Shown: positions 1 to 64,000 of the stretch, piece after piece
Layout: every line of letters starts with the position of its first letter
How positions within the stretch are numbered: the stretch's first letter is position 1
Source of the DNA: an uncultured Gammaproteobacteria bacterium
Lineage (GTDB): Bacteria > Patescibacteriota > Microgenomatia > Levybacterales > UBA12049
Reading direction: 5' to 3'
NCBI GenBank assembly: GCA_964512695.1
Contig: CAZEJU010000001.1
Coordinates: 7,803 to 71,802 of the forward strand
DNA: 64,000 nt
Notes under the pieces: model-generated
Database searches by the model: none
The model's input: only the letters and a program-made list of their open reading frames with translations
Told to the model about the DNA's origin: nothing
Translations under genes and position numbers: made by a program

Positions 1-54
1 ACAAAATATGCCTAATAGTGAAACCGCTACGAATAATAATAATTTTTTTCTCAT
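1..54 (-). CDS. 5' end of a secreted/lipoprotein-like gene leaving the window (partial)
   Basis: Minus-strand ATG at 54..52 followed by MRKKLLLFVAVSLLGIFC (basic n-region, hydrophobic core, Cys). Only 18 codons are visible. Confidence 0.3.
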   Translation of the reverse strand, partial: MRKKLLLFVAVSLLGIFC

Positions 55-93
55 CTATAGTCAGTATCACACGGTTTTCTAATAAAATCAAGC

Positions 94-567
94 ATGTTTC
101 TTGCCTACCTTTCAGAACTACTATACAATACAATTATGAACATGTTTAAAACTACATCAGCAAAAACTCCTGAAGAATATATTGCTATGATTGATGAGCC
201 CCGCAGATCTGAGATTAAAACGCTACATGAATTTATCACCAAGACTATTCCAGATCTCAAACCTCATATCATGGCAGGAATGATAGGTTATGGCACATAT
301 CATTATAAATACCCAAGTGGTAGAGAAGGGGACTGGGCTATCATAGCATTAGCAAATCAAAAACAATATATCTCCATTTATGTATGCGCGTCTGAAGGAA
401 AACAATATATTGCTGAGAAAAATAAAGAGAAGTTAGAAAATGCGAGTATAGGTAAAAGCTGCATTCGTTATAAGAGGTTATCAGATATTAACCTCGAAAA
501 GCTTAGTGAAGTAATAAAAGAAGGTGTCAAAATTGCTAAAGAACAAAATTTAACGACTAATCACTAG
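94..567 (+). CDS. DUF1801 / YdhG-like protein
   Basis: ORF translation (..TPEEYIAMIDEPRRSEIKTLHEFI..GYGTYHYKYPSGREGDWAIIALANQKQYISIYV) resembles the DUF1801 family. The true start may be an internal Met near 136. Confidence 0.45.
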   Translation: MFLAYLSELLYNTIMNMFKTTSAKTPEEYIAMIDEPRRSEIKTLHEFITKTIPDLKPHIMAGMIGYGTYHYKYPSGREGDWAIIALANQKQYISIYVCASEGKQYIAEKNKEKLENASIGKSCIRYKRLSDINLEKLSEVIKEGVKIAKEQNLTTNH

Positions 568-657
568 TACTTACTTCACTAAAAGCATTTGTGAACCTTT
601 GTTAAACTATAAGATATCTGATATAATATAAACATACCCCGTGTGAGGGGTTATTTT

Positions 658-2466
658 ATGAAAAACATACGAAACATAGCCATCATTGCGCACGTTGACC
701 ATGGAAAGACCACGTTAGTCGATGCACTACTGAAGCAATCAAATACAAAAATGCATAAAGACACTGCTGATTCTCTTATTATGGATAGTAATGAGTTAGA
801 GCAAGAAAGAGGAATAACAATTTTTTCAAAAAATGCTTCTGTTGTTTGGAAAGACATAAAAATAAACATTATCGACACCCCTGGACATGCAGACTTTGGC
901 GGAGAAGTAGAAAGAGTGCTTAAAATGGCAGATGGTTGTTTACTCCTCGTAGATGCTAAGGAAGGACCTATGCCACAAACCAGATTTGTTTTAAGAAAAG
1001 CACTTGAGATGAAATTAAAAACTATTGTAGTAGTCAATAAAATAGATAAAGCAGATGCGCGTATTCACCATGTACTTGACAAAACGCTCGACCTTTTTCT
1101 CGAGTTAGGTGCAGATGATAACTCCGCGGACTTTCCAATAGTTTATGCATCCGCCAAAGCAGGTAAAGCAGGACTTACAGAATCCCTTGAAGAAATGACT
1201 GATATTACTCCTCTTTTCAATACAATAATAGAGCAAGTCCCACCACCTTCGGGAGATGATAGTCAACCTCTACAAATCCTAATTACGACATTATCAAGCG
1301 ATTCTCATAAAGGAAGAATTGCTACGGGCAGAATATATAATGGTGTCATTAGAAATAATCAGGAAATTGCTCAAATAACTCGTGAAGGAGTTATTAAAAA
1401 GTGGCGTGTAACAAATCTTATAACTTTTGTAGGACTAGATAAAATAGAAACCCAGGAAGCATTCGCAGGAGATATTGTCGCAATTGCAGGTATAGAAAAC
1501 CCACAAATAGGAGAAACTATAGCTGACCCTATTAACCCTCTCCAACTACCTGTACTAAAAATAGAAGAACCGACAATAAGAATGCTTTTCACTGTAAATA
1601 ACTCTCCATTCGCTGGAAGAGAAGGAGAATTTAAGACGTCTCGACAAATTAGAGACAGACTATATAAAGAACTCGAAACTGACATGGCTTTACGAGTACA
1701 AGATGATCCGGGTGGAGGATGGATGGTTTCAGGCAGAGGAGAATTACATTTAGCAATTCTCATAGAGAGAATGCGAAGAGAGGGGTACGAATTCCAAGTA
1801 GGAAGACCACAGGTTATTGACAAAGTTGTAGATGGACAAATGCTAACTCCCTATGAAAGAGTATTCGTGGAAGTTCCTGAAGATCTTAGCGGAGTTGTTA
1901 TGCAAAAGCTTGGTGCAAGACGAGGAGAATTAAAAGATATGAATACGGATAATGGCATTGTATATATGGAGTTTATTATCTCAACTCGAGGACTTTTCGG
2001 TTATAGAAGTGAATTCGTTACAGATACAAGAGGTTTAGGAATAATTAATACTATGTTTCATGAATACTCTCCGGATAATGGATATACGCATGAACGTGAA
2101 CAAGGATCATTGGTAGCGTTTGAATCAGGAGCGTCAAATCTTTATGGCCTTACAAATATACAGGACAGAGGAACTCTATTTATAGGTCCTGGAGTTGAGG
2201 TATACAAAGGTCAAGTTGTAGGCCAAAATTCTCGTCTGGAGGACATGAGAGTAAATGTCTGTAAAGCAAAACAACTATCGAACATGCGTTCTAAAGGAGA
2301 AGGTACAATGGAACATTTTAATACCCCGAAAAAAATGGGGCTAGAAGACGCGCTTGAATTTATAGCTGATGATGAACTTGTAGAAGTAACGCCACAGAAT
2401 ATCCGTATCAGGAAAATCATCCTTGATGAAGTAGAAGAAAGAAGAAGACGTTCACAAAATCAATAA
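658..2466 (+). CDS. typA: Translational GTPase TypA/BipA
   Basis: MKNIRNIAIIAHVDHGKTTLVDALL.. DTPGHADFGGEVER.. NKIDK GTPase motifs and EF-G-like C-terminal domains. GAGGGG SD 7 nt upstream of the ATG at 658. Confidence 0.9.
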   Translation: MKNIRNIAIIAHVDHGKTTLVDALLKQSNTKMHKDTADSLIMDSNELEQERGITIFSKNASVVWKDIKINIIDTPGHADFGGEVERVLKMADGCLLLVDAKEGPMPQTRFVLRKALEMKLKTIVVVNKIDKADARIHHVLDKTLDLFLELGADDNSADFPIVYASAKAGKAGLTESLEEMTDITPLFNTIIEQVPPPSGDDSQPLQILITTLSSDSHKGRIATGRIYNGVIRNNQEIAQITREGVIKKWRVTNLITFVGLDKIETQEAFAGDIVAIAGIENPQIGETIADPINPLQLPVLKIEEPTIRMLFTVNNSPFAGREGEFKTSRQIRDRLYKELETDMALRVQDDPGGGWMVSGRGELHLAILIERMRREGYEFQVGRPQVIDKVVDGQMLTPYERVFVEVPEDLSGVVMQKLGARRGELKDMNTDNGIVYMEFIISTRGLFGYRSEFVTDTRGLGIINTMFHEYSPDNGYTHEREQGSLVAFESGASNLYGLTNIQDRGTLFIGPGVEVYKGQVVGQNSRLEDMRVNVCKAKQLSNMRSKGEGTMEHFNTPKKMGLEDALEFIADDELVEVTPQNIRIRKIILDEVEERRRRSQNQ

Positions 2467-2694
2467 GTTATTTTAAATTTTTAACATATTACTGTAATTC
2501 TTTAAGAATACCCATTGCTATTTCTTTATCTTTGTTTCCACTGTTTAAGTTTTTTTCGGAGAACAACTCCAGACTGTATAATCTTCCTTTTTTAAAACGT
2601 TAGAAAGGAAACGTTTTTTATCATCTTCAGACAATACAAAAAGAACTGTATCGAGTATTGCAGATTAGAATATAGACAAGCTATTATGTAGTAA

Positions 2695-3564
2695 ATGAAA
2701 AGTCCTAAAATTGGGTTAGCATTAGGGAGTGGAGGAGCGCGCGGTTTTGCTCATATAGGCGTCATTCAAACATTAGAAAAGTATAATATACCGATTGATT
2801 ATATAGCTGGATCGAGCATAGGTGCAGTTATAGGCGCACATTATGCTAAGTATAAAAGTAGTGAAAAATTAGTACATGATGCATTTATTTTAAATAGGAA
2901 GAAAGGATTACAATTATTTGATCCTGTTTTTAAATTCGGCATCTTTAAAGGGGAAAAATTCGAGAAACACATCCAGGAACTTCTGCAAACCACTAATTTT
3001 GATGCACTGCAAATACCCTTTGCAGCAGTTGCTACAGATTTACAAACAGCTAACTCTGTTGTTTTTAAAAGTGGTGATTTAATTAAAACGATTCGTGCAA
3101 GTAGTTCTATTCCAGGTTTTTTTCAACCGTTACAATATGAAAATAAAATTCTTGGAGATGGAGGATTATCTAACCCAGTTCCTCACGATGTGGTAAAAAA
3201 GATGGGAGCTGATATTGTAATCGCAGTGAATCTGGATCGAATTTTCGAGAACAGAGATGAAATAAAAATTCCTTCTTTATACAATATACCTATTCAATCT
3301 ATTAATATCTTACGTCATAATTTAGCCCACCACTCGCTTGCAAATGCAGATATTGTTTTATCTCCTCATGTATCCAGTGTCGGTTTAATAGGATTACAGC
3401 ACTTCGTAAATAAAAAAAAGATTGAAGAATTAATTCAAGAAGGTGTTACTGTAACCGAAGAAATGATTCCCTTCATTCTCCAAACTATTAATGAAAAAAA
3501 GAAACTTTCTATTCATGCAAAATTAAAAGGGTATTTTAGAAAAGCCAAAGATGTATTTTTTTAG
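2695..3564 (+). CDS. Patatin-like phospholipase
   Basis: GLALGSGGARGFAHIGV oxyanion motif, GSSIGA nucleophile elbow (GxSxG) and DGG motif. Confidence 0.8.
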   Translation: MKSPKIGLALGSGGARGFAHIGVIQTLEKYNIPIDYIAGSSIGAVIGAHYAKYKSSEKLVHDAFILNRKKGLQLFDPVFKFGIFKGEKFEKHIQELLQTTNFDALQIPFAAVATDLQTANSVVFKSGDLIKTIRASSSIPGFFQPLQYENKILGDGGLSNPVPHDVVKKMGADIVIAVNLDRIFENRDEIKIPSLYNIPIQSINILRHNLAHHSLANADIVLSPHVSSVGLIGLQHFVNKKKIEELIQEGVTVTEEMIPFILQTINEKKKLSIHAKLKGYFRKAKDVFF

Positions 3565-5414
3565 TGGAAAAGTTTATTGTAAACAAATGCCAGTCGTTCT
3601 CTTCTGGTACGCTGATAATGAAGTTCATCAACAGGAACGTAAATATATTTCGTTAATGGACAGTTAGCATCATCCATATGTTTATGTGATTCATTAATTT
3701 GTTTGAGAACGCTTTTTAAGGCCTGCAGCGTCGTAGGATAGAAGTTTTTTGCACCTATTACTTCATAAAGACCAGTTTTTTTGAAAATCTCGACTACTTG
3801 TGACTTTACTGTGGAGAAGAATATTTTCTTTCTTGTAACACGAAGAGTTTCTATAAAACCCGCTAGCAATTCTTCACCAGTTGCATCTATTTCGTTAATA
3901 CCGTTCGCAGAAAAAATAATATGCGTTACATGAGGATGTTGTGATAAATATCTAATAATTTCGTTTTCAAAAAAAGTTGCATTTGCGAAAAAAAGAGGAG
4001 CATCGAGACGTACAACAGCTATGTTTTCACATTGATCTAGATTATATAACTTATAATCATGTAAAAAACCATCTTTATACATAGATAAGAAAGCCACCTT
4101 AGGGCGTGTACTTCGAAAAACAAAATGTCCTATCGAAAAAACAATTCCAAGTAACAGTCCTTTCTCTAAGTCGGGCGCGAAGTATAACGTACCGAAGAAA
4201 GTTAATATTGCTGCAATACCATCATATAAACTAACACTAATAATAGGTTTAATTTTAGAAAAATCTATTAACGTTGAAACAGAGATGATGATAATCGCAG
4301 CGAGAACAACTTTTGGTAAATAGTAGAGTAAAGGAGTAAAAAACAGTAATGTGATAAGCACCATAAAAGAGGTAAAAAAACTAGAAAGCCATGTTTTAGC
4401 TCCCGCCTGATAATTAAGTGCTGTTCGAGAAAAAGAGCCTGAAACAGGATAACTAAGGCTAAATGAGCCTACGGCGTTCGCTATGCCTTGACCTATTAGT
4501 TCTTTATTCGGATCTAGCCGCTCTTTGGTCTTTAGAGCAATTGCTTGTGCTACAGAAACAGATTCTGTAAACCCTATAAGGGACATCGTAATAACAGGTA
4601 TAATTAAATGTCCTAGCACACCAGAATCAAAACGGGGAATGCCAATTATAGGTAAACCGTTTGGAATTGTCCCAACCAGAGCTACTGGATAGTTTAAAAA
4701 TTGTACAATGACAGAAAGCACGACAACAGTTATAAGCACATAAGGTATGTTCCGATTAATTTTTCGTAATATAAGCATCCAAGCGACAGCTATGCAACCT
4801 AGTATAAATGTCTGCCAATGAATTGCTGTTATAGCCTTTTGGAATAAAGCTATTATAGTTTGATAATGATGTTCCTGGTTAGGAACACTAATACCGAAAA
4901 AAGCTGATAGCTGTGTAGTAGCGATTATTAATGCCGCAGCATTCGTAAACGCATAAATAACAGGATGTGAAAGAAAACTAACAAGTCCCCCTAATTTCAA
5001 TGTACCAAGAAGAATTTGGAATAATCCTAATAAACAAGCTAAGAGAACAATATTTGAAATGTATTCGTTCGATCCGAGGGGACTAATGGGCGAAACAGCC
5101 GATAACGCTAAGAGAGATAAAACTGCGACAGGACCTGTTGCCAGCTGAGCGCTTGAACCAAATAATGCAGCTAAAAAAGGAGGTAATAAAGCTGCGTACA
5201 GTCCGTAATGTGGGGGCAAACCTGCCAGCTGAGCATACGCTAATGATTGGGGGATCAATACTAGACCCACTGTTATACCTGCAATAATATCTGCACGTAA
5301 AGTTACCTTATGGAGAAAAGGCCGGTAGACTTTAGCTAAAAATGAAGTGTTTCCTGGAAGTTGTTTCATTCTTTTCCTTATTACTAGCTTATCACAAGAT
5401 TTTTTCTCGCTCAA
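3561..5414 (-). CDS. SulP-family anion (sulfate/bicarbonate) permease with C-terminal STAS domain
   Basis: Polytopic membrane protein with SulP-like segments (AYAQLAGLPPHYGLYAALLPPFLAALFGSS) and a STAS-like C-terminus. Confidence 0.8.
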   Translation of the reverse strand: MSEKKSCDKLVIRKRMKQLPGNTSFLAKVYRPFLHKVTLRADIIAGITVGLVLIPQSLAYAQLAGLPPHYGLYAALLPPFLAALFGSSAQLATGPVAVLSLLALSAVSPISPLGSNEYISNIVLLACLLGLFQILLGTLKLGGLVSFLSHPVIYAFTNAAALIIATTQLSAFFGISVPNQEHHYQTIIALFQKAITAIHWQTFILGCIAVAWMLILRKINRNIPYVLITVVVLSVIVQFLNYPVALVGTIPNGLPIIGIPRFDSGVLGHLIIPVITMSLIGFTESVSVAQAIALKTKERLDPNKELIGQGIANAVGSFSLSYPVSGSFSRTALNYQAGAKTWLSSFFTSFMVLITLLFFTPLLYYLPKVVLAAIIIISVSTLIDFSKIKPIISVSLYDGIAAILTFFGTLYFAPDLEKGLLLGIVFSIGHFVFRSTRPKVAFLSMYKDGFLHDYKLYNLDQCENIAVVRLDAPLFFANATFFENEIIRYLSQHPHVTHIIFSANGINEIDATGEELLAGFIETLRVTRKKIFFSTVKSQVVEIFKKTGLYEVIGAKNFYPTTLQALKSVLKQINESHKHMDDANCPLTKYIYVPVDELHYQRTRRERLAFVYNKLFH

Positions 5415-5481
5415 TGATATAAAAAATTATGGTTCAAGGAAAATTTTAATGAAGTTTTATTATGTTTGAGGAAGCCTCTAC

Positions 5482-6477
5482 TTATTTTATTACTAAAACT
5501 TCATTTTTATCAGAAACTGTCAAACCTGGTTTAGGACCGCCTCCTATCGCATATATTTTACCGTCAACAGCCACAACTGCGAGACCGTGACGGGCAGTAG
5601 GAAGGGGAGGGAGTGAAAACCACTTTCCTTCTTCTATATGAAATGCCTCAACTCTATTAAAAGTCCCTAAGGCTTCTTCGCCACCAATTACTATAAATGC
5701 ATTACGAATAGTGACCCCTCCTATACCGCTTCGCTTCGATAACATTTTGGGTCCTGACGTCCAAACATCTGTAGTCGGATTATATATTTCCAAAGTATCA
5801 AGATTGGAAATTAGGGAATCTTGCCTTCCTCCAGCTACATACACTAATCCATCACTCATACCTATAGCTATATGATCACGCTTCGTAAATGCGCTTTTTT
5901 TCACAGTCCATATATCCGTAACTGTATCGTAGACATGAATACTACCCGTTACTCCATTTTTAGTCACTCCTCCCACAACATAAATTTTTGTCGCGATGGC
6001 AACAGCTGCATGCGCACCTCTCGCAAGAGGCATAGATTTTCCTTTTGTCCATTGTTTTGTTTCCGGGGAATAAATAAAGATATCGGAGGTCGGTGATGAA
6101 TCTTCTGAATATCCACCAAGAATAAATAACTTTCCCGCTACAGCTACTGCTGCAGTATGATGACGAGCCCCGGGCAAATCAGGAGCTGGACTCCATGAAT
6201 CATTCTTCGTATCATAAACCTCAACTTTAGAAGATGTGTTACCTGAATTCTCCAAACCTCCAATAATATAAATCTTACCATCTAACGAAGTACCAGCTAC
6301 TTCAGTCCGTGGTGTAGGAAGAGATTTTTTCACTGCCCATGTAGAAACTGTTTCTAAAAATGTCGTTTTATTTGTATATGATTTTTGTTTTTTTTCATTT
6401 GTAACGAATAGTATATAGAACGAAACAGTAAATAATAGTACAAAAAAAAGAGCAAAAACGAAAAGCTTTTTAATCAT
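5482..6477 (-). CDS. Kelch-repeat beta-propeller protein, N-terminally membrane anchored
   Basis: Repeated ..IYxxGG..(x)..vexYdpxtdxWt.. units (at least 5 blades) after an N-terminal hydrophobic helix. Confidence 0.7.
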   Translation of the reverse strand: MIKKLFVFALFFVLLFTVSFYILFVTNEKKQKSYTNKTTFLETVSTWAVKKSLPTPRTEVAGTSLDGKIYIIGGLENSGNTSSKVEVYDTKNDSWSPAPDLPGARHHTAAVAVAGKLFILGGYSEDSSPTSDIFIYSPETKQWTKGKSMPLARGAHAAVAIATKIYVVGGVTKNGVTGSIHVYDTVTDIWTVKKSAFTKRDHIAIGMSDGLVYVAGGRQDSLISNLDTLEIYNPTTDVWTSGPKMLSKRSGIGGVTIRNAFIVIGGEEALGTFNRVEAFHIEEGKWFSLPPLPTARHGLAVVAVDGKIYAIGGGPKPGLTVSDKNEVLVIK

Positions 6478-6585
6478 TTAATATAAGTATACATAGCTGT
6501 GACTGTTCAGAAAAGTACTCTGTATATTTTCTTTACTGACTCTAGTTCAGTAGATTTTCTAAAATAAGGAAATAATAACTGTTTT

Positions 6586-6700
6586 AGGGGTGTAGGTGGA
6601 CTCCCTCCAGGAGCTACAAACACACCTTCACCGACACCGCCTGATGGTTGCATGAACGGAGTGCAAGACCGAGCTTCAGGAAATCCTTAGTGGATTGTAA
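6586..6700. ncRNA. GC-rich island, candidate small structured RNA (class and strand unknown)
   Basis: About 115 nt, markedly GC-richer than the surrounding AT-rich intergenic DNA, with no ORF. Local hairpins, e.g. GGUGUAG..CUCC cucca GGAGCUAC..ACACC. Confidence 0.2.
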
Positions 6701-6715
6701 AGGAAAAAATAATAA

Positions 6716-7477
6716 TTATAAAATAAATTTTTCTAGAACATCTACTAAACCGTCTTCGTCGACAGTTGAAGCTATATAATCCGCAATTGCCTTTAAATCA
6801 TCTACTGCATTTCCCATAGCTACTTTAAGACCACAAGCCATTAATAATGGAAAATCGTTATACCCGTCACCCACACCTATTACATTATTCTTTTTTAAAT
6901 TCACCTTTTTCATTATGGTTTCAATACCATGAAGCTTTGTTGCATTAACATGCTCAACACTTAGACCATACATTCCCTGATTTCTATGGTGAGACTTTTG
7001 ACCTTTAACATGAGGTAGTTTACTTATTTTTTCTAGAACTTCCTCTACTGTCTGCAAATCATACAATTCATCGGCAAAGAACATATACGCTTTTTTTATT
7101 TCATCATCGTGCGTAAACCTTTTCTGGTAATCTGTGCCAATAACCTGCTGTTTAACATAAAAAGATATTTTTTTTTCTAAAAGTAAATCTTTAATCATAA
7201 TTGCTTCATCTACTGGAAGAGGACAATCATAAAGAAGTTCTCGTGACTTTAAATCCATAACTTGCGACCCATTATTTAAAACAACATAACCTTCATGCAT
7301 TTGTAACTTTGTTAAAACTGGTTCTAAAAAGCTATATGACCTGCCTGTAACAAGACAAACAATGACTTTCTCTTGCGCTTTTTTAATCGCATCAGTGACA
7401 CGTTCAGATGGGAGCGCATCATAATCATAAGGAACAATTGTTCCATCAACATCTAACATGAGTGCTTTATAATTCAT
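6716..7477 (-). CDS. HAD-IIB (Cof-type) phosphatase
   Basis: MLDVDGTI motif I, TGR motif II, GDGYNDFPLL motif IV. Confidence 0.75.
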   Translation of the reverse strand: MNYKALMLDVDGTIVPYDYDALPSERVTDAIKKAQEKVIVCLVTGRSYSFLEPVLTKLQMHEGYVVLNNGSQVMDLKSRELLYDCPLPVDEAIMIKDLLLEKKISFYVKQQVIGTDYQKRFTHDDEIKKAYMFFADELYDLQTVEEVLEKISKLPHVKGQKSHHRNQGMYGLSVEHVNATKLHGIETIMKKVNLKKNNVIGVGDGYNDFPLLMACGLKVAMGNAVDDLKAIADYIASTVDEDGLVDVLEKFIL

Positions 7478-7514
7478 TTTTCTAAGTTTAGCAGGAAAAT
7501 AGAAGCCTACTTGT

Positions 7515-7877
7515 TTAATATAAGTACTTTAGTGTAAAAACAAACGTTGCAAAACTAGAAAACGATGAAAATTTAACAAAGTTCACAGAAAAGTTATCTT
7601 TTTTTTGCATTTTTCTTAAAAGTAAGTATTCAATAACAAAAAGTACAGCTATATATATTCCTATTTTACTACAATAAACTATTGAAGAAGTTTTATCAGA
7701 TAATAAAGCTAATAGCGAACCTGTAATTACTTGCGTTGTGGCAATGGAAGCAATAATTATTGCTAATTTTTTATATGAAGAAAGTAAATTCTTTTTTAAA
7801 ACATACAATGATCTTATGCTAAACAGGAAAAGTAAAGACGCTCCTGTAAGGTGAAGAAGTAATATAAACGTGTACAT
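7515..7877 (-). CDS. Small integral membrane protein, unknown function
   Basis: 120-aa ORF with about 4 hydrophobic segments. No recognisable family. Confidence 0.4.
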   Translation of the reverse strand: MYTFILLLHLTGASLLFLFSIRSLYVLKKNLLSSYKKLAIIIASIATTQVITGSLLALLSDKTSSIVYCSKIGIYIAVLFVIEYLLLRKMQKKDNFSVNFVKFSSFSSFATFVFTLKYLY

Positions 7878-8121
7878 TCTATGAATAGTATACTAAAGCA
7901 AACCTAATTTCAATAAACTGGTTGGGAAGTTGATAGGTACGAATCTCTACGGGAAACCATTTATGAGGAGAAGCATCTTTTTTTGATAATAATGTCCATT
8001 TTTTAGGTGTCATAGCTATCCTTTAAGTAGAGTAAAACACAGTACTGATTTTAAGCCAGCTGCCTCTTCCATATAGAAATATATTTAATTTCTCCTAAAT
8101 ATGGTATTGTATTAGTAGAGT

Positions 8122-9525
8122 ATGAAATATGTTGTAGTTACTTTTGACGGATCAGGTACTCCAGTCGCACAACACTTGCAGTTGGAAGGCCAAGATGTTG
8201 TTTTGGCACAGATAGAAAACATGAGGAGTTTGGCATCTGAAGAGGATGATGAATATGCAGAAGGTCGAAATGATAAAGAACAACGTCTTTCAGTATTTGA
8301 AGGAGTTGTCAGGAAAAAACCCGCGGAAGAACTTTTGAAAGAAATGAAAACGTATAAAAATCCGCAGGATTATTTCGTTTACTTTGACACGAATGGTTTA
8401 TACGCTCTCGCAGAACAGATTAAAGACTTAGGATTCCACGGCAATTTTCCGACACGTGAAGACTATTTATATGAAGTTGACAGGGATAAAGCAAAAGAGT
8501 TTGTCAAAAAGCACTATTCTAAATTAAATATTGCAAGGAAAAAAGAATTTGCAAAAGTTTCCGATGCAAAAAAGTTCTTAACAGACACCGACGAAGTCTG
8601 GGTATTAAAAGGAAATAGTGATGCTTCAAGTGCTTTTGTGCCCGATGTCGATGATCCAATCCTTGCAGCACGACAAATAGTTGAGGTTTTGGATAATGAT
8701 TCGTCTTCATATGAATCAGAGGGATTCATTCTTGAATTACTTATTCCTTCTGTCATGGAACTTACCCCGGAGAAAATTTATTATGACGGCGAATTAATCG
8801 CTTGCACTTTAGATATTGAAAATAAGCCAATTGGCAGCGGTAACATTTCTGTTCAAACAGGTTGTGCTGCTGATTTGGTTTTTCCCATAGCAAATGACTC
8901 TCGGATTAACCAGATTGCATTTCCTCCAATTGTTGATGAATTAGCAAAAAAACACAAAGGGTTATTTTACTGGGATGCCTCAATTCTGATTAATAAACGG
9001 GATGGAAAAATGTACTTTGGAGAATTTTGTCCTAATAGGCCAGGCTACAATGCTTCATTTACAGAATTTGCTCAGTGCGGAAGTGTTCATGAGTTTTTTG
9101 AGAATGTAGTACAGAAAAAAAGTCCATTTAAATTGGGAACTGTCGCTTCCTCTATTCGCATCTTTAATCTTCATCGTGATAATGAAACCCAACAAATTCT
9201 TGGAGGATTAACTGTGGATTTTGCCCCAGAAGTGGAAAAAGATGTTTGGTTATGGGATGTGAAGAAAAAGGGAAAAAAACTGGTGAATATCGGTTATGGC
9301 GATGCAGTCGCGGCAATTACAGGTGCAGGAGATTCTGTTGAAGAAGCAGTCAGCAGGATGTACCGAAATCTAGAAAAGTTTTCTTTCTTAGGAGCTTATT
9401 ACCGTCCGAAAGCGGATTATTTATCTCTCGGGTATCCCACATCTATTCTTAATCGTTTGAATTACGGAATGGAAAGAGGGCTATATCAAATACCATTTAA
9501 TGTCAAAGTAGGGGATATCCTCTAG
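8122..9525 (+). CDS. PurD-like ATP-grasp protein
   Basis: Overall layout and the GEFCPNRPGYN segment (compare EfNxRfGDPE of phosphoribosylamine-glycine ligase). Recalled similarity only. Confidence 0.35.
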   Translation: MKYVVVTFDGSGTPVAQHLQLEGQDVVLAQIENMRSLASEEDDEYAEGRNDKEQRLSVFEGVVRKKPAEELLKEMKTYKNPQDYFVYFDTNGLYALAEQIKDLGFHGNFPTREDYLYEVDRDKAKEFVKKHYSKLNIARKKEFAKVSDAKKFLTDTDEVWVLKGNSDASSAFVPDVDDPILAARQIVEVLDNDSSSYESEGFILELLIPSVMELTPEKIYYDGELIACTLDIENKPIGSGNISVQTGCAADLVFPIANDSRINQIAFPPIVDELAKKHKGLFYWDASILINKRDGKMYFGEFCPNRPGYNASFTEFAQCGSVHEFFENVVQKKSPFKLGTVASSIRIFNLHRDNETQQILGGLTVDFAPEVEKDVWLWDVKKKGKKLVNIGYGDAVAAITGAGDSVEEAVSRMYRNLEKFSFLGAYYRPKADYLSLGYPTSILNRLNYGMERGLYQIPFNVKVGDIL

Positions 9526-9577
9526 AGTTTCAAAGCAGCAGAATGGCAAAGAACAACTTTAGAACTATTGTTTATCT

Positions 9578-10012
9578 TTACCGTACTTTCCAATTCTTCT
9601 TTGTCTTACTGCCTTTTTTCTTTGTAGGTTTTATTTTTACTTCCACACTATAGACTGCTTTTTGATAATTTTTCCAATCCATTCCCATATTCTCTATAAA
9701 GTGGCGCTCTACGTTATTCGCAATGCGGTGATATTTACAGTATAAATCATACTCTTTCTTGTGTTTTTCAGCAGCCGTATCAGTAGTGTCAAAAGCATCA
9801 ATCATAGCCACAGGAATACCAGCTGATCTAATTAAGGTATACTCAATAAACTCATGCAGCATAATAGCATTATTAATAATTGGGTTTTTCATATCATAAG
9901 CGATAATATGCGTGTCAAAATAGTCACCCACGTCATCATAGCGCATTGACTTACTAACCCTGAATTTAAGCTTAGAGTAATCAATTAATTTCGCTCGGTC
10001 TTTCTGTTTCAT
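9578..10012 (-). CDS. Hypothetical protein
   Basis: 144-aa ORF with a lysine-rich C-terminus. No recognised family. Confidence 0.4.
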   Translation of the reverse strand: MKQKDRAKLIDYSKLKFRVSKSMRYDDVGDYFDTHIIAYDMKNPIINNAIMLHEFIEYTLIRSAGIPVAMIDAFDTTDTAAEKHKKEYDLYCKYHRIANNVERHFIENMGMDWKNYQKAVYSVEVKIKPTKKKGSKTKKNWKVR

Positions 10013-10257
10013 AGTCGTTAATTATATCTCAATAGGTTACCTTAGTAAAGCAGTAAGAATCTGAGGCTAAAGCATAATATTATCCTATATTATTTATACA
10101 GAAGTATAATTTTACGAGTCTAATCTCGCAAGAAATAGTCCTATAATAACAGTTACGTTTAAACTAAATACAAGGAACTTAATCAGCTGCCCAACTATTT
10201 AAAAATTCCAACCGCAAGTTCCGCCCATACCATCCTTCCTCAACCAAGATTCAGCAC

Positions 10258-10440
10258 TCAAATTTCTTCTTGATCAATTTCATCATTTTTATACTCAAGA
10301 ATGTCTCCTGGCTGACAGTCTAAAGCTTTGCAAATCGCTTCCAAGGTTGAGAAACGAATAGCTTTTGCCTTTCCATTTTTCAAGATAGAAAGGTTAGCCA
10401 TGGTTATGCCAACTTTCTCAGTAAGTTCAGTAACACTCAT
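10258..10440 (-). CDS. Small XRE/Cro-type helix-turn-helix regulator
   Basis: MSVTELTEKVGITMANLSILKNGKAKAIRFSTLEAICKALDCQPGDILEY matches the YozG-like HTH pattern. I trimmed the ORF-track start to the internal ATG at 10440. Confidence 0.7.
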   Translation of the reverse strand: MSVTELTEKVGITMANLSILKNGKAKAIRFSTLEAICKALDCQPGDILEYKNDEIDQEEI

Positions 10441-10719
10441 TTTCCTTTTGACTAACAGGATACAGCCAGGAAAAGTTAGAAGCTCAGTTGAAAAAAGAAA
10501 CAGACTTTGAAACGTTCTTTGTAAATGCACCGCGACTGAATCCCTCGCGATCTTTAATCAAAGGCGTGATTTGTGGCGTCCGAGTGGAGGATAGTAAAGA
10601 ACCAATTATGCGCGAAATTCGCTATCTAGATAAATTAATCGATGAGCTAGCTGGAGGGAAAACGATGGAAAAGATTTTACGAAGGTGATATCTTACTGCC
10701 TTAACTTTTCCCAGTCAGA

Positions 10720-10790
10720 GCTGGGAAGCCTGGATTCGAACCAGAATAAACGGATCCAAAGTCCGTTGTCCTACCATTAGACGACTTCCC
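10720..10790 (-). tRNA. tRNA-Gln (anticodon UUG)
   Basis: Hand-folded cloverleaf: UGGGAAG/CUUCCCA acceptor with U1-A72, discriminator G73, anticodon loop CUUUGGA, T-loop UUCGAAU. CCA is not encoded. Confidence 0.85.
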
Positions 10791-10798
10791 AGCACTGA

Positions 10799-11050
10799 CT
10801 ACGAATTTTCCCTTGTTAAGATACTATCCAAATACTTTCTTCCTTGTCCAGTTTTTAAGAACTTTTCTCTTTTGACAGCTTCGCTTCTTGTATAAAACTG
10901 CTCTTGATAAATTAACTTCCATGGTTTTCTTCCTTTTGTATATCTAACTTTACCAGCATTGTGTGCAGCTAAGCGTATAGTTACATTTTCTGCACTTCCT
11001 ACATACCGCGTTCCATAGGTTATACTTTTCGGTACATATGCATACAACAT
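10799..11050 (-). CDS. Small GIY-YIG nuclease-family protein
   Basis: MLYAYVPKS..TRYVGSAENVTIRLAAHNAG..PWKLIYQEQFYTRSEAVKREKFLKTGQGRKYL matches the GIY..YVG..R..H..E pattern. The ORF-track N-terminal extension runs through tRNA-derived DNA, so I trimmed it. Confidence 0.7.
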   Translation of the reverse strand: MLYAYVPKSITYGTRYVGSAENVTIRLAAHNAGKVRYTKGRKPWKLIYQEQFYTRSEAVKREKFLKTGQGRKYLDSILTRENS

Positions 11051-11090
11051 AGTATGATTCTCCGCCGAAGGCGGATGCGCCTCTGGCGCA

Positions 11091-11175
11091 GAACCAGAAT
11101 AAACGGATCCAAAGTCCGTTGTCTCAGCCGGAGGCTGATCTGCCTCTGGCATGACTACCATTAGACGACTTCCCA
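11091..11175 (-). pseudogene. Disrupted second copy of tRNA-Gln
   Basis: Identical to nt 1-20 and 22-57 of the intact tRNA-Gln at 10720..10790. A 32-nt GC-rich insert (11124..11155) sits in the D-loop, and the copy is truncated in the T-loop. Confidence 0.75.
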
Positions 11176-11367
11176 ACGCAAACTCCAAGTTTATATTTTA
11201 AATACCATATCTAAATACTTCTTATATACCCATGAGTTTAAAGCCTTTCTCTCTTAGCGCTTTGCTTCTCATTTCTTCATTGTTCTTTATAAAGCAACAA
11301 CCATTCGATAACTTCAAATGAAAGTTAAAATTAACGCTCTGTTATTATAGCATTGAAAACCGTATAT

Positions 11368-12504
11368 CTAAAGGGTAGGGGAGCTAGCTTCAAAATATTT
11401 CTTCGCAGCGATAGTCCATAACTGAGGAGCATTGCCTTTCTTATGGACTTTAAATTCATCTACATGAAGTAACTCCGGAAAATCATGCAAGTAAGGAATA
11501 ATTCGTTCACAAACCTCCATTACATGCGGTAAATTAAACTTTTTCGCTCCAAGGTGAATAAATGCTTGTTCGAATGGCCAGACAGTATTCGTATGGTATC
11601 CATAATGGTGAGCTATATCATGTTGGAGAGAAATATCATGAGTACTTAATGTAAGATAACCTCGTTTCGTTTCTAAACTTTTAGTAGCTTCAACTATCTT
11701 TCTTACTTTTTCGGTTTTTATCTGATCAGGTTCAAGATAATATAAAATATGTAAGTTATCAGATGAAACACCGGGGAAAAAACCTTTTTGGTCCAGGCCT
11801 ATATGGAAAACTCCACGTTTATCATCAAAAAGAATAAATAAATGCTTATTCATCTCTTCAGCTTTCTTTTCTAAATCTTTCGCACCAAGAAGCCGAGCCG
11901 CACTTCGTAATGCTTTCATATTTTGGACATGTGCAAGTGTAAAAACTGCTGGATATGCTGGTATACCATGCTCGCGGTTGGAGATGTGCGAATCTTTCCA
12001 ATATGTAACCTTTAAAGCGTACCGTTTGGCATCGGCATATTTCGGATCTTCTACGAAAAGGTAATTAACCAGATGATGAAGGATATATGTTACTGCTTTT
12101 TCTAAATAATGGTGTTGTTTTTTAATGAAATAATCATCACCAGTCATATTAAGATATTCGTCATGACCAATAAGAAATAGTGCTGTCGTATCACATGCAT
12201 TATAATCAGTAGAATAGCCTTCTGTTAAAAATGGAGGCATTTCATGAAATATTTTTCCTGGCTCTTCACCTGTCTTTGAATCTTTTTTTGTTCCCTGCAA
12301 AAAGGAACAGTAAATTAATTGATCTCTCAGCATCTTCGCATCCCGCATCAAAATTGCAGAGAGAATTCCGTCCCTTGTAAAATTAGCTGGATAGCTGGGT
12401 AATCCTGCGCTATAGAGTGTTATATGGTTCAACTGGATTACTAATGAGTCAAGCGCTTCTTGAACAGTCATATGATGCTCGTGAAGAGGAGAGTGCTTAT
12501 ACAT
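11368..12504 (-). CDS. Glycogen-debranching-enzyme-like (six-hairpin) glycosidase
   Basis: Segments such as STDYNACDTTALFLIGHDEYL and TYWKDS resemble the amylo-alpha-1,6-glucosidase (GDE_C) family. Recalled similarity only. Confidence 0.35.
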   Translation of the reverse strand: MYKHSPLHEHHMTVQEALDSLVIQLNHITLYSAGLPSYPANFTRDGILSAILMRDAKMLRDQLIYCSFLQGTKKDSKTGEEPGKIFHEMPPFLTEGYSTDYNACDTTALFLIGHDEYLNMTGDDYFIKKQHHYLEKAVTYILHHLVNYLFVEDPKYADAKRYALKVTYWKDSHISNREHGIPAYPAVFTLAHVQNMKALRSAARLLGAKDLEKKAEEMNKHLFILFDDKRGVFHIGLDQKGFFPGVSSDNLHILYYLEPDQIKTEKVRKIVEATKSLETKRGYLTLSTHDISLQHDIAHHYGYHTNTVWPFEQAFIHLGAKKFNLPHVMEVCERIIPYLHDFPELLHVDEFKVHKKGNAPQLWTIAAKKYFEASSPTL

Positions 12505-12599
12505 AGTTCAATTGTATAGAAATGCAAGGAAGAAAAAAAGTAAGGTATTATACAACGAAGTAATGAAGCACAAGTTTTAGCAAGAACTATCTCTGGAGG

Positions 12600-12694
12600 A
12601 CTTTTGAGCGGGAGACGGGTAGTCCGATTAACATCGGACTCTCTTCTTTGAGCGGGAGACGGATAGTCCGATTAACATCGGACCCTCTTCTTTG
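12600..12694. repeat. Two 45-bp tandem copies of the tRNA-Gly 3' end
   Basis: TTTGAGCGGGAGACGG(G/A)TAGTCCGATTAACATCGGAC(T/C)CTCTTC occurs twice. GAGCGGGAGACGG is the complement of the tRNA-Gly 3' acceptor/T-stem, and a GTCCGAT..ATCGGAC hairpin replaces the T-arm. Confidence 0.85.
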
Positions 12695-12766
12695 AGCGGG
12701 AGACGGGTATCGCACCCGCGACCTCTTCCTTGGCAAGGAAGCATTCTACTGCTGAACTACTCCCGC
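12695..12766 (-). tRNA. tRNA-Gly (anticodon GCC)
   Basis: Hand-folded: GCGGGAG/CUCCCGC acceptor, discriminator U73, anticodon loop UUGCCAA. The T-loop is unusual (UGCGAUA, G at position 55). Confidence 0.75.
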
Positions 12767-12846
12767 AGTATCTCGCATTATAGCAAATTGACCTATAAAT
12801 AAAAAACCCCTTTACAAAATCATAAAATTTATCTTATCCTAAATAT

Positions 12847-13614
12847 GTGAAGAAAAAAATCAAGAGAAAAGTAGCCTCTAAAAAGAAACGAACTCCTATA
12901 GTACTTACCCGTACCCGATATATATTTATCGGGTTTGCAAGTGTCTGTCTTTTTCTTTTTAGCTTCTTACTGCTTAACCCAAAAACTGAAGAAAAGCATA
13001 GAGAATGCGCAAACTCCCTAAGCTGCGTAGATAATTTATCAGGTATCTACGAAGAAGACACGGTAGGTGTCTTCGCAGGGAGAAAAGTTAAAAGTCCACC
13101 AATAGCATCTCGACCATATATAAGAAACTTGTCTCAAAATATTACCCAGGCTAGTGTTCTCGGTGAAAATACTGATAGTAAACATATCTATGTGGATTTG
13201 ACTAATCAAAAGCTCTATGCCTTTGAGAATAATAGTCTCGTTTATGAATTCAAAGTATCCACAGGTAAACCATGGACACCTACCCCAACTGGTGATTTCC
13301 GCGTATGGATTAAATTGAAATATACCCGCATGAGAGGCGGAAGTGGTAGTGGATACTACGATTTACCAAATGTTCCCTATACTATGTTCTTTTATAACGA
13401 TAAAGTTGCTAAATCACGAGGATATGGGATTCATGGAGCGTATTGGCACGAGAATTTTGGATTTCCAATGAGTCACGGTTGCATTAATTTAGATGAACCG
13501 GATGCAGAGAAACTATATACTTGGGCTACACCCGTATCAGAAAAAAATACAGTGAATGCAACTGCAGAAAATCCTGGAACGCTCATTACTATCTATGGAG
13601 AAACACCAAAGTAA
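12847..13614 (+). CDS. L,D-transpeptidase (YkuD domain), membrane anchored
   Basis: GIHGAYWHENFGFPMSHGCINL contains the YkuD HxxxxxxxxxxxxSHGC active-site motif. N-terminal TM helix and GTG start. Confidence 0.8.
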   Translation: MKKKIKRKVASKKKRTPIVLTRTRYIFIGFASVCLFLFSFLLLNPKTEEKHRECANSLSCVDNLSGIYEEDTVGVFAGRKVKSPPIASRPYIRNLSQNITQASVLGENTDSKHIYVDLTNQKLYAFENNSLVYEFKVSTGKPWTPTPTGDFRVWIKLKYTRMRGGSGSGYYDLPNVPYTMFFYNDKVAKSRGYGIHGAYWHENFGFPMSHGCINLDEPDAEKLYTWATPVSEKNTVNATAENPGTLITIYGETPK

Positions 13615-13618
13615 AGAA

Positions 13619-13646
13619 TTTTCCATTTTCCACTTACCATTTGCCA
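13619..13646. repeat. Left heptamer array (TTTTCCA-type) of an inverted-repeat pair
   Basis: TTTTCCA TTTTCCA CTTACCA TTTGCCA is complementary to the TGGAAAA array at 14058..14085. Confidence 0.8.
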
Positions 13647-13682
13647 TTGATTTTTTAGTATAAAATTTATAGATTGGACATA

Positions 13683-14057
13683 ATGACATCTGATGAATTG
13701 TATAACCGGCTCCTTAATTTCGGTAGAGGTTGTCAAAAACATGTAAAAATGTTACCTAAAACAATTTATAACCTTGAATATGGAAGCCAACTTATTCGTT
13801 CTTCAGCATCAACCGATTCCAACTACATAGAAGCATTAGAAGCAGCTGGTTCGAAAGATTTTTGCTATAGGTTAAAAATCTGCAGAAAAGAGACAAGAGA
13901 ATCTAAGCATTGGTTGTATCTTCTTCTTAGTTCCAATCAAGAAATACAACATATTAATAATAATACTAAAGAACTATTATTAGAAGCATCAGAGCTAATT
14001 AGAATATTTACATCATCCATATTAACTTCTGAAAAAAATCAAAAAATGATTAAATAA
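13683..14057 (+). CDS. Four-helix-bundle protein (23S rRNA intervening-sequence protein family)
   Basis: ..LPKTIYNLEYGSQLIRSSASTDSNYIEALEAAGSKDFCYRLKICRKETRESKHWLYLL.. matches the family signature (QLxRSxxSixxNiaEg..). Flanked by inverted repeats. Confidence 0.7.
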   Translation: MTSDELYNRLLNFGRGCQKHVKMLPKTIYNLEYGSQLIRSSASTDSNYIEALEAAGSKDFCYRLKICRKETRESKHWLYLLLSSNQEIQHINNNTKELLLEASELIRIFTSSILTSEKNQKMIK

Positions 14058-14085
14058 TGGAAAATGATACTTGGAAAATGGAAAA
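14058..14085. repeat. Right heptamer array (TGGAAAA-type) of the inverted-repeat pair
   Basis: TGGAAAA TGATACT TGGAAAA TGGAAAA. Nearly identical to 46162..46189. Confidence 0.8.
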
Positions 14086-14088
14086 TAA

Positions 14089-14874
14089 TTAGTGACAATA
14101 CCCCTTTTCACAAGCTGCTAATAATGTTCCTGTCGTATTGCCTCCATAATACCGTAAACCTTGTTCGACTCCACCATGTTTAGCAAGATAGTTTGCTGCA
14201 CCGTGGATGGCATCTACAGCATTATTAATATCAGCAATCCCGTCTCCATTTCCATCAACACCATAGGCATTCCATGTACCAGGCATAAATTGCAGAGGAC
14301 CTTGCGCGCCAGATCCTTGGGCATTATAAATAGCTCCATCACGTAAACCTGTTTCAGTTAAATGAAGGCCATAGAGAATTTGCCAAGGTACACCATATTT
14401 TTCCCCTGCTTGCTTATAAATTTCGTCATAGTTAGTTGGCTCACCCTGGGTAGGGAGAATAGGGGAGGGACTTGGGAGAGTCTCCACTTGCGTAATTTGT
14501 GCTGAAAAATTTGTTTTATCTTCTTTATTTGATGCTTTTATAGAATTTTTAAGCAAACTTGCTAGTTTATCTGCCGGTATTTTGGCAACCAGGAGTGGTT
14601 TTTGTAAGGTAATGATTATTTTACTTCCTTCTGGCAAAACATTTGGATTGTTTATTTGAGGGTTATCTAACCAAATGTTCGTCCAGTAATCTTTACTCCC
14701 ATAATACTGTTGGGCCAAATCAGTTATAGTTTGTTGGGAAGAAACAACAAACTCTACCTCTGTAGGATAAAAAATAACAGGATAGGTAAAAGCGTAATAG
14801 TTAGGCTGTGAAAATAACGAGAATATAAAATATCCAAGGGCAGCGAGGGTATTTCCTAATACACCTTGCGTCAT
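14089..14874 (-). CDS. LysM-domain lytic transglycosylase (SLT-like)
   Basis: LysM-like TITDLAQQYYGSKDYWTNIWLDNP..LPEGSKIII, and a C-terminal ..GPLQFMPGTWNAYGVDGNGDGIADINNAVDAIHGAANYL transglycosylase motif. Confidence 0.75.
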   Translation of the reverse strand: MTQGVLGNTLAALGYFIFSLFSQPNYYAFTYPVIFYPTEVEFVVSSQQTITDLAQQYYGSKDYWTNIWLDNPQINNPNVLPEGSKIIITLQKPLLVAKIPADKLASLLKNSIKASNKEDKTNFSAQITQVETLPSPSPILPTQGEPTNYDEIYKQAGEKYGVPWQILYGLHLTETGLRDGAIYNAQGSGAQGPLQFMPGTWNAYGVDGNGDGIADINNAVDAIHGAANYLAKHGGVEQGLRYYGGNTTGTLLAACEKGYCH

Positions 14875-15005
14875 AATTGGGGAAATTCAACTATAGTGAA
14901 TTTCTATCGTGGAATTTTAACAATGTTCTTCTATCCTGTCAATAAAACTAATGACATATTACGTGTTTCTTACCCTAATCCATGATGTATGACAAGAGAA
15001 CTAAG

Positions 15006-15078
15006 TGCCGAGGATGTGAGTTGAACACATATCTGATGTTCTTCAGACACCCGCCGTGACCACCTTGGCTACCTCGGC
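15006..15078 (-). tRNA. tRNA-Phe (anticodon GAA)
   Basis: Hand-folded: GCCGAGG/CCUCGGC acceptor, A73, anticodon loop CUGAAGA, T-arm AUGUG-UUCAACU-CACAU, large D-loop. Confidence 0.7.
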
Positions 15079-15219
15079 TAATCGAACGAAACTATTGAAA
15101 CTAAGCTGTAACTGCTCTTAACTTATCCTGTATCATATTATAGCAAACGCTAAACGCATAGTGTAGATTGAAATTAGCAAGATGTGGTAAGGAGATTTTA
15201 TGAATGATATACTTGAGTA

Positions 15220-16203
15220 ATGGAATTGAAGCGCTACGCAGGCAATCCAATCCTCACCAAAAATCCGAAAAATCATTGGGAAGCAGGATCAGTACTTAAC
15301 CCGAACGTTCTTTACGATAATGGACTGTTCCGAATGGTTTACAGGGCTACAAATGACATTAAAACCGATGAGGATGGAGGGTATGTTTCGTCCATTGGTT
15401 ATGCAGAAAGTATTGATGGAATCCACTTTACTCGCTTCCCTCAGCCTCTTTTAGCACCTGATAAAGAGTATGAACTTAACGGGGGATGCGAAGATGCACG
15501 CGTGACAAAAATTGGGGATACGTATTTTCTCTATTATACCGCTTGCCACGTCGATAACGGAAAATGGAAAGTAAGAATAGCTTTAGCGACTAGTAAAGAT
15601 TTTAAGAACTGGAAAAAGCATGGGATTGTTGGCCCGCAGCACACAAAGTCAAAAGCGGCATGTCTTTTTCCTGAAAAAATAAACGGTAAATACACAATGC
15701 TTTATACATGGAAATCCGACAGTCCACTTTCCTCAATTATGCTTGCGCAATTTGAGACTTTGCAAGAAGTAATAAAACCTCCAAAAGGATTTATGGCAGA
15801 CAATATTGACCATTATCAAGATAATGTTGTATTTGAACCTCCGAAACCAGTATATCGTGGGGCAGAGGTCGGAGCTGTACCAATAAAAACAAAGGATGGT
15901 TGGCTCTTTATTTATTGCAATGCCAATGTATCCAATCATCCAGAATGGACTATTAATGCAGCGCTTCTTGACGTACATGACCCACGAAAGATATTGGCAG
16001 AAACAGAAAAGCCTCTTCTCAGACCCGAAACAGAGACAGAATTGAAAGGTGTGGTAAATAATGTCACATTTCCTGAAGGTGCAGCAGTTGTTGGTGATGA
16101 GTTATATGTTTACTATGGAAGTGGAGATCAGGGATGCTGTCTTGCGACCTGTAGTTTCAGCGAACTCATGAAGTATCTTACCTCGCGGATTCCTCGAAAA
16201 TAA
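15220..16203 (+). CDS. GH130-family glycoside phosphorylase/hydrolase (DUF377)
   Basis: NPILT..WE.GSVLNPNVLYDNGLFRMVYRA.. and the overall five-bladed propeller pattern typical of GH130. Confidence 0.65.
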   Translation: MELKRYAGNPILTKNPKNHWEAGSVLNPNVLYDNGLFRMVYRATNDIKTDEDGGYVSSIGYAESIDGIHFTRFPQPLLAPDKEYELNGGCEDARVTKIGDTYFLYYTACHVDNGKWKVRIALATSKDFKNWKKHGIVGPQHTKSKAACLFPEKINGKYTMLYTWKSDSPLSSIMLAQFETLQEVIKPPKGFMADNIDHYQDNVVFEPPKPVYRGAEVGAVPIKTKDGWLFIYCNANVSNHPEWTINAALLDVHDPRKILAETEKPLLRPETETELKGVVNNVTFPEGAAVVGDELYVYYGSGDQGCCLATCSFSELMKYLTSRIPRK

Positions 16204-16407
16204 ATTTATGTGGTTACCGTTATCGCTCACTACAGCCGTTGTTCTCTCTACGTATTTCTTTCTTAATAAACAACAAATAAAAACTGTTTCAATCTACACC
16301 AGCTTCAGCAAAGAAAAAAGTCTGTTTACAATTATGCCTACAATAATGATTACAATTATGTGAATTGGAGAAAACTATGTGGGTAGCACGAACAAGTATG
16401 GTTATTG

Positions 16408-16481
16408 TGGACGATTAGGGACTTGAACCCCAGACCTCTTCAGTGTAAATGAAGCGCTCTAGCCAGCTGAGCTAATCGTCC
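16408..16481 (-). tRNA. tRNA-Val (anticodon UAC)
   Basis: GGACGAU/AUCGUCC acceptor, GCUCAGCUGGCUAGAGC D-arm, anticodon loop UUUACAC, T-loop UUCAAGU. Confidence 0.85.
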
Positions 16482-16485
16482 AGTG

Positions 16486-16569
16486 TGCGGATGAGAGGAC
16501 TCGAACCTCCACGCTTTTTACGGCACTACCACCTCAAGGTAGCGTGTATACCAATTTCACCACATCCGC
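16486..16569 (-). tRNA. tRNA-Leu (anticodon GAG), type II
   Basis: GCGGAUG/CAUCCGC acceptor, anticodon loop UUGAGGU, long variable arm GCCGUAAAAAGCGU. Confidence 0.8.
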
Positions 16570-16575
16570 GTAAAA

Positions 16576-16666
16576 GCAAATAGCCTATGGCTAATAGCTT
16601 ATGGTTTGAAAATTATACCAAAATCTTCTTCCGCAAGCTATTAGCTATATATCCTTAGCCATTTGC
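16576..16666. repeat. Heptamer-periodic inverted repeat in the tRNA-Leu/tRNA-Leu spacer
   Basis: GCAAATA GCCTATG GCTAATA GCTT (16576..16600) is the imperfect reverse complement of AAGCTAT TAGCTAT ATATCCT TAGCCAT TTGC (16635..16666). Confidence 0.65.
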
Positions 16667-16674
16667 TATTTTTG

Positions 16675-16756
16675 TGCCCTGAGGGAGACTCGAACTCCCA
16701 CGGCTTTCGCCACTACCTCCTGAAGATAGCGTGTATACCAATTTCACCATCAGGGC
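16675..16756 (-). tRNA. tRNA-Leu (anticodon CAG), type II
   Basis: GCCCUGA/UCAGGGC acceptor, anticodon loop UUCAGGA, variable arm GGCGAAAGCCGU. Confidence 0.8.
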
Positions 16757-16936
16757 AATTCTGGACTCATTCTAACAAATGGCTGTAGAGGAAACAACAG
16801 AAAGTATCATATGAAATTATAAACTAGTAAAAAATTCACAAAGAAGATATCGAAGCTTAATTTTTACAGAGTGCGTGTGATTACCTACAATAGCCATTCA
16901 ACTTGACATTCTCAACTGTATCTGTAAATATGAAGA

Positions 16937-17521
16937 TTGATGAGAAAGGTTATACTGCTCATAACGTTTTCAATAATCTCACCCTCGCTGTTGATCTTCA
17001 GCCTTTTATTCTATCTTTTTCTATCTTACCATGGAGATACAACAACGTACGCAAACGCCCGGAAGGCAGCTCTCACACGCACCTATGCAGCTTTACCTCG
17101 TAAAAACGCTATAACAACTGATTCTATTACTATCGAAGAGGGCAGAGTAGAAATAGTAAGGCAATTTTTAGCTAAATATAAATCTCCACTTGAGGAACAT
17201 GCAGCATTTATAGTAAAAATTGCTGATAAATACGGGTTAGATTTTAGGCTAATTCCCGCTATTTCCATGCAAGAATCAAATGCTTGCAAAAAAATTCCTA
17301 AAGATTCATATAACTGCTGGGGATTTGGCATATATGGAGGCAAAGTAACGAGGTTTACTGACTATCCTGAGGCTATTGAAATTGTTACAAAAACTTTAGC
17401 CACAAAATACAGAAAGAAGGGCCTAATAACCCCAGAAGAGATTATGACTATGTATACACCCTCAAGTCCGAATGGTAGTTGGGCAAAAGGCGTTTCGCAC
17501 TTCATGGAAGAACTCCAATAA
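16937..17521 (+). CDS. Secreted glucosaminidase-like peptidoglycan hydrolase (paralogue 1)
   Basis: N-terminal TM/signal. LIPAISMQESNACKK..NCWGFGIYGG resembles the glucosaminidase/FlgJ motif. Paralogous to 17737..18279. Confidence 0.4.
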   Translation: MMRKVILLITFSIISPSLLIFSLLFYLFLSYHGDTTTYANARKAALTRTYAALPRKNAITTDSITIEEGRVEIVRQFLAKYKSPLEEHAAFIVKIADKYGLDFRLIPAISMQESNACKKIPKDSYNCWGFGIYGGKVTRFTDYPEAIEIVTKTLATKYRKKGLITPEEIMTMYTPSSPNGSWAKGVSHFMEELQ

Positions 17522-17736
17522 CTTCTGTAGTCAATTTTTCAGCTATTTGCTTATTGCTTAGATACAGGCTAGCCAGATTGCAAGACTAACCACCTGATAT
17601 GCCTTAATCCTATAGCAAACTACTTGACAAACCTATAGTTTAGTGATACAATCCACATCATGTACCTCGGCTAAAACTCCAAACTTTTGGCTGGGGTATA
17701 TTTTTACCAATATTTTAAATACTATAAGATTAAATT

Positions 17737-18279
17737 ATGAAGATTTTTTTAACTTTATTATTCTTTATTTTTCTTTCTACAGTACCTGCTTATGCTGAGA
17801 CTACAGCAGGAGCTTCTGCTATGCTTGTTCCTCAAAATATACCTTTTAAACAGGCTGATAAGAGAATACAAGTACTCAAGTCATATTTTAAAAAATATAA
17901 TTCTCCTTTAGAAAATGACGCTTCAGTTTTCATCGAAGTTGCTGATAAATATGATATTGACTATAGGATTTTACCGGCTATCGCTGGAGTAGAATCTGGT
18001 TTTGGAAAATTCATTCCATATAACTCTTTTAATGGTTGGGGATGGGGTATTTATGGTGGTAAAGTAACATATTTCTCATCATGGGAAGAAGCGATTCAAA
18101 CCATCTCTAAAGAATTACGGGAACGATATATGGATAAATGGGGAGCAAAAAATGTCTATGATATTGGTAAATATTATGCTTCAGATCCAGCATGGGCATA
18201 TAAAGTAAATAGGTTTATGGAAGATATTGAGAACTTTGCGCAGGAAAAAGAAGACAAAGCTATTTCCATTTCTATCTAA
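17737..18279 (+). CDS. Secreted glucosaminidase-like peptidoglycan hydrolase (paralogue 2)
   Basis: Signal peptide (..VPAYAET). ILPAIAGVESGFGKF..NGWGWGIYGG is colinear with the upstream paralogue. Confidence 0.4.
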   Translation: MKIFLTLLFFIFLSTVPAYAETTAGASAMLVPQNIPFKQADKRIQVLKSYFKKYNSPLENDASVFIEVADKYDIDYRILPAIAGVESGFGKFIPYNSFNGWGWGIYGGKVTYFSSWEEAIQTISKELRERYMDKWGAKNVYDIGKYYASDPAWAYKVNRFMEDIENFAQEKEDKAISISI

Positions 18280-18309
18280 ATAGATTATAATTAGCTAAAC
18301 TGTCTATGC

Positions 18310-18392
18310 GCGGATGTGGTGGAATGGTAGACACGTAAGGTTTAGGACCTTATGGCCGCAAGGCTGTGGAGGTTCAAGTCCTCTCATCCGCA
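18310..18392 (+). tRNA. tRNA-Leu (anticodon UAG), type II
   Basis: GCGGAUG/CAUCCGC acceptor, anticodon loop UUUAGGA, variable arm GGCCGCAAGGCUGU. Confidence 0.85.
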
Positions 18393-18423
18393 CTCATACG
18401 CGCACTATATCGCATGCAATACT

Positions 18424-19269
18424 ATGACTAAAGAAGCAACTATTACATCTCTTATAGATAAGAAAGAAGACGGTACTGTACAGTTAACGATAACAATACC
18501 CTGGGGTGATATCAGTAAAACTAAAGAAACAGTTATTCAAAAAGCTGTAGAGCAAGCTGAAGTCGCAGGATTCCGGAAAGGTAAAGCACCTCGAAATATA
18601 GTAGAACCAACTTTAGATACAGCGAAGATCAGAGAAGAAGTACTTCGCGCATTATTACCTGAAGCATATGTAAAAGCTGTTCAGGAACACCAATTACGTC
18701 CAATTATCAATCCCAAAATTCACGTGGAGAAGTTAGAAGATGAGAAAGATTGGGTTGTATCTGCATTAACATGCGAAATGCCTAAGGTCGAGCTTGGTAA
18801 ATACAAAGAAGCTGTTAAGAAGGTTACTGCTGGTTCGAAAATAGTCATACCTGGCAAAGAAAAAAAAGAACCATCACTTGATGAAATTGTTAAAGCCATA
18901 CTAGGTGAAATTACGGTTAAAGTTCCTTCTTTATTAATAGAGCAAGAAGTAGATAGACTATTATCGCAAACACTTGACGAGATTAAACGCTTAGGACTTA
19001 CATTAGACCAGTATTTAGCTTCAACTGGCAAAAATCCTAACCAGCTTCGCGAAGATTATATGAAAAAAGCTGAAGCAGATATTACGTTAGAGTTTGTACT
19101 ACAAGAGATTGCGGAAACAGAAAAAATTACAGTAGAGGAAACGGAAATCAATGAAGCAATTCAAAAAGCAAAAGATCCTATAGAAAAGGAGAACCTCGAA
19201 AGAAATCGATATATGCTTGCAAGCATCTTGAGGCAACAAAAAACACTTGATTTTTTGAAGAATTTATGA
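18424..19269 (+). CDS. tig: Short trigger-factor-like chaperone (N- and C-domains, apparently no PPIase domain)
   Basis: Ribosome-binding signature GFRKGKAP. Only 281 aa. I trimmed the ORF-track start (18352) because it overlaps tRNA-Leu. Confidence 0.6.
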   Translation: MTKEATITSLIDKKEDGTVQLTITIPWGDISKTKETVIQKAVEQAEVAGFRKGKAPRNIVEPTLDTAKIREEVLRALLPEAYVKAVQEHQLRPIINPKIHVEKLEDEKDWVVSALTCEMPKVELGKYKEAVKKVTAGSKIVIPGKEKKEPSLDEIVKAILGEITVKVPSLLIEQEVDRLLSQTLDEIKRLGLTLDQYLASTGKNPNQLREDYMKKAEADITLEFVLQEIAETEKITVEETEINEAIQKAKDPIEKENLERNRYMLASILRQQKTLDFLKNL

Positions 19270-19284
19270 TAACTTGCAGCCTAT

Positions 19285-20037
19285 ATGTCAAAACAGAAAA
19301 CGAATTATACCAAGTCATATGCTAATCCTATAGAAAAGGTAAACAACTCCGGAAGATTTTATAGTGGGGATAAACCAAAAACAGTTTCCCAGCAAGTAAA
19401 AGCCCAAATAGACGGCATCGAAGATGATTTCCTTGCTCAACTTCTAGGATACGATTATAAAGATCCAAAAACGAAAATGAGAATGCCTTCTGAACAAATA
19501 AAGAAGGATACCTCCGGAGATATGCAGCAAGGCCAATCTGTTGATTTTGCTTCACAATCAACAAACACTGACAGTATATCTTCATCCTATTCAGAATCAA
19601 TGTTTATCGAAAATACTGATTATTATTCTGAACAACGAGAGAGAAAACCAGAAGTTCTTGCAGGTATTGATTATAGAAGAGAGGTTATGTATGGAAGTGA
19701 ATCGCTTACGAAGAGAGAAGCAGCACAGCTACAACAAAGAGTCCAGGAAATTATTGATGAACTCTCAAGGCTGGTTAGTGCATCTGTCATATTACAAACA
19801 CAGTTCTCAGTATCCGTAGACCAAGCTCCACAAAGTGTCGGTAAATACCATATTAATTTTTTTGAATGGATGCTTATCTGGGTTAAAGAGTTACGAAGGA
19901 AAACAGAAGATGCGGGTTCTTGGTTGAGTGTTATGCAAAGCAAAAAATCCCAAAAAACGTATGGTAAAATGGCGAAAAAAATGGGTACGAAATTTACATT
20001 AGCCAACGAAAGAACCCCAGCAACGCAGACAGGTTAA
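19285..20037 (+). CDS. Hypothetical protein
   Basis: 250-aa ORF, Ser/Gln-rich middle, no recognised family. Confidence 0.4.
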   Translation: MSKQKTNYTKSYANPIEKVNNSGRFYSGDKPKTVSQQVKAQIDGIEDDFLAQLLGYDYKDPKTKMRMPSEQIKKDTSGDMQQGQSVDFASQSTNTDSISSSYSESMFIENTDYYSEQRERKPEVLAGIDYRREVMYGSESLTKREAAQLQQRVQEIIDELSRLVSASVILQTQFSVSVDQAPQSVGKYHINFFEWMLIWVKELRRKTEDAGSWLSVMQSKKSQKTYGKMAKKMGTKFTLANERTPATQTG

Positions 20038-20260
20038 TAATATTTAATTTCTATTTACCAAATACCATTTTCCATTTTGTTTCTTCAGATTTTTCCTTGA
20101 TGTATTAATTGAGGATGTACATATCCCGATTCCTATTAATGAAGCCAGTGCATTGGTTTGCCGATTTTTAGTACTATGCAATGGAAAATTGAAAAACGGA
20201 CAATGGGAAATTTTAATAGTTGTAGGCATAATAAGAATATGTTACAGTTACACAGGTTTT

Positions 20261-21430
20261 ATGATTTCACAACGTGTCGCAAATCTTACTCCCTCGCCTA
20301 CATTAACATTAGACGCAAAAGTAAAAACTTTACAAGCACAAGGACAAAGTGTTATTAACTTATGTGTAGGTGAACCTGATTTTGATACCCCACAGCACGT
20401 CCAAGATGCAGCTTTCCAAGCCATGCAAGACGGTTTCACTCATTACACTGTCACTGCAGGAATTCAAGAACTCAGGGAAGCAATCGTAGAAAAATTTAAA
20501 AAAGATAATACTATAACGTACAATCCTTCTGAAGTAATCGTAGGTATGGGTAGTAAACCACTACTGTACCTCGCTTTTTTATCTTTATTAAATAAAGATG
20601 ATGAGGTACTTATACCTACTCCCACATGGAACTCGTTCGTGGAACAAGTTAAATTGGTTGGGGGGAAACCAGTATTAGTACCTTTACAACCTCCTTTTAA
20701 ACTCCTAGCTGCTGATATTAAAGAGAAAATCACAAAGAAAACAAGAATGCTACTTGTCAATACACCTTCTAATCCTACAGGAGCAATGATAGATAGCATT
20801 GAGCTTGAAAAAATAGCCGAATTAGCAGTAGAAAATGATTTTTTTATTCTCGCAGATGAAATATATGAAAAAATTGTTTACACACAGCAGCATATTTCAA
20901 TCGCGTCACTATCTGCAGCTATTAAACAAAAGACTATTACTATTAACGGGTTCTCAAAAGCATACGCAATGACAGGATGGAGAATAGGCTATGCTGGAGG
21001 ACCTCAAGAGATTATTCAGGCAATGGTAGCTCTGCAAGGACAAATAACTTCAAACGTGGCTTCTTTTGTGCAGAGAGCAGGCATAGAAGCATTAAAAGGC
21101 GACCAGAATGATTTAATGAAAATGACGAAGGCATTTAGTGAACGGCGAAGGTTTGTTATTCAAACCTTAAAAAATATTCCTGGTATCACATTTTCCGAAC
21201 CAGAAGGGGCTTTTTATGTTTTTATATCAGTTGAAAAAAAATTAGGAAAAGTGTATAAGTCATCTTCAGAGTGGTGCGAAGCATTACTTGAAAAGCAAAG
21301 TGTGGCTGTAGTACCTGGAGAGGGATTCTTCCGCCCAGGCTATTTCAGACTAAGCTATGCTGCTTCGATGGAAGAGTTAAAGAGGGGAATAGAGGGAATA
21401 AAAAAGTTTATTTTGGATCAATATACATAG
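20261..21430 (+). CDS. PLP-dependent aminotransferase class I (aspartate aminotransferase-like)
   Basis: MISQRVANLTPSPTLTLDAKVKTLQAQGQSVINLCVGEPDFDTP.., NPSNPTG, SFSKAYAMTGWRIGY (PLP-Lys motif). Start moved to the ATG at 20261. Confidence 0.8.
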   Translation: MISQRVANLTPSPTLTLDAKVKTLQAQGQSVINLCVGEPDFDTPQHVQDAAFQAMQDGFTHYTVTAGIQELREAIVEKFKKDNTITYNPSEVIVGMGSKPLLYLAFLSLLNKDDEVLIPTPTWNSFVEQVKLVGGKPVLVPLQPPFKLLAADIKEKITKKTRMLLVNTPSNPTGAMIDSIELEKIAELAVENDFFILADEIYEKIVYTQQHISIASLSAAIKQKTITINGFSKAYAMTGWRIGYAGGPQEIIQAMVALQGQITSNVASFVQRAGIEALKGDQNDLMKMTKAFSERRRFVIQTLKNIPGITFSEPEGAFYVFISVEKKLGKVYKSSSEWCEALLEKQSVAVVPGEGFFRPGYFRLSYAASMEELKRGIEGIKKFILDQYT

Positions 21431-21554
21431 TCAGAATTTTTATTTGAAATTTTTAATTCAAAATCAAAATTTAATATTTAAATTTTTAAGTTTACATTAT
21501 TTGATATTGAATAAAAATTAAAAACTTAAAATTAAAAATTATACTCATATAAAT

Positions 21555-23063
21555 ATGGCGCGTAAAATACCAGCAACAATGGTCTCACAACATCCTGATA
21601 ATGCGAGTAAACCGTACTGGCATACGGAAGAATTTATTAGCACCCAACATGAAACATTTGAATGTTTCTTATCTTTCTCTGAACTTGGTGTCTCTGAATA
21701 TAAATGGGATTGGGAAGGAAAGCTCGTAGATGAGTCTATTATGGAACGGCTTTTTAGCCAGTATTATGAATTTTTTAAGACAAATCCACTAGGTTATAGC
21801 AAATTTCTCACATTCCGTCTTCCAAACCCAAAAGTAGAAACAGAATTCCGTATAGGGCGCGCTTTCATGGGTATTCTCAGTGCGGATATGTTAGCTCGTC
21901 AGCTTGGATTCTACAGTCCCTCCTTATTTGAAGTAATCTTACCAATGACAGAGTCAGCGCAAGAGATGATAGAAATTCAAGAAGCTTTTCGCGAAATGAG
22001 TGGATTAAAACATAAATTATATCGCATGGCAGATAAATCTCTTCGTCATATCGAATTGATTCCCTTATTTGAAGATGTACATACGATAATTAACTCTGCA
22101 AATATTCTCGAACAGTATATTAAACTTCACAAAAAGAAATTTAAATTTTTACCTTCATATATAAGGCCGTACATCGCTCGTTCTGATCCAGCATTAAACG
22201 CAGGAATTGTGCCTACGGTACTTGCAGCAAAAATCGCTCTTTCAAGATACAAAGCATTTTCAGAAAAAACTGGCATTCCTTTATATCCCGTTATAGGCTC
22301 TGCATCCTTACCGTTTCGCGGAGGGCTTACACCAGTAACTGTCGAAGCGTTTGCTAACGAATATAAAGGAGTCCGAACAGCTTTGCTCCAGAGCGCATTC
22401 CGATATGATTATGATAAAAATGTCGTTAAACAGGCAGTGGAACAGCTTGAAAAATTACTTCCTTCAAATAGTGCAATTTCAATACCCCAAAAAGACGAAA
22501 AAGTTATGATCGAGCTTATTAACTTATTCGAGGGATATTATAAACCTACTATAGAACAATTAGCAGATAAGATAAACGCAGTAGCCACATCTCTACCTCG
22601 CAGAAGAGAACGAGTGCAGCATGTGGGTTTATTCGGGTACTCAAGGGGTGTCGGAAAAGTAAAACTACCACGAGCCATAGGGTTTACCGCCGCTATGTAC
22701 TCACTGGGTATTCCTCCAGAAATAATAGGCACGGGACGAGGCATAAAAGAAGCAAAGGAACGCGGACTTCTGCCAGTACTCGAAAAGTATTATGTTAATC
22801 TACAAGCTGATCTCACTCGAGCAGGGAAATACGTTAATAAACCAGCAATTAAAAAACTCGCGAAAACTGATACGACATGGAATGATGTTTTAACAGATAT
22901 AACGGAAATCGAAAAATTCCTTAAGATAGCACTTGAACCTGAGACAGAAGAAGAGAAACAACATAAAACCATTACGGATGATATTACGAAGAAACTTGCT
23001 GCTGAGGAATCTATAGCAAAACTCATAGAACAAGCAGCAGTACTCCGAAAAAGTTTAGGATAG
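21555..23063 (+). CDS. Archaeal-type phosphoenolpyruvate carboxylase (PepcA family)
   Basis: N-terminus KIPATMVSQHPDN and a length of about 500 aa are characteristic of the short archaeal-type PEPC family. Recalled similarity only. Confidence 0.6.
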   Translation: MARKIPATMVSQHPDNASKPYWHTEEFISTQHETFECFLSFSELGVSEYKWDWEGKLVDESIMERLFSQYYEFFKTNPLGYSKFLTFRLPNPKVETEFRIGRAFMGILSADMLARQLGFYSPSLFEVILPMTESAQEMIEIQEAFREMSGLKHKLYRMADKSLRHIELIPLFEDVHTIINSANILEQYIKLHKKKFKFLPSYIRPYIARSDPALNAGIVPTVLAAKIALSRYKAFSEKTGIPLYPVIGSASLPFRGGLTPVTVEAFANEYKGVRTALLQSAFRYDYDKNVVKQAVEQLEKLLPSNSAISIPQKDEKVMIELINLFEGYYKPTIEQLADKINAVATSLPRRRERVQHVGLFGYSRGVGKVKLPRAIGFTAAMYSLGIPPEIIGTGRGIKEAKERGLLPVLEKYYVNLQADLTRAGKYVNKPAIKKLAKTDTTWNDVLTDITEIEKFLKIALEPETEEEKQHKTITDDITKKLAAEESIAKLIEQAAVLRKSLG

Positions 23064-23073
23064 ATCAGAATAA

Positions 23074-23658
23074 TTATTGAAACAACGGAACCGTACCAGA
23101 TCCTACTGAATAAGACTTTCTCTGCCATTCATAACCCATTTCTTCAGCTTTTCTTTCATGGACTTTGTTTAAATGTACTCTTACTGAATCTTGAAATCGA
23201 TATTCAGCTTCATCAGGGTCAAGATTTTCAGGAAATTCTGCAAATGGTCCTTCGCGTCTTCTAAACTGCTGATAATACTCACCACTAATCATACTTATTT
23301 CCTGAGGTTCAAGCACTAAGAGATCAGCCGCAAATTGAAATGTAGCACGAATGATTTGTATAGTTTTAGCTTCAGTAATATTTGTTGGGCCATTTCCGGT
23401 ATGCTTATGCGCTTTAACAGCTTTTTCCATAATTCTCCATACTAAGCTCCTGTCTTCAATTACTGCGTTTCCTAATAATCCCGGCTCAGAAAGCCCATCC
23501 CTTTTACAAATTTCAGCAATGACAGCAGCTTGAGCTGTAACAGATCCAGGCGTTCTTACACTTGCTTGGACAAATAAAGACTCTCCCAAAGTTTTTCTGT
23601 CATTTTCTGATACTTGAGAACCATCACGTGGTGTATATAACATTGCTTCTTTATTCAT
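23074..23658 (-). CDS. Hypothetical protein
   Basis: 194-aa ORF, convergent with the PEPC gene. No recognised family. Confidence 0.4.
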   Translation of the reverse strand: MNKEAMLYTPRDGSQVSENDRKTLGESLFVQASVRTPGSVTAQAAVIAEICKRDGLSEPGLLGNAVIEDRSLVWRIMEKAVKAHKHTGNGPTNITEAKTIQIIRATFQFAADLLVLEPQEISMISGEYYQQFRRREGPFAEFPENLDPDEAEYRFQDSVRVHLNKVHERKAEEMGYEWQRKSYSVGSGTVPLFQ

Positions 23659-23728
23659 AAATACTATAAGACAGAATTATACCAAGAATCTGCTTATTTG
23701 TATAGCACAATATTGAATGTAACACTTC

Positions 23729-23875
23729 TTGACAATAAGCAAAAAGTAGAGTATTATCGGATATAACGATATGCATTATATAAAAGTTGAAAACATGATG
23801 GCAATGATGATGACTTCCTAACGGAGGTGTATCACGTGCTGTTTGTGAACGACCTCCTTACTAGGAGGTTTTTTT
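23729..23875 (+). promoter_or_regulatory. Promoter plus Met-codon leader-peptide transcription attenuator
   Basis: TTGACA(23729)-17 nt-TATTAT(23752). Leader ORF 23771..23821 = MHYIKVENMMAMMMTS. GGAGGU (23823..28) can pair with ACCUCC (23852..57), which alternatively forms the terminator ACCUCCU-uacu-AGGAGGU + U6 (23852..23875). Confidence 0.7.
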
Positions 23876-23886
23876 ATTGTAAAAAT

Positions 23887-24684
23887 ATGTTTGTGACCAT
23901 TATTAACGACTGTACAGATCATAACGTAATAGGAAGGCAACTAACCAGAGCAGCTGTCTTATTTTACGCGCCTGTTATTCCGGTTGGGGTTCACAACGAG
24001 TTAGAAGCTGCCGGAAACCTCATAGATGTTCTCGATGCTGCAGAAAAGGGAAAAGGAGTAATCATTCTGAATGTCGCACCCCGACATGGTAACGCGAAAA
24101 AGTGGCCGAATGGAACACCATTTGCGTACTTTAACGTCAATAATATACTTATTATAGCCACAATAGATGGCTACTCCTTGTCTCTTATAAAAAAACTCAG
24201 GATAATAGATTCCGTGAATCTCCTTGATATTCCTGATGTAGTTAACAGGATGCAAGAAGAACATGTCATTTCTTCAGAACTACGAGATCAAATCATTCAT
24301 ACGCAATTTCGAAGTTTCGAGTTCGCTCCCCGCGTAGCAAAGTGGCTGACCGAAAGAATAGAAATCCCCAGCACACCGTATGCTTTATCCCAAGTTCCTG
24401 ATGTACCAAAAGCTATATGGTATATCGATAATTTCGGAAACTGTAAAACCACACTCCTACCAGAAGATGTAAACTTCCAGGCAGGCAAAAAAGTTCATAC
24501 GGAATTAGGTGAGTTAGCTTGCTATAACAGATTAAAAGATGTCCCTGATGGAAAAACAGCTCTTATCATTGGTAGTTCAGGTTATAAAGATAAACGATTT
24601 ATCGAGTTAATAATCCAAGGTAAAAGCGCAGCACAGATATATGGTCTGCAAGTCGGATCATTAATCATAAATACTATTGGTTAA
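23887..24684 (+). CDS. DUF62-family protein (SAM hydroxide adenosyltransferase / SAM hydrolase-like, divergent)
   Basis: C-terminal hallmark IWYIDNFGNCKTTLL (compare iDxFGNxxTN), NVAPRHG (compare VVDPGVG) and TIDGYSL (compare PDNG). N-terminal motif is divergent (IINDC versus lTDFG). Confidence 0.55.
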   Translation: MFVTIINDCTDHNVIGRQLTRAAVLFYAPVIPVGVHNELEAAGNLIDVLDAAEKGKGVIILNVAPRHGNAKKWPNGTPFAYFNVNNILIIATIDGYSLSLIKKLRIIDSVNLLDIPDVVNRMQEEHVISSELRDQIIHTQFRSFEFAPRVAKWLTERIEIPSTPYALSQVPDVPKAIWYIDNFGNCKTTLLPEDVNFQAGKKVHTELGELACYNRLKDVPDGKTALIIGSSGYKDKRFIELIIQGKSAAQIYGLQVGSLIINTIG

Positions 24685-24794
24685 ATTCGACACTACAGAA
24701 ATAACATTTATGGGAATTAAGATTACCATATTAAAAAATAACAGAAAAATACCTCAATGCCTGGACTAAAGGAATCTCGCATTACCGGCTATTA

Positions 24795-25107
24795 TTGACA
24801 AGCTCAGGCTGATAAGGTAAAGTATGGAAAGAATCAAGAGTGATGGGGAGACCCCAGTCTGATCTTCCTTTTCGCCTTAGTAGATTTCTACTTCGGCTTA
24901 AAGAGCGATCTTACCGGGGCGGGAGTTTTGGCTTCATGATCCATCCGGCAACCCTTCGGTAAGTTCAAACAATGCTTGAACAACGAGCAGGGTGCCAAAC
25001 CCAACCCAAGAGATGTGCTACCGAGTACATCTTCGTAAAGGAGGATTTGATCCTGAGACAATCGAAGGATAAACTATGTATTACCTCTCTTTACGAGAGG
25101 TTTTTTT
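24795..25107 (+). promoter_or_regulatory. Promoter plus S-box (SAM-I)-like riboswitch with extra insert, antiterminator and terminator
   Basis: TTGACA(24795)-17-TAAAGT. S-box-like strings AUCAAGAG (24833), GGGAGUUUUGGCUUCAUGAUCCAUCCGGCAACC (24921..53), GGUGCCAAACCC (24991), AAGAGAUG (25008). UUUGGC (24927) is complementary to GCCAAA (24994), like the SAM-I pseudoknot. Terminator ACCUCUC-uuuac-GAGAGGU + U7 (25083..25107). GUAAAGGAGG (25035) can pair with CCUCUCUUUAC as an antiterminator. Confidence 0.5.
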
Positions 25108-25113
25108 ATTTAT

Positions 25114-26868
25114 ATGGCTAAAGAAGGTGAAATAAAAGGCACATATCAGTTTAGTATAGATGGCCCTCAGCTGACCAGTGACGATATACAGAGGAAGTTC
25201 CCTGGTGTCAAAAATAATGGTCATCTCGGAAAGACTGGTGTAGTACTACATGATACAGCAATTCCTATCGCAGCTATCCGACATCCTCGACTTATACCTA
25301 CGCGGTTAGATGGAATTATACCTGTGTTTGGTGGCCCCCAAACACACAGTAAAATAGAGCATATCCGTATCCGACCAGCTGGTGGCTCAGAAGCGAAAAG
25401 AATAGCAAAAGCAGTCCGTGGAACAACCCCAACACTCGGACCAGAAGCAGAAGCATTTGTACATAACAGAAGAACAGGCAGACTTGTACCTACATTTAAA
25501 GGAAAACAAATTGAAACACAAAAAGCACTGAGAGAAGATGCACTTGGACATACGGGATCGCTTGAAGAACACATCGTAGCATCTGCTAAATTTACAGTTT
25601 TTAGAGCTAATCAAGAGCGCAGACGAGGACGTATCGCAGTTGAAACAAGTGTTCCTATAACCTATGGTGAAGGTAAAGATGCTCGAGATAGTGAAGGTCT
25701 CGCAGGTAGTGAAAATCCATATATTGTGGCTATGACACATCTGTTCCCTGAAAATATGCTCCCTACAGAGAAGCTTGATCCACAAGTTGCAAGCGTTTTA
25801 AATCAATACGCTCTTCGCCATGGGTTTGCGACTATTTCTGATATGACCAGCGCTCTCGGTCTTAACCGCACCTGGCACATGGCTGCAAGCCATCTGAGTC
25901 TTGGTCTACCGCAGGAACAACAACCAGATGGGAAATATATTACTTCTACTGAGATCGCGATAGGAGTTATGAATGTATTTATGAGTGACCTTAATATTTC
26001 GCATATGTTTACTCATGGAACACCTATGCTAGGCGGACAATTAGTAGATGTTCCAGCACGAAATCGTCAATCAGAACATGTGGCCTCAAATCAACCGTTA
26101 CGGGATGTACGACTTGGTGCATTTAAGCATATGTTAGGCACTGCTTATCCTGGCCCGCTTATCGCGAATGAAGAAGATCTCTATGATCGCTGGAGAAAGA
26201 TTGTTATTCCAGGGAAAGCCGCGACTGTAGATCGAGCATCGGCAATTAGTATAGCACCAAATGGAGAAATCTATGCCTCAATGCATGCACGGGCTCGTCT
26301 TCGTGTGGGAGGTGATCCCACAAAACAAACTGTACGAGTCGAATCAGTAGGAGATAGCGCTACACCTTCACGCTACGACTTAATAGCGCGTGACGCGTAT
26401 CTAGTAATGTTATGGAACGGTGCTATGGAGGCAATGGCAAAAGGAAAAACCCCACAAGATTTCTGGGGGGGAAATTATCCAGCAATAACTGACTGGAAAA
26501 AGCAGCAGGAAGCGACATTAGGATTTTCTGTTAATGGACCAGCGAATAGGGAAGCACATGTGCTGATTGAACAAAACCTGGGGTTTTTACGTGATATGAA
26601 AGCTCTCCAACCTACATTAGGTACGTACATCGATTATGTAACAGCACGTATTCGTAATTTTAGTAGACCGACAAAAGCACACACACTCGATGAGTATACA
26701 ACAGATCCATCAGGTAGCATAAGCGAGGTAATTCGACGCATGAAAGAAACCGGATATAAAGATGATGAAATCGTGCGAGCTATTGACACACATCAAACTG
26801 CAGTATCACGAAGAGTTGTTCAAGTTCATGGAGATTTTAAAGCGCTTCTACAAGATGTACAAAAGTAA
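25114..26868 (+). CDS. GCS2 / glutamine-synthetase-fold carboxylate-amine ligase-like protein, paralogue A (584 aa)
   Basis: Shares family landmarks with the other paralogues: GRIAVETSV (G-x-E-x-E-type strand), AASHLSLGLPQ, MHARARLRVGGDPTKQTVRVESVGDSA (R-x-R...E...D, compare HWxxRxx...xExRxxD of GCS2/YbdK). Confidence 0.55.
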   Translation: MAKEGEIKGTYQFSIDGPQLTSDDIQRKFPGVKNNGHLGKTGVVLHDTAIPIAAIRHPRLIPTRLDGIIPVFGGPQTHSKIEHIRIRPAGGSEAKRIAKAVRGTTPTLGPEAEAFVHNRRTGRLVPTFKGKQIETQKALREDALGHTGSLEEHIVASAKFTVFRANQERRRGRIAVETSVPITYGEGKDARDSEGLAGSENPYIVAMTHLFPENMLPTEKLDPQVASVLNQYALRHGFATISDMTSALGLNRTWHMAASHLSLGLPQEQQPDGKYITSTEIAIGVMNVFMSDLNISHMFTHGTPMLGGQLVDVPARNRQSEHVASNQPLRDVRLGAFKHMLGTAYPGPLIANEEDLYDRWRKIVIPGKAATVDRASAISIAPNGEIYASMHARARLRVGGDPTKQTVRVESVGDSATPSRYDLIARDAYLVMLWNGAMEAMAKGKTPQDFWGGNYPAITDWKKQQEATLGFSVNGPANREAHVLIEQNLGFLRDMKALQPTLGTYIDYVTARIRNFSRPTKAHTLDEYTTDPSGSISEVIRRMKETGYKDDEIVRAIDTHQTAVSRRVVQVHGDFKALLQDVQK

Positions 26869-27021
26869 CATTTGACAATATATTTGTAAATATAATTGAC
26901 AATATTACATATCTTTCAGTTAGTAATTATGAGTGCTGCCAATGCCTCTCAATACTTTTCGCACTCACTCACATCCTATAGTTGAATTTCTTCTCATATC
27001 TTTGTTACAATTTACCCCTAT

Positions 27022-28503
27022 ATGTCCCGAATACACGAATTACCAAGTATCCATACACTCTCTTCTACTGATGCTCAAAGATATTGGGATAAGTTACATC
27101 CAATAAAAGTTGTATCTCATGAGAGACCCCTGCAATACGGACATCCAGTTGAAATTCCTCCTAAACTCGCAGGAACTATTGGCAGATCAGCAAATCTCAT
27201 GGAAGAAATTGCGATAGATAGCATTATGCAACAAGGGGCCACTACATGGCTTGGAAATAATGCGGCTTCTTTCGCAGGTGATAGTCTTAACATACAAGAA
27301 ATCAACCACCAGCTCGAAGGTAGGCTTCTTCAAGGCTATCGATTACCTATTAGTTACGATGGAATGATAACAGTCTTTCGTGGAAGACCACATTATACAG
27401 TAGTGGAAGCACAATCTCTAGTTGCTCATGGCCCATGGATTCGGTCTATGCTTCAAGCAGCAGATAAAGATCCAGATGATCCATCATCATGGCAAGGGAA
27501 AGAAAATCCTACCCTCGTAGTTCAACAAATGAAAGACAATTTCGCGAAGGGTGAAGTTATAACAGTATTAGATACCACTCCACTTTCAGGTCCATTTATT
27601 CATGAACAAGTGGGTCTAGCGAAAGCATTAGGAACATCGGGAAGCGTGCCTATTTCTGCGCTTGATATCCAATTTAATCCTGAAATAGGTTATTTTCATT
27701 ACGGTTATGCAGTTGATACTAGAGGCTACCCTATACCAAATGGAAACGGCTTTTTAAGAACATCCGACCGAATACCAATCCGGCATGTGTTAAGCCGTAT
27801 GACGCAACCTGATCTGGATCATTTATACAATCTGGTCCGCGGTAACCCCCAACAAAGTGAACTTATACTCAAGTTCTTACGAGATGAAAAGATTAATTGG
27901 ATCTGGCATCCAGCATGGCAGTCCCTCATCGATAAATCGAGATTACCATATATCTGTAAAAAACTGGAAGAAAGACAAGAAAACGTAACACGCAATCAAT
28001 TTGTTCCGATTTTCGTAGCCGGTGAAACTCCACCCCTAGGAACGTATGTGCGTAAACCCGTAAGCAGCGTCCAAGGTGAAGGAGTAACAATTGTGCAAGT
28101 TAATGGCGTACCTCAACAAGTCGAAGAAGGCACAGTATACCAAAAGTATTTTTACCCGTATCCGTTTTCCATTCCCTTAGACGCAGAAATAGCACGGCAA
28201 TTTCCTGTAACACCCCATGCTCCCAGAAATGTCGCGTCTGGCTTCCAGGAACATTTCGGTTGGGGACAAACCACAACGCCTGCTAGTCTAGAATTATGTT
28301 ATATGGTGCCACCTTGGTGTAAAGGAGAACTTACGGGATATTTTATAGGGAGAGTAGCACCCAGGTATACAGGACCAGATTCAAGAAACATAACCCAAAC
28401 AAACCTCTCAAAAGCGCAAGCTGCGATGTACGAATATATCCGAGATCAGGATCATTGGAAAACACCCTTCGGCTTTTCCCCTGTAACTCTTCAAAAGACT
28501 TAA
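27022..28503 (+). CDS. ATP-grasp-like ligase (glutathionylspermidine-synthase-like flavour), 493 aa
   Basis: IWHPAWQSLIDKSRLPYI (compare the W..l.nKa.l..L motif of GspS-type pre-ATP-grasp proteins) and YVRKPVSSVQGEGVTIV (K-P-x-x-x-x-x-G-x-G-V ATP-grasp strand). Own TTGAAT-18-TACAAT promoter-like signal at 26982..27011. Confidence 0.45.
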   Translation: MSRIHELPSIHTLSSTDAQRYWDKLHPIKVVSHERPLQYGHPVEIPPKLAGTIGRSANLMEEIAIDSIMQQGATTWLGNNAASFAGDSLNIQEINHQLEGRLLQGYRLPISYDGMITVFRGRPHYTVVEAQSLVAHGPWIRSMLQAADKDPDDPSSWQGKENPTLVVQQMKDNFAKGEVITVLDTTPLSGPFIHEQVGLAKALGTSGSVPISALDIQFNPEIGYFHYGYAVDTRGYPIPNGNGFLRTSDRIPIRHVLSRMTQPDLDHLYNLVRGNPQQSELILKFLRDEKINWIWHPAWQSLIDKSRLPYICKKLEERQENVTRNQFVPIFVAGETPPLGTYVRKPVSSVQGEGVTIVQVNGVPQQVEEGTVYQKYFYPYPFSIPLDAEIARQFPVTPHAPRNVASGFQEHFGWGQTTTPASLELCYMVPPWCKGELTGYFIGRVAPRYTGPDSRNITQTNLSKAQAAMYEYIRDQDHWKTPFGFSPVTLQKT

Positions 28504-28528
28504 GCACACATACTCTTAAGTTTAAATA

Positions 28529-28675
28529 TTGACAATTTATAATTGATCTGGTAAGATTATAAGACAAATATGCAACATACGTTTAATTCTATTATTGTCG
28601 TCCTTCTCGTTACCCATTAATTGGGCGGAGGACTCGTGTTAAAAAACGTACCCGCTCAAAGAAGCGGGTTTTTTT
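28529..28675 (+). promoter_or_regulatory. Promoter plus Ile/Val/Leu-codon leader-peptide attenuator
   Basis: TTGACA(28529)-17-TAAGAT. Leader ORF 28570..28620 = MQHTFNSIIVVLLVTH (7 consecutive I/V/L codons). UUGGGCGG (28621) pairs with CCGCUCAA (28652) as antiterminator, versus terminator ACCCGCU-caaaga-AGCGGGU + U7 (28650..28675). Confidence 0.75.
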
Positions 28676-28696
28676 ATGTTTTAAAAGGAGAAATAT

Positions 28697-30556
28697 ATGA
28701 GTTCACATAAAGAATATGCAGGGCAAGCTGCTCTCAAATCCTTAGCTGAAAGATATATTAGAAGGTATGGCTTAAAAGCTGATTTTAATCCCGAAGAGAC
28801 AGGTGGAGTAATTTTCGCTCAAGACGGTACACCACTAAGGCAAGTCCGTGCTCCTTTCTGGAGAGCAGAAAAAGGTGCAAAGGGAACAGGCAGAAAAGAT
28901 ATGCCTAGAGTTTACACTGCTACAAATCCTGACCCGGATAAACCTAACTCAGGATTAGAATTAGAATTCCAAGCTTTCCATGCCATGACAGGAGAAATGG
29001 AACCAGTCATGGATGCAGACCACCCAGTACATCAGGGGTTATTGGAACACAATCGAAAAGCAAAAAATGGACACACTGAAAATAATGGAAATGGACTTGG
29101 AAACGGAAATGGGGTTAATGGATATGTTTTTGTAGAAGACGGCGCTGACTGGGACCATGACTTCCCAACTGGACCTAAAGAAGTAGGATTTAGCCCAGAG
29201 CTAACACGTCATACTTTGGAGGAAAACTTTCCTCCGAATGTAGATTCCGGAACACGAAACAGAGAGACATTATATGGTATTAGCACAGTTGTACAATTAG
29301 CAGAAGCAAATAACACACTTATCTCTCCGTTCTCGACTATACCGCATCGAGATATTACACAAATTGATACGAATCAACATCCATATGTCCAACGCATAGC
29401 GTTCGAACACATGGGTCCCGAAAAAGTTAAACACTTTACAGGTACTTCACTGCAAATTCACGTAGAAATCAAGGATTTAGAGTCAGCTTTACACGCTGCA
29501 AACCGTTGGCAGCTAGTTACACCTATTATGTATGCGGGAACACTTTCAGCACCTTTTATCGCAGGAGAAATAACACCCGATTTACAAGAACGGTATGGTC
29601 AAGTTCCCGACGTGGTTGGCGATCCACTAAAAGAAAGCACATTTGATACTATGACACAAGGACCCCATGAATCATATAGATATTATGGTAGATTAATAGG
29701 ATCACCTTCTGGAGGTGCAATGAGACAGCCTCTACCTGAAACATCTGAAGAATTTTGGTCTGCGGCTAATAATCTTCTAAAATCAGGAGAAAGTCCTTCC
29801 GTGGGTAGAGTAGCAGGACACCATGCAGATTTTCGTATTCGCCCTGACTTGGGACCGTATGGCACAATCGAGTTAGCAGTATTAGATACTGCCGGTGCGC
29901 GCATTCCAAATATCGTAGCCATTCAAGAATTCTCCAGAGCTTTGGGTTGGAAGTTACAGAGACAAGCAGGTAATTGGGAACAAATTATGGAAGATCCTCG
30001 TTTTAAATCGATATTCGGGCAAGCACCTTCTAAGGAAACATTCGAGACTGTTCACTGGAATACTATAGAGGTAGCAAAACATGGAAATAAGGCAATGATT
30101 ACTGGTATGGACGGAGAACAGCATTCTATAGCAGAGTTATGGAGTAAGTTAGTGGAATATGTACAAGAACCTATTGAAGAAACCGGTTATACTGGTTTAC
30201 CGGAAGGTATTATCGAGGTATTAGATAAAGCTTATCAAGACCCATCAGAACTATTTGATGTTTATAAAGACGAAAAAGGAGTTACTTCTGTCAAAGGATT
30301 CTATGAAACCGGAGTCGGAACTATGAGCCAGTGGGCCAGACAACGTGCAGAAGAGTTGAAAGCAAGAGGCTTAGCAGAAAAAGAAGCCATTATCGATACT
30401 ACACTTAATGTAGGCAAAAGCTTTCATGAACATGTAAAGTCAATGACACCCAAAGATCTTAATACTTTATATGTAAGCGCTAACAAGGATGTGGATAAAT
30501 CACCCCAATACAGCGCTAATGGTCAGAATCCATCATACCAAACCACTGCGTCCTAA
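28697..30556 (+). CDS. GCS2-fold carboxylate-amine ligase-like protein, paralogue B (619 aa)
   Basis: SGLELEFQAF, GTSLQIHVEIKD, GHHADFRIRPDLGPYGTIELAVLDTA (close to the GCS2 HWDVRP...T(I/V)E(V/L)RV.D signature). AAAGGAG SD 6 nt upstream. Confidence 0.65.
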   Translation: MSSHKEYAGQAALKSLAERYIRRYGLKADFNPEETGGVIFAQDGTPLRQVRAPFWRAEKGAKGTGRKDMPRVYTATNPDPDKPNSGLELEFQAFHAMTGEMEPVMDADHPVHQGLLEHNRKAKNGHTENNGNGLGNGNGVNGYVFVEDGADWDHDFPTGPKEVGFSPELTRHTLEENFPPNVDSGTRNRETLYGISTVVQLAEANNTLISPFSTIPHRDITQIDTNQHPYVQRIAFEHMGPEKVKHFTGTSLQIHVEIKDLESALHAANRWQLVTPIMYAGTLSAPFIAGEITPDLQERYGQVPDVVGDPLKESTFDTMTQGPHESYRYYGRLIGSPSGGAMRQPLPETSEEFWSAANNLLKSGESPSVGRVAGHHADFRIRPDLGPYGTIELAVLDTAGARIPNIVAIQEFSRALGWKLQRQAGNWEQIMEDPRFKSIFGQAPSKETFETVHWNTIEVAKHGNKAMITGMDGEQHSIAELWSKLVEYVQEPIEETGYTGLPEGIIEVLDKAYQDPSELFDVYKDEKGVTSVKGFYETGVGTMSQWARQRAEELKARGLAEKEAIIDTTLNVGKSFHEHVKSMTPKDLNTLYVSANKDVDKSPQYSANGQNPSYQTTAS

Positions 30557-30590
30557 CAAGTATCAACTATTGTTGTGATACAATAACAAC

Positions 30591-31676
30591 ATGATTCAAC
30601 AAGAAAGGCTTCTAAAAACATTCTTCGATCTTGTTTCAATCGATAGTCCTACAGGTGAAGAAGAACGCATTCGTAACGAACTCTCAAATCGTTTGAAAAA
30701 ACTTGGCGCTGAAACAGTGGAAAAAGATACCTATGGTAACCTCATAGCGAAATTCCATGGTGAAGGTGAACCGCTCATGATTAACTGCCATATGGACACT
30801 GTAGAGCCCGGTAGAGGCATAGTACCAATTATGAAAGGTGATAGAGTAGAAACCGACGGGAAGACAATTCTAGCGGGTGATGCAAAGGCAGGTTTAGCGA
30901 TTATCCTCGAAGCCTTAACTTCACTAAAAGAAGAAAATAAAAAACATGTACCTATCGAAATCGTCTTTACTGTAGAGGAGGAAACTGGACTTTATGGAGC
31001 TGTTAACCTCGACTATTCAAAAGTCTCCGCAAAAAAAGGATTTGTTTTTGATGGTTCAAAAGATCCTTGTACCTTAACCACATCAGCACCGGGATATTAT
31101 AGAGTCGATGTTACAATCATAGGAAGAGCGGCTCATGCGGGAGCCGAACCTGAAAAAGGTATTTCAGCTATTAAAATCGCTTCTGATATTATTACGAAGC
31201 TCGAGGTAGGCAGAATTGATGAAGAAACTACGGCAAACGTCGGTATTATAGAAGGCGGAAGCGCCCGGAATGCAGTACCAGAAAAAGCACATTTTAAGGC
31301 AGAAATTCGAAGTAGAAAGCTAGAAAAGCTTGAAAAACATGCAGGTCATTTCCAAGAAGTTTTTGAGGAAGCGATGAAGAAACATCCTGAAGCGAAAATA
31401 GAGATAGACATGCATTTAGAATTTAATCCATATATTTTCGATGAAAACCATCATGTTATTCAGCTTGCGAGTAAAGCGTTAAGCGAACTAGGACAAACAC
31501 CGAAACTTGCACCTTCGAATGGAGGATCCGATGTCAATATTTTTATTTCACACGATATAGAAACAGTGGCTGTAGGAATTGGCGATTATAATGCTCATAC
31601 AACCCGCGAATACGTCGTCATATCTGAAATAGTGTTAGGAGCTAGACTCTGCGAAAAACTCCTTGAGGCGAAGTAA
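30591..31676 (+). CDS. M20-family metallopeptidase (peptidase T / tripeptidase-like)
   Basis: SPTGEE, CHMDTVEPG, LAGDAKAGLA, EEETGLYGA, RAAHAGAEPEKGISA: M20 metal-ligand motifs. 34 nt after paralogue B, so likely the same operon. Confidence 0.75.
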   Translation: MIQQERLLKTFFDLVSIDSPTGEEERIRNELSNRLKKLGAETVEKDTYGNLIAKFHGEGEPLMINCHMDTVEPGRGIVPIMKGDRVETDGKTILAGDAKAGLAIILEALTSLKEENKKHVPIEIVFTVEEETGLYGAVNLDYSKVSAKKGFVFDGSKDPCTLTTSAPGYYRVDVTIIGRAAHAGAEPEKGISAIKIASDIITKLEVGRIDEETTANVGIIEGGSARNAVPEKAHFKAEIRSRKLEKLEKHAGHFQEVFEEAMKKHPEAKIEIDMHLEFNPYIFDENHHVIQLASKALSELGQTPKLAPSNGGSDVNIFISHDIETVAVGIGDYNAHTTREYVVISEIVLGARLCEKLLEAK

Positions 31677-31759
31677 ATTGGTATATTGCTAAACTGCTAA
31701 TTGTTACGTGAGAGTAACCATACAACAATACCCATATCAATAAATTTTCGCTACAAAAA

Positions 31760-32107
31760 TTGACACGTCATTAACCTCATGGTAGAATTACTATAACATA
31801 CGAATAACAGCGTTGATCCAGTATGGATGGGACTGGGGATTCTCCTTCATTAAAGTTACGCAAGGAGAGCGCTGGGTCTAATCAACCCCGGAGGCGAAAC
31901 CGTAAAAAGATCAGCAACATGTGTCATAGCTGCAGATAAGCACTGATTAAAAGCTGATTCTCGCTGATATAGAGCATGTCATGAATGAGAAGTCCTCCCA
32001 CGCCAAAGCTCCGGAGGATAAAACAAGGTGGCACCGTCCTTAAATAAACGTGGGACCCTTGTAAATAACTACAAAGTAATTTTGTGGTTGTTTACAAGGG
32101 TTTTTTT
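31760..32107 (+). promoter_or_regulatory. Promoter plus T-box-like leader (antiterminator bulge UGGC; specifier not resolved)
   Basis: TTGACA(31760)-17-TAGAAT. ACAAGG-UGGCACC-GUCC..GGAC-CCUUGU (32023..32062) is a T-box-type antiterminator with a 7-nt bulge. Its 3' strand is shared with a 14-bp terminator CCCUUGUAAAUAAC/GUUGUUUACAAGGG + U7 (32056..32107). Confidence 0.6.
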
Positions 32108-32108
32108 A

Positions 32109-33269
32109 ATGGTAAAAACTATGAAAGAAGGAGTTATTATACAAGTTGATCCGAGAATACCAGAGCCATATATAACATATATCCGGCAACGAAATGGGAA
32201 TGTCGGCAGAGATATAGCAGATCACCTTGGCCTACCCTATGTAGGAGACAGTCAGGGAGTACAACGTGCAGCTGATTATTATCCTGTACTTGCCAGAACT
32301 GTCACCAGAGAACATGCAAGAGTATTAGGTGCAGAAAATACAAGAGATTTCTATGGTCTTGCAGTTGAAGATTTAAATGTTGTGGGTAAATCTATACTCC
32401 ATCCTTCTATAAGCAGAAGACATCCTTTATTTCATAGAGAACAATTCGCACGAAAAGTCTTAGGTCAAACCCTTCCTGGTATAACCGGTTTCTCTAAAGA
32501 AGATTTATTAGCAGGGTATGAAAATGGTTACGCTGGATCACTGGATCATGCTTTAGATTACGAGCAGTATGGATTACGTGTTAAACTTCCAAATGAATCC
32601 GACGGCGTAGGACAATTTACTATACAAAGCAAGGATGATCTGGTTACTCTTCTAGAAGCTATTGAGGATAAAGATATCCACGAACAAGGACTGGTTCTGG
32701 AAGCTGATGTACAGAAACCTGAGACTATATCAGTCGGATTCGCGAGAATCGGTGATGAACAATTAAGTTTCATAGCCCAACAAAAAGATGCACGTGTGTT
32801 AGTAGATCATAAGGGCAAAACAATAGAGCAGAATAGATATGGTGGGGCATACGTCGTTGTGGCAAAAGGCCCTTTACAGTTACTATGCCAAGCCACGGAA
32901 GCAACTTCGCGTGAGAGATCTGCTGTAGAAAAAACACTGGCGTTTCATGAAGCCTATCAACGCATCTATGATCCTTTAGCTTCGAGATTAAGTTTCGATG
33001 TCATTTTCGGAGAAGGGAAAAACGGTCTCCCACTTGCAGGAATAAGTGACATTACTGGTAGGCTAGGTGGAACGTGTCCAGCACTCATGCAAGCTGCTGA
33101 AGAGTTCAGGAAAAACCCTTCTATTCAAATGGTAGGAACAGAAGTATCTCTTAATTATACTCCCCATGTACGATTTCCCTATGAAGATGAAGCTAAGGTG
33201 TATGTAGACCACCCAACACTCAGACTTACAGCAAGAGTAAACTCAAAACACAGAAGACTCGCAGCATAG
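32109..33269 (+). CDS. ATP-grasp-like protein (386 aa from the ATG at 32109)
   Basis: GLRVKLPNESDGVGQFTIQSKDDLVTLLE.. and ..GLVLEADVQKPETISVGFARIG.. fit ATP-grasp central-domain strands. I rejected the ORF-track start (32028) because it overlaps the leader terminator. Confidence 0.4.
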   Translation: MVKTMKEGVIIQVDPRIPEPYITYIRQRNGNVGRDIADHLGLPYVGDSQGVQRAADYYPVLARTVTREHARVLGAENTRDFYGLAVEDLNVVGKSILHPSISRRHPLFHREQFARKVLGQTLPGITGFSKEDLLAGYENGYAGSLDHALDYEQYGLRVKLPNESDGVGQFTIQSKDDLVTLLEAIEDKDIHEQGLVLEADVQKPETISVGFARIGDEQLSFIAQQKDARVLVDHKGKTIEQNRYGGAYVVVAKGPLQLLCQATEATSRERSAVEKTLAFHEAYQRIYDPLASRLSFDVIFGEGKNGLPLAGISDITGRLGGTCPALMQAAEEFRKNPSIQMVGTEVSLNYTPHVRFPYEDEAKVYVDHPTLRLTARVNSKHRRLAA

Positions 33270-33278
33270 ACATGAATC

Positions 33279-33422
33279 TTGACATTACACATGGGCTATC
33301 CTATAATCATTTATATGATACGACAAGCAGTAAATTTCTTTTTCTTTTTTACCCCACTCGCGGGGAGGTAATTTCGTGATCACACGAAATACTCTATACC
33401 CCGCATAAGGCGGGGTTTTTTT
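33279..33422 (+). promoter_or_regulatory. Consensus promoter plus Phe-codon leader-peptide attenuator
   Basis: TTGACA(33279)-17-TATAAT(33302). Leader ORF 33315..33371 = MIRQAVNFFFFFTPLAGR, with its ATG only 7 nt after the -10 (leaderless). CCCC/GGGG (33352/33362) 1:2 hairpin. GCGGGG (33360) can pair with CCCCGC (33399), versus terminator CCCCGC-auaag-GCGGGG + U7 (33399..33422). Confidence 0.8.
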
Positions 33423-33435
33423 ATGGAGGAATTCT

Positions 33436-35136
33436 ATGGCAATGACTGAACAAGACATACTAAAAGGTACAATGAACGGCCGAGTTGATTCAGGTTTAAA
33501 GGCAACTGATAACACAGCAGTACCTTTAGGTGAACAATCTCATGGCGGCATAGTCCGAAATACCGATGGACTATGGTGGCTACCTGCCTCACCACATCGC
33601 GGAAGGGGTTTCGAATGGCAAGACTCAAAGGATCCTAGATATAACGCAACACATTTAAGTGAAGTTGGCTACCACCCTGAACCTCTAGAACCACAGAGAA
33701 CCGTAGAAGTATTAGCTGAACATTTACAAGAAAAAGTTGAAGGAAGAATTCCGGAAACAGAAACCCATGGAGTTGAAGTTGAAGGGACTACCTATGATCG
33801 AGAAGGCAATCTCTTAGCAATTCCTGTCGATCAGAAAACAAATCCCGAATTATTAGCTTCTACACATGAAGAAGCCACAAAACTGGAAAACGGACAGTAC
33901 CCGAGAAAACCATTTGAAATAGCTCGAGCAGTAGCCAGTGCAACCCAGCGGGGTATCGCAATCGCTGAAAATCATAGCGGAATACTTGTCCTCACAGAAG
34001 TACCAGAAGGTGGAACATTTCATGATGCTGAAAACAGTACATTTCCATATATAGTACGTCAACAAGGAAGAATTCGAAGACACGCATTAGCACACCTTGA
34101 TGAGATACCTGAAGAAACATGGGCTCTCTATCGACGTTACGGCGTAGATATTCGAGAACTACTGGAATCTAATAGACCGCTCAATTGGCCTACTCATGGA
34201 TTGCATCATCATGCCGGTGCGCCACAAATAGAAGGATTAGTCGACCCGAGAGCCGCACTGGTTATGGGAAAAATGCGTCAAACACTTTTTGCAAAATTAC
34301 TGCAATACCCAGCATTTAATAGCAGTAGATTATATGAAAAAGAAACTGATCTCCGCGGAGTCCGATCTGTCGCAAAACACGCGCTTGCTACAACAGTTAA
34401 TAATGATTTACCTGATAGTGCTGAAGAGCTAATGTGGGATGTGCAACGGGCAATGAGAGAGGGAGAAATCGCTACGCCTTCACGATATCCTTATAAAGGC
34501 CAACACGATGTCGTTCGATTTAGGATGGATGGAAAACATAAAACTGTCGAGTCTATTAAAGATCCTATGACACCTGACCTATTAACAGCGCTTCATCTCG
34601 TGTTCGGCAATCAACTCCTGGATACCATCGGCCAGCAAGCTCTCGTACAAGTAGGTGGAGATGAAAGCAAAGTTATGGGTTATTTACAATCTATACATCC
34701 TGAGCTTTTTGCCACATTGCCTTCATTAGGTCCTGAGTCATCACATAGTGCAGATATGCAGTTTAATAAAGCAGGGTATCTAGGAACATTCCGCGGGAAA
34801 ACTTATGCTGAGCTTATAAGAGATGCACGTGCTGTCGTGGAAGGGGTAGGCAAACATTATACAGCACTTGAGACACAAGCTAAAATTGTAAATCACGTAC
34901 TAGGATACCAAACAGATATTCCTCATCCACAGACTGATCTAGCAACATTTATGGGAATAAAAAATGGAGTTTACCAACCAAATAGTATGAGAGCAGGAAT
35001 TCTAACGGATTATAAAACGGGTATTCCTACAAATGAACTGTTAGTTGTCCAGGCTGAAGCAACGAAATTACAAGCTCAAGCTTTAGCACAAGTGAGAGAT
35101 GATAAAGATCTTCTCGAAGTGTATGGATTACAGTAA
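33436..35136 (+). CDS. GCS2-fold carboxylate-amine ligase-like protein, paralogue C (566 aa)
   Basis: HGVEVEGTTY, THGLHHHAGAP, GQHDVVRFRMDGKHKTVESIKDPM. GGAGG SD 6 nt upstream. Confidence 0.55.
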   Translation: MAMTEQDILKGTMNGRVDSGLKATDNTAVPLGEQSHGGIVRNTDGLWWLPASPHRGRGFEWQDSKDPRYNATHLSEVGYHPEPLEPQRTVEVLAEHLQEKVEGRIPETETHGVEVEGTTYDREGNLLAIPVDQKTNPELLASTHEEATKLENGQYPRKPFEIARAVASATQRGIAIAENHSGILVLTEVPEGGTFHDAENSTFPYIVRQQGRIRRHALAHLDEIPEETWALYRRYGVDIRELLESNRPLNWPTHGLHHHAGAPQIEGLVDPRAALVMGKMRQTLFAKLLQYPAFNSSRLYEKETDLRGVRSVAKHALATTVNNDLPDSAEELMWDVQRAMREGEIATPSRYPYKGQHDVVRFRMDGKHKTVESIKDPMTPDLLTALHLVFGNQLLDTIGQQALVQVGGDESKVMGYLQSIHPELFATLPSLGPESSHSADMQFNKAGYLGTFRGKTYAELIRDARAVVEGVGKHYTALETQAKIVNHVLGYQTDIPHPQTDLATFMGIKNGVYQPNSMRAGILTDYKTGIPTNELLVVQAEATKLQAQALAQVRDDKDLLEVYGLQ

Positions 35137-35139
35137 GCT

Positions 35140-35982
35140 TTATTCTCCTGACCAGGACATGGCATTCATAGCTATTTGAGAATCCATATCCAAATTCTTC
35201 AAAGTAAGTGGCAGAAAAGATACATTACTTAATAAGACAGCTCGTTCTAAGGGGGTATTTTCCAGAATAGGAGCATACAGTCGTCCTTCAATACCATCTC
35301 GGACTTCCTTCACATTAACAGAATCAGTAACACCAACCACAGGTACTGTAATTGAGTGTTTTTCTATCTGTAAATATTTCGAGGGCCAGATAAGATCTGG
35401 ATTTTCACTATCTGAAACGAAAAACTGTCTACCATTCGCAGGAACTACTAAACCTGATACAGCAGGTCTGGTATCAAAACTCTGGCCTTCATCACCCCAT
35501 AACATCTCACGAATGTCCTGGTGTACGTAACCTCTTCCACCTGAAAGGAGCGCAGCGCCATTCGCGTTGGAATAGAGCAATCCGAATGCTATACCTATCT
35601 CATCTAATTCTATGGCAGCAGGGGATGCAGCACGCTCTGAAAGTGATAAAGAAGCAGTACGCATTTGTTGCATCTGACTTATAGCACCTCTATGCTTCTG
35701 CATAACCATTTCTCTAACAGATTCACGTTCTTTATTAAAAGCTGACCATGTAGCAGGGAGAACGTCTATATATGCAGTTATACCCAATTCTTCGCGAATT
35801 GTTTTCTCTAATGCAGCCACCCTATCCATAGCGATCAATCGCTCACGGTCAGCGTGGATACTAGCGCCAATATCCTTACCTGCCAGAGCTTTTAAATAAG
35901 CAGCATGATACTCAGCATATAACGTGCGTAGTTGTTGGGTGTAGATTTGCAGCAATCTCGAATTTTCTCTACGTTCTATCAT
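35140..35982 (-). CDS. Hypothetical protein (280 aa) embedded in the ligase cluster
   Basis: Long ORF convergent with paralogue C (stops 3 nt apart), with cluster-like GC-rich codon usage. No recognised family. Confidence 0.45.
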   Translation of the reverse strand: MIERRENSRLLQIYTQQLRTLYAEYHAAYLKALAGKDIGASIHADRERLIAMDRVAALEKTIREELGITAYIDVLPATWSAFNKERESVREMVMQKHRGAISQMQQMRTASLSLSERAASPAAIELDEIGIAFGLLYSNANGAALLSGGRGYVHQDIREMLWGDEGQSFDTRPAVSGLVVPANGRQFFVSDSENPDLIWPSKYLQIEKHSITVPVVGVTDSVNVKEVRDGIEGRLYAPILENTPLERAVLLSNVSFLPLTLKNLDMDSQIAMNAMSWSGE

Positions 35983-36100
35983 GGGTAATATTATATATTA
36001 TAGGATCTAATTCACACAAGCATACGGGTCGGTATTTTCCAGCACAGTTATTTATTAAGCAGTTTGTAATATTAGGAAGACTATTGTAGTTAGTAAAGTG

Positions 36101-36174
36101 TGGGGCCAAGTGGACTTGAACCACTGACCTTTTCAATGTCAATGAAACGCTCTAGCCAACTGAGCTATGGCCCC
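36101..36174 (-). tRNA. tRNA-Val (anticodon GAC)
   Basis: GGGGCCA/UGGCCCC acceptor, A73, D-arm GCUCAGUUGGCUAGAGC, anticodon loop UUGACAU, T-loop UUCAAGU. Confidence 0.85.
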
Positions 36175-36306
36175 ATTTTTTACAATCACCATTCTAACAA
36201 AATAGTACTTGTAAAACAATCTTTCTCGTTTTCTAGCATTGTTAATATTTTTACTGTATTTATTGACATAGCTTTATGACCTTCTGTTATACTATCTGCA
36301 TACTTA

Positions 36307-36900
36307 TTGGGGCAACAAATGACAAGATCTGAAGCATATACAATGCTTACAAAATATCTCCATAATAAAAACCTTATTAAGCATTGTCTTGCTGCTGAAG
36401 CGACAATGAAAGCTTTATATAAACGCCTGACTCCACAGCATGAACAAAACCCAGCAGATGAGGAAAAATGGGGGATTGTGGGACTCATGCATGATGCGGA
36501 TTATGAAATTGCACAACAGACAAACCAGCTTGATAAACATGGATTGTTACTCTTTGAAAAAGAACAGGGAACAATACCAGATGATATCGCGCATGCTATT
36601 AAATCTCACAATTTTTTAAACACGAGAGTAATGCCAGAGAATGCCATGGATTGGGCTATAGAAACATGTGATCAACTAACAGGGCTTATCGTCGCAGCCG
36701 CGCTCATCCACCCTGATAGAAAATTATCCTCACTAGATACACAATTCGTATTAAACCGATTTCACGAAAAATCATTTGCGAAGGGAGCAAAACGTGAGGC
36801 GATTATTCTCGCTGAAAAAAAGCTAGGGTTACAGCTAGAAGAATTCATAACAGTTACATTAAAGGCAATGCAAGGAATTAGTACAGAATTGGGATTGTAA
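36307..36900 (+). CDS. HD-domain phosphohydrolase
   Basis: ..HCLAAEATMKAL.. and GLMHDADYE (H..HD motif). About 197 aa, HDIG-like. Confidence 0.65.
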   Translation: MGQQMTRSEAYTMLTKYLHNKNLIKHCLAAEATMKALYKRLTPQHEQNPADEEKWGIVGLMHDADYEIAQQTNQLDKHGLLLFEKEQGTIPDDIAHAIKSHNFLNTRVMPENAMDWAIETCDQLTGLIVAAALIHPDRKLSSLDTQFVLNRFHEKSFAKGAKREAIILAEKKLGLQLEEFITVTLKAMQGISTELGL

Positions 36901-36930
36901 TTTATACTTTTATTCTCCATAATATTTTTA

Positions 36931-37152
36931 ATGTCTTCCGAAAAATATCATCATGTACATAAAGGAAAGATTGAGATTTTCATCAATAATTTTACAGGCG
37001 GAATTGCCTGGGGATTAGGAGCAAGTGTAGGTGTATCAATCCTATTTACGATTCTCGGTTTTATAGCAACTCAAGCAAATCTCGTTCCCTATATAGGAAC
37101 ATTTGTTTCACAAATTATCGACTTCGTGTTAAAACATAACAAACATTTTTAA
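36931..37152 (+). CDS. Small membrane protein
   Basis: 73-aa ORF with two hydrophobic helices (GGIAWGLGASVGVSILFTILGFIA..). Confidence 0.4.
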   Translation: MSSEKYHHVHKGKIEIFINNFTGGIAWGLGASVGVSILFTILGFIATQANLVPYIGTFVSQIIDFVLKHNKHF

Positions 37153-37163
37153 TAACTGCTGTA

Positions 37164-37296
37164 TTGACGAACTGTATGACTCATGGTATATTGCTCAAAT
37201 ATATGAAATCCACTTTTTTAGTTTGTTGTGTTACAACTCTGCTTTAAGGGGTTGTAGTTATCGTGGAATATGCACCCCGCCAAGCGGGGTTTTTTT
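37164..37296 (+). promoter_or_regulatory. Promoter plus leader-peptide attenuator with tandem Cys codons (specificity tentative)
   Basis: TTGACG(37164)-17-TATATT. Leader ORF 37203..37247 = MKSTFLVCCVTTLL. GGGG (37248) immediately after the stop can pair with CCCC (37275), versus terminator CCCCGC-caa-GCGGGG + U7 (37275..37296), directly abutting the gene's ATG. Confidence 0.55.
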
Positions 37297-38289
37297 ATGA
37301 GAAACTTATTAGAATTAGGAATTTTCGAAACATACGGAAATGGTGGAGGAGCAATTACCAAAGATAGAGTATCTCCTCCTATTTATCCAGTAGATGCTAA
37401 TTTAGGTGAATGGAGGATACTAGCAACTGATCATGAAAGAGAATTCCCGGGCGAGCATCTCGAACGTGCTTTTGAAGTGATAAAGCAATGGCAGGAAGTA
37501 TTTCCTCGGGAAGATACCTGGATTAATCGTGCGTATGGTATTCCGTCACCGATTATTAAACTCGATGCAACAATTACTAATAATGAATTACAGGTGTATG
37601 AAGTAGAAGATAGACCAGCAGGAATGGGTTATAGCGAATTAATAAATCCTGACTTACGAACAAATTTTGCTGATATTGTATCTACTTGGCCAGATTTCCG
37701 AGTCGTCGTTTCTCCTCAAAGATCTGGAAATGACGATCATTTATGGGCAAAGCCAGCAGAAGCAGATTGGCATGGTCTAGTTCTCGTCCGGGCAGAACCG
37801 TCTGAAGAAGAATTCCATGCATTACAGCGAAGATCCATAAGTACTCTGCTTACAGAAGGAGACAAATCGTATGGTGAAAAAATGGGTTTATGGAAAAGAG
37901 TTCATACAGCAGATGAGATAGATTTTTCACAAGGTTTTGTCGTCAAGCCCACCCAAGGAAGCAAAGGGAATGGTGTGTATGTATCTTTACCGAAACAATA
38001 CATGAAAGAACATGGGATCGACCCAGGTAGAAATGGCGTAGCTACTGCAGGGAAAATACGAGGTGTAATCGATACTGCAGCAGCAAATGGAGGAGTCTTC
38101 GTACAACAATATCATCCTCCTATGGAAACAGGTATCCCGACCCATCCCTGGGCAGTAAACCGGTTATTCTTCGGGTATGATATGCAAAATGGAGAATGGA
38201 GATATATAGGGGGAACATGGAATGCTCGAAATAATTTGAAAATTCATGGAGCTAGTGATACATTAACTGGCCCGTTAAAAACGGTATAA
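37297..38289 (+). CDS. ATP-grasp-like ligase (330 aa)
   Basis: GFVVKPTQGSKGNGVYVSL (ATP-grasp K-P-x-x-G-S-x-G-x-G-V strand), ..VFVQQYHPP... Start set at the ATG abutting the terminator U-tract. Confidence 0.5.
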   Translation: MRNLLELGIFETYGNGGGAITKDRVSPPIYPVDANLGEWRILATDHEREFPGEHLERAFEVIKQWQEVFPREDTWINRAYGIPSPIIKLDATITNNELQVYEVEDRPAGMGYSELINPDLRTNFADIVSTWPDFRVVVSPQRSGNDDHLWAKPAEADWHGLVLVRAEPSEEEFHALQRRSISTLLTEGDKSYGEKMGLWKRVHTADEIDFSQGFVVKPTQGSKGNGVYVSLPKQYMKEHGIDPGRNGVATAGKIRGVIDTAAANGGVFVQQYHPPMETGIPTHPWAVNRLFFGYDMQNGEWRYIGGTWNARNNLKIHGASDTLTGPLKTV

Positions 38290-38346
38290 AAAAAATTGAT
38301 TAGATTTTACTTCACTTACCCTCGGTTCGTAAACGTAAATGCTCTC

Positions 38347-38492
38347 TTGACGTCCAAATAGATATAACTCTATAATACAAAGTGTTCTATATGAATATCA
38401 TGAATAACAATGGAGCAGTAAAGAAGAACCTCTCGTAAGAGGGGTCTTTCTGTTGTCTGCACAATAGTACCCCTTACAGAAGGGGTTTTTTT
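38347..38492 (+). promoter_or_regulatory. Promoter plus Asn-codon leader-peptide attenuator
   Basis: TTGACG(38347)-18-TATAAT(38371). Leader ORF 38391..38438 = MNIMNNNGAVKKNLS (5 Asn in 15 aa). CCUCU/AGAGG hairpin over the stop codon. GAGGGG (38439) can pair with CCCCUU (38470), versus terminator CCCCUU-acag-AAGGGG + U7 (38470..38492). Confidence 0.65.
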
Positions 38493-38615
38493 ATGGATTT
38501 TTTGCTGAACCAATAGTTCTACTTAGAAATCCAAATCCTCCAAAAAGCGCTCTTCGAGCCGCAGTTCAAATGAACTAAAGCGGAAAGGAAGCTTAGGAGG
38601 ACAAAGCTTTACATT

Positions 38616-39899
38616 ATGAAAGAAGGACTAAAAGTATTATCACACTCATCTATAGAGGAATATCTATTCGATACTGATGTCGAAGACCGATATTATATTC
38701 CGTGGCGTGCAGCCGCAGAAGCAGCAGCAAGAATCGAACTAGGACAACAAGTTTTGACAATCCTTCCAAAACGTGAAGCTTTTAACGAATACCTCACCCT
38801 TTTACAAATGAAATTACTGGGAGGAAGAAGTATTCCAACGCTGTTTACACCTGATGAAGATTATCTTATGGATACTGATATTAAAAAATATCTTATGGAT
38901 ACTCTTCGTGGCAGATTTAACAGAAGTACCACTATTCATCCCTATCAAGCAACACCTGAATTTTATGATTGGGCGGGGGAGTTAGAACAGAAAGGCGTTA
39001 AAATTTACGCAGATAGAAAACGCAAAGACTTACGTGACTGGTGGGGACATAAAGGAGCATATCATCGATGGATAGATGATCTCGATACTCCCACTCAATT
39101 TGAAGGATTACATTTACCAATACCTCGAGGATACGTGGCTCAAAACCATGGAGAATTACTTGTAGCGAAAAAACTTCTACCAACTGACACTGTTGTGGCA
39201 AAACCAATTTTCGGAGCTGGTGGATTTCAAATAGAGTTCTTAGACGACGATAATATCGATACATATGAATGGCCTACCGACCCCACAACGGAAAAACCCA
39301 TGCCAGTTGCTGTACAAGAAAGACTAAGAATTGGTCGAGATGAATTCGGCGAACGTGTTTTTTCCTACCAGTTTGAGGGCCCACAACCAATGGGACGATT
39401 AACACGACAAATTATGGATCAGGAAACTGGGAAAGTCTGGAGTGGGAATAGAGTACCAGCAGATGTTACACCTGAGTTTGAACGAAGAGCAAAGGATGTA
39501 GTTCATACTTTAGTCATGAAAACAAAACCAAAAGGAGACGGGGGAGTCGATATAGCAGATGTAGATGGAGAACCAGTAATCATCGAAGTAAACGGAGGAA
39601 GGCCAACTGGCGCACATATGCCGAAACGATTTCAACAAGCCTTCGCGCCTGAAGCTCCACATTTCGTATTTCAGAAAGTAGAACCAAACGGATATTCACC
39701 ATTCGATATTTGGGATAGACTCGAAGGAGGAAACTTGCCTCGCACGAATGAAACTCTAGTATTTCAGCGTGAAAGACAACGCGGGGTTTTTCCATTAGTT
39801 TGGTTACCGAACTCTTGGGGAATGCTTGCAAGCTTCGGAGGATCATTCGAAGAAGCAAATAATCAGTTACTCGCAGCTCGTGATAGAATAGGCGTATGA
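38616..39899 (+). CDS. ATP-grasp-like ligase (427 aa)
   Basis: VVAKPIFGAGGFQIEFL, ..GGVDIADVDGEPVIIEVNGGRPTG.. (ATP-grasp C-terminal E-x-N region). AGGAGG SD. Confidence 0.5.
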   Translation: MKEGLKVLSHSSIEEYLFDTDVEDRYYIPWRAAAEAAARIELGQQVLTILPKREAFNEYLTLLQMKLLGGRSIPTLFTPDEDYLMDTDIKKYLMDTLRGRFNRSTTIHPYQATPEFYDWAGELEQKGVKIYADRKRKDLRDWWGHKGAYHRWIDDLDTPTQFEGLHLPIPRGYVAQNHGELLVAKKLLPTDTVVAKPIFGAGGFQIEFLDDDNIDTYEWPTDPTTEKPMPVAVQERLRIGRDEFGERVFSYQFEGPQPMGRLTRQIMDQETGKVWSGNRVPADVTPEFERRAKDVVHTLVMKTKPKGDGGVDIADVDGEPVIIEVNGGRPTGAHMPKRFQQAFAPEAPHFVFQKVEPNGYSPFDIWDRLEGGNLPRTNETLVFQRERQRGVFPLVWLPNSWGMLASFGGSFEEANNQLLAARDRIGV

Positions 39900-40966
39900 C
39901 TGAGAAAAGGGTAGTACAAATATTTTTCGATTTAGTAAAAATTGACAGCCCTTCTGGACATGAAGAGAACGTTTTAGAGTATATAGAAGCATATTGCAAA
40001 AAACTCTCACTAAATACACAGAGGGATTCTTATGGAAACCTCATCGTTAAAAAAGAAGGAGTAGGTGAACCACTACTTCTCTGTTCACATGCCGATACAG
40101 TAGAACCAGGGAAAAATATTCAACCACGAATAGAGAACGGAATTATAAAAAGCGATGGTACGACGATACTTGGTGCTGATAATAAATCGTCTATTGCAGC
40201 GATTCTCGAGGCTGTGAAACAATTAGTTGAAGAAAAAAAACACCATAGGCCTCTAGAGCTTGTGTTTACAAAATCTGAAGAAGTTGCTAGCTGGGGAGCA
40301 GTATATCTGGACTACAAACAACTTCAAGCAAAAGAAGGATATACGATAGATAACGCAAATCCTGTAGGAACAATTGTCTACGCGTCTCCTTTTTACTATC
40401 GTTTCGATATTACAGTATTCGGTAAAGATGCCCATGCTTCAAGACCGCATGAAGGAATTCATGCTTTAAAAATCGCTGCAAGCGCCATTCATAAAATAAA
40501 ACTTGGAAAAATTGATACAAATACACTTGCCAATATCGGCATGATCCAATCAGGCCATGTACGCAACACAATTCCAGGTTCAGTAGTGCTTATGGGAGAA
40601 GTACGAAGCTATTCCGATGAGAAAGCTCAAAGGTACTTAAACAAAATTATTGATACATTTAGAAAAACTGCAGAAAAAACGGGAGGATCTATAACGTACG
40701 AAACGCTGAAAGAAAATGCTGGGTATATATATAAAACAAATGATCCCTTTGTAAAAAAAACGATGCAGATTATGAAAAAGATTGGAGTAGAAACGAACTT
40801 AATTAAAACTCTGGGCTGTGCCGATGCAAATGTGATCCAAGAGCATGGAATTAAAATGCTCGACCTGGGCGACGGCTCACGCAGAGCGCATACACTAAAG
40901 GAGTCAATACCGGTAGCACAGTTACAAAGAGTCGTTGAGCTAGTATTAGCTCTTGCTGGAGCATAA
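39896..40966 (+). CDS. M20-family metallopeptidase (second copy, peptidase T-like)
   Basis: SPSGHE, SHADTVEPG, LGADNKSSIA, KDAHASRPHEGIHA. ATGA start/stop overlap with the upstream ATP-grasp gene. Paralogue of 30591..31676. Confidence 0.75.
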   Translation: MTEKRVVQIFFDLVKIDSPSGHEENVLEYIEAYCKKLSLNTQRDSYGNLIVKKEGVGEPLLLCSHADTVEPGKNIQPRIENGIIKSDGTTILGADNKSSIAAILEAVKQLVEEKKHHRPLELVFTKSEEVASWGAVYLDYKQLQAKEGYTIDNANPVGTIVYASPFYYRFDITVFGKDAHASRPHEGIHALKIAASAIHKIKLGKIDTNTLANIGMIQSGHVRNTIPGSVVLMGEVRSYSDEKAQRYLNKIIDTFRKTAEKTGGSITYETLKENAGYIYKTNDPFVKKTMQIMKKIGVETNLIKTLGCADANVIQEHGIKMLDLGDGSRRAHTLKESIPVAQLQRVVELVLALAGA

Positions 40967-41085
40967 AACCATACACTCTTCACCCTCCCTTTTCGAATTT
41001 ACGTGAACACTTCCCGAGGTTTGAATAGAAACCAACCTCCCAGGTTGGCAACTAGTAATTTGAGGACTTGCTTAAGGGAGCGTTT

Positions 41086-41204
41086 ATGCGATATACTTTC
41101 TTCAACATGAGTAAATCAGTTTTCGGAACTACCACTACAACAACCCTTTCCTAAGGGAGGTTGGCGTGGTATTATTTAACAACCTCCTTAATAGGAGGTT
41201 TTTT
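41086..41204 (+). promoter_or_regulatory. Thr-codon leader-peptide attenuator
   Basis: AGGGAG SD, then leader ORF 41086..41154 = MRYTFFNMSKSVFGTTTTTTLS (6 consecutive Thr codons). CCCUU/AAGGG 1:2 hairpin. AAGGGAGGUUG (41153) pairs with CAACCUCCUU (41180), versus terminator CCUCCU-uaau-AGGAGG + U6 (41183..41204). The terminator is nearly identical to that of the Met leader. Confidence 0.8.
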
Positions 41205-41322
41205 ATTGGGGAGAACACGTATCCGTCAGCTGAGGGATACCACGATAGAATCCCATGGATTATTGCATGGAATCCTATCGCCCCGGTGTACGTCAGGACT
41301 GAAAGCTGACCACAAATAACAT

Positions 41323-43107
41323 ATGACAAACGAACAAGAACTAAAAATAGGAGGACAAAAATCAGCGACGAAAGTTGATTTCGCTCATGCTGAGCATCCT
41401 TTAACCCATGCACGTCTTTATGAAGCAGTAGAAGAACGACGTGGTACCGTAGGTCCTGTAGGAGATGTTCCCAGAGCATATATAAGGGACTCTGCAACTG
41501 CGGCAATTATAGTAAGCACACCTTCAAAAGAGGTGGTTGCTGCTGTTCGATCACCTCTATGGATTCCTAGTGGTGTACGAAATGGAAGAGTAGAATTTGG
41601 TGGAAGACCAGATAAAGATCATATCGAATTTTCTTACTTACGTGAAACTGATTGGGAGTATGTAAAAGAATCTGCGAGGAAAAGATTAGACGCACTTAAA
41701 AAAGCCACAAAACTTAACGAATTTGTTGCTGAGCATGGAGGCTATCTCGGTATAGGAACAGAGCCGGAAGCATTTCTCCTTCATGAAGATGGCAGTGTCG
41801 TACAGATAAACGCTGGAGAGTCATTTTTAGGCCAGAGAGAAGACGCTCTGCCACCGATAGCGACACCCAGAGAGTATGCCCGCGCACGAGCGGAACTTAT
41901 TCAAAATCGAAGACAGCAATTACAGGCTGGTCAAATTGCCTTCGACGGCTCAGTTCGACCTACGGGGAAGATGAGCGAAACAAGAATAACCCAAGAAGGT
42001 GATGAAGCAATATATAATGTAGCTATCACGCAAGCGCTCCATACACGATACACCCATTGTGCAGATCCATTAACACGACAAATCATGGATCAGCTTGCTA
42101 AAACAGAAAACTATAGAGATTTTGACGAAATCTATAATCATGCTTCAACGATAACATACTGGGGTCCTCCCTCTGCATCGCATGCAGCTATAGGAATGCA
42201 TCAAAGACGCGAAAATGGGACAACCTTTGTACCAGAATGGGAAGCAGTAGCTCATGCAGATGTCATAAATAGCGATTTCGCAACTGCTGATGAACTACTG
42301 ATGATGTCAACGCCAGTCATATTCGGAGAACAACCTCAAGTTTTACATAAAGGTACATGGAGAAAACCACGCGACTATCGTCATTTTATGCGACATGTCG
42401 TTGACACTACCTATCCAGCACCTTTTGTCGGCTCGCCAGAAGCATTACGAGCAAATGTTACCGACAGTATACTCTCCGGCAGATCGCACACACTTGATAG
42501 ATCTGCATATACTGCAGATGTACATGGTTTATTAGTCCCTAACTATCATGGAAGAGTACGGATTAGACAAAAGGTTGATGTTACTCATAAAGGAGAAATT
42601 AAACAATCATGCCGTATAGAAGAAACAGGATGTTCACAGTCCGCATCTTTACCTGATGAATTGGCAAGAAATGCACTTATGCAGCTTAGAGCTGTTGCTG
42701 TCGACGAAGCCCTCGCAGCAGGTATGCATCCCTCTGAATTCTATAAAGAGAAATATCCGCATATGACAACTTGGCAAAAGCAGCAAGATATCGTACTCCA
42801 TGCAAATCTCTATGGTTTCCGACATCCTTTACCATCTGCTGTGATAATGGAAAATATTAGGCTTGTACGAGATATCGGTAAGAGATATCCTGTACTCGGT
42901 CTTCAAGCCGTACTCGCAGAAACACGCTTGAGAAATTTATTTGATGATCCAGCACGCTCTTTAGAAGTTTATGAACAAAAACCTATTGGTCCATTTAGCG
43001 AAGTTCTCCAGAATGAATTACATAATGGTACTTCACCTGTAGAACTCGCTCAAAAAGTAGCCGCTTACCAGGATACAGTAGCGGAAAAGATATTAAGAGT
43101 TCCATAG
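41323..43107 (+). CDS. GCS2-fold carboxylate-amine ligase-like protein, paralogue D (594 aa)
   Basis: YLGIGTEPEAFLLHEDG, SASHAAIGMHQ, NYHGRVRIRQKV...SCRIEETGCSQSA. Lies between the Thr attenuator and thrS. Confidence 0.55.
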   Translation: MTNEQELKIGGQKSATKVDFAHAEHPLTHARLYEAVEERRGTVGPVGDVPRAYIRDSATAAIIVSTPSKEVVAAVRSPLWIPSGVRNGRVEFGGRPDKDHIEFSYLRETDWEYVKESARKRLDALKKATKLNEFVAEHGGYLGIGTEPEAFLLHEDGSVVQINAGESFLGQREDALPPIATPREYARARAELIQNRRQQLQAGQIAFDGSVRPTGKMSETRITQEGDEAIYNVAITQALHTRYTHCADPLTRQIMDQLAKTENYRDFDEIYNHASTITYWGPPSASHAAIGMHQRRENGTTFVPEWEAVAHADVINSDFATADELLMMSTPVIFGEQPQVLHKGTWRKPRDYRHFMRHVVDTTYPAPFVGSPEALRANVTDSILSGRSHTLDRSAYTADVHGLLVPNYHGRVRIRQKVDVTHKGEIKQSCRIEETGCSQSASLPDELARNALMQLRAVAVDEALAAGMHPSEFYKEKYPHMTTWQKQQDIVLHANLYGFRHPLPSAVIMENIRLVRDIGKRYPVLGLQAVLAETRLRNLFDDPARSLEVYEQKPIGPFSEVLQNELHNGTSPVELAQKVAAYQDTVAEKILRVP

Positions 43108-43197
43108 GTACAAAGATGCAAGGTTCTACCGTAGTTCTCTGTAACATAAGATCTTCGTAACTATGCAACTATTCGCAGGTATGTTATAGTACAGCTT

Positions 43198-44937
43198 ATG
43201 GATAATAACGAAAAATTACAAAACTTACGACACTCAACAGCGCATTTACTTGCGGCTGCAGTCATGGAATTATGGCCTGATACGAAAAGAACAATAGGTC
43301 CTGCGATAGAAACTGGATTTTACTATGACTTCGATTTCGTAAAACCAATCTCAGTGGAAGACCTTCCTAAAATCGAACAAAAAATGCGGGAAATTCTTAA
43401 GTCATGGACAGGATTTATCAAAGAAGAAGTCTCAATAGAAGAAGCAAAAAAGAAAGTAGCAGGAAATGAATATAAACTCGAACTTATAGAAGAATTCGCG
43501 AAAGATAATAAAACCCTTACATTCTATACATCAGGTAATTATGAAGATTTATGTAAAGGCGGTCATGTAGAAAATCCAAAAATGGAAATCGGAGCATTTA
43601 AACTCCTCTCTCTCGCAGGCGCGTACTGGCGGGGAGACGAGAAAAACAAGATGTTAACTCGCATCTATGGTACTGCTTTTCCGACGAAACAAGAATTAGA
43701 AGAGTACCTAACCATGCTTGAGGAAGCGAAAAAACGAGACCATAAAAAATTGGGGAAGGAACTAGATCTCTTTATTTTTTCTCCTCTTGTAGGAGGGGGA
43801 CTTGCACTCTGGACACCCCGGGGGACAATTATTCGTGAAGAATTAGATAATTTTATTTGGCATATAAGAAAAAAGTTCGGTTATCAGAAAGTAACAATTC
43901 CTCATATTACAAAAAAAGATCTCTATGAGACATCCGGACACTGGGAAAAATTTGCAAATGAACTATTTAAAATCCAAACCCGTGAAGAAGATTTATTTGC
44001 GATGAAGCCTATGAATTGTCCTCACCATACACAACTCTACGCTTATAAACCTCGAAGCTACCGAGAGTTGCCACTACGTTATTCAGAAACAACTATGTGC
44101 TATAGAGACGAGCAAAGCGGAGAACTAGCTGGTTTATCCCGAGTTCGTGCTTTTACACAAGACGATGCGCATGTTTTTCTCAGAAAATCGCAAATAGAAG
44201 AAGAATTCTTACGAACTTGGGATATCGTAGATGATTTCTATAAAACTTTTGGCTTTGAGCTGAGAGTAAGGCTCTCACTTCATGATCCTGAACATATGGA
44301 AAAGTATCTAGGCGATGCGGGAATTTGGAAGGATGCTGAATCAAAAATTCGGGCGGTAGCAGAAAAAAGAAAAGCTAATACTTTTGAAGGAATTGGTGAA
44401 GCTGCAATGTATGGACCTAAACTAGACTTTATGACAAAAGATGCTCTTGGACGTGAATGGCAAGTAGCTACCATTCAACTTGATTTAAATCAACCAAAAC
44501 GCTTTGGCTTAACATGTATTAATGAAGAAGGAAAACAAGAAGACATCGTCATGATGCATTGTGCGGTTATGGGATCAATCGAAAGATTTGCTTCGATTTT
44601 AATCGAACATTACGCGGGAGCATTTCCACTCTGGCTTGCGCCAGTTCAAATCGAACTTTTACCAATAGCTGATCGCCATACAGAATATGCCCAATCAGTG
44701 TATAATCAGCTATCTGCAGCCAATATTCGTGTAAATCTTAATACCGAAAAAGCAACACTCCAGGCAAAAATACGTGAGGCTACTTTACAAAAAGTACCAT
44801 TTATGGGTATAATAGGCGATAAGGAAATTGCTGCAGAAGCGATTTCAGTCCGAACAAGAGAAGGAAAAGATGTCGGCCAACAACAGGTTGGTACATTTAT
44901 AACGGAGTTACAGGAAAAAATTGATAAAAAAGAATAG
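43198..44937 (+). CDS. thrS: Threonyl-tRNA synthetase (no N-terminal TGS domain)
   Basis: HSTAHLLAAAV editing-domain motif, class II motifs (..FRDEQSGELAGLSRVRAFTQDDAH.., ..GSIERF..) and an anticodon-binding C-terminus. TATAGT sits 7 nt before the ATG and there is no SD. Confidence 0.9.
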   Translation: MDNNEKLQNLRHSTAHLLAAAVMELWPDTKRTIGPAIETGFYYDFDFVKPISVEDLPKIEQKMREILKSWTGFIKEEVSIEEAKKKVAGNEYKLELIEEFAKDNKTLTFYTSGNYEDLCKGGHVENPKMEIGAFKLLSLAGAYWRGDEKNKMLTRIYGTAFPTKQELEEYLTMLEEAKKRDHKKLGKELDLFIFSPLVGGGLALWTPRGTIIREELDNFIWHIRKKFGYQKVTIPHITKKDLYETSGHWEKFANELFKIQTREEDLFAMKPMNCPHHTQLYAYKPRSYRELPLRYSETTMCYRDEQSGELAGLSRVRAFTQDDAHVFLRKSQIEEEFLRTWDIVDDFYKTFGFELRVRLSLHDPEHMEKYLGDAGIWKDAESKIRAVAEKRKANTFEGIGEAAMYGPKLDFMTKDALGREWQVATIQLDLNQPKRFGLTCINEEGKQEDIVMMHCAVMGSIERFASILIEHYAGAFPLWLAPVQIELLPIADRHTEYAQSVYNQLSAANIRVNLNTEKATLQAKIREATLQKVPFMGIIGDKEIAAEAISVRTREGKDVGQQQVGTFITELQEKIDKKE

Positions 44938-45502
44938 ATATCAACAAGAAAATAAAAAGTTTTATCGGACGAATGAGCGGATATTCGCACAAACGCTCAG
45001 GGTTGTCGATTCTGAGGGAAAGCAAATAGGTGTTTTCTCCAAACAAGAAGCGTTAGAAAAAGCGCGAGAAGAAGAGTTAGACCTTGTTGAAATAGCGCCA
45101 CAAGCGCAACCACCTGTAGCAAAAATCATAGATTTCCGAAAATTCCTCTATCAAGAAGAAAAAAAGAAAAAAGAAGAGAAAAAGAAAGCTAAAACCAGTG
45201 ATACAAAAGAAGTTCGACTCGGTCCTTTCATGTCTGACAACGATTTACAGGTCATGATAAACCGATGTAGAGATTTCCTAACAGAAGGAGATAAAGTACG
45301 ATTAGTCGTTAAGTTTCGAGGAAGACAAGTTACTCGATCAGATTTCGGTTTCGGTGTCGTCAAAAAAGTGATAGCAGCCGTTAACGATATTTCAAAAGTC
45401 GATAAAGATGCAAAAATGGAGGGGAGACAAATAGTAGCCGTTCTCTCTCCAGAAAGGAAAAAACAACATGGGCAAGATCAAAGTGAGAAAATCAGCAGCT
45501 AA
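44921..45502 (+). CDS. infC: Translation initiation factor IF-3
   Basis: ..NERIFAQTLRVVDSEGKQIGVFSKQEALEKAREEELDLVEIAPQAQPPVAKIIDF... The start codon is uncertain (non-ATG, overlapping the thrS end), as is usual for infC. Confidence 0.8.
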   Translation: MIKKNRYQQENKKFYRTNERIFAQTLRVVDSEGKQIGVFSKQEALEKAREEELDLVEIAPQAQPPVAKIIDFRKFLYQEEKKKKEEKKKAKTSDTKEVRLGPFMSDNDLQVMINRCRDFLTEGDKVRLVVKFRGRQVTRSDFGFGVVKKVIAAVNDISKVDKDAKMEGRQIVAVLSPERKKQHGQDQSEKISS

Positions 45503-45665
45503 ACGTTTTAAAGTTACAAAAACAGGTAAAGTCATGCATGGTTCACAATATAGTAGTCATTTAAAACTACATAAGTCAAAAAGACGACTACGACGACAAA
45601 AAGAACCAACTGCATTAACAGGTGAATTTGCAAAGAAAATTAAAAGAATGCTCGCAGTGGGGTAA
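45468..45665 (+). CDS. rpmI: Ribosomal protein L35
   Basis: MGKIKVRKSAAKRFKVTKTGKVMH.. Confidence 0.9.
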   Translation: MGKIKVRKSAAKRFKVTKTGKVMHGSQYSSHLKLHKSKRRLRRQKEPTALTGEFAKKIKRMLAVG

Positions 45666-45737
45666 CGATTTTCACTGATCAGAAGCGGATTAACACGGAT
45701 CCGCGAAAATCTGTATAGAATCCGTGTAAATCATAAC

Positions 45738-46085
45738 ATGAGAATAAAAAGAGGGATGGTATCCCGAAGAAAACACAACAAACTATTAGGATTAACCAAA
45801 GGGTATCGTGGAACGAAAAGTAAACTCATAAAAGTGGCTCACGAAGCTGCGCTACATGCTGGCGCATACGCATTCCACGGTAGGAAACTTCGTAAACAGA
45901 ATTTCCGATCACTCTGGACTGTCCGTATAAGCGAGGCTTTAAAAACTGAAGACATGTCTTACAGTGTATTCATCAATAAATTAAAAAAGGCCAACATCAC
46001 ACTTGATAGAAAAATTCTCAGTGATCTCGTCGTAAACGATCCAGCCACATTTAAACACATTGTCAATTCGGTAAAAACAGAATAA
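45738..46085 (+). CDS. rplT: Ribosomal protein L20
   Basis: MRIKRGMVSRRKHNKLLGLTKGYRG.. Confidence 0.9.
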   Translation: MRIKRGMVSRRKHNKLLGLTKGYRGTKSKLIKVAHEAALHAGAYAFHGRKLRKQNFRSLWTVRISEALKTEDMSYSVFINKLKKANITLDRKILSDLVVNDPATFKHIVNSVKTE

Positions 46086-46086
46086 A

Positions 46087-46189
46087 CTCCCATTCTCCAT
46101 TGTCCATCTTCCATTTACCATTTATTCTCATTTATCTCATTTTTTGAATTTATTCTTTTCAATGGAAATGATACCTGGAAAATGGAAAA
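46087..46189. repeat. Heptamer-periodic inverted repeat pair with no cargo (long hairpin between rplT and pheS)
   Basis: Left: CTCCCAT TCTCCAT TGTCCAT CTTCCAT TTACCAT. Right: ATGGAAA TGATACC TGGAAAA TGGAAAA, which is near-identical to 14058..14085. Confidence 0.75.
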
Positions 46190-46211
46190 TAAGTATGTTA
46201 TCCTTAAGCCT

Positions 46212-47315
46212 ATGGAAGAGCGATTATTAACAATAAAAAATAATGCACTACCTCTCATATTCGATGCTGAATCACTTAAGGAACTTGAAGCAGCAAGGAT
46301 TCAGATTTTAGGAAAAAATGGAACATTAACTCTTATAATGAAGGAAATAGCGAAAGCTGATCCAGAAGACCGGCCGAGATTCGGAAAGGCAGCAAATGAA
46401 ATAAAAAGTGTTCTTGAAAATGCAATCTCTGAAAAATTATCAGACCTCAACCGTCAGCAGACAGATCAATTCTCCAGCAAAAAAGTAAAATTGGATGTCA
46501 CAGAACCTGGAATCCGGCCGCAGTTAGGGCATCTCCATCTTATTACACAAGCAATTTATGAAATTACTACTATTTTTGAGAAAATAGGTTTTACACGTGT
46601 CCGATACCCTGAAGTAGAGTGGGATTGGTTTGCATTCGAGGCATTAAACTTTCCTGAAAACCACCCAGCCAGGGATGACTGGGAAACTTTTTTTATAAAA
46701 GAAAAACCAGATCCCAAACTCGGTCCTATGCTACTTACTCCACACACCTCATCAGGACAAGTAAGAGAAATGCAAAAACACATGGAACAAAAGTTAAAAG
46801 TCAAAAGTCAAAAGTCAAAAGTTCAAGAAAATGAAGTTAACACAATTAATATTAAAATGTTAAATATTGCGAAGTGTTATCGCCGTCAATCTGATGTATC
46901 CCATACACCTATGTTTCACCAGTTCGAAGGATTGGTCGTAGGAAAGGATATAGCAATTACACATCTAAAAGGAACTTTGGATTACTTCGTAAGATCATAT
47001 TTCGGAGAGAATAGGAAAGCCCGTATTCGACCCTATCATTTTCAATTCACTGAACCTTCATTCGAAGTTGATGTTTCATGTGGGGTTTGTAATGGTAACG
47101 GATGCAGATTATGTAAAGCTGGATGGCTGGAGATGGGCGGAGCAGGTATGGTACACCCTAATGTACTAAAAGCTGGAGGAATAGACCCTAAAGAATATAC
47201 TGGTTTCGCGTTCGGATGGGGAGTAGAAAGAGTACTGATGATGAAAGAAGGAATTGAAATAGATGATTTACGATTGCTGTATTCGAATAAACTAGAATTT
47301 CTTGAACAGTTCTAA
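46212..47315 (+). CDS. pheS: Phenylalanyl-tRNA synthetase alpha subunit
   Basis: ..LTPHTSSGQVREM.., ..CYRRQSDVSHTPMFHQFEGLVV.., ..GFAFGWGVERVLM... Start set at the ATG at 46212, outside the repeat. Contains an in-frame (AAAAGTY)x5 array. Confidence 0.9.
   Translation: MEERLLTIKNNALPLIFDAESLKELEAARIQILGKNGTLTLIMKEIAKADPEDRPRFGKAANEIKSVLENAISEKLSDLNRQQTDQFSSKKVKLDVTEPGIRPQLGHLHLITQAIYEITTIFEKIGFTRVRYPEVEWDWFAFEALNFPENHPARDDWETFFIKEKPDPKLGPMLLTPHTSSGQVREMQKHMEQKLKVKSQKSKVQENEVNTINIKMLNIAKCYRRQSDVSHTPMFHQFEGLVVGKDIAITHLKGTLDYFVRSYFGENRKARIRPYHFQFTEPSFEVDVSCGVCNGNGCRLCKAGWLEMGGAGMVHPNVLKAGGIDPKEYTGFAFGWGVERVLMMKEGIEIDDLRLLYSNKLEFLEQF
46789..46823 (+). repeat. Five tandem heptamers (AAAAGTT AAAAGTC x3 AAAAGTT) inside the pheS coding sequence
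   Basis: Read directly. Encodes ..KLKVKSQKSKVQ.. in a loop between conserved PheS motifs. The same heptamer, as its reverse complement TTTTGAC, occurs in the T-box leader at 56186..56220. Confidence 0.85.
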
Positions 47316-47383
47316 TAAAAATCCTACATCACAAGTGATTGAGTTAGGACTCATAAATGATAACTTTTTAACTATTATAAATT

Positions 47384-49372
47384 ATGAATATTAAAATACT
47401 TGATTCTTGGTTACGGGAGTATGTAAAAACAGATGCGACACCGCAAAAAATCGCTGAGGTTATGTCCTTAACAAGTGTCTCAATAGAAAAAATTGAGAAA
47501 TGGGAAAATGATTATGCCTATGATATTGAAGTAACGACAAACAGACCAGATTTAATGTCTGTAACTGGCTTAGCCAGAGAAGCAGCAGCTGTATTACCAC
47601 ACTTCGGAATACCAGCAACTTTTGAACAACTACATCTGCAGCGTCATCCTGATAAAGCGGCAATCCAAGATAGAATCTCGTCTTCACTCCAGCATGACAA
47701 CAAGGTCAAGTTTGAAATTGAAAACAATCCGGAACTGGTCAATAGAGTGAGTGGCGTTGTGATGGAAGTACAAGTTAAAGATACCCCCAAAGATATTAAA
47801 AAGAGATTGGAAGCTTCAGGAATACGCAGTCTAAATAACCTTATCGATATTACAAATTATGTTATGAGAGTCATCGGACACCCTACGCATGTTTTCGATT
47901 ATGACCGGTTACAATCTCAAAAACTCCGCATTCGGGAATCGAAAAAAGGAGAAAAGATAATAACGCTAGATGGAAAAACATATGAACTACCAGGAGGGGA
48001 CATCATCGCAGTCGATGAAAAGGGAAGAATAGTAGATCTCCTCGGTATCATGGGGCTCGAAAATAGCGTGGTAACTGACGAAACGAAAAGAATTTTATTC
48101 TTCATCGATAATAATGACCCTGAAAGAATGAGAAAAACATCTATGACTTTAGGGATACGTTCTGAAGCAGTACAGCTAAATGAAAAAGCGATTGATCCTC
48201 ATTTAATAGAAGATGCTCTGTATTATGGAATATCCCTGTATGAACAATTCGCAGATGGGAAAATTATCTCAAATATTTTCGATCACTTTCCCAACCAATA
48301 TAAAAAAAAGGTTCTGATCGTTAGTGAAAATCTTATTAATACAGTAATTGGTATTGAAATACCTTTAAATCAAGCTGCTACAATAGTAACTTCTTTAGGA
48401 TTCGATGTAAAAATAGGTAAAGATATTCTTGATATCACCGTACCTTCATTCCGATATAACGATATCAATAATGAAGAAGATATCATCGAGGAAATAGCGC
48501 GTATTTATGGCTACCATAAAATACCATCTGCTTTGCCACCCCTTTCTCCCAGCAATCTAGCTCATTATACAAATGAATTCTACTGGGAACAGCGAATCAA
48601 AGACGCGTTTAAATATTGGGGTTTTTCTGAAGTATATACCTATTCGATGGTAGGAGAAAATCTTTTCGAGGGCGAGTTATCAGAGGCTGTTACTATTCAG
48701 AATCCGCTTACAGAAGATATGGTCTATATGCGGAAAACTCTCATTCCGAATCTTCTACAAGTTATTCACGAAAACAAAACTAGAGAAGAAATTAAAATAT
48801 TCGAAATAGCAAATATTTACAGAAAACAAATAAACAGTTTGCCTCACGAAAAACTACACTTGGCAGGAATCATGAAAAAACCTAATGTTTCTTTCTTCGA
48901 AGTAAAAGGATTATTCGAACAGCTAGCAGAAGATCTTGGAATTAATGGATTAAAATTTAAAGCAATTGATAACGGTAGTACAGGTGCAGAAATATATATA
49001 CATTCAGAAAGAATTGGAGATATTGAAATACTTGATGCGCAAGTCATTGATTTCGAAATAGACTTCGGATTACTTATAGAACATGCTACCGCGAAAAAAA
49101 CCTACGAACCACTCGCGAAGTATCCACCAATAATTGAAGATATGGCTTTTCTACTACCTGATACAGTTTCAATTGGAGAAATAATTGAAACCATAAAAGC
49201 TCAGAATCAACTTATTAAAACAGTAACATTATTGGATAAATACAAAGATACCAGAACCTTTAGAATAACCTACCAAAACCCAGAGAAAAATTTAACATCA
49301 GAAGATGTAACACCAGTACGAGAAAAAATCGAAAAAGTTTTAAAAGAGAAACTTCAAATTCAACTGAAATAA
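47384..49372 (+). CDS. pheT: Phenylalanyl-tRNA synthetase beta subunit (short form)
   Basis: B3/4 domain (..TNRPDLMSVTGLAREAAA..), B5 domain, and a C-terminal ferredoxin-fold anticodon-binding domain. At 662 aa it lacks the usual N-terminal OB-fold tRNA-binding domain. Confidence 0.85.
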   Translation: MNIKILDSWLREYVKTDATPQKIAEVMSLTSVSIEKIEKWENDYAYDIEVTTNRPDLMSVTGLAREAAAVLPHFGIPATFEQLHLQRHPDKAAIQDRISSSLQHDNKVKFEIENNPELVNRVSGVVMEVQVKDTPKDIKKRLEASGIRSLNNLIDITNYVMRVIGHPTHVFDYDRLQSQKLRIRESKKGEKIITLDGKTYELPGGDIIAVDEKGRIVDLLGIMGLENSVVTDETKRILFFIDNNDPERMRKTSMTLGIRSEAVQLNEKAIDPHLIEDALYYGISLYEQFADGKIISNIFDHFPNQYKKKVLIVSENLINTVIGIEIPLNQAATIVTSLGFDVKIGKDILDITVPSFRYNDINNEEDIIEEIARIYGYHKIPSALPPLSPSNLAHYTNEFYWEQRIKDAFKYWGFSEVYTYSMVGENLFEGELSEAVTIQNPLTEDMVYMRKTLIPNLLQVIHENKTREEIKIFEIANIYRKQINSLPHEKLHLAGIMKKPNVSFFEVKGLFEQLAEDLGINGLKFKAIDNGSTGAEIYIHSERIGDIEILDAQVIDFEIDFGLLIEHATAKKTYEPLAKYPPIIEDMAFLLPDTVSIGEIIETIKAQNQLIKTVTLLDKYKDTRTFRITYQNPEKNLTSEDVTPVREKIEKVLKEKLQIQLK

Positions 49373-49450
49373 TAAAGAAAGTTATTCAAAACCACTTGCG
49401 TATGGTTTAGTCCCAAAACTGAAATATTTCTTTCTCTCTCCGACCAGTAT

Positions 49451-51802
49451 TCATGTAGGAGAAGGGGCATCACTAGGAGGGATAGTCGGTGTAGGTGTTT
49501 GTTCTTCTTTCTTTTCCTCCTCCTTCTTCTCTTCCTTTTTCACTTCCAGAATATCACCTGGAGGATGATATTTCTTATCATCTTTATGGGACTGTTCTAT
49601 CCATGCGTTGATACCTTCTTGCCAACGGTTTTTTCCATCATTTGAGGTAAAATCATCTTCACGGAAAACGAAGTAATCCTGACCATCTTTGTTCTGAAAA
49701 ACACGAGATTTCGTGGTAGGTTCTGTTCCTTTTACGAAATATTCAGTACGTGCCTGTAAACCATCTGTAGCCAATCCTCCAGCTAATGTGTCTACTTGTA
49801 CTGCTATGACATTATCTGGTTTTTTAAATTCCTCATTTGGTTTATCTTTTAAAGCCAATTTCATTAATTTGTTCCAGATAGAAGAAGCGCCTGTCGTTCC
49901 TGAAGCTATAGTGGGATTCATAGCACTATTATCGTTATTTCCTACCCATACACCTACTACGAAAGATGGGGTGTAACCCACAGTCCAGTTATCGCGTTTT
50001 TCGTCAGTAGTACCAGTTTTAACTGCAACAGTTTTTCCAGGAATGACGAGCAGCGAATTAGCACCGAACTCCTGTACACGGGCGTTATTATCAAGCAATA
50101 TATGAGAAATGATATAGCTAATCTCTTCTGATAATACTCGGGAACCTTCACGATTTTTATGTTCAAAAAGAATCTTCCCTTTAACATCTTTTACGTTTAT
50201 GAACGATATCAAATCTTTTCTAACTCCACTATTTGCGAAAACACCATATGCTTTTACTTCATCAAGTAATGATGTTTCTCTTCCTCCCAGAACTAACGAA
50301 TAGCCAACATTCTTCATAGTCTCCGTAGTAGGTTCCCAATTTTCTATACCCATTTCATACCCTTTTTGCATTGCGTCTTTTAGACCTACCATAGCAAGCA
50401 TCTTAACGGCAGGGATATTAAGAGAATTTCCTAAAGCGAAACGCATTTGAACAGGACCTTGGAATTTACCGCTATAGTTATTCGGCAGGTATGAATTCTC
50501 ATTTTCATTTGCTCGAAATTCTGTCTTTACATCCATAAACATGGTAGCTGCGGTATATCCTTTTTCTAAACCTTTAGCATAAATAATGGGCTTTAGTGAA
50601 GAGCCAGGTTGTCGTTTACCGATAGCGGCATTAAAATTCGGCTCGAAAACGCAATTCTTTCCCGGAGTACAACCTTCCGGAAGAGGATCGCTAAAATAGT
50701 CTTTACTTCCTACCATAGCAAGAATCTCTCCTGTTTTCGGATTTGTAATCACAGCTGAACCATTACCCACCTTATACTTCTCTAAATTATCAATCTCATC
50801 CTTTAAAATCTCTTGTGCTTCAGTTTGTAGCTTATAATCAAGAGTCGTAGTTACTTGTAAACCACCACGTTCCACCATCTGTTCACCGAACTGCCGCGCA
50901 AGTTGTTCTTTCACATACAAAACGAAGTGGGGGGCTTTAATCGTAGTATCCCGCTGAGAAAAAGTCATTTTCTCAATTTTTTTAATTGTCTCATCTGACT
51001 GTTTCTGTGTGATATATTTATTAGCTACCATTTGCTTTAAGACTGCTTTTGAACGGTCTATATAAAATTTATTACCAGTAAGCGGAGAATAAATGCTCGG
51101 ATTTTGAGGTAAACCTGCCATAAAAACAGACTCTGCTAAGGTTAAATCTTTCGCTGATTTATTAAAATACATTTGCGCTGCTGCCTCAACACCGACCGAG
51201 GTACCACCATAACCGATGTTATTTAGATACATCTCGAGAATCTGGTCTTTACTGAATTTGCTATCTACCTGAATAGCCAAAATTAACTCTTTAATCTTAC
51301 GAGGTAAACTTCTTTCGCTAGAAAGAAGAACATTCTTAACTAACTGTTGCGTAATACTCGAAGCACCGATTGCACGTCTTTTAAAAACGAGATTATATGC
51401 TATTCTCAAAGGACCCATAGGATCAAATCCTTTATTTTTATAGAAGTTTTCATCTTCTATAGCTACAGTAGCATTGCGGAGATTTTTCGCGATGTTATCT
51501 ATCGTGACATATGTCCTGTTTTGTTCAGCGTATACGGAATAGAGTAACTCGCCATTTCTGTCATAAATTCTCGTAGCATCTGAATATTTCGATTCAGCTA
51601 TCTTTCCTGGCTGCGGTAATTGGAAACTATAGTAAACGAAAAGACCCGCCACAAATATAATTCCAGCGATCACTGCAAAGAGAAGATACTTCATAAGCTT
51701 ATTAACAGTGATAACATCGAGAAGTTTTATTTTCCTTTTTGGAAAGCGAGATCTAAAGCGGTTAATCGCCCGGAGATTCCTTCTTCGTGACCGATAATCC
51801 AT
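49451..51802 (-). CDS. Class A penicillin-binding protein (glycosyltransferase + transpeptidase)
   Basis: GT51 motifs (AIEDENFYKNKGFD, GASSITQQLVKN, RKIKELILA), transpeptidase SxxK (GSSLKP) and KTGTT. Pro/Glu/Lys-rich C-terminal tail. Confidence 0.85.
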   Translation of the reverse strand: MDYRSRRRNLRAINRFRSRFPKRKIKLLDVITVNKLMKYLLFAVIAGIIFVAGLFVYYSFQLPQPGKIAESKYSDATRIYDRNGELLYSVYAEQNRTYVTIDNIAKNLRNATVAIEDENFYKNKGFDPMGPLRIAYNLVFKRRAIGASSITQQLVKNVLLSSERSLPRKIKELILAIQVDSKFSKDQILEMYLNNIGYGGTSVGVEAAAQMYFNKSAKDLTLAESVFMAGLPQNPSIYSPLTGNKFYIDRSKAVLKQMVANKYITQKQSDETIKKIEKMTFSQRDTTIKAPHFVLYVKEQLARQFGEQMVERGGLQVTTTLDYKLQTEAQEILKDEIDNLEKYKVGNGSAVITNPKTGEILAMVGSKDYFSDPLPEGCTPGKNCVFEPNFNAAIGKRQPGSSLKPIIYAKGLEKGYTAATMFMDVKTEFRANENENSYLPNNYSGKFQGPVQMRFALGNSLNIPAVKMLAMVGLKDAMQKGYEMGIENWEPTTETMKNVGYSLVLGGRETSLLDEVKAYGVFANSGVRKDLISFINVKDVKGKILFEHKNREGSRVLSEEISYIISHILLDNNARVQEFGANSLLVIPGKTVAVKTGTTDEKRDNWTVGYTPSFVVGVWVGNNDNSAMNPTIASGTTGASSIWNKLMKLALKDKPNEEFKKPDNVIAVQVDTLAGGLATDGLQARTEYFVKGTEPTTKSRVFQNKDGQDYFVFREDDFTSNDGKNRWQEGINAWIEQSHKDDKKYHPPGDILEVKKEEKKEEEKKEEQTPTPTIPPSDAPSPT

Positions 51803-51869
51803 ATATCACCTACAGTATAACAAAAATAGTACCCGCGAGGCAAAATCTACGGAGTGATATACTTCAGGT

Positions 51870-52526
51870 ATGGAAGAAAAATATTTTAAAGCATTCAAAG
51901 AAAAAAGAGATAAACAATTAGAAAACCTGCAACCTGAAGATGTTATTCCTTTTGACTTCACACCAATTCCTACAAGCTATTCACTGATTCTTCGACCTGA
52001 TCAAGGAACGTATATGAAACTTTCCGCATTACAAGACGAACTGAAAATTATAGATAATGATCAATATTATTATCCTAAGGATAGACTCCACCTAACACTT
52101 ATTGGTGGATTTTCAAGTGCTTTAAACGAAGAATTGATTGTTACAGCGATTAGAGATTCGTTATCTAAATATAATCCTATACGTTTTACGTTAGGAGTTA
52201 TCGCAAGTAACCAGTATTGTTCGTCAGTTTCAGCATTGCCAATTAGTTTTTCACTACATGATTTCCGAGAAGAAATCCGAGCAAAAGTTGGAGAAAACGG
52301 AGATGATTATTACCAGCATGTTTTTTACTATGAATATGTAGGATGGATAAACTATTTGCGTTATCTAAAGCAGCCTAAAGAAGCATTACTTAATGCATTA
52401 AGAGAAAAAAAAGAATATTCGGTTGGTGAGATGACTCCATCATCAATTAGCTTATTTAAAACTTCTAGCAGAATATTACATCCTAAAGAAACAACCATAA
52501 TTCATGAATTTGATGTCTATGCATAA
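51870..52526 (+). CDS. Hypothetical protein (possible 2H-phosphoesterase/LigT-like)
   Basis: One H-x-T-x motif (RLHLTLIG). A second is not evident. Confidence 0.25.
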   Translation: MEEKYFKAFKEKRDKQLENLQPEDVIPFDFTPIPTSYSLILRPDQGTYMKLSALQDELKIIDNDQYYYPKDRLHLTLIGGFSSALNEELIVTAIRDSLSKYNPIRFTLGVIASNQYCSSVSALPISFSLHDFREEIRAKVGENGDDYYQHVFYYEYVGWINYLRYLKQPKEALLNALREKKEYSVGEMTPSSISLFKTSSRILHPKETTIIHEFDVYA

Positions 52527-52710
52527 GTTCCGATATATATTAGGCCTAATGATAAAAGTTGTACGGAACGACCGTGGATATAATGTACTTACTATTACTA
52601 AACCTGAGAGTAGGGAATCACATGAAACTAAAAAGAAAAATTACCTCGTAACAAACTTGCGTTGCACAAAGATAACTTCATTAATAATATATTCAATACT
52701 TATTTTGCGA

Positions 52711-54291
52711 TTAGGTTGATTCAACAGCATCAAGTTGAGGAGTTATGATAACCGTGTGCATGGTATCGCTACCAACTTGATATGAATCAAGTTCTTTTAC
52801 TTCGAAATGCACTCCAGATCCATGCGTAAATCTATTTAAAAGTCCCCGGGAAATCAGGCGATATGAAGTATCTCCACGCATTTGAGAAAAAATCGGCAAT
52901 AATTTTCCTTTTTTAGCATACTCTTCAACATATTTTTCTATAAATGCTTGAATTAACTTTATGCCACCCATACCTGTGCTGCTATCAAATCTATCGGTAG
53001 CAAAATCCATTATATATATACAAGATTGATCTGCATATTCAGGGTTATCAGCTATTGATATATCACGCATTTTCCCTTCATACGCTAATAAATACCCTTT
53101 AAGCCTTCCCTCTGATGTTCTATATGCAAAACTCATATTAGGTCTACCTTGTCTTGCGTTATTAATATCTTTCGCAATAAGTGTATTTTCCATCCCGTGC
53201 AAACCTAATAATAATCCATCATTTTCTTTGTATATACGGCTTTCTAGAAAACCTACTTGCAAAGAATCTTCAAATGTAAGAGGCGTTATTTGTTGATCTA
53301 AAGCTGGAGGAGTTTTTTTATCTGTTTGGCTAACATGAACCGTTTTATTTCTTATTTGATGTTTTCTCTTACGTTTTTCTTGAAGACCCAATTCGTATAC
53401 TTCATCATCGATATTATCTGAATAGCTCATCGGTGCTTGGGGAGCGAATGTGTTAGGACGCTTTGGAAGTTGGGTAAGTGCATCAGAATATCCCATACCA
53501 ATCACGACTCTTCCCTTTTCTACTCCAAGTTGATCACCGTATTGATCAACATATTCTTTAAAAAAGTCACTATAGAGTAACTCTAATACTTCATCTTTTC
53601 CCTTAAAATTTGGTGTAATTTCAATATTATCGCAGGCAATTATCCCTTCTTGTTTATCAAGAACGGTTTCTGGAAGGACTTCGTCAAGTGGTGTCTTTTG
53701 CTGTAGTGCTCTCGTGACATTTGGTATTGGTATATTCATATTTTTATCCTTAGTTACGACACTTTGTGCAACTGTCCTTTTCTTTCCATTTTTTTGTACA
53801 ATTTGAATAAGAAGTTGACTACAATTTGGATTAAATGTATACACCGTGTTTTTCCCATCCCCGAACGGCATACAACACGCTGTATCATTGCCTGCTACTG
53901 TTGCTTCGGGATCAGACTTTACTGCTATTTCAACAATATATTTAGTAGTTTGTGCCTCGGATTTCGGTATTCCAAATTCTGGATTATATATAAGACTCTC
54001 AAGTCTGGCTGCAATGTCAGCAGGTAAATCAATCCCAGATTCAAGATAGTCATTAAGCGAAATGTTGGGTATACGGAAAATTGCGGCGATTTCTTTATAG
54101 AGTCTCTGAGGATTACGCGCTTCTCCTGCAATTCGACGAGAACGTGATCCTAATGCTTTTTGAGCAACTTCATTTAAAGCGATAGATTCCTTATAATCTT
54201 CAACTTCATATTCAATTCGCATTGGAGGAAATACTTGTAAAGTATCTATTGTTCCTTCCACTAATGCATCGCGTAAATCTTCCGATGTCAT
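52711..54291 (-). CDS. Hypothetical protein, downstream ORF of a frameshift-linked pair (C-terminal GNAT-like region)
   Basis: 526 aa from the ATG at 54291, but the frame stays open upstream to 54480 with no start codon. The C-terminal ..CIYIMDFATDR..GMGGIKLIQAFIEKYVEEY.. looks acetyltransferase-like. Confidence 0.5.
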   Translation of the reverse strand: MTSEDLRDALVEGTIDTLQVFPPMRIEYEVEDYKESIALNEVAQKALGSRSRRIAGEARNPQRLYKEIAAIFRIPNISLNDYLESGIDLPADIAARLESLIYNPEFGIPKSEAQTTKYIVEIAVKSDPEATVAGNDTACCMPFGDGKNTVYTFNPNCSQLLIQIVQKNGKKRTVAQSVVTKDKNMNIPIPNVTRALQQKTPLDEVLPETVLDKQEGIIACDNIEITPNFKGKDEVLELLYSDFFKEYVDQYGDQLGVEKGRVVIGMGYSDALTQLPKRPNTFAPQAPMSYSDNIDDEVYELGLQEKRKRKHQIRNKTVHVSQTDKKTPPALDQQITPLTFEDSLQVGFLESRIYKENDGLLLGLHGMENTLIAKDINNARQGRPNMSFAYRTSEGRLKGYLLAYEGKMRDISIADNPEYADQSCIYIMDFATDRFDSSTGMGGIKLIQAFIEKYVEEYAKKGKLLPIFSQMRGDTSYRLISRGLLNRFTHGSGVHFEVKELDSYQVGSDTMHTVIITPQLDAVEST

Positions 54292-54419
54292 ATCTAAATT
54301 AGGAAGGCGTGTATAATTAGAAGGTTTTTTTCTATCTTGAATCCAGTCAGGAGTATGGGAAGCTTGAGCATTTAGAACAAGATCGGGATTAAAGGCAAAA
54401 TTTAGTACTGCAGTTTGAT

Positions 54420-55760
54420 CTACTTTACTATTGGGATGAAAGCCGACAGTTGTAACCCATTGATATAATTTTGCTTTTTTTCATCTTTTTTTCCTTCTCT
54501 TCCTAACGTGTTTAATTTTATTAACAAATATTTCTTTTGCAGAAGTTCAGCAAGTTTCGCGAAACGTTTTAGATTATTCCAACTCTCAAAAACTTTTTTC
54601 GGATTTTGAAACTCTGATGCCAGTGCAGAAACTTCTGGTGTATCTTTAGCTTCCTCTAGTAATTGTATGCAAGTCTCCCAATTCGTTAGGATTGTTTGAG
54701 CAATAGGAATAAAAAAGTCATAAGAGGTATATTCAGCTACCTCATCATCATCGCTCAACTTATACCTTCCACGGTCAAGTGAAACTTGATGGAGAATATT
54801 TGCCCAGAATTCATCAGGTGTCAGACCACTGACTTCATATAGCTTTAAGACATCTGGAAATGCATGGATTGCATCATGGGTACTTATATCTTGTTCAAAT
54901 GTTGCTTCATGAGTTTTTGGATCAAGGTGATAGCGTCGTATATATTTAAACATTCTATCATAACCAAATATTTCTCCTGCTGCTCTGAAATTAGTAATGT
55001 CTAACTCCTTCCATTCATTGATCCATGATTCTAAGTTTTTTGATCCACTAGTTATTGCATCAAATGCTCTTTTAAAATCTTCTGAAGATCTTAAGTTAAG
55101 AATGTCAATTCCCGCTTTCTTTACAAACTCTGCATCTATAGGAGATATACCGACTTTATGTGCATAATCAATTTCACTCCTTGTTAAACCAGAAGGTTCA
55201 ATAATTTTATTTAACAAAGCGTAAGCATGATCAAACGGTAAGACATATTCACAAATTGCATAAAGATCTGAGAAGGAATTAACGTTATATGATGCAAAAA
55301 GAGATTGAAGCTGCGGTGGCATATCCTTTTTATATTCTTCTAATAAACCTTTTGAATCGATATCTTTGAACACCTGCATGATCTGACCATTTAGATCGGA
55401 CTCTCTTCCGTAGTTTGTTATTAAGAAATTGGAAAGTACGTTTAAAGGGGGAGGTGTCTGGGAGTGATCATAAATATATTTATAAAAATCAAACCTTTTA
55501 ACTTGTCTAGACCCAGTTCTATTATCATCAGTTAATAATTCATAGGTTTTAGCTGCCTCATCTGGTGTAAGAACTAGGCCATTATATTGAGTTTGTAATT
55601 CTTCTACTAACTTTGTATTATCTTCTCCTTCGACTGTGGAAAATTTTCTAAAAAGATCTTCGAATTTTGCTTTTCTTTCTATTTCAGCAGGATTAACTTC
55701 TACAACACTATTAGTATCTGATATCTGATATCTGATATCTGATATCGACAATATCTTCAT
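54420..55760 (-). CDS. Hypothetical protein, upstream ORF of the frameshift-linked pair (446 aa)
   Basis: Long ORF with no recognised family. It ends 17 codons after the A7 tract. Confidence 0.5.
   Translation of the reverse strand: MKILSISDIRYQISDTNSVVEVNPAEIERKAKFEDLFRKFSTVEGEDNTKLVEELQTQYNGLVLTPDEAAKTYELLTDDNRTGSRQVKRFDFYKYIYDHSQTPPPLNVLSNFLITNYGRESDLNGQIMQVFKDIDSKGLLEEYKKDMPPQLQSLFASYNVNSFSDLYAICEYVLPFDHAYALLNKIIEPSGLTRSEIDYAHKVGISPIDAEFVKKAGIDILNLRSSEDFKRAFDAITSGSKNLESWINEWKELDITNFRAAGEIFGYDRMFKYIRRYHLDPKTHEATFEQDISTHDAIHAFPDVLKLYEVSGLTPDEFWANILHQVSLDRGRYKLSDDDEVAEYTSYDFFIPIAQTILTNWETCIQLLEEAKDTPEVSALASEFQNPKKVFESWNNLKRFAKLAELLQKKYLLIKLNTLGREGKKDEKKQNYINGLQLSAFIPIVK
54474..54480 (-). 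promoter_or_regulatory. Candidate -1 frameshift heptamer A_AAA_AAG
   Basis: Zero-frame codons GAA AAA AAG of the 446-aa ORF. The -1 frame has TGA immediately upstream (54483..54481) and is open from 54480 into the 526-aa ORF. Confidence 0.45.
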
Positions 55761-55810
55761 TCATGCTTTATATTATTACATATTTAAAAACATTTTTTTG
55801 AATCGGTCTA

Positions 55811-56331
55811 TTGACGTACTATAGGGAATATAGTATCATTATTTAACAATTTATAAAGGCTATGACGAAGTCAAAGTAGTTTTCGCAGAGTGACACCAGA
55901 GAGAAGACGTCGCTGCAAGATCTTCCGTATCTTCGAAAATGAATTACGCTTCTGAGCTGTATGCCGAATCCGTTAACCGATGGATAGGCAGAACCGGGTT
56001 CGCACCGTGATAGCGAAAGAATGTGTCGCAGAAGAAGTGGAGCATTCGAAAATAAGCGTTTATCGTATTACTTCGAATCCCTTCATAAGGGATTTTTTAT
56101 TGCTAAGATAAGCGAAACCGAGGTGGTACCACGGAGAAAAATTAAAAGGTAAAAGGTAAAAATTGTATAAGGAAAGATAGTAGTAATTTTACTTTGGACT
56201 TTTGACTTTACACTTTTAACTTTCTTGTTCCGTCCTTGAGAATCATTATTGTTCGAGTGAAGTGAGAGTTATTTTTTACACATAAACTTCTCATTTTGTT
56301 CGAAGAATAGTATTTCTGGGACGGTTTTTTT
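55811..56331 (+). promoter_or_regulatory. Promoter plus T-box leader, probable Tyr (UAC) specifier, with unusually large inserts
   Basis: TTGACG(55811)-17-TATCAT. Stem I base GCUAUGACGAAG/CUUCUGAGC with AGUA...GAA flank and UAC+G at 55945..48. AGAGA box. F-box CCGUUA (55970). T-box GAGGUGGUACCACGG (56119..34). CGAGG-UGGUACC-ACGG pairs with CCGU-CCUUG (56230..38). Terminator arm CCGUCC/GGGACGG + U7 (56230..56331). Confidence 0.6.
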
Positions 56332-57711
56332 ATGAAAGACAATGTACTATCAACTGAGCAAGAACAAGAAAACGAGTTAGAGATGCATGAAGCTTTCCAC
56401 AAGCAAGTACATGCAGTTCTAGAATCTGAAGACAGATTCAGAAAAGCTGAAAGAACAACGAGAATTGGCCTTGAAGCCGAATATAGTGTCATAAATGCAA
56501 CGTGTGATCAAGTAGACCAAACAGTCAGAGATCAAATTATTGAAGACAATAGAGACTTCGCTACCCAAGAGTTAGGGGCAGCACAAATTGAATTACGAAC
56601 TGACCCTATTATCCTTTCTGATGGAGGAATCTGGCAGGTATTTGACCAGATGGCATCTAGAGATGACGCTATAAGGAATGCGGCACATAGACGGGGTGCG
56701 CGTATACTGAGAAGCGGCACAAACCCCTTAGTCGATCTTCATGACATACTAAGAACTGATAAACCAAAATACCGGCAAGTACCTGATTTCCATAATAGAA
56801 AGAGAAAGTTTGGCACAGACACAACAATTGGCAATGGAAAAAGAGTTGATGTAGGAGACGCTGCTGTAGTTGCACTCTTAAACTCTTTGCAGACGAATAT
56901 AGAAGCTGTAGATTTCGCAGATGCCACAGATAAATTAAACAGATCGTTAATGATTGGACCGTATGTTACTGCAGTCAGTTCCGGGGCACGGTATATCGCT
57001 CATCAAGACGCAGGCTTAGCTGATTTACGAATTCTTGCTTGGGAAACGAGTCATGACACGAGAACTGACTCAGAGAGAACACTAGGTGAAAAAACCAGAG
57101 TCGGACTGCCAGCACGATACTATACTGATGTAAAGGATTACTTTACACAAGTGGGATCATATCCATTTATTCTCCATAATCCAGAGGCAGCACTTCAAAT
57201 AGGAATCGGTCTTCATTGGAGAGATACACGGTTAAAAGTAATAGGGGACAGCCTTGTGGTAGAATTCCGTCCCATATCTGCACAGCCAACATCTGCAGAA
57301 AATGTAGCTTCTGCTTTATTTTATACAGGAAGACTACATTGGTCTCAAGCCACAAACGAACCATTGCTGCCGTTTGATAAAGTAGAACATAATAGAAAAC
57401 AAGCACTACACGAAGGCCCTAGAGGGACTATGTACTATACAGAAGACAATAATGTACAGCGATATAAAGCTCCAGAAATCATAAAACTAGAATTAGCGAG
57501 AGCAAAACATGGATTAGAGATGATAGGTTGTCACCCAAAAGATATTGAACCATTCTTTTCAGTTCTAGAAAAAAATCTCGATGAAGGTACACCTGCTGAA
57601 CGGATGCACAATGTCGTATCACGTCTCACAGAAAATGTTTCTGAGAAAGATAAAAAAGAGGCTACACATGATGCTCTTATCACAGCCATTCAAGTCTTAC
57701 AATTCGTATGA
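56332..57711 (+). CDS. GCS2-family carboxylate-amine ligase-like protein, paralogue E (459 aa, the most canonical copy)
   Basis: RIGLEAEYSVIN, GLHWRDTRLKVIGDSLVVEFRPISAQPTSAENVASALFYTG matches the GCS2/YbdK signature closely. Confidence 0.7.
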   Translation: MKDNVLSTEQEQENELEMHEAFHKQVHAVLESEDRFRKAERTTRIGLEAEYSVINATCDQVDQTVRDQIIEDNRDFATQELGAAQIELRTDPIILSDGGIWQVFDQMASRDDAIRNAAHRRGARILRSGTNPLVDLHDILRTDKPKYRQVPDFHNRKRKFGTDTTIGNGKRVDVGDAAVVALLNSLQTNIEAVDFADATDKLNRSLMIGPYVTAVSSGARYIAHQDAGLADLRILAWETSHDTRTDSERTLGEKTRVGLPARYYTDVKDYFTQVGSYPFILHNPEAALQIGIGLHWRDTRLKVIGDSLVVEFRPISAQPTSAENVASALFYTGRLHWSQATNEPLLPFDKVEHNRKQALHEGPRGTMYYTEDNNVQRYKAPEIIKLELARAKHGLEMIGCHPKDIEPFFSVLEKNLDEGTPAERMHNVVSRLTENVSEKDKKEATHDALITAIQVLQFV

Positions 57712-57723
57712 TATACTTTCGAT

Positions 57724-58920
57724 ATGGATAAAATAGAAGAAGTACTCACCAGAGGAGTTGCAAACATTATTCCAGGAAAACAAGTCCTAAAGGACGTTTT
57801 AACTTCAGGTAGAAAAATAAATATCTATCTCGGTATCGATCCTACAGCACCGAGAATCCATCTCGGTCATGCAGTTTCTATTCGAAAACTACAAAACTTC
57901 GTCGACTTAGGTCATAAAGTAACATTTCTTATTGGTAATTTTACTTCGCTTATCGGCGATACCTCTGATAAGGATTCAGAAAGGCCCATTCTCACAGAAA
58001 AAGAAATAGAACAAAACTTCCAGACATATAAAGAACAAGCAGAGAAGTTACTTGATTTTTCAAAAGTACACATAGTACGTAACAGAGATTGGTTAAATAC
58101 ATTAACATTTGCCGAAATTGTACGATTAACACAAAACTTTTCAGTTAATGACTTTATCAGTAGAGAGTTAATTAGAAAACGTTTAGATGAAGGCAAACGT
58201 GTACGACTCGATGAGGTACTCTATCCAATTATGCAGGGATATGACAGTTATTTTATGGATACAGATCTACAGATAGGGGGTACTGATCAAACGTTTAATA
58301 TGCAAGCTGGGAGAACATTACAAAAAGTGATGAGAAATAAAGAATCTTTTGTCTTATCTACTGTTTTCCTAACAGGAACAGATGGTCGAAAAATGAGTAA
58401 ATCGTGGGGGAATGCAATCTGGATAAGCGATTCAGCTGAAGATATGTTTGCGAAAGTAATGGCTGTCAGAGATGACCTTCTCCTAGAATATTTCTTATTA
58501 GCTACAAATGTCCCCTTACACCAGGTCGAGGCTATAAAAGAACGGTTACAATCCGGTGCAAATCCTATGGAAATTAAAAAAGAACTCGCTTTTATAATTG
58601 TCGAGGAATTACATGATAAAACTGCCGCGGTAGCAGCTCAAGAAAAATTCGAAAAAACTGTACAGAACAGAGAATTACCCGAAGAGATACCTGTGGTCAT
58701 TATTCCGGAAACACTACAATCAGAAATTGCTATTGCAGACGTTTTAAGCACACTGGGATTAGTAGAAAGTAAATCAGAAGCCAAACGTTTAGTAGATCAA
58801 GGTGGTGTGGAAATAGATGGACAAAAAGTAACGAATACAAATGAAATAATTAGTGTAAAAGATGATATGATAATAAAAGTAGGAAAGAGAAGAATTGTTA
58901 AACTGACAACGACGAAATAA
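57724..58920 (+). CDS. tyrS: Tyrosyl-tRNA synthetase
   Basis: GIDPTAPRIHLGH (HIGH), KMSKS, and a C-terminal S4-like domain (..SKSEAKRLVDQGGVEIDGQKV..). Starts 12 nt after paralogue E. Confidence 0.85.
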   Translation: MDKIEEVLTRGVANIIPGKQVLKDVLTSGRKINIYLGIDPTAPRIHLGHAVSIRKLQNFVDLGHKVTFLIGNFTSLIGDTSDKDSERPILTEKEIEQNFQTYKEQAEKLLDFSKVHIVRNRDWLNTLTFAEIVRLTQNFSVNDFISRELIRKRLDEGKRVRLDEVLYPIMQGYDSYFMDTDLQIGGTDQTFNMQAGRTLQKVMRNKESFVLSTVFLTGTDGRKMSKSWGNAIWISDSAEDMFAKVMAVRDDLLLEYFLLATNVPLHQVEAIKERLQSGANPMEIKKELAFIIVEELHDKTAAVAAQEKFEKTVQNRELPEEIPVVIIPETLQSEIAIADVLSTLGLVESKSEAKRLVDQGGVEIDGQKVTNTNEIISVKDDMIIKVGKRRIVKLTTTK

Positions 58921-59080
58921 TATGAACTTCGCACGAAAACATCAAAAAATATTCAGAGTGATCATGCTTATTGCTATTATAGCGATGATTCTGTCATCAT
59001 TCCTCATGTACCTACCATACTTCTAACCCTTAGTTTGAAAACTAAAACAAGGCTAAAATAATCTGCTACAATTGCAACAT

Positions 59081-61168
59081 ATGACTTTACAAACTCCAGT
59101 TGCGACATTAGGACGAGCCTTTAAAATGTATGCAGGGAGATTAGCTAAGCTGGGAATATTTACAATCGAAGACCTATTTTTTCACTTTCCTTTTCGTTAT
59201 GATAACTTTTCTTTGATTTCTAAAATTGCCAGCATTCAGCCCGGAGAGGTCGTAACAGTTCAAGGACAAGTTTTAACAATTGATAATATCTATACTCGAA
59301 ACAACAAAAAAATCCAGAAAGGTATGGTTGCTGATGAAACTGGTTCACTAGAAGTCGTTTGGTATAACCAACCTTTTCTTACGAAATATATTCATGTAAA
59401 CGACAAGATTTCTCTTTCTGGCACGGCAGAAATGTTTCAAAATAAAGTAGTTCTTACATCCCCAGAGTACGAGCTTATCCACGCAGAAGGCAAAACCTTA
59501 CATACAGGGAGATTAGTACCAATATATCCAGAAACAGCTGGCGTCACATCTAAATGGCTACGACGGCAAATTTATAAACTACTCGATGAAACGCAAGCCA
59601 GCATTCGAGATTACTTACCAGCTAGTCTGTTAATAAAATACAATTACCCGCCTCTCCGTGAAGCATTGTGGCAGATTCATTTTCCTCAAACGCTAGAACA
59701 AGCACAACGGGCAAGAGAAAGACTTTCTTTTGATGAATTATTGCTGATACAACTGAAGTCTCAAGAGCGACGAAAAGAATGGGAAAAAGACTTACGTGGG
59801 TATAAGTTATCAGTTGTAGGTTATCAGAAGGAACTCGACAATTTTATACAATCCTTACCTTTTACCTTAACACAATCACAATCAAGGGCTGTTGATGAAA
59901 TATTTCGAGATATGACAAAAGAAAAACCGATGAATACACTTTTACAAGGTGACGTCGGTAGTGGAAAAACAATAGTTGGTGCTTTTGCTATATATCTCGC
60001 TTATTTAAATGGTTTTCAATCAGTTTTCATGGCTCCTACTGAAATCCTCGCACAACAACACTATGAAACGATTAAAAAGTTTTTAGAGCCTTTTGGTGTA
60101 AAAATTGCGTTGGCAACAGGAAGTAAAAGAGAAGGATTTAAGATTCAAGATTCAGGATTCAAGAATAAAAAGACAAAAGAACATACATCTTTAATCTTAA
60201 ATCATGAATCTTTTCATGTATTAGTCGGTACTCATGCTGTACTTTCGGACAAAATCAAACTCGATAACCTTGGACTTGTGATCATCGACGAGCAACAACG
60301 TTTCGGCGTAGAACAACGGGGAATAATCAGGGAAAAAGGAACAAATCCTCACTTTCTTACCATGACTGCCACACCAATACCGCGAACTGTTGCACTTACA
60401 ATGTACGGAGATCTTGAGGTAGTATTTCTAGGTGATATGCCTAAAGGCAGAAAGCCAATTAAGACATGGCTCGTACCACCAGAGAAAAGAGAGGGGGCAT
60501 ATGGATGGATTCGAAAGCAGATTACTGACACGCATTCGCAAATATTTATTATCTGTCCTTTTATAGAAGAATCAGAAAATATGCAAACAGTAAAAGCTGC
60601 AAAAGTAGAATTTGAAAGACTTCAAAAAGAAGTGTTTCGGGATTTACGGTTAGGATTACTCCATGGAAAATTAAAAGCAAAAGAAAAAGACCAGGTATTA
60701 ACTGATTTTCGTGAAAATAAGTTTGATATCCTTGTAGCTACACCAGTCGTAGAAGTAGGAATAGATATTCCCAATGCGACAGTTATTATGATAGAAGCAG
60801 CTGACCGGTTCGGCCTAGCGCAATTACACCAGTTACGAGGAAGAGTAGGAAGAGGAGAGAAACAATCATACTGTTTACTTTTTACAGAGTCTCCATCACA
60901 GCAAACGTTTACTCGTCTAAAAGCAATGGAAACGAAACACCAGGGTGCAGAACTGGCTGAACTGGATCTTAAGCTACGAGGTCCAGGAGATATTTTCGGT
61001 ACAGCACAGTCAGGACTACCAACATTAAAAATAGCGACATTTTCAGATTTCCCACTCATAGAAAGAACAAGACAAGAGGCTCACAACTTATTTCCAATGG
61101 TAGAAAAATATCCTGCGTTGCAGGAAAAAGTGACAGAGATTACATCAACAATAGTCTCCCCAGACTAA
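59081..61168 (+). CDS. recG: ATP-dependent DNA helicase RecG
   Basis: Wedge/OB N-terminus and helicase motifs (LLQGDVGSGKT, DEQQRFGV, TATPIPRT, QLHQLRGRVGRG). Confidence 0.85.
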   Translation: MTLQTPVATLGRAFKMYAGRLAKLGIFTIEDLFFHFPFRYDNFSLISKIASIQPGEVVTVQGQVLTIDNIYTRNNKKIQKGMVADETGSLEVVWYNQPFLTKYIHVNDKISLSGTAEMFQNKVVLTSPEYELIHAEGKTLHTGRLVPIYPETAGVTSKWLRRQIYKLLDETQASIRDYLPASLLIKYNYPPLREALWQIHFPQTLEQAQRARERLSFDELLLIQLKSQERRKEWEKDLRGYKLSVVGYQKELDNFIQSLPFTLTQSQSRAVDEIFRDMTKEKPMNTLLQGDVGSGKTIVGAFAIYLAYLNGFQSVFMAPTEILAQQHYETIKKFLEPFGVKIALATGSKREGFKIQDSGFKNKKTKEHTSLILNHESFHVLVGTHAVLSDKIKLDNLGLVIIDEQQRFGVEQRGIIREKGTNPHFLTMTATPIPRTVALTMYGDLEVVFLGDMPKGRKPIKTWLVPPEKREGAYGWIRKQITDTHSQIFIICPFIEESENMQTVKAAKVEFERLQKEVFRDLRLGLLHGKLKAKEKDQVLTDFRENKFDILVATPVVEVGIDIPNATVIMIEAADRFGLAQLHQLRGRVGRGEKQSYCLLFTESPSQQTFTRLKAMETKHQGAELAELDLKLRGPGDIFGTAQSGLPTLKIATFSDFPLIERTRQEAHNLFPMVEKYPALQEKVTEITSTIVSPD
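60135..60213. repeat. Inverted pair of heptamer arrays inside the recG coding sequence
   Basis: GATTTAA GATTCAA GATTCAG GATTCAA (60135..62), and CATCTTT AATCTTA AATCATG AATCTTT (60186..60213). GATTTAAGATT is exactly complementary to AATCTTAAATC. Confidence 0.75.
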
Positions 61169-61248
61169 TGATATAATTACGAAAATTATATTTATAATTT
61201 TTATATATTCACTGACTTATAGGCCAATAGTACTGATATAATATTTTT

Positions 61249-61575
61249 ATGCAATCAATTTGGATTCTCATAAACTGCAATTCTCAGGAAGAAGCCGAAA
61301 AAATAGGAGATAGACTCCTGCATGAATTAATAATTAACTGTTACAATATTTTTGACAGAAAACTCTCAAAGTACTTTTGGCCGCCAAAATCTCATCAGCT
61401 TGAGGCAGCAAAAGGTGCATTATTAATTGCAGAAACTTTTGAACCTTATTATGAACAAGTTCGGACACTAGTAAAATCATTACATAGTGATAAACTCGCA
61501 TTTATAGGATATATTCCAATATATGGATTGGAGAAAGACTTCGTGGATTGGATGAGAGGAGAATTAAAAAAGTAA
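61249..61575 (+). CDS. CutA1-like protein
   Basis: Pattern ..EEAEKIGDRLL.ELIINCYNIF...SKYFW....LLIAET....HSDKLAFI...FVDWM is colinear with CutA1. Confidence 0.45.
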   Translation: MQSIWILINCNSQEEAEKIGDRLLHELIINCYNIFDRKLSKYFWPPKSHQLEAAKGALLIAETFEPYYEQVRTLVKSLHSDKLAFIGYIPIYGLEKDFVDWMRGELKK

Positions 61576-61578
61576 TTT

Positions 61579-62016
61579 ATGAGGTGTAACTTCTGTTATC
61601 CTAATAAATCATTTAAACACTTATGTATTAAACAATATAGATTTTGGAGACTAGAGTTAGGTTGTAATCAATATTTCCTCGGAAAGTCGCTACTAATCCT
61701 TAATAGACACTTAGAAGATTTTATGGAAATATCTACTGAAGAACAAAAAGAGCTGTTTATAATTAGTAAAAAAGTAAAAAAAGCTTTAAATATTTTATTT
61801 AAACCTGATAAATTTAATTATTCTAGTTTGGGAAATGAACAGAACCATGTACATTGGCACATCGTTCCTCGTTATATGCGAAGCAGAAACTATAATGGTG
61901 TTTACTTCGAAGATAAAATTTGGGGCAGAAACTATGCTCATTATGATAAAACTTTTACAATCTCTAAAGAGATTGAGCAATATATTGTTCAGGCAATACA
62001 AAAAAACTTACAATGA
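61579..62016 (+). CDS. HIT-family hydrolase
   Basis: Histidine triad HVHWHIVPR. Confidence 0.7.
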   Translation: MRCNFCYPNKSFKHLCIKQYRFWRLELGCNQYFLGKSLLILNRHLEDFMEISTEEQKELFIISKKVKKALNILFKPDKFNYSSLGNEQNHVHWHIVPRYMRSRNYNGVYFEDKIWGRNYAHYDKTFTISKEIEQYIVQAIQKNLQ

Positions 62017-62555
62017 AACTCTTACTCATCCGACATGGACAAACAGATATAAATGGAACTGGTTATATGCATAAAATTCATGATCCTGTTAGCTTAAACG
62101 ATACTGGAAAGAAACAAGCGAAAGCATTAGTACCTATCTTAGAAATGCACCAAGTAGAGGCTATTTATTCTTCGCCAGAAAGAAGAGCTATAGATACAGC
62201 AGAAACACTTTCAGCTTCACTCAATATTCCAGTTATAACAACACCTAATCTGGAAGAGAGAAACTTCGGAGAGCTGCAGAAACTGCCTTATAGAGAAATA
62301 AAAGAAAAACTTGATGCCCTGTCCATCGAAAAACGGTATTTATTTAAACCTCCTGGGGGAGAGTCATGGGAAGAAATGGATAAAAGACTCCAACTTTTCT
62401 TAAAGGAAATAAAGAAAAAATCATACGCATCAATCGCTATGGTCACGCACGAAGGCGTACTACGGGCACTCATAACATTAATCAACCAAGAACCAAAAGA
62501 AAAAAGTCTCGAAAAACACTTTGATAACGGTTCATGTAGTGTAATTGAAATATAA
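62013..62555 (+). CDS. Histidine phosphatase (phosphoglycerate-mutase-like) family protein
   Basis: LLLIRHGQTD (RHG motif), SSPERRAIDTA, THEGVLRAL. Confidence 0.75.
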   Translation: MKLLLIRHGQTDINGTGYMHKIHDPVSLNDTGKKQAKALVPILEMHQVEAIYSSPERRAIDTAETLSASLNIPVITTPNLEERNFGELQKLPYREIKEKLDALSIEKRYLFKPPGGESWEEMDKRLQLFLKEIKKKSYASIAMVTHEGVLRALITLINQEPKEKSLEKHFDNGSCSVIEI

Positions 62556-62560
62556 AACTT

Positions 62561-63250
62561 CTAAAGAATCCTTAGTCCCTGGAGTAGTTTTTCGGTTGAT
62601 TCTTCGTCTGAGCCACCAGCGATATAAAATGCACGATTACTATCTATTACGACCATACAAAGTATATTCGTCATAGAAAGATCAACATTATACATACATA
62701 AACCAGATTTACCATTAACTGTGTAATTTTTTTCATATGTCCTGTCTGTAATCATACCTTCTCCATTAGAAGACGATTGTTTATAGAGAAATTGATGTCT
62801 CGAACCCCCATCATACGCTCGAATATTTACTGTATATACGAGGAATTGATATCCTTCTTTCAAGTTAAGAGTAACATAATCACTTGTAGCTGTCGCTTTG
62901 TATATTTGTGGATCATATGCGACTTCAAACGTTTTATCTCCACTTTGCATAGTGGTCCATCCTGCCGGTACTGAATAGGTAAGAGATTTAATTGATTCCT
63001 TTTTACTATTTTGTCCGGGGTTTATTGTCTCTGAAATATATGCCGTAGCGACCGGAGACGCGGTCGCTTGTTTATTCATCTCTCCCGTCTCAGTTGGTGG
63101 TATGTCAACCTTAGAAGAACCATGACGTAAACCTGCAGAATATGATAAATAAGACACCAATAACACAAAAACAATGCCAGCAATAATGAAAAATATTTTT
63201 TTAAATTTATTTGTACTTTGTGGTTCCTGTATCGTGCTTCGCTCTTCCAT
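62561..63250 (-). CDS. Membrane-anchored hypothetical protein
   Basis: 229-aa ORF with one N-terminal TM helix. No recognised family. Confidence 0.4.
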   Translation of the reverse strand: MEERSTIQEPQSTNKFKKIFFIIAGIVFVLLVSYLSYSAGLRHGSSKVDIPPTETGEMNKQATASPVATAYISETINPGQNSKKESIKSLTYSVPAGWTTMQSGDKTFEVAYDPQIYKATATSDYVTLNLKEGYQFLVYTVNIRAYDGGSRHQFLYKQSSSNGEGMITDRTYEKNYTVNGKSGLCMYNVDLSMTNILCMVVIDSNRAFYIAGGSDEESTEKLLQGLRIL

Positions 63251-63316
63251 ATAACACTACGATAATATACGAAAAGAACACTGTCAACAAGGAAAAGCTG
63301 TGTTATAATCACATTC

Positions 63317-64000
63317 ATGCAGCCTCAGAGATACTTTATAATTGACTTTGATAGTACACTTGTAACAGTAGAAGCATTGGACGAACTTGCAAAAATCGTA
63401 TTGAAAAATAATGCAAAGAAAGAAACGGTTTTGGAAGAAATAAAACGAACGACTTCTTTAGGTATGGATGGTACAATAAGTTTTCCAGAATCCTTAGCTA
63501 AACGACTTGTATTATTTCAACCTAATAAAGAACATATCCAAAAACTTATAACACATTTAAAGAAACAAATTACACCTTCTATACTCTCGAACAAAGCGTT
63601 TTTTAAAGAAAATGCACAATGTATCTATATTATTTCAGGCGGATTTAAGGAGTATATTTACCCAGTTATAAAAGGATTTGGTATTCCCGAAGATCATATT
63701 TTAGCTAATACGTTCACATTCGCTAAAAATGGAAATGTTACAGGTTTTGATAAAACAAACCCCCTCAGCCAAGAAGATGGAAAAGTAAAACAAATAAGAA
63801 AACTTAAGCTTCAAGGAGAAGTGTATGTGATAGGAGATGGATTTACTGATTATCAAATTAGGGAAAAAGGTCAAGCAACAAAATTTTTCGCTTTTACAGA
63901 AAATGTTAAGAGAGAAATTATTACAGAGAAAGCAGACGATATTGTCAAATCATTTGACGAATTACTTTACAAACTACAGATGCCACGTTCTTTATCTTTT
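63317..64000 (+). CDS. HAD-IB hydrolase, phosphoserine-phosphatase-like (3' end outside the window)
   Basis: My translation from the ATG at 63317: MQPQRYFIIDFDSTLVTVEALDEL.. (DxDxT motif) ..ISGGF.. ..VIGDGFTDYQ... The frame is open to the window end and is absent from the ORF track because it has no stop. Confidence 0.6.
   Translation, partial: MQPQRYFIIDFDSTLVTVEALDELAKIVLKNNAKKETVLEEIKRTTSLGMDGTISFPESLAKRLVLFQPNKEHIQKLITHLKKQITPSILSNKAFFKENAQCIYIISGGFKEYIYPVIKGFGIPEDHILANTFTFAKNGNVTGFDKTNPLSQEDGKVKQIRKLKLQGEVYVIGDGFTDYQIREKGQATKFFAFTENVKREIITEKADDIVKSFDELLYKLQMPRSLSF

Follow-up and report, generated by a model that had tools for sequence, protein, structure and literature searches.

Locus, promoter and terminator

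The stretch of DNA analysed here (the window, 64 kb in length) carries a gene at 32121..33269 whose product belongs to Pfam DUF3182 (E = 6e-48); this gene and the parts of its leader lie on the plus (+) strand. The first-pass annotation had described the gene as ATP-grasp-like, and structure prediction bears this out. A sequence search of the PDB was marginal (PurK, E = 0.07), and the AlphaFold model (pLDDT 92.5) returned only ATP-grasp ligases among its top 50 PDB fold matches. This comparison of a predicted fold settles the assignment of DUF3182 to the ATP-grasp fold, in which it had been placed previously (PMC4431377).

A near-consensus promoter precedes the gene at 31760..31788, with 11 of 12 positions matching: a -35 element TTGACA (31760-65), a 17-nt spacer and an extended -10 element, TG-n-TAGAAT (31783-88), in which the TG is present. 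The transcript probably starts near 31795. The leader that starts from it measures about 315 nt, with the start codon of DUF3182 lying 13 nt beyond the terminator. In the closest relative, L001, a promoter of the form TTGACT...TAAAAT occupies the same place relative to the leader.

The leader ends in an intrinsic terminator at 32055..32108, made up of a 20-22-bp hairpin (32055-32101) and U7 (32102-08). The hairpin is predicted to fold with -30.2 kcal/mol (z = -8.7), and none of 200 shuffled sequences was equally stable. The hairpin and U7 contain no ribosome-binding site, and thus no platform for sequestering a Shine-Dalgarno sequence. It had been noted earlier that the 3′ strand of the antiterminator is also the 5′ arm of the terminator and that U7 follows, which is correct; the 14 bp given for the hairpin were too few. 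A terminator hairpin with a U-run is found in nearly all of the 120+ related metagenome loci.

Antiterminator and related leaders

The antiterminator occupies 32023..32062 and shares 32055-32062 with the terminator. Its helix A1 pairs ACAAGG (32023-32028) with CCUUGU (32057-32062), the bulge UGGCACC lies at 32029-32035, and helix A2 (32036-40/32052-56) contains the strands GUCC (32036-32039) and GGAC (32053-32056). Folded in isolation, the segment has as its minimum free energy (MFE) structure the T-box antiterminator itself, with a 6-bp A1, a 7-nt bulge and a 5-bp A2 (-10.8 kcal/mol), so the T-box geometry proposed by the first-pass annotation, two helices flanking a 7-nt UGGN bulge, is present in full. 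Antiterminator and terminator are mutually exclusive, and the geometry is exact.

All eight leaders of a protein-anchored set (the window together with L001, L003, L007, L008, L010, L011 and L012) share this architecture, the leader of L003 being detected with the model R1 described below; no such leader lies upstream of the distant DUF3182 loci L002, L004, L005 and L006. The bulge and its helices, whose conservation in homologous leaders had been proposed as a check, recur in 8/8 with compensatory changes in A1, in A2 and in the terminator. At the outermost A1 pair, for example, the A:U of the window is a G:C in L001 and the corresponding base in the 3′ arm of the terminator changes too, which amounts to a three-way compensation. 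Because these leaders were found through the protein and not through the RNA, this recurrence makes the antiterminator match more than a product of chance. More than 120 metagenome loci came from one pattern scan, in which A1 and the bulge were fixed and hence offer no readable covariation. The model R1 was built from 14 relatives with the window excluded, and it recovers the window over its full length with 54.3 bits (E~5e-12).

The first-pass annotation had also taken the fourth bulge base, C, to predict a tRNA with discriminator G73, with Trp among the candidates, and G73 is indeed present in 4/4 tRNA-Trp genes linked to UGGC-bearing relatives. When bulge base and discriminator of the linked tRNA-Trp are compared more widely, C faces G73 in four cases, U faces A73 in five and U faces G73 as a wobble in three, with no mismatch among the 12. 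This agreement comes from the relatives' genes, as no tRNA-Trp gene lies within the 64-kb window. Trp T-boxes are known to make use of the G:U wobble (bioRxiv 10.1101/2020.06.17.157016).

Stem I and the specifier

The sequence GC-GUU-GA ... GA-(insertion)-GCU points to a K-turn at the base of Stem I, with a hairpin inserted into its 3′ strand in the window. The 5′ strand (31809..31816) comprises the C-stem A31809-G-C31811, the bulge GUU (31812-14) and G31815 A31816, and it fits the Rfam T-box consensus aaGCgaUGA, as comparison with the relative L125 illustrates. The 3′ G-A lies at 31838..31839, within what is GGAGC in L001 and most relatives and corresponds to the consensus ugGAGc, and the 3′ strand of the C-stem, GCU (31871..31873), pairs with 31809-31811. 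The C-stem pairs covary (AU/UA, GC/CG).

Stem I itself is truncated (31817..31837), with a helix 31817-31822/31832-31837 and the apical loop AUGGAUGGG (31823-31831). The loop contains the putative specifier U31828 G31829 G31830 (Trp) followed by the purine G31831, and a second UGG at 31824-26 offers an alternative register of the same Trp codon. Across the T-box variant to which this leader belongs, the Stem I helix of 5-6 bp covaries at 5/5 pairs and the apical loop holds UGG plus a purine in 41/41 members. The MFE structure of the isolated Stem I segment of the window is another small hairpin. The fold predicted here is founded on homology, not on energy: on the variant members and on L001, in which a pairwise alignment finds an identical hairpin. 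That alignment was used in place of R1, which misaligns Stem I of the window because of the insertion. The apical-loop rule extends to other amino acids in the same metagenomes, with CCY+R before proS, CGC+A before argG and GUCGCGA before argB and argF.

We found in the leader no sequence for the distal platform of Stem I, that is, the AG bulge and distal loop that form interdigitated T-loops. In the Rfam alignment of L125, 74 model positions are deleted between the strands of lower Stem I, with 8 nt containing UGG in their place. The platform defines the long class of T-boxes and not the family, since accepted 'ultrashort' members also do without it (PMC7583486).

The insertion (31840..31870, 31 nt) folds as an 8-bp hairpin (31840-47/31862-69) and is lineage-specific; it is missing from L001, and the pairwise alignment of the two leaders has a clean 31-nt gap at this site. 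Its position between the K-turn GA and the C-stem is a concern, as the K-turn has been reported to be essential in T-boxes with a short Stem I (PMC7583486). If the insertion and an enlarged spacer hairpin had destroyed tRNA binding, the T-box would be decaying or inactive, and what remains would be a constitutive terminator or an ordinary 5′ UTR; it would fit with this that the window has no Rfam match and the lowest R1 score among close relatives (54 bits, vs 86 for L001). We nevertheless consider such decay improbable. The insertion is a self-contained hairpin, and every nucleotide that flanks it is the same as in L001. Different and unrelated hairpins occupy the site in six other members (L003, L007, L010, L012, L036 and L054), which points to a three-way junction that can be tolerated. 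Nothing is broken in the specifier loop, the pseudoknot, the T-box bulge, the promoter or the terminator, and selection would act against a 22-bp hairpin that permanently terminates transcription ahead of an intact conserved gene.

Stem II to Stem III

Stem II is reduced to a hairpin at 31874..31888 (GGGU / loop CUAAUCA / ACCC), whose pairs covary across the variant at 4/4 positions. The loops of the relatives are of the AAAAGUA or CUAAAUA type; with regard to an S-turn, many relatives hold AAAGUA in the loop with the GAA half missing, and the window has CUAAUCA. A Stem IIA/B pseudoknot follows at 31889..31915, in which IIA pairs CGG (31889-91) with CCG (31900-02), the latter being part of the F-box CCGUAA (31900-05), and IIB pairs G31894 C31895 with G31914 C31915. 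At the middle pair of IIA, 27 of 41 sequences have GC, 13 have AU and one has UA, and the variable pseudoknot pair in IIB is GC in 31, AU in seven and CG in one.

These pairings bear on which tRNA is read. The first-pass annotation had proposed GAA-ACC-G as a Thr specifier; this segment lies at 31896-31902, not at 31886-31892 as first given, and supplies the 3′ strand of Stem IIA and the F-box, covarying as a helix (CGG/CCG to CAG/CUG). It does resemble the 'GAA-codon-purine' specifier loop of canonical T-boxes, which would favour tRNA-Thr read through ACC (31899-31901), and tRNA-Gly could be entertained through GGA/GGU, as GG(A/U) stands ahead of UGG in most apical loops. However, ACC/ACU as the IIA 3′ strand becomes CUG exactly when its partner CGG becomes CAG (27 GC, 13 AU), and Rfam aligns the segment to the F-box, placing the matching part of L125 on IIA/F-box model positions. 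Nor is GGN invariant in the apical loop, where GCAUUGG, GAUUGG and UUUUGG variants occur. No member has thrS, glyQS or other Thr or Gly genes downstream, whereas Trp genes or tRNA-Trp follow in 26. The textbook discriminator is U73 in tRNA-Gly and A73 or U73 in tRNA-Thr, and these do not fit UGGC. A T-box for either of these tRNAs is therefore hardly credible. The earlier conflict between Thr and G73 disappears because the specifier is the UGG of the truncated Stem I apical loop, and tRNA-Trp is the most likely specificity of this leader.

An extra hairpin (31917..31979) stands between the pseudoknot and Stem III, closed by the base helix ACAUG (31917-21)/CAUGU (31975-79) and flanked by conserved GUGUC...GAGC. 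When the loci are read side by side, this helix varies as ACAUG/CAUGU, ACGUG/CACGU, ACAUU/AAUGU and ACGAG/CUCGU, and the same hairpin occurs in T-boxes with a long Stem I from the same lineage. The Stem III region (31987..32022) contains a hairpin at about 31992-32019 in both the MFE and the centroid folds, with the purines GAGAAG (31987-92) on its 5′ side and an A-rich linker, UAAAA, on its 3′ side. Its position agrees with the Rfam alignment of L125, and an RRRNG-Stem III-AA motif has been described (PMC7778990).

Covariation and the Rfam model

When 14 compact members are aligned with MAFFT, blind to structure, pairing holds in 95.9% of cells and double changes occur at 12/18 pairs; slid controls yield 16-46%. 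With 41 members, 94.2% of cells pair and 16/17 pairs are compensatory, including one of the two pseudoknot pairs, at a covariation score of 0.65 vs 0.19 for shuffles; Stem III was left out of the covariation count. The alignment A3 was fitted to the model, which inflates its pairing.

A search with RF00230 had been proposed as the way to obtain Stem I and the specifier. It gave no T-box match in the window at the gathering threshold and none in 31600-32250 at E <= 10, so the doubt expressed earlier about folding Stem I was well placed. The sole Rfam matches in this search were of the terminator hairpin to sRNA/miRNA families, by chance. The compact leaders do not reach the gathering threshold of 93 bits. 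Some of them give significant matches below it (L125, 45.4 bits, E = 4e-9; L109, 41.8 bits; L040, 36.2 bits; L045, 34.7 bits; E up to 3e-4), and the alignment of L125 retains the K-turn, lower Stem I, the AGUA of Stem II, IIA/F-box, Stem III and the T-box sequence. The standard Rfam T-box model thus misses this compact, terminator-using variant, and the truncated Stem I shows why.

One might still ask whether the leader is a terminator/antiterminator switch of another kind, governed by a leader peptide, a TRAP-like protein or a small molecule, with a T-box-like bulge that arose by convergence. Leader-peptide attenuators lie nearby in the window (33315-33423 and 28570-28676), and an ORF of 38 codons begins at 31824 within the leader. 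This ORF contains no Trp codon, however, and is destroyed in L001 by the 31-nt difference, which is no multiple of 3; leader-peptide attenuation was rejected for this leader, its internal ORF having no Trp codons and not being conserved. The combination of K-turn, IIA/B pseudoknot, F-box, Stem III and UGGNACC is T-box-specific, the Rfam T-box model recognises relatives, and the bulge base tracks the tRNA-Trp discriminator. A switch independent of tRNA would thus be very surprising, and we return to the T-box reading below.

Gene neighbourhoods

Members with the compact leader precede trpS, trpEGDCFB, tRNA-Trp genes or DUF3182, and trpS-like, trpE/G/D/CF/B or tRNA-Trp genes lie downstream in 26 of the 32 members that have identifiable features. 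In nine loci the leader is followed by DUF3182, and four of these belong to the 26. In L003, L008, L010 and L012, and behind the same leader, DUF3182 stands in a row with AstE/AspA-like, tryptophanyl-tRNA-ligase-like and tRNA-binding-domain genes, the ligase-like gene of L010 being confirmed as trpS. The remark that ATP-grasp enzymes are outside the classical T-box regulon was a fair one, and it is in these four relatives that DUF3182 is seen beside a tryptophanyl-tRNA-ligase-like gene. The proposed switching by uncharged tRNA-Trp, together with the frequent presence of a tryptophanyl-tRNA-ligase gene in the same row behind the leader type that the DUF3182 gene of the window shares, suggests that DUF3182 probably acts in tryptophan supply or use. 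Since another promoter and attenuator lie beyond it, at 33279, DUF3182 is probably the only gene fully under this T-box. The neighbours of DUF3182 are under Tyr, Phe and branched-chain signals.

Proposed mechanism

Our results make it very probable that the leader is a transcription-attenuating T-box riboswitch which senses whether tRNA-Trp is charged and regulates the DUF3182 (ATP-grasp) gene; from them we infer tRNA binding, readthrough and a contribution of DUF3182 to tryptophan supply. Transcription would start at the 31760-88 promoter, and the first ~120 nt would fold into a compact decoding module of K-turn, 6-bp Stem I, short Stem II and IIA/B pseudoknot with F-box. The anticodon CCA of tRNA-Trp would pair with UGG in the apical loop of Stem I, with no platform for the tRNA elbow. 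Beyond two spacer hairpins and Stem III, the UGGC of the bulge could pair with the free G73-C-C-A end of uncharged tRNA-Trp, and this pairing would stabilise the weak antiterminator (-10.8 kcal/mol) against the terminator (-30.2 kcal/mol) and allow the polymerase to read into DUF3182. Charged tRNA would be unable to stack at the bulge, and the terminator would form.

Comparison with known T-boxes

With canonical transcriptional T-boxes (RF00230; Bacillus subtilis tyrS; those for Trp in Firmicutes, ahead of trpS or the trp operon) the leader shares the basal K-turn of Stem I, a codon followed by a purine for reading the anticodon, the IIA/B pseudoknot with F-box, a purine-flanked Stem III, the 7-nt UGGN bulge between A1 and A2, a competing intrinsic terminator that makes 'off' the default state and, in many Trp members, U opposite G73. 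In contrast to them, it has no upper Stem I, with its side-bulge specifier loop and S-turn, its AG bulge and its distal loop, which make up the elbow-binding double T-loop platform. Its codon is in the apical loop, its Stem II is a 4-bp hairpin and not the long, S-turn-bearing helix of the canonical type, extra hairpins separate the pseudoknot from Stem III, and RF00230 scores range from 0 to 45 bits, below the cut-off of 93.

Translational ileS T-boxes with an 'ultrashort' Stem I were reportedly described in Actinobacteria by Sherwood et al. in 2015. These class II T-boxes likewise have a Stem I consisting of a K-turn and a short helix, a specifier in the apical loop, no elbow contact, and Stem II and the IIA/B module directly beside Stem I. 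Shine-Dalgarno sequestration, Ile specificity and a long Stem II with an S-turn are their own features, whereas our leader has a 20-22-bp terminator with U7, reads Trp, has a minimal Stem II and comes from Patescibacteria-like genomes; its relatives read Pro, Arg and probably Tyr. The structures of the Mycobacterium tuberculosis and Nocardia farcinica ileS T-boxes are reviewed in PMC7583486, according to which a long Stem I is as a rule required in transcriptional T-boxes.

The leader is a compact, terminator-using T-box variant, common in Patescibacteria (CPR) metagenomes, in which a short Stem I is combined with transcription termination. Reviews have disfavoured this combination, as elbow contact is thought to be needed for fast co-transcriptional tRNA capture, and a published generalisation holds the elbow-binding platform to be essential for transcriptional T-boxes (PMC7583486). 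A transcriptional T-box lacking the platform runs counter to this generalisation. More than 120 natural T-boxes of the terminator type with no elbow platform put to the test the idea that kinetic control of transcription requires elbow contact, and a minimal decoding module of ~95 nt is on offer for structural work.

A wider proposal, plausible but slightly more apt to fail than to hold, is that Patescibacteria (CPR) possess a large uncatalogued T-box class, with an ultrashort apical-loop Stem I, a minimal Stem II and termination, which would be a main amino-acid sensor of these reduced genomes and would control aaRS, trp and tRNA-Trp genes as well as ligase-like and amidohydrolase-like enzymes that are uncharacterised. 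A limited literature search on T-boxes in CPR/Patescibacteria found no description of it, which is no proof of novelty. If the proposal is true, the DUF3182 ATP-grasp, GCS2-like, AstE/AspA-like and M20 enzymes would be parts of an unknown route of amino-acid acquisition. The T-box regulons of CPR are under-annotated because this class escapes the standard covariance model; they would be recovered with a model made for the purpose, such as R1, and the specifier would provide a functional handle on proteins with no known function.

T-boxes with a long Stem I also occur in this lineage, at 55853-56072 in the window, upstream of a GCS2-like gene and tyrS (Rfam score 58 bits), and at 1971-2258 in L011, before GCS2 (112 bits). 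They resemble the compact leader in the F-box region, in the extra GUGUC...GGAGC hairpin, in the U-rich stretch after Stem III, in Stem III itself and in their targets, ligase-like genes beside aaRS genes. Unlike the compact leader, they retain AGAGA, the distal loop GGUGNAAG and a side-bulge specifier (UAC), and for this reason Rfam detects them. The 566-aa protein encoded downstream matched nothing in Pfam, NCBIfam or the PDB and does not clearly resemble the 619-aa GCS2-like protein. The taxonomic placement draws on the neighbours of the TyrRS, which are named Patescibacteria, Saccharimonadales or Microgenomates and share 62-69% identity with it.

Results

The leader and its homologues

A promoter-like site (TTGACA-17-TAGAAT, with a TG upstream; 11/12 matches) lies at 31760-31788 on the plus strand, and the antiterminator follows about 230 nt downstream, with its strands at 32023-32028 (ACAAGG), 32029-32035 (UGGCACC), 32036-32039 (GUCC), 32053-32056 (GGAC) and 32057-32062 (CCUUGU). 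Folded in isolation (-10.8 kcal/mol), this segment places a 7-nt bulge between helices of 6 and 5 bp, which is the T-box antiterminator geometry claimed in the first-pass annotation. That annotation was also right that the terminator shares the 3′ strand of the antiterminator and ends in U7; the hairpin (32055-32101, plus strand) is 20-22 bp long, however, and not 14 bp. Its stability of -30.2 kcal/mol was matched by none of 200 shuffles, and the entire leader is also more stable than shuffles (z = -4.4). Because 32055-32062 is used by both structures, antiterminator and terminator are mutually exclusive, with the terminator as the predicted default state of the leader.

A search with the Rfam model RF00230, which had been suggested as a way of placing Stem I and the specifier, found nothing in the window, either at the gathering score or, over 31600-32250, at E <= 10. 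By the criterion of the first-pass annotation this outcome counted against a T-box, and homologous leaders were therefore sought. In the contigs of DUF3182 homologues, leaders of like build were found upstream of the gene in L001 (whose DUF3182 protein is 80% identical to that of the window), L003 (from a genome labelled Candidatus Woesebacteria), L007, L008, L010, L011 and L012. All have a UGG(C/U)AC(C/A) bulge between two helices, followed by a terminator, so that the bulge and helices first noticed in the window are kept in its relatives, with compensatory changes, as read from the sequences, in both helix A1 (ACAAGG/CCUUGU, GCAAGG/CCUUGC, AUAGGG/CCCUUGU, ACAGGG/CCCUUGU) and helix A2 (GUCC/GGAC, GUCUG/CAGAC, GCCU/AGGC, CCCA/UGGG). 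Comparison of the window with L001 revealed a clean 31-nt insertion at 31840-31870 and a joint change at three places, namely the 5′ base of A1, the strand common to both structures and the 3′ arm of the terminator. An antiterminator-based pattern matched at least 120 more loci in metagenomes, nearly all of them with a hairpin and U-run on the 3′ side.

RF00230 did align to the compact relative L125 (45.4 bits, E = 4e-9) and to three further relatives (34.7-41.8 bits). The L125 alignment covers the K-turn, the lower Stem I helix, Stem II (AAGUA), Stem IIA, the F-box, Stem III and the T-box sequence, with 8 nt in place of 74 upper Stem I model positions. On top of this 74-position deletion, the window departs from the model by two lineage-specific insertions, the 31840-31870 hairpin and an enlarged hairpin at 31917-31979. 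That the leader is a broken T-box copy is unlikely, since the 31-nt insertion folds into a hairpin of its own, at a position where six relatives also bear hairpins, and every functional motif is intact in the window.

Structure of the decoding module

The anatomy of the 5′ half was derived from a side-by-side comparison of the leaders. It begins with a K-turn 5′ strand (GC-NNN-GA), continues with a Stem I helix of 4-7 bp topped by an apical loop, which is 6-11 nt long and in most cases resembles A-A-G-G-U-U-G-G-A-A, and returns through the K-turn 3′ strand (GGAGC) to a 4-bp hairpin, a CGG-N8-CCG element followed by UAAAAG, and finally a short segment pairing with bases of the N8 loop. Such an arrangement is the T-box decoding module with Stem I reduced to its lowest helix, a reading supported by the fact that RF00230 aligns the remaining T-box elements in L125.

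When 14 compact members were aligned with MAFFT, blind to structure, 95.9% of cells paired and 12 of 18 pairs showed changes on both sides, as against just 16-46% pairing cells when the partners were slid by 1-3 columns. A covariance model built from this alignment, which does not include the window, locates the leader at 31801-31925 (54.3 bits, E ~5e-12). Its 41 best matches were fitted to the model, which flatters the resulting pairing percentage (94.2% of cells) but not the diversity of pair types. Compensatory changes occur in 16 of 17 pairs, and the covariation score is 0.65 versus 0.19 for shuffles. Among these 41 sequences the middle pair of Stem IIA is G-C in 27 and A-U in 13, one pseudoknot pair covaries (GC 31, AU 7, CG 1), and the second pseudoknot pair has no both-side change (CG 39, unpaired 2).

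The segment GAA-ACC-G, tentatively taken in the first-pass annotation for a Thr specifier, is present at 31896-31902 instead of 31886-31892. We rejected it as a specifier: it forms the 3′ side of Stem IIA, covarying as CGG/CCG versus CAG/CUG.

Probable specificity for tRNA-Trp

All 41 members carry UGG followed by a purine in the apical loop. The window's specifier is U31828-G-G31830 with purine G31831 (plus strand), and an extra UGG at 31824-31826 would read the same codon. A Trp-related gene, recognised by similarity to annotated references and in some loci a tRNA-Trp gene immediately 3′ of the terminator, occurs in 26 of the 32 members with identifiable downstream features; the trpS (326 bits for L010), trpE, trpD and trpB references were checked with NCBIfam, and those for trpG and trpC/F were labelled by position in the L029 trp operon. 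Thirteen tRNA-Trp genes were found, and as L009 duplicates L008 these give 12 linked cases. The base following UGG in the bulge is compatible with the tRNA-Trp discriminator in all 12: C with G73 in four, U with A73 in five and U with G73 (wobble) in three, the mismatch of C with A73 occurring in none. U opposite G73 is known in Trp T-boxes, at 46% in TBDB (bioRxiv 10.1101/2020.06.17.157016). The window's UGGC predicts G73 in its cognate tRNA-Trp, whose gene is absent from the window's eight tRNA genes. A Thr or Gly T-box is excluded, as it is contradicted by the covariation, the gene context and the discriminators. A leader acting as a non-tRNA attenuator is unlikely, the sole internal ORF having no Trp codon and not being conserved.

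A tRNA-Trp gene lies 3′ of the terminator of the Trp T-box and ahead of the protein-coding genes in L008 (3925-3999), L016, L024, L045, L069, L071, L075, L076, L105, L109, L111 and L112, starting about 10 nt past the U-run in L008 and within roughly 100 nt in most other loci. If no promoter intervenes, the riboswitch would control transcription of the gene for its own ligand.

The gene downstream of the leader

The DUF3182 gene (Pfam; 32121-33269, plus strand) begins 13 nt after the U-run. Its earlier description as ATP-grasp-like is borne out by an AlphaFold model (pLDDT 92.5) whose best 50 PDB matches are ATP-grasp ligases only (ArgX/LysX, D-Ala-D-Ala ligase, PurK, biotin carboxylase); Burroughs et al. 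had proposed this fold for DUF3182 (PMC4431377). Because a separate promoter and attenuator start at 33279, the T-box-regulated unit is probably DUF3182 alone. Homologues are scarce (30 among 5.8 billion proteins), and DUF3182 lies downstream of the leader in nine loci. In L003, L008, L010 and L012 it is followed on the same strand by AstE/AspA-like, trpS-like ligase and tRNA-binding-domain genes.

Discussion

The best-supported reading of the leader, from its sequence and those of its relatives, is a classical T-box switch. The apical UGG would bind the anticodon of uncharged tRNA-Trp, and the bulge UGGC the free 3′ end of the same tRNA, which would stabilise the weak antiterminator in its competition with the strong terminator. 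In decoding, the leader resembles the actinobacterial T-boxes whose Stem I is 'ultrashort', with an apical specifier, no elbow contact and, by analogy, a likely dependence on the K-turn, Stem II and the pseudoknot (PMC7583486), whereas its output, termination, is like that of Firmicute T-boxes. A review states that fast capture of tRNA generally requires the long Stem I in transcriptional T-boxes (PMC7583486), and it is in this respect that the present class is unusual. The extra hairpins might serve to gain time; a U-rich tract 3′ of Stem III in many relatives could cause a pause.

The T-box itself is of a known kind, and what is unusual is that Patescibacteria-like genomes (a placement based on TyrRS neighbours and the Woesebacteria locus L003) combine an apical-loop Stem I with a minimal Stem II and an intrinsic terminator. 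Rfam misses this combination, and the literature searched, with incomplete coverage, gave no account of it; TBDB applied its short-Stem-I model only to Actinobacteria and truncated class I hits (PMC7778990).

Other T-boxes and attenuators

The apical-loop rule extends to other amino acids, with CCY+R loops upstream of proS (L057, L070), CGC+A upstream of argG (L037) and GUCGCGA upstream of argB and argF (L079). The collection L014-L133 includes such ultrashort-Stem-I, terminator-type T-boxes (L014 and L038 are further examples) alongside long-Stem-I ones, and a loop AAUUUUUACA, probably Tyr, occurs there upstream of genes without an assigned role.

The window's second T-box (55853-56072; Rfam 58.2 bits, E = 4e-12, under the cut-off of 93) has a long canonical Stem I, a UGGU bulge and a probable UAC (Tyr) specifier, and lies upstream of a GCS2-like gene (56332-57711) and tyrS (57724-58920). 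Its expression platform has a large insertion, since its U-run (56326-56332) lies about 190 nt beyond the T-box sequence at 56122. Short- and long-Stem-I T-boxes of the lineage share a hairpin that the standard T-box model lacks; its flanks (GUGUC ... GGAGC) are conserved, and it is placed 3′ of the IIA/B pseudoknot and 5′ of Stem III (31917-31979 and 56020-56070 in the window; about 2110-2140 in L011).

The 10-kb contig L011 has three T-boxes in a row with an M20 peptidase upstream: Tyr (UAC) at 1971-2258 before GCS2, Trp at 3654-3960 before DUF3182, and probably Phe (UUC) at 5144-5461 before a second GCS2-like gene. The series suggests paralogous ligase-like enzymes, each linked to one aromatic amino acid.

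Between DUF3182 and a 566-aa gene, the region 33279-33435 is a classic Phe leader-peptide attenuator: a perfect promoter (TTGACA-17-TATAAT, 12/12), then a short ORF MIRQAVNFFFFFTPLAGR* (ATG at 33315) with five Phe codons in succession, the segments CCCC/GCGGGG/CCCCGC, which overlap, and, right before the RBS, a terminator (33398-33416) with U7. It is kept in L001 (MIRHSVNFFFFFTPPAGR*) and L007 (Rfam Phe_leader, 39 bits, E = 0.004). An apparent leader-peptide attenuator for branched-chain amino acids (28529-28696), with a promoter at 28529-28557, an Ile/Val/Leu-rich ORF MQHTFNSIIVVLLVTH* (28570-28620) and a terminator at 28650-28669 with U7, precedes a 619-aa GCS2-like gene and a PepT-like M20 peptidase. 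A leader of about 280 nt (24795-25107; promoter 24795-24823, terminator 25083-25101 with U7) upstream of a 584-aa protein without a family match has no Rfam match and no obvious leader peptide, and may be another regulatory RNA. Group I intron matches lie near tRNA genes in CPR-like contigs, at 1032-1297 in L003 and 3196-3379 in L008 (52 and 72 bits).

Follow-up and report, generated by a model that had tools for sequence, protein, structure and literature searches.

The window, by which we mean the whole 64-kb stretch of DNA analysed here, carries on its plus strand a promoter, a short open reading frame rich in phenylalanine codons and an intrinsic terminator, followed directly by the gene of a 566-residue protein. 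The features of the locus are the following:

33279..33284, plus strand: -35 hexamer TTGACA (sequence reading and promoter scan)
33302..33307, plus strand: -10 hexamer TATAAT, 17-nt spacer from the -35 hexamer (sequence reading and promoter scan)
33314..33315, plus strand: predicted transcription start, A33315 (the A of the leader AUG) or T33314 just before it (geometry)
33315..33371, plus strand: leader ORF MIRQAVNFFFFFTPLAGR and its stop codon (direct reading)
33336..33350, plus strand: putative sensing tract, five tandem Phe codons TTC TTT TTC TTT TTT (direct reading)
33352..33355, plus strand: region 1, CCCC, pairs with the GGGG of region 2
33360..33365, plus strand: region 2, GCGGGG, 5' arm of the antiterminator
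33371..33390, plus strand: spacer hairpin ATTTCGTG-atca-CACGAAAT
33398..33422, plus strand: intrinsic terminator ACCCCGC-ATAAG-GCGGGGT plus T7 (hairpin 33398-33416, T7 33416-22; scan)
33399..33404, plus strand: region 3, CCCCGC (direct reading)
33410..33415, plus strand: region 4, GCGGGG (direct reading)
33425..33429, plus strand: Shine-Dalgarno sequence GGAGG of the 566-aa gene, outside the switch (direct reading)
33436..35136, plus strand: regulated gene, encoding 566 aa with the modelled fold of YbdK/GCS2-type carboxylate-amine ligases (AlphaFold and Foldseek)

The promoter described in the sequence-only reading, TTGACA-17-TATAAT with an ATG 7 nt further on, was read directly and recovered as the same promoter (12/12 consensus positions) by the scan. 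Only 7 nt, catttat, separate the TATAAT from the leader ATG at 33315. On both strands of the 64-kb window this is the only sigma-70 promoter that matches the consensus at 12 of 12 positions, compared with 0.1 in shuffled sequences. The preferred context of a transcription start is a pyrimidine at -1 and an A at +1. In C. glutamicum, the -10 box is found 7 +/- 1 nt 5' of mapped starts (PMC3896937), a spacing that makes the A of the AUG the expected first base of the leader transcript. The position of the transcription start at the leader ATG is accordingly a prediction from geometry. The leader ORF comprises 18 codons and the stop codon UAA at 33369-71 (ATG ATA CGA CAA GCA GTA AAT TTC TTT TTC TTT TTT ACC CCA CTC GCG GGG AGG TAA), and reading it at 33336-33350 confirmed the five consecutive Phe codons that had been claimed for it. 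A tRNA-Phe(GAA) gene is located in the window at 15005-15078.

The four RNA regions, their 1:2, 2:3 and 3:4 pairings and the U7 tract, likewise proposed beforehand, are all readable in the sequence, and the terminator was also detected by the scan. Region 1 starts 1 nt after the Phe run and forms a 1:2 stem of 4 pairs only; region 2 is situated inside the leader ORF, 3 nt before the stop codon, and the 2:3 antiterminator encloses the spacer hairpin. The terminator stem consists of 7 pairs, 6 of them G-C, with a hairpin energy of -13.6 kcal/mol. Folding of the transcript yielded -31.5 kcal/mol, as against -19.9 +/- 3.1 kcal/mol for shuffled sequences (z = -3.8; 0 of 200 shuffles as good). When region 4 was omitted, the minimum-energy fold was the 2:3 antiterminator around the spacer hairpin. 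For the full transcript, the lowest energy belonged to a nested 1:4 plus 2:3 arrangement and not to 1:2 plus 3:4, so that termination without translation depends on folding kinetics. The Phe leader possesses a run of cognate codons, mutually exclusive folds with an arm that can be masked, and a terminator before the gene, the features by which attenuators are recognized.

Locus scans with a 7-sequence alignment of the 566-aa family covered 7 genome and 12 metagenome loci; the genome loci came from Roizmanbacteria, Woesebacteria, another Patescibacteria bin and one bin labelled Gammaproteobacteria. In all 17 loci with upstream DNA (L001-L006, L008-L013 and L015-L019), an ATG-started short ORF with a Phe run, homologous to the leader ORF of the window, lies directly 5' of the 566-family gene; the Phe run is thus borne out in relatives. 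Because L003 and L012 are the same, as are L008 and L009, and L005, L006 and L016 are close, these loci amount to about a dozen independent lineages. Examples of the leader peptides are MTNLSLSFGFFFFNLVRRGD, MITASTSFGFFFFFTPQMAG, MSKKLISFFFFAFNPTKAG, MLHQISFFFFFSPSRRGYMM, MKKIKLTNFFFFFFNPNLGGVVF and MSKRNINQKFFFFFFNHAHAG. The orthologous leaders contain 3-6 Phe per 7 codons, and the breaks in the run are changes of whole codons (to Gly, Ala, Tyr, Arg or Val), which means that the reading frame is kept. The run is followed by (A/G)CCC(C/G), with the ACCCC/AGCCC form conserved, and in 17 of 17 leaders by a GC-rich region 2 within the ORF near the stop codon and then by a C-rich/G-rich terminator with a T-run. 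A spacer hairpin of differing sequence is predicted at the same place in most orthologues.

The predicted antiterminators (-10 to -21 kcal/mol) and terminators (-7 to -19.5 kcal/mol) are of comparable stability in every locus. Regions 2, 3 and 4 vary jointly between a GCGGGG/CCCCGC/GCGGGG type and a GGCGGG/CCCGCC/GGCGGG type; since the paired arms hardly change, there is little compensatory covariation to be seen. A duplex test with swapped arms, in which the arms of L008, L010 and L018 were wrongly parsed, revealed no difference between cognate (-10.5 kcal/mol) and non-cognate (-10.0 kcal/mol) combinations of these near-invariant arms. A covariance model (R1) built from 14 orthologous leaders, with the window left out, had its top match in the window at 33311-33424 (54.1 bits, E 1.6e-9); under the same model, scores of 12.7-27.5 bits were obtained for the remaining leader cassettes. 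Searching the whole window with Rfam 15 at gathering thresholds gave no family match to the Phe leader, and Phe_leader (RF01859) reached 26.3 bits (E 0.03 in a 501-nt search), below its gathering score of 55. The Phe leader is a well-defined RNA family that is missing from Rfam 15.

With a probability of about 0.8, we take the element to be a transcription attenuator in which the ribosome acts as the sensor of charged tRNA-Phe. The parts of this case that are directly observed are the sequence elements, the mutually exclusive folds and the conservation together with the gene family; ribosome stalling and the direction of regulation are proposed from the anatomy of the leader and from what is known of the trp, his and phe attenuators. 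In the proposed mechanism, RNA polymerase would begin on the A of the leader AUG or on the nucleotide before it, and with such a start the ribosome would initiate on a leaderless mRNA and follow the polymerase closely. When Phe-tRNA is plentiful, the ribosome would pass the five Phe codons, reach the UAA at 33369-71 and cover region 2, upon which the 3:4 hairpin and U7 would bring about termination before the 566-aa gene. When Phe-tRNA is scarce, the ribosome would stall in 33336-50 with the third to fifth Phe codon in its A site; its footprint would then lie over region 1 (33352-55) but not over region 2, which would pair with region 3 and enclose the spacer hairpin, so that the terminator could not form and the gene would be transcribed. 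If the leader were not translated, 1:2 and 3:4 would form and transcription would stop. Since the downstream Shine-Dalgarno sequence follows the U-tract and is unsequestered, control should be transcriptional.

The leader ORF is probably read from a leaderless mRNA that has no 5' UTR. Taking the best sigma-70-like promoter at each of 16 orthologous loci, we found a gap of 6-8 nt between the -10 box and the ATG in 12, each with a -35 box 16-18 nt farther upstream of the -10 box. The alternative is that the attenuator is the same and not leaderless, transcription starting by read-through from the upstream DUF3182 gene or a few nucleotides upstream, which would give a long or short 5' UTR. No terminator is present between the upstream gene (end at 33269) and the leader, so that some transcripts must read through. 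The -10 box lies 14-15 nt from the ATG in L008 and L010, which would give a 7-8-nt UTR, L011 and L018 lack a convincing promoter before the leader ORF, and in the Ile/Val/Leu leaders of this system the corresponding gap is 11-13 nt. We nevertheless regard a 5' UTR as unlikely, because 12 of the 16 loci retain a gap of 6-8 nt although the intervening segment diverges freely and shows no conservation among orthologues. This constancy suggests that leaderless translation is selected. In addition, several of these discriminators are pyrimidine-rich, often with a C or T just before the A, which favours a start at A; the start codon is ATG in all 16 leader ORFs examined; and a Shine-Dalgarno sequence before the leader ORF is absent from every locus examined, the window included, as 6-8 nt 5' of the leader ATG leave no room for one. 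The missing 5' UTR had been called unusual for an attenuator; it is less so than was supposed, as leaderless leader ORFs are already known in Actinobacteria (mycobacteria, Corynebacterium).

Two readings that dispense with attenuation were also weighed. The unit from promoter to terminator could be an independent small gene, encoding an sRNA or a hydrophobic FFFFF peptide, with the downstream gene uncontrolled. The cassette is indeed complete (promoter, ORF and terminator) and bears a weak Rfam likeness to terminator-bearing sRNAs, all far under threshold. In 17 of 17 loci, however, it immediately precedes a gene of this one family, irrespective of which gene lies upstream; apart from the Phe run and the C-terminus, which the RNA constrains, the peptide shows no conservation among the orthologues, and the alternative pairing overlaps the terminator, which together make an independent small gene very improbable. 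Least credible of all is a generic promoter and terminator cassette of the T4-type phage style, or a terminator of the upstream gene, whose T-run encodes Phe by chance: several cassettes of the window do end in ACCnnnn-loop-nnnnGGT, T5-7 and ATG, the covariance model matches the other cassettes weakly and the scattered tRNA genes suggested a phage, but there is no phage match, housekeeping genes are present in the window, each cassette has a different amino-acid run in frame with its ATG, the Phe run stays in frame with whole-codon substitutions only across orthologues that are ∼35-40% identical, and the type of leader goes with the gene family (Phe with 566, Ile/Val/Leu with 619).

The attenuator of the window resembles the enterobacterial pheA/pheST leaders (pheL, pheM; RF01859) in its short ORF with Phe codons, its 1:2, 2:3 and 3:4 pairings, its terminator before the gene and the proposed logic by which low Phe-tRNA would lead to read-through. 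It differs from them in that the leader, given the predicted start, has neither a 5' UTR nor a Shine-Dalgarno sequence, in that the target does not belong to Phe biosynthesis and is not the synthetase, and in that the lineage is probably CPR and not Proteobacteria. Of the resemblance to pheA/pheST leaders that the sequence-only reading had put forward, the functional likeness therefore stands and homology does not, the Rfam Phe_leader score being 26.3 bits against 55.

A second related system is the set of polycysteine leaderless short ORFs of mycobacteria, in which Cys attenuation works at the translational level (Canestrari et al., bioRxiv 10.1101/834739). Both systems combine a short ORF, leaderless in mycobacteria and probably so in the window, tandem codons of one amino acid and the ribosome as sensor, and in both several loci make up, or may make up, a ribosome-directed regulon ('ribulon'). 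In contrast to the mycobacterial ORFs, the leader of the window has a hairpin-U7 terminator 5' of an unmasked Shine-Dalgarno sequence, which points to transcription termination; the two systems also concern different amino acids and different phyla. The leader peptides of ilvBNC, trpE, leuA and aroF in C. glutamicum are transcription attenuators (PMC3890552), and for that of ilvBNC, translation from a leaderless mRNA has been discussed (PMC11857589). These leaders control classical biosynthetic operons in an amino-acid prototroph, whereas that of the window precedes an uncharacterised enzyme with a ligase fold, in a lineage that passages of the literature describe as unable to make amino acids.

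The regulated 566-aa protein belongs to a rare family, of which an exhaustive HMMER scan found 42 representatives among 1.84 billion sequences, at ∼30-40% identity. A word-index protein search with the 566-aa protein returned the query itself only. No match was obtained against Pfam, including GCS2 (PF04107), even at E 5, or against NCBIfam, including the YbdK models, and a profile search of the PDB sequences with the family gave chance matches only. An AlphaFold model computed from 26 family members had a pLDDT of 91.3 and a pTM of 0.92. The best Foldseek matches in the PDB were the YbdK structures 1tt4 and 1r8g (E 2e-9 to 1e-8; target TM 0.61-0.69), and the top 22 PDB matches were all YbdK or glutamate-cysteine ligases, with glutamine synthetases and PafA lower in the list. 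The protein thus has a YbdK/GCS2 fold according to the model. Compared with the YbdK/GCS2 ligases and γ-glutamylcysteine ligases, its closest structural matches, it is ∼200 residues longer and has an extra helical C-terminal part. Invariant within the family are E114, E116, E138, E145, H257, H259, R310, R350, R361 and E372, a set of Glu, His and Arg residues that we take to be the metal/ATP-site pattern of the YbdK/GCS2 fold. A ligase-fold enzyme induced by Phe starvation would have no obvious part in Phe supply.

BLASTP among the proteins of the surrounding gene island linked only a 584/594-aa pair and two M20 genes, leaving the 566-aa protein unlinked, so that profile comparison was needed to relate its family to the 594-aa gene (97% probability) and the 619-aa gene (92%) of the window. 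The same comparison detected no relationship to the annotated GCS2 gene at 56332. The designation of the target as a GCS2-fold paralogue therefore survives as regards the modelled fold (pLDDT 91, Foldseek E 2e-9) and a remote paralogy with two island genes, and finds no support as regards kinship with the GCS2 gene at 56332. In relatives, a 619- or 594-family gene usually precedes the 566-family gene, and a PepT-like M20 peptidase gene follows 35-65 nt 3' of it in at least 8 loci. The 566-family gene is co-transcribed with the PepT-like M20 peptidase in most relatives; in the window itself, a peptidase gene after the 566-aa gene is absent.

The Phe leader is one of several within a section of the window, from ∼24 to 44 kb, that has 41% G+C compared with 35-37% in its flanks. 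This island consists mostly of genes without a Pfam match, including those of proteins of 584, 493, 619, 566 and 594 aa, and also encodes two PepT-like M20 peptidases (TIGR01883), the DUF3182 protein and ATP-grasp-like proteins. Elsewhere the window contains genes for BipA, a SulP permease, an archaeal-type PEP carboxylase, a class A PBP (PBP1), TyrRS and RecG, the cluster thrS-infC-rpmI-rplT-pheS-pheT, and eight scattered tRNA genes. A phage origin, with T4-type promoter/stem-loop cassettes, was considered and rejected: no match was found in 50,697 phage records, and bipA, thrS-infC-rpmI-rplT-pheST, tyrS, recG and the PBP1 gene are present. A survey that combined a scan for terminators after short ORFs with direct reading identified at least six leader-peptide cassettes in the 20-kb island (Met, Ile/Val/Leu, Phe, Asn, Thr and possibly Cys), the runs differing in amino acid from cassette to cassette and lying in the reading frame of an ATG, and two leaders of RNA only:

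Start 23771: Met leader MHYIKVENMMAMMMTS, run MMAMMM, before a SAM_HAT-family gene (SAM_HAT_C)
Start 24790: RNA-only long structured leader with no amino-acid run, before the 584-aa gene
Start 28570: Ile/Val/Leu leader MQHTFNSIIVVLLVTH, before the 619-aa gene and an M20 peptidase gene
Start 31760: RNA-only T-box-like leader with an antiterminator bulge UGGCACC, before the DUF3182 gene
Start 33315: Phe leader MIRQAVNFFFFFTPLAGR, before the 566-aa gene
Start 37203: Cys or Val leader (uncertain) MKSTFLVCCVTTLL, before an ATP-grasp-like gene
Start 38391: Asn leader MNIMNNNGAVKKNLS, before an ATP-grasp gene and an M20 peptidase gene
Start 41107: Thr leader MSKSVFGTTTTTTLS, before the 594-aa gene

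Ile/Val/Leu leaders are also found 5' of 619-family genes in L001, L013, L017 and L018. Despite the T-box-like antiterminator, a T-box model searched against the leader at 31760-32110 gave no match at E up to 10. The pheS gene of the window (46182) has an upstream gap of 96 nt from which a leader is absent.

These leader peptides, at least six in number, and the two RNA-only leaders might together form a ribosome-read, multi-amino-acid CPR regulon over an undescribed set of GCS2-fold or ATP-grasp enzymes and PepT-like peptidases, in which each enzyme family would be specific to the amino acid of its leader and the whole would serve amino-acid salvage or synthesis; we put this forward tentatively. 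Enzymes of the SAM hydroxide adenosyltransferase family convert S-adenosylmethionine into adenosine and Met. The Met leader before the SAM_HAT-family gene, the peptidase partner and the strict pairing of Phe leaders with the 566 family hint at an enzyme that acts on Phe or a Phe conjugate and, together with the peptidase, makes more free Phe available, for instance through its salvage from peptides or conjugates. Our confidence in this assignment of function is low.

A full-text literature search found no paper tying leader peptides or attenuation to Patescibacteria/CPR. The mechanism is of a known kind; the value of the finding lies in the lineage, in an RNA family absent from Rfam and in a functional label attached to a family of uncharacterised enzymes. 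It appears that a leaderless version of classical ribosome-mediated attenuation is at work in a CPR lineage, and its leaders bear on the question of how CPR bacteria, being without amino-acid biosynthesis, acquire and apportion amino acids. They act as built-in labels, marking the 566-aa family with Phe and the 619-aa family with Ile/Val/Leu, and turn hypothetical proteins into testable candidates. If the regulon reading is true, these genes would represent amino-acid salvage, or synthesis, in organisms that are regarded as fully auxotrophic.

The leader cassettes, with a short ORF or a structured RNA before a gene, occupy an island at window positions ~24000-44000 with a G+C content of ~41%, compared with 35-37% in the flanks, and all of them lie on the + strand. 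The island ends at thrS; the Woesebacteria locus L003 shows the same proximity of thrS to the 566 family, that of the 566-aa protein behind the Phe leader. Two cassettes precede genes for remote paralogues of the 566-aa protein:

28529-31676, + strand: Ile/Val/Leu leader with its genes
28570, + strand: start of the Ile/Val/Leu leader ORF MQHTFNSIIVVLLVTH; terminator 28650-69
41086-41322, + strand: Thr leader region
41107, + strand: start of the Thr leader ORF MSKSVFGTTTTTTLS; terminator 41182-99

The genes behind the Ile/Val/Leu leader encode the remote GCS2-fold paralogue of 619 aa and an M20 peptidase resembling PepT. Similar leaders (IFVLLFI, IFVLLI, LVIVSILLF, LIIVSILLF) precede 619-family genes in 4 other loci; leaders of this type are located in L001 (~1960-2016), L013 (2438), L017 (~2100) and L018 (~2940). 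The gap between the -10 element and the ATG is 11-13 nt in the Ile/Val/Leu leaders of the 619 family, which implies a UTR of ~5 nt devoid of a Shine-Dalgarno sequence.

The switch of the Thr leader is formed by GGAGGTTG and CAACCTCC, and the 594-aa gene begins ~120 nt beyond the leader. A second Thr leader (MLNFQGTTTTTTTPFAG...) is present in L007 (5308-5424). Instead of Thr leaders, the 594-family orthologues of L002, L008, L010 and L015 carry leaders of the Ile/Val/Leu type, for example MKFRVLSVIILVLLITA. This difference within the family could reflect either leader swapping or unresolved paralogy.

Leader ORFs also precede an ATP-grasp gene and an ATP-grasp-like gene:

37164-37296, + strand: cassette with ORF MKSTFLVCCVTTLL (start 37203); terminator 37274-90
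38347-38615, + strand: Asn-rich leader region
38391, + strand: start of the Asn-rich leader ORF MNIMNNNGAVKKNLS; hairpins 38428-45 and 38469-86
39896: PepT-like M20 gene, after the ATP-grasp gene at 38616

The first cassette lies directly 5' of a gene whose 330-aa product faintly resembles ATP-grasp proteins; the regulatory amino acid of this cassette may be Cys, Val or Thr. Between the Asn-rich leader and the ATP-grasp gene lie a tiny ORF (MDFLLNQ) and then ~100 nt more.

Structured RNA takes the place of a leader ORF at two sites:

31760-32110, + strand: ~300-nt leader before the DUF3182 gene, the neighbor directly upstream of the Phe leader
24790-25113, + strand: ~290-nt structured leader before a 584-aa gene

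The antiterminator of the DUF3182 leader, in which helix ACAAGG/CCUUGU is followed by a 7-nt bulge (UGGCACC) and helix GUCC/GGAC, resembles a T-box antiterminator in architecture; its competitor is a terminator of 20 bp (32055-32101). A search of this leader with the T-box model of Rfam gave no match, even at E 10. For the leader of the 584-aa gene, base pairing is possible between CGUAAAGGAGG and the terminator (25083-25101), whose 5' arm and loop would both be involved. Because it contains no amino-acid run and belongs to no Rfam family, this leader may represent an undescribed riboswitch-like element.

In E. coli, pheS is the classical target of Phe attenuation. The window pheS, in contrast, is preceded by a gap of only 96 nt (46086-46181), T-rich and seemingly unstructured, in which neither a leader ORF nor a terminator was found. 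A second strong promoter has an ATG 7 nt after it, as at the Phe leader:

17624-17675, + strand: promoter TTGACA-17-TACAAT (11/12)

Its ORF has just 4 codons (MYLG*) and lies upstream of a 180-aa ORF at 17737.

A Met leader precedes a gene of the SAM hydroxide adenosyltransferase (SAM_HAT_C) family:

23729-24684, + strand: Met leader cassette with downstream gene; promoter TTGACA-17-TATTAT
23771, + strand: start of the Met leader ORF MHYIKVENMMAMMMTS
23887-24684, + strand: SAM_HAT_C family gene, 265 aa, 3' of the Met leader

The switch is GGAGGT/ACCTCC, with the terminator at 23852-69. Members of the SAM_HAT_C family convert S-adenosylmethionine to Met and adenosine. The cassette looks like a neat example of an enzyme that frees Met and would be induced by Met starvation.

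Follow-up and report, generated by a model that had tools for sequence, protein, structure and literature searches.

Transcription attenuation by leader peptides is a textbook mode of gene control, with trpL, hisL, thrL, and ilvL of E. coli as the classical attenuators of amino acid operons. The pheL leader of E. coli is a further classical example (PMC3082878). Leaders with tandem cysteine codons are already known from Rhodobacterales and mycobacteria, and the switch described here is therefore not new in itself. In Rhodobacterales, uORFC-8-2 upstream of cysS carries two tandem Cys codons followed by an intrinsic terminator and has been read as a case of Cys-tRNA attenuation (PMC8632094). In mycobacteria, polycysteine leaderless small open reading frames (sORFs) of a "Cys ribulon" have been shown experimentally to sense cysteine by ribosome stalling, two consecutive Cys codons being reported as sufficient (10.1101/834739), and leader peptides with runs of Cys had been predicted earlier in Actinobacteria (PMC1262725). 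Leader peptides also precede trpE, leuA, ilvB, and aroF in C. glutamicum (PMC3890552). Our full-text literature searches found no report of leader-peptide attenuation in Patescibacteria/CPR.

The unit studied here lies in a window of 64,000 nucleotides (the whole stretch of DNA that was analyzed) from a host that is probably of the Patescibacteria type. We judge it quite probable that a leader peptide and its ribosome attenuate transcription here, which would make the unit a well-supported example of such a device in a probable CPR/Patescibacteria genome. Its elements are listed in Table 1 together with their counterparts in L001, a 3.2-kb contig with the same gene order that encodes the only relative above 50% identity found by protein search (P0002, 77%). 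The first-pass annotation had described a TTGACG-17-TATATT promoter and a CCCCGC/GCGGGG-U7 terminator flanking a short leader, a GGGG after the stop codon able to pair with the terminator CCCC, and a U tract running into the ATG of the gene with the GCGGGG arm as the only Shine-Dalgarno (SD)-like sequence. All of these elements are in place, and the GGGG pairing is kept in L001 by compensatory changes.

The promoter is of the sigma-70 type; its hexamers are separated by a 17-nt spacer and match the consensus at 10 of 12 positions, with an extended -10 in addition (consensus scan). The leader ATG lies 10 nt past the -10 box (7 nt in L001) and has no SD, a spacing from which the leader ORF appears effectively leaderless; transcription would start a few nucleotides upstream of AUG 37203, and the ORF is presumably translated. 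In the window, a -10 box lies 4 to 11 nt upstream at 20 of 39 gene starts, compared with 5.4% of control ATGs, and an SD-like 4-mer is present at only 7 of the 39. Translation in this genome is thus mostly leaderless, and the lack of an SD ahead of the leader ORF is nothing out of the ordinary. The terminator (ACCCCGC-CAA-GCGGGGU, 37274-37290) has a 7-bp stem with six G-C pairs and a 3-nt loop, followed by U7. An in-frame ATG farther upstream, at 37270, was considered as the gene start and rejected because it is missing in L001 and the database protein begins at 37297. The "LVC" in the leader was likewise considered as a lipoprotein signal and does not fit a lipobox.

Table 1. Elements of the leader unit and the gene that follows it, in positions of the window.
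Feature	Position	Strand	Basis or remark
-35 hexamer TTGACG	37164..37169	+	Consensus scan; TTGACT in L001
Extended -10, TGgTATATT	37184..37192 (TG 37184-85, TATATT 37187-37192)	+	TGcTATAGT in L001
Leader ORF MKSTFLVCCVTTLL, 14 codons and stop	37203..37247 (TAA 37245-47)	+	14-codon ORF also in L001
Outer helix 5' arm UCCAC, closing the 1:2 hairpin	37209..37213	+	MFE fold; 9-bp helix in L001
Tandem Cys codons UGU UGU, codons 8-9, proposed sensing codons	37224..37229	+	Same in L001
Segment 1 (UUACAACUCU), partner of segment 2 in the predicted "off" fold	37231..37240	+	Folding
Thr codons ACA ACU, codons 11-12; part of segment 1, possible secondary signal	37233..37238	+	ACU ACA ACA in L001
Segment 1' (CUCUGCUU), mimic of the terminator 5' arm; partner of segment 4 in the predicted "on" fold	37237..37244	+	Constrained folds
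Leu codons CUG CUU	37239-37244	+	Sequence reading
GGGG immediately 3' of the leader stop	37248-37251	+	Sequence reading
Segment 2 (GGGGUUGUAG); first five bases GGGGU form the predicted antiterminator with ACCCC of segment 3	37248..37257	+	
Outer helix 3' arm GUGGA	37263..37267	+	MFE fold
Segment 3, terminator 5' arm ACCCCGC	37274..37280	+	Terminator scan
Segment 4, terminator 3' arm GCGGGGU; sole SD-like sequence before the gene	37284..37290	+	AGGAGGU in L001
U7 tract of the terminator, doubling as spacer to the start codon	37290..37296	+	Sequence reading
Putatively regulated gene, 330 aa, GspS/YgiC-fold ATP-grasp carboxylate-amine ligase	37297..38289	+	Fold comparison

The layout resembles that of the E. 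coli attenuators in its promoter-proximal ORF of 14 codons (the length of trpL), a pair of neighboring codons for a rare residue (Trp in trpL, Cys here), mutually exclusive 1:2, 2:3, and 3:4 hairpins, and an intrinsic terminator before the structural gene. It differs from them in a leader ORF that lacks an SD and is fully or nearly leaderless, a stop codon within the loop of the 1:2 hairpin, a predicted "on" state with two antiterminator pairings (2:3 plus 1':4), a U tract followed directly by the start codon of the downstream gene, control that would act on an uncharacterized ligase rather than a biosynthetic operon, and a host that is probably of the Patescibacteria type. Rfam searches, run with the gathering thresholds and also at E <= 10, returned only sub-threshold noise (Trp_leader RF00513, 13.6 versus 41 bits; Phe_leader RF01859, 13.0 versus 55).

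The likeness to uORFC-8-2 lies in an upstream ORF with two tandem Cys codons and then an intrinsic terminator. In uORFC-8-2, however, the Cys codons, mostly UGC, stand near positions 14-15, whereas here they are UGU at 8-9; that leader also belongs to another phylum and controls cysteinyl-tRNA synthetase, while the downstream gene here is not cysS. From that motif, with its conserved two-stem consensus, the unit is set apart by the downstream gene and by the Rfam scan, which gave no related match; a likeness in sequence or structure was not detected. With the mycobacterial sORFs, our unit shares a leaderless sORF with at least two consecutive Cys codons, and it would share the sensing of cysteine by stalled ribosomes and the arrangement of several independent sensors per genome as a ribosome-directed regulon. 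At the characterized mycobacterial locus, in contrast, the stalled ribosome blocks a duplex that sequesters the ribosome-binding site, a translational device without an intrinsic terminator, whereas a canonical terminator is the main device here; the mycobacterial targets are cysteine metabolism genes, and this unit precedes a GspS/YgiC-fold ligase. C. glutamicum, where many transcripts are leaderless, likewise has leader-peptide attenuators outside Proteobacteria, but these serve biosynthetic operons of a prototroph; here, ligases, peptidases, and aminoacyl-tRNA synthetases are the targets, in what is probably an auxotrophic host of reduced genome. The unit joins the leaderless sORF known from mycobacteria to the canonical terminator of Proteobacteria; in addition, its U tract is fused to a start codon, and its target is not biosynthetic. 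Two other known classes were considered and rejected: a T-box riboswitch, for which a leader of 95 nt is too short and Rfam shows no T-box signal, and a RiPP/graspetide precursor, which requires a recognition leader, a core with Thr/Ser/Lys plus Asp/Glu for cross-links, and a ligase of the graspetide type.

Comparison with L001 provides evidence that ORF and RNA segments are both maintained, although this evidence comes from two sequences, the target and a single close homologue. The leader regions differ at 18% of positions, yet the TTGAC at -35, the TGnTATAnT at -10, a 14-codon ORF (MKSTGTICCTTTLF), and the four segments are all kept. Three of the changes within the ORF are synonymous, and the UGU UGU at codons 8-9 is identical although four of the six flanking codons differ. 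The segment after the stop and both arms of the terminator covary, from GGGG/CCCC/GGGG in the target to GGAGG/CCUCC/GGAGG in L001, such that segment 2 of L001, (A)GGAGG, fits the CCUCC(U) of its own terminator; the equivalent of the 1':4 pairing is CUCUU/AGGAG, and the outer helix extends to 9 bp. The first-pass annotation had proposed to look in homologous leaders for Cys codons and for the alternative pairing, both of which are retained in this sole close homologue. It had also asked which doublet is conserved or expanded: the Cys doublet is conserved, and the Thr doublet is conserved equally well and is expanded to Thr-Thr-Thr (ACU ACA ACA), with an extra Thr gained at codon 6. A scan of metagenome contigs for the exact pattern ATGAAATCCAC-N9-TGTTGT-N3-ACAAC gave no match. 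The Cys codons could also be constrained by RNA pairing, since UGUUGU and ACAACA are exact reverse complements.

In the free RNA, the minimum free energy (MFE) fold consists of the outer helix UCCAC/GUGGA, a 10-bp 1:2 hairpin that joins codons 10-13 to the segment after the stop, and the terminator (-25.7 kcal/mol, z = -1.9; for L001, -31.5 kcal/mol, z = -3.6). The 1:2 hairpin and the terminator (3:4) are mutually exclusive with the 2:3 pairing, which is just 5 bp. This GGGGU/ACCCC pairing is not significant taken alone (shuffle p = 0.12; 0.018 for its L001 equivalent); it is placed as in the sister units described below and covaries in L001. A segment at or near the stop is complementary to the terminator 5' arm with shuffle p < 0.04 in 11 of the 15 units examined.

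The effect of a ribosome was modeled by hiding the RNA up to the ribosome 3' edge, moving the A site codon by codon, and computing the Boltzmann probability of the terminator, P(terminator). This is an equilibrium model, and it was calibrated on units with unambiguous codon runs. P(terminator) collapsed at M9-M13 in the Met unit, T8-T13 in the Thr unit, F7-F12 in L042, F8-F13 in L043a, and N5-V10 in the Asn unit of L001; in these calibrators the collapse coincides exactly with the enriched codons. In the target, P(terminator) was 0.00 at C8, C9, and V10 with a short footprint and, with a long one, 0.00 at V7 and C8 and 0.11 at C9, compared with 0.77 to 0.81 when the ribosome stood at T11 or T12. 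The Cys window was stable across footprints of 8 to 13 nt. L001 showed the same trend but more weakly, with minima of 0.20 to 0.43 at I7, C8, and C9 and a value of 0.91 at T11 and T12. P(terminator) was also low (0.1 to 0.2) with the ribosome on codons 1-7 of the target, for which only kinetic arguments account. In the predicted "on" fold, two antiterminator pairings form, GGGGU (37248-52) with ACCCC (37274-78) and CUCUGCUU (37237-44) with AAGCGGGG (37282-89). With the ribosome on Cys, this fold reaches -21.4 kcal/mol in the target versus -16.0 kcal/mol with the terminator forced, while for L001 the energies of the "on" and "off" folds are almost equal (-17.2 versus -16.8 and -14.2 versus -13.9 kcal/mol).

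On balance, we prefer a working model in which ribosome-mediated attenuation of transcription responds to how fully tRNA-Cys is charged. RNA polymerase would start a few nucleotides upstream of AUG 37203, and a 70S ribosome would load on the near-leaderless AUG and translate the 14 codons. When Cys-tRNA is plentiful, the ribosome would reach the UAA, where either segments 1 and 2 pair or the ribosome at the stop hides segment 2; with segment 2 thus occupied, segments 3 and 4 would form the terminator and transcription would end at U7. When Cys-tRNA is scarce, the ribosome would stall with UGU 8 or 9 in the A site, covering the 5' half of segment 1. In this stalled state GGGGU of segment 2 would pair with ACCCC of segment 3, and segment 1' (CUCUGCUU) could pair with segment 4, so that no terminator forms and polymerase reads on into the gene for the 330-aa ligase. 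Both the stalling at the Cys codons and the read-through that would result are predictions.

Provided that the unit is an attenuator, Cys is probably its main signal, with a contribution from Thr being possible. The first-pass annotation had singled out UGU UGU as the conspicuous signal while leaving the specificity uncertain, and the modeling favors Cys. Chance considerations concern the same doublet: Cys is the rarest residue of the proteome (0.52%), CC would be expected with a probability of about 3e-4 at proteome frequencies, and CC is present in only 1.3% of ATG-initiated ORFs of 10 to 20 codons in the window. Alternatively, the same mechanism may sense Thr, or Cys and Thr jointly, in the manner of the E. 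coli thr and ilv leaders, which are multivalent, although we regard this as unlikely. The ACA ACU pair is conserved and becomes ACU ACA ACA in L001 alongside the Thr gained at codon 6, at least three Thr in six codons have a probability of 0.004, and the regulatory runs of the Met, Thr, and ILV units include codons -5 to -3 counted from the stop. Very short footprints (6 to 8 nt) do bring T11 into the "on" window, and P(terminator) at T10 of L001 is 0.49 to 0.65. Against this, realistic footprints give 0.77 to 0.91 at T11 and T12 in the target and L001, two Thr in six codons are not unusual (p = 0.048), and the Thr codons are required for the 1:2 pairing anyway. A dedicated TTTTTT leader, moreover, lies at 41107-41154. 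Cys is favored over Thr because the mask model places the antitermination window on Cys8-Cys9 and because this separate leader with six Thr exists.

Explanations that dispense with a ribosome-mediated attenuator seem improbable to differing degrees. The short ORF might be incidental to a small RNA of about 95 nt with a promoter and terminator of its own or to a leader whose alternative folds are set by a ligand or protein. In favor of this, the conserved outer helix UCCAC/GUGGA could account, as an RNA feature, for the conservation of codons 2-4, and UGUUGU is complementary to ACAAC. Terminated attenuator RNAs can act in trans in other bacteria (PMC6614838), and preservation of frame over two sequences is weak evidence of coding. 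We nevertheless give such an ORF-independent RNA little credence: no Rfam family is recognized (the best leader matches score 13 to 14 bits against thresholds of 41 to 55), leaderless initiation is the rule of this genome, and six units in the window plus dozens of homologous loci place an ATG 4 to 16 nt past a -10 box and biased codons in the modeled "on" window, with FFFFF, TTTTTT, and MM-MMM runs that are sensible in one reading frame only.

Still less credible is that the 14-aa peptide is itself the product, whether a small hydrophobic peptide or a RiPP/graspetide-like substrate or precursor of the ATP-grasp enzyme. A short ORF directly upstream of an ATP-grasp ligase gene, encoding a hydrophobic peptide with Cys, Ser, Thr, and Lys, would suit this idea, but its 14 residues show no leader/core organization and no Asp/Glu for ester or amide cross-links; units of the same design precede unrelated genes (SAM hydrolase, the ThrRS operon, and 566- to 619-aa proteins), only the composition of the peptides and not their sequence is conserved across the family, and a terminator between peptide and enzyme points to regulation. 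Chance juxtaposition, with the hairpin serving as terminator of the upstream DUF5665 gene (36931-37152) and with a fortuitous promoter-like site and ORF, is just as hard to sustain. That gene has no other terminator before 37274, and promoter-like matches in the region are no commoner than in shuffles (32 versus 39 expected), unlike terminator-like sites, which are enriched (22 versus 11 expected). Against this reading, the -35, the TG-extended -10, the ORF, and the four segments have persisted in L001 despite its divergence, and the same module recurs across the window and in other genomes.

Returning to the attenuator, the product of the downstream gene is, by fold comparison, an acid-amine ligase of the glutathionylspermidine synthetase-like (GspS/YgiC) ATP-grasp fold, a carboxylate-amine ligase fold in agreement with the ATP-grasp-like gene suggested at first reading. 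This fold class takes in enzymes of glutathione metabolism, a point of resemblance only. A PDB search by sequence profile with the 330-aa protein gave no match.

The coupling of transcriptional and translational control that the first-pass annotation had raised gains in plausibility from a recurrent module of terminator arm, U6/7, and start codon. A start codon lies 4 to 12 nt past the terminator stem in nine of nine leader terminators of the window, and exactly 6 nt past it in five. For four of the nine, including the target, this is the start of the gene itself; the Met, ILV, Phe, and Thr units instead have a mini-ORF beginning there, whose end falls anywhere from 12 nt ahead of the gene start to 14 nt within the gene, and that of the Asn unit stops 99 nt short of the gene start. 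In L001, L003, and L043, the terminator arm is a perfect GGAGG located 7 to 9 nt before the ATG (9 nt in L001; GGAGG-U7/9-AUG). The terminator 3' arm may therefore serve as SD of the ligase gene, and a translational component from this SD-like arm is possible as a secondary effect. In the target, the 3' arm is paired in both predicted folds, "off" and "on." If so used, the unit would show how attenuation can operate under mostly leaderless translation, with the leader ORF at the 5' end and the gene drawing on the U tract and the G-rich arm of the terminator for ribosome binding.

The likeness to other units that had been asserted for this leader extends to five sister units and to many homologous loci. 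A scan for a promoter, an ATG within 20 nt, a short ORF, and a terminator, together with sequence reading, identified six units of the same design in the window (the target and five others), with codon runs for Met, Ile/Val/Leu, Phe, Cys, Asn, and Thr; the sister runs are MM-MMM, IIVVLLV, FFFFF, N-rich, and TTTTTT. By Pfam, MHYIKVENMMAMMMTS precedes a gene of the SAM hydrolase family, MQHTFNSIIVVLLVTH a 619-aa protein and an M20 peptidase, MIRQAVNFFFFFTPLAGR a 566-aa protein, MNIMNNNGAVKKNLS an ATP-grasp_3 protein and an M20 peptidase, and MSKSVFGTTTTTTLS a 594-aa protein and the ThrRS-IF3-PheST cluster, alongside the target leader MKSTFLVCCVTTLL before its 330-aa ligase. The annotated chemistry of the SAM hydrolase family releases methionine, and it is the Met unit that precedes such a gene. 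The leader with six Thr lies about 4 kb downstream of the target, before the 594-aa gene and the ThrRS operon. The Thr codons of the target, at -5 to -3 from the stop, occupy positions that fall within the runs of the Met, Thr, and ILV units. A megablast of 33000-42000 against phages, which bears on a phage origin or a mobile promoter-stem-loop cassette, gave no match, and a long leader at 31760-32108 was rejected as a T-box for want of Rfam support.

The interest of the unit lies mainly in this context. Tentatively, and with somewhat less confidence than we place in the reading of cysteine itself, we suggest that the target is one sensor in a battery of leaderless attenuators (Met, Ile/Val/Leu, Phe, Cys, Asn, and Thr, plus long T-box-like leaders) in a host that is presumably an amino acid auxotroph and a probable member of CPR/Patescibacteria, forming an undescribed starvation or salvage regulon. 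Such a multi-amino-acid battery in a CPR-like genome would, amino acid by amino acid, switch on uncharacterized carboxylate-amine ligases (GspS-like, DUF3182, ATP-grasp_3, and YbdK-like), M20 peptidases, a SAM hydrolase, and ThrRS. Leader codons would also tag anonymous genes with an amino acid and offer a functional hint for a rare ligase family and its neighbors. If the battery is real, this ligase family would be under leader control across many Patescibacteria lineages, mostly through aromatic-rich leaders, with the leader retuned to cysteine here.

With 44 proteins in the database, the family of the 330-aa protein is small, and it has no Pfam or NCBIfam model. Scans of a genome collection and of metagenomes yielded 95 homologous loci at 26 to 45% identity, whose leaders differ from the target and are rich in aromatic residues; the named loci among them are all Patescibacteria-group MAGs or unclassified bins, and it is from this distribution of homologues that we take the window to be probably CPR-like. 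An automated search found a strong promoter, an ATG 4 to 16 nt past the -10, a short ORF, and a terminator at 37 of the 95. Trp occurs inside aromatic clusters (e.g., KFWHYTF, YFFWTYF, and YFFYFFWF) in 27 of 32 distinct leader peptides, and enrichment over the proteome is 4.1-fold for Cys, 3.5-fold for Trp, and 2.6-fold for Phe. The nearest loci after L001, namely, L042, L043, and L044, have aromatic (W/F/Y/H) leaders and sometimes two tandem attenuators, and across the family it is the composition and not the sequence of the peptides that is conserved. Since leaders are found throughout the family and are mostly aromatic, leader control is best seen as a family trait and the Cys signature as a trait of this lineage; as far as the compared leaders indicate, Cys specificity would belong to the lineage and not to the ligase gene family. 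Cys is present in 13 of the 32 distinct peptides, adjacent Cys in L014 only (NCCCMCG), and there P(terminator) dips at M13-A16, the end of the Cys run, and not at HFWF.

Besides the leader-peptide attenuator with tandem Cys codons, the window contains five sister attenuators of the same design, whose codon signatures are those of Met, Ile/Val/Leu, Phe, Asn, and Thr. Because the terminator arms, ACCCCGC and GCGGGGU, are identical in the Phe unit (33398-33416) and the Cys unit (37274-37290), descent of the two units from one another through duplication is compatible with their sequences. The terminator loops of these two units differ.

All nine leader terminators in the window share a module in which a G-rich 3' arm is followed by U4-7 and then by a start codon, either the gene's own or the first codon of a mini-open reading frame (mini-ORF). 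In four of the five mini-ORFs opened in this way, the end adjoins or overlaps the gene start, an arrangement that suggests ribosome loading and coupling by termination-reinitiation. Across the whole window, a -10 box (at least 5/6) ending 4-11 nt 5' of the ATG was present at 20 of 39 gene starts, compared with 5.4% of control ATGs, and a Shine-Dalgarno (SD)-like 4-mer was present at only 7 of the 39. Leaderless mRNAs, with the start codon at or near the 5' end and no SD, thus appear to account for the bulk of translation in this genome.

Two further genes are preceded by long leaders with a terminator and no short ORF. T-box-like sequences occur in both, GGUGGCACCG near 32028 and GAGGUGGUACCACGG at 56120-56134; Rfam called no T-box in either leader. 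At 24797-25108, a promoter, a leader of ~260 nt without a convincing ORF, and a terminator lie upstream of a 584-aa gene, a paralogue (26% identity) of the 594-aa gene controlled by the Thr leader. This leader could be a new riboswitch or a T-box variant. The leader-controlled genes at 28697-30556 and 56332-57711 encode proteins with weak similarity, far under curated cut-offs, to YbdK/glutamate-cysteine-ligase-type carboxylate-amine ligases. Ligases of several folds are abundant in the region, which also contains two paralogous M20 peptidases.

Features of the window and of Patescibacteria loci (L-numbers) with homologues of the 330-aa ligase
Feature	Position	Remark
Long leader, no ORF	31760-32108	Terminator; before DUF3182 ATP-grasp gene
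Long leader, no ORF	about 55900-56331	Terminator; before YbdK-like ligase gene
Met unit	23728-23877	Before SAM-hydrolase-family gene
Ile/Val/Leu unit	28530-28676	
Phe unit	33279-33422	
Asn unit	38347-38492	
Thr unit	41067-41205	Before 594-aa unknown gene and ThrRS-IF3-PheST cluster
Arm-U4-7-start module	23870-23890	
Module	25101-25116	
Module	28669-28700	
Module	32101-32111	
Module	33416-33449	
Module	37290-37299	
Module	38486-38516	
Module	41200-41325	
Module	56327-56334	
Structured motif, no ORF	L004, about 300-480	
Structured motif	L007, about 3290-3480	
Structured motif	L016, about 3440-3560	
Structured motif	L019, about 3420-3510	
Flank leader ORF	L023 (-), about 2769	
Flank leader ORF	L005, 521	
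Flank leader ORF	L054, 706	
Flank leader ORF	L066, 99	

Among the homologous loci, L003 (3692-3931) and L043 (5758-6002) each carry a tandem pair of complete leader-peptide attenuators, the first leader reading MKINLCKFWHYTFLNGR and the second M..CQYWF.YHFLKKGGISVA, with the second leader ORF beginning directly 3' of the first terminator's U tract. Where the ligase has a long N terminus, a conserved structured motif lacking an ORF (e.g., ggcctccctgactagtacggggggcc) follows the leader ORF and its terminator and precedes the gene; this motif may represent an additional riboswitch-like element. In the Patescibacteria loci retrieved, the flanking DNA contains more leaderless leader ORFs, with runs of Phe, Ile/Leu, or Thr/Asn/Met, suggesting that leader-peptide attenuation is widespread in this group.
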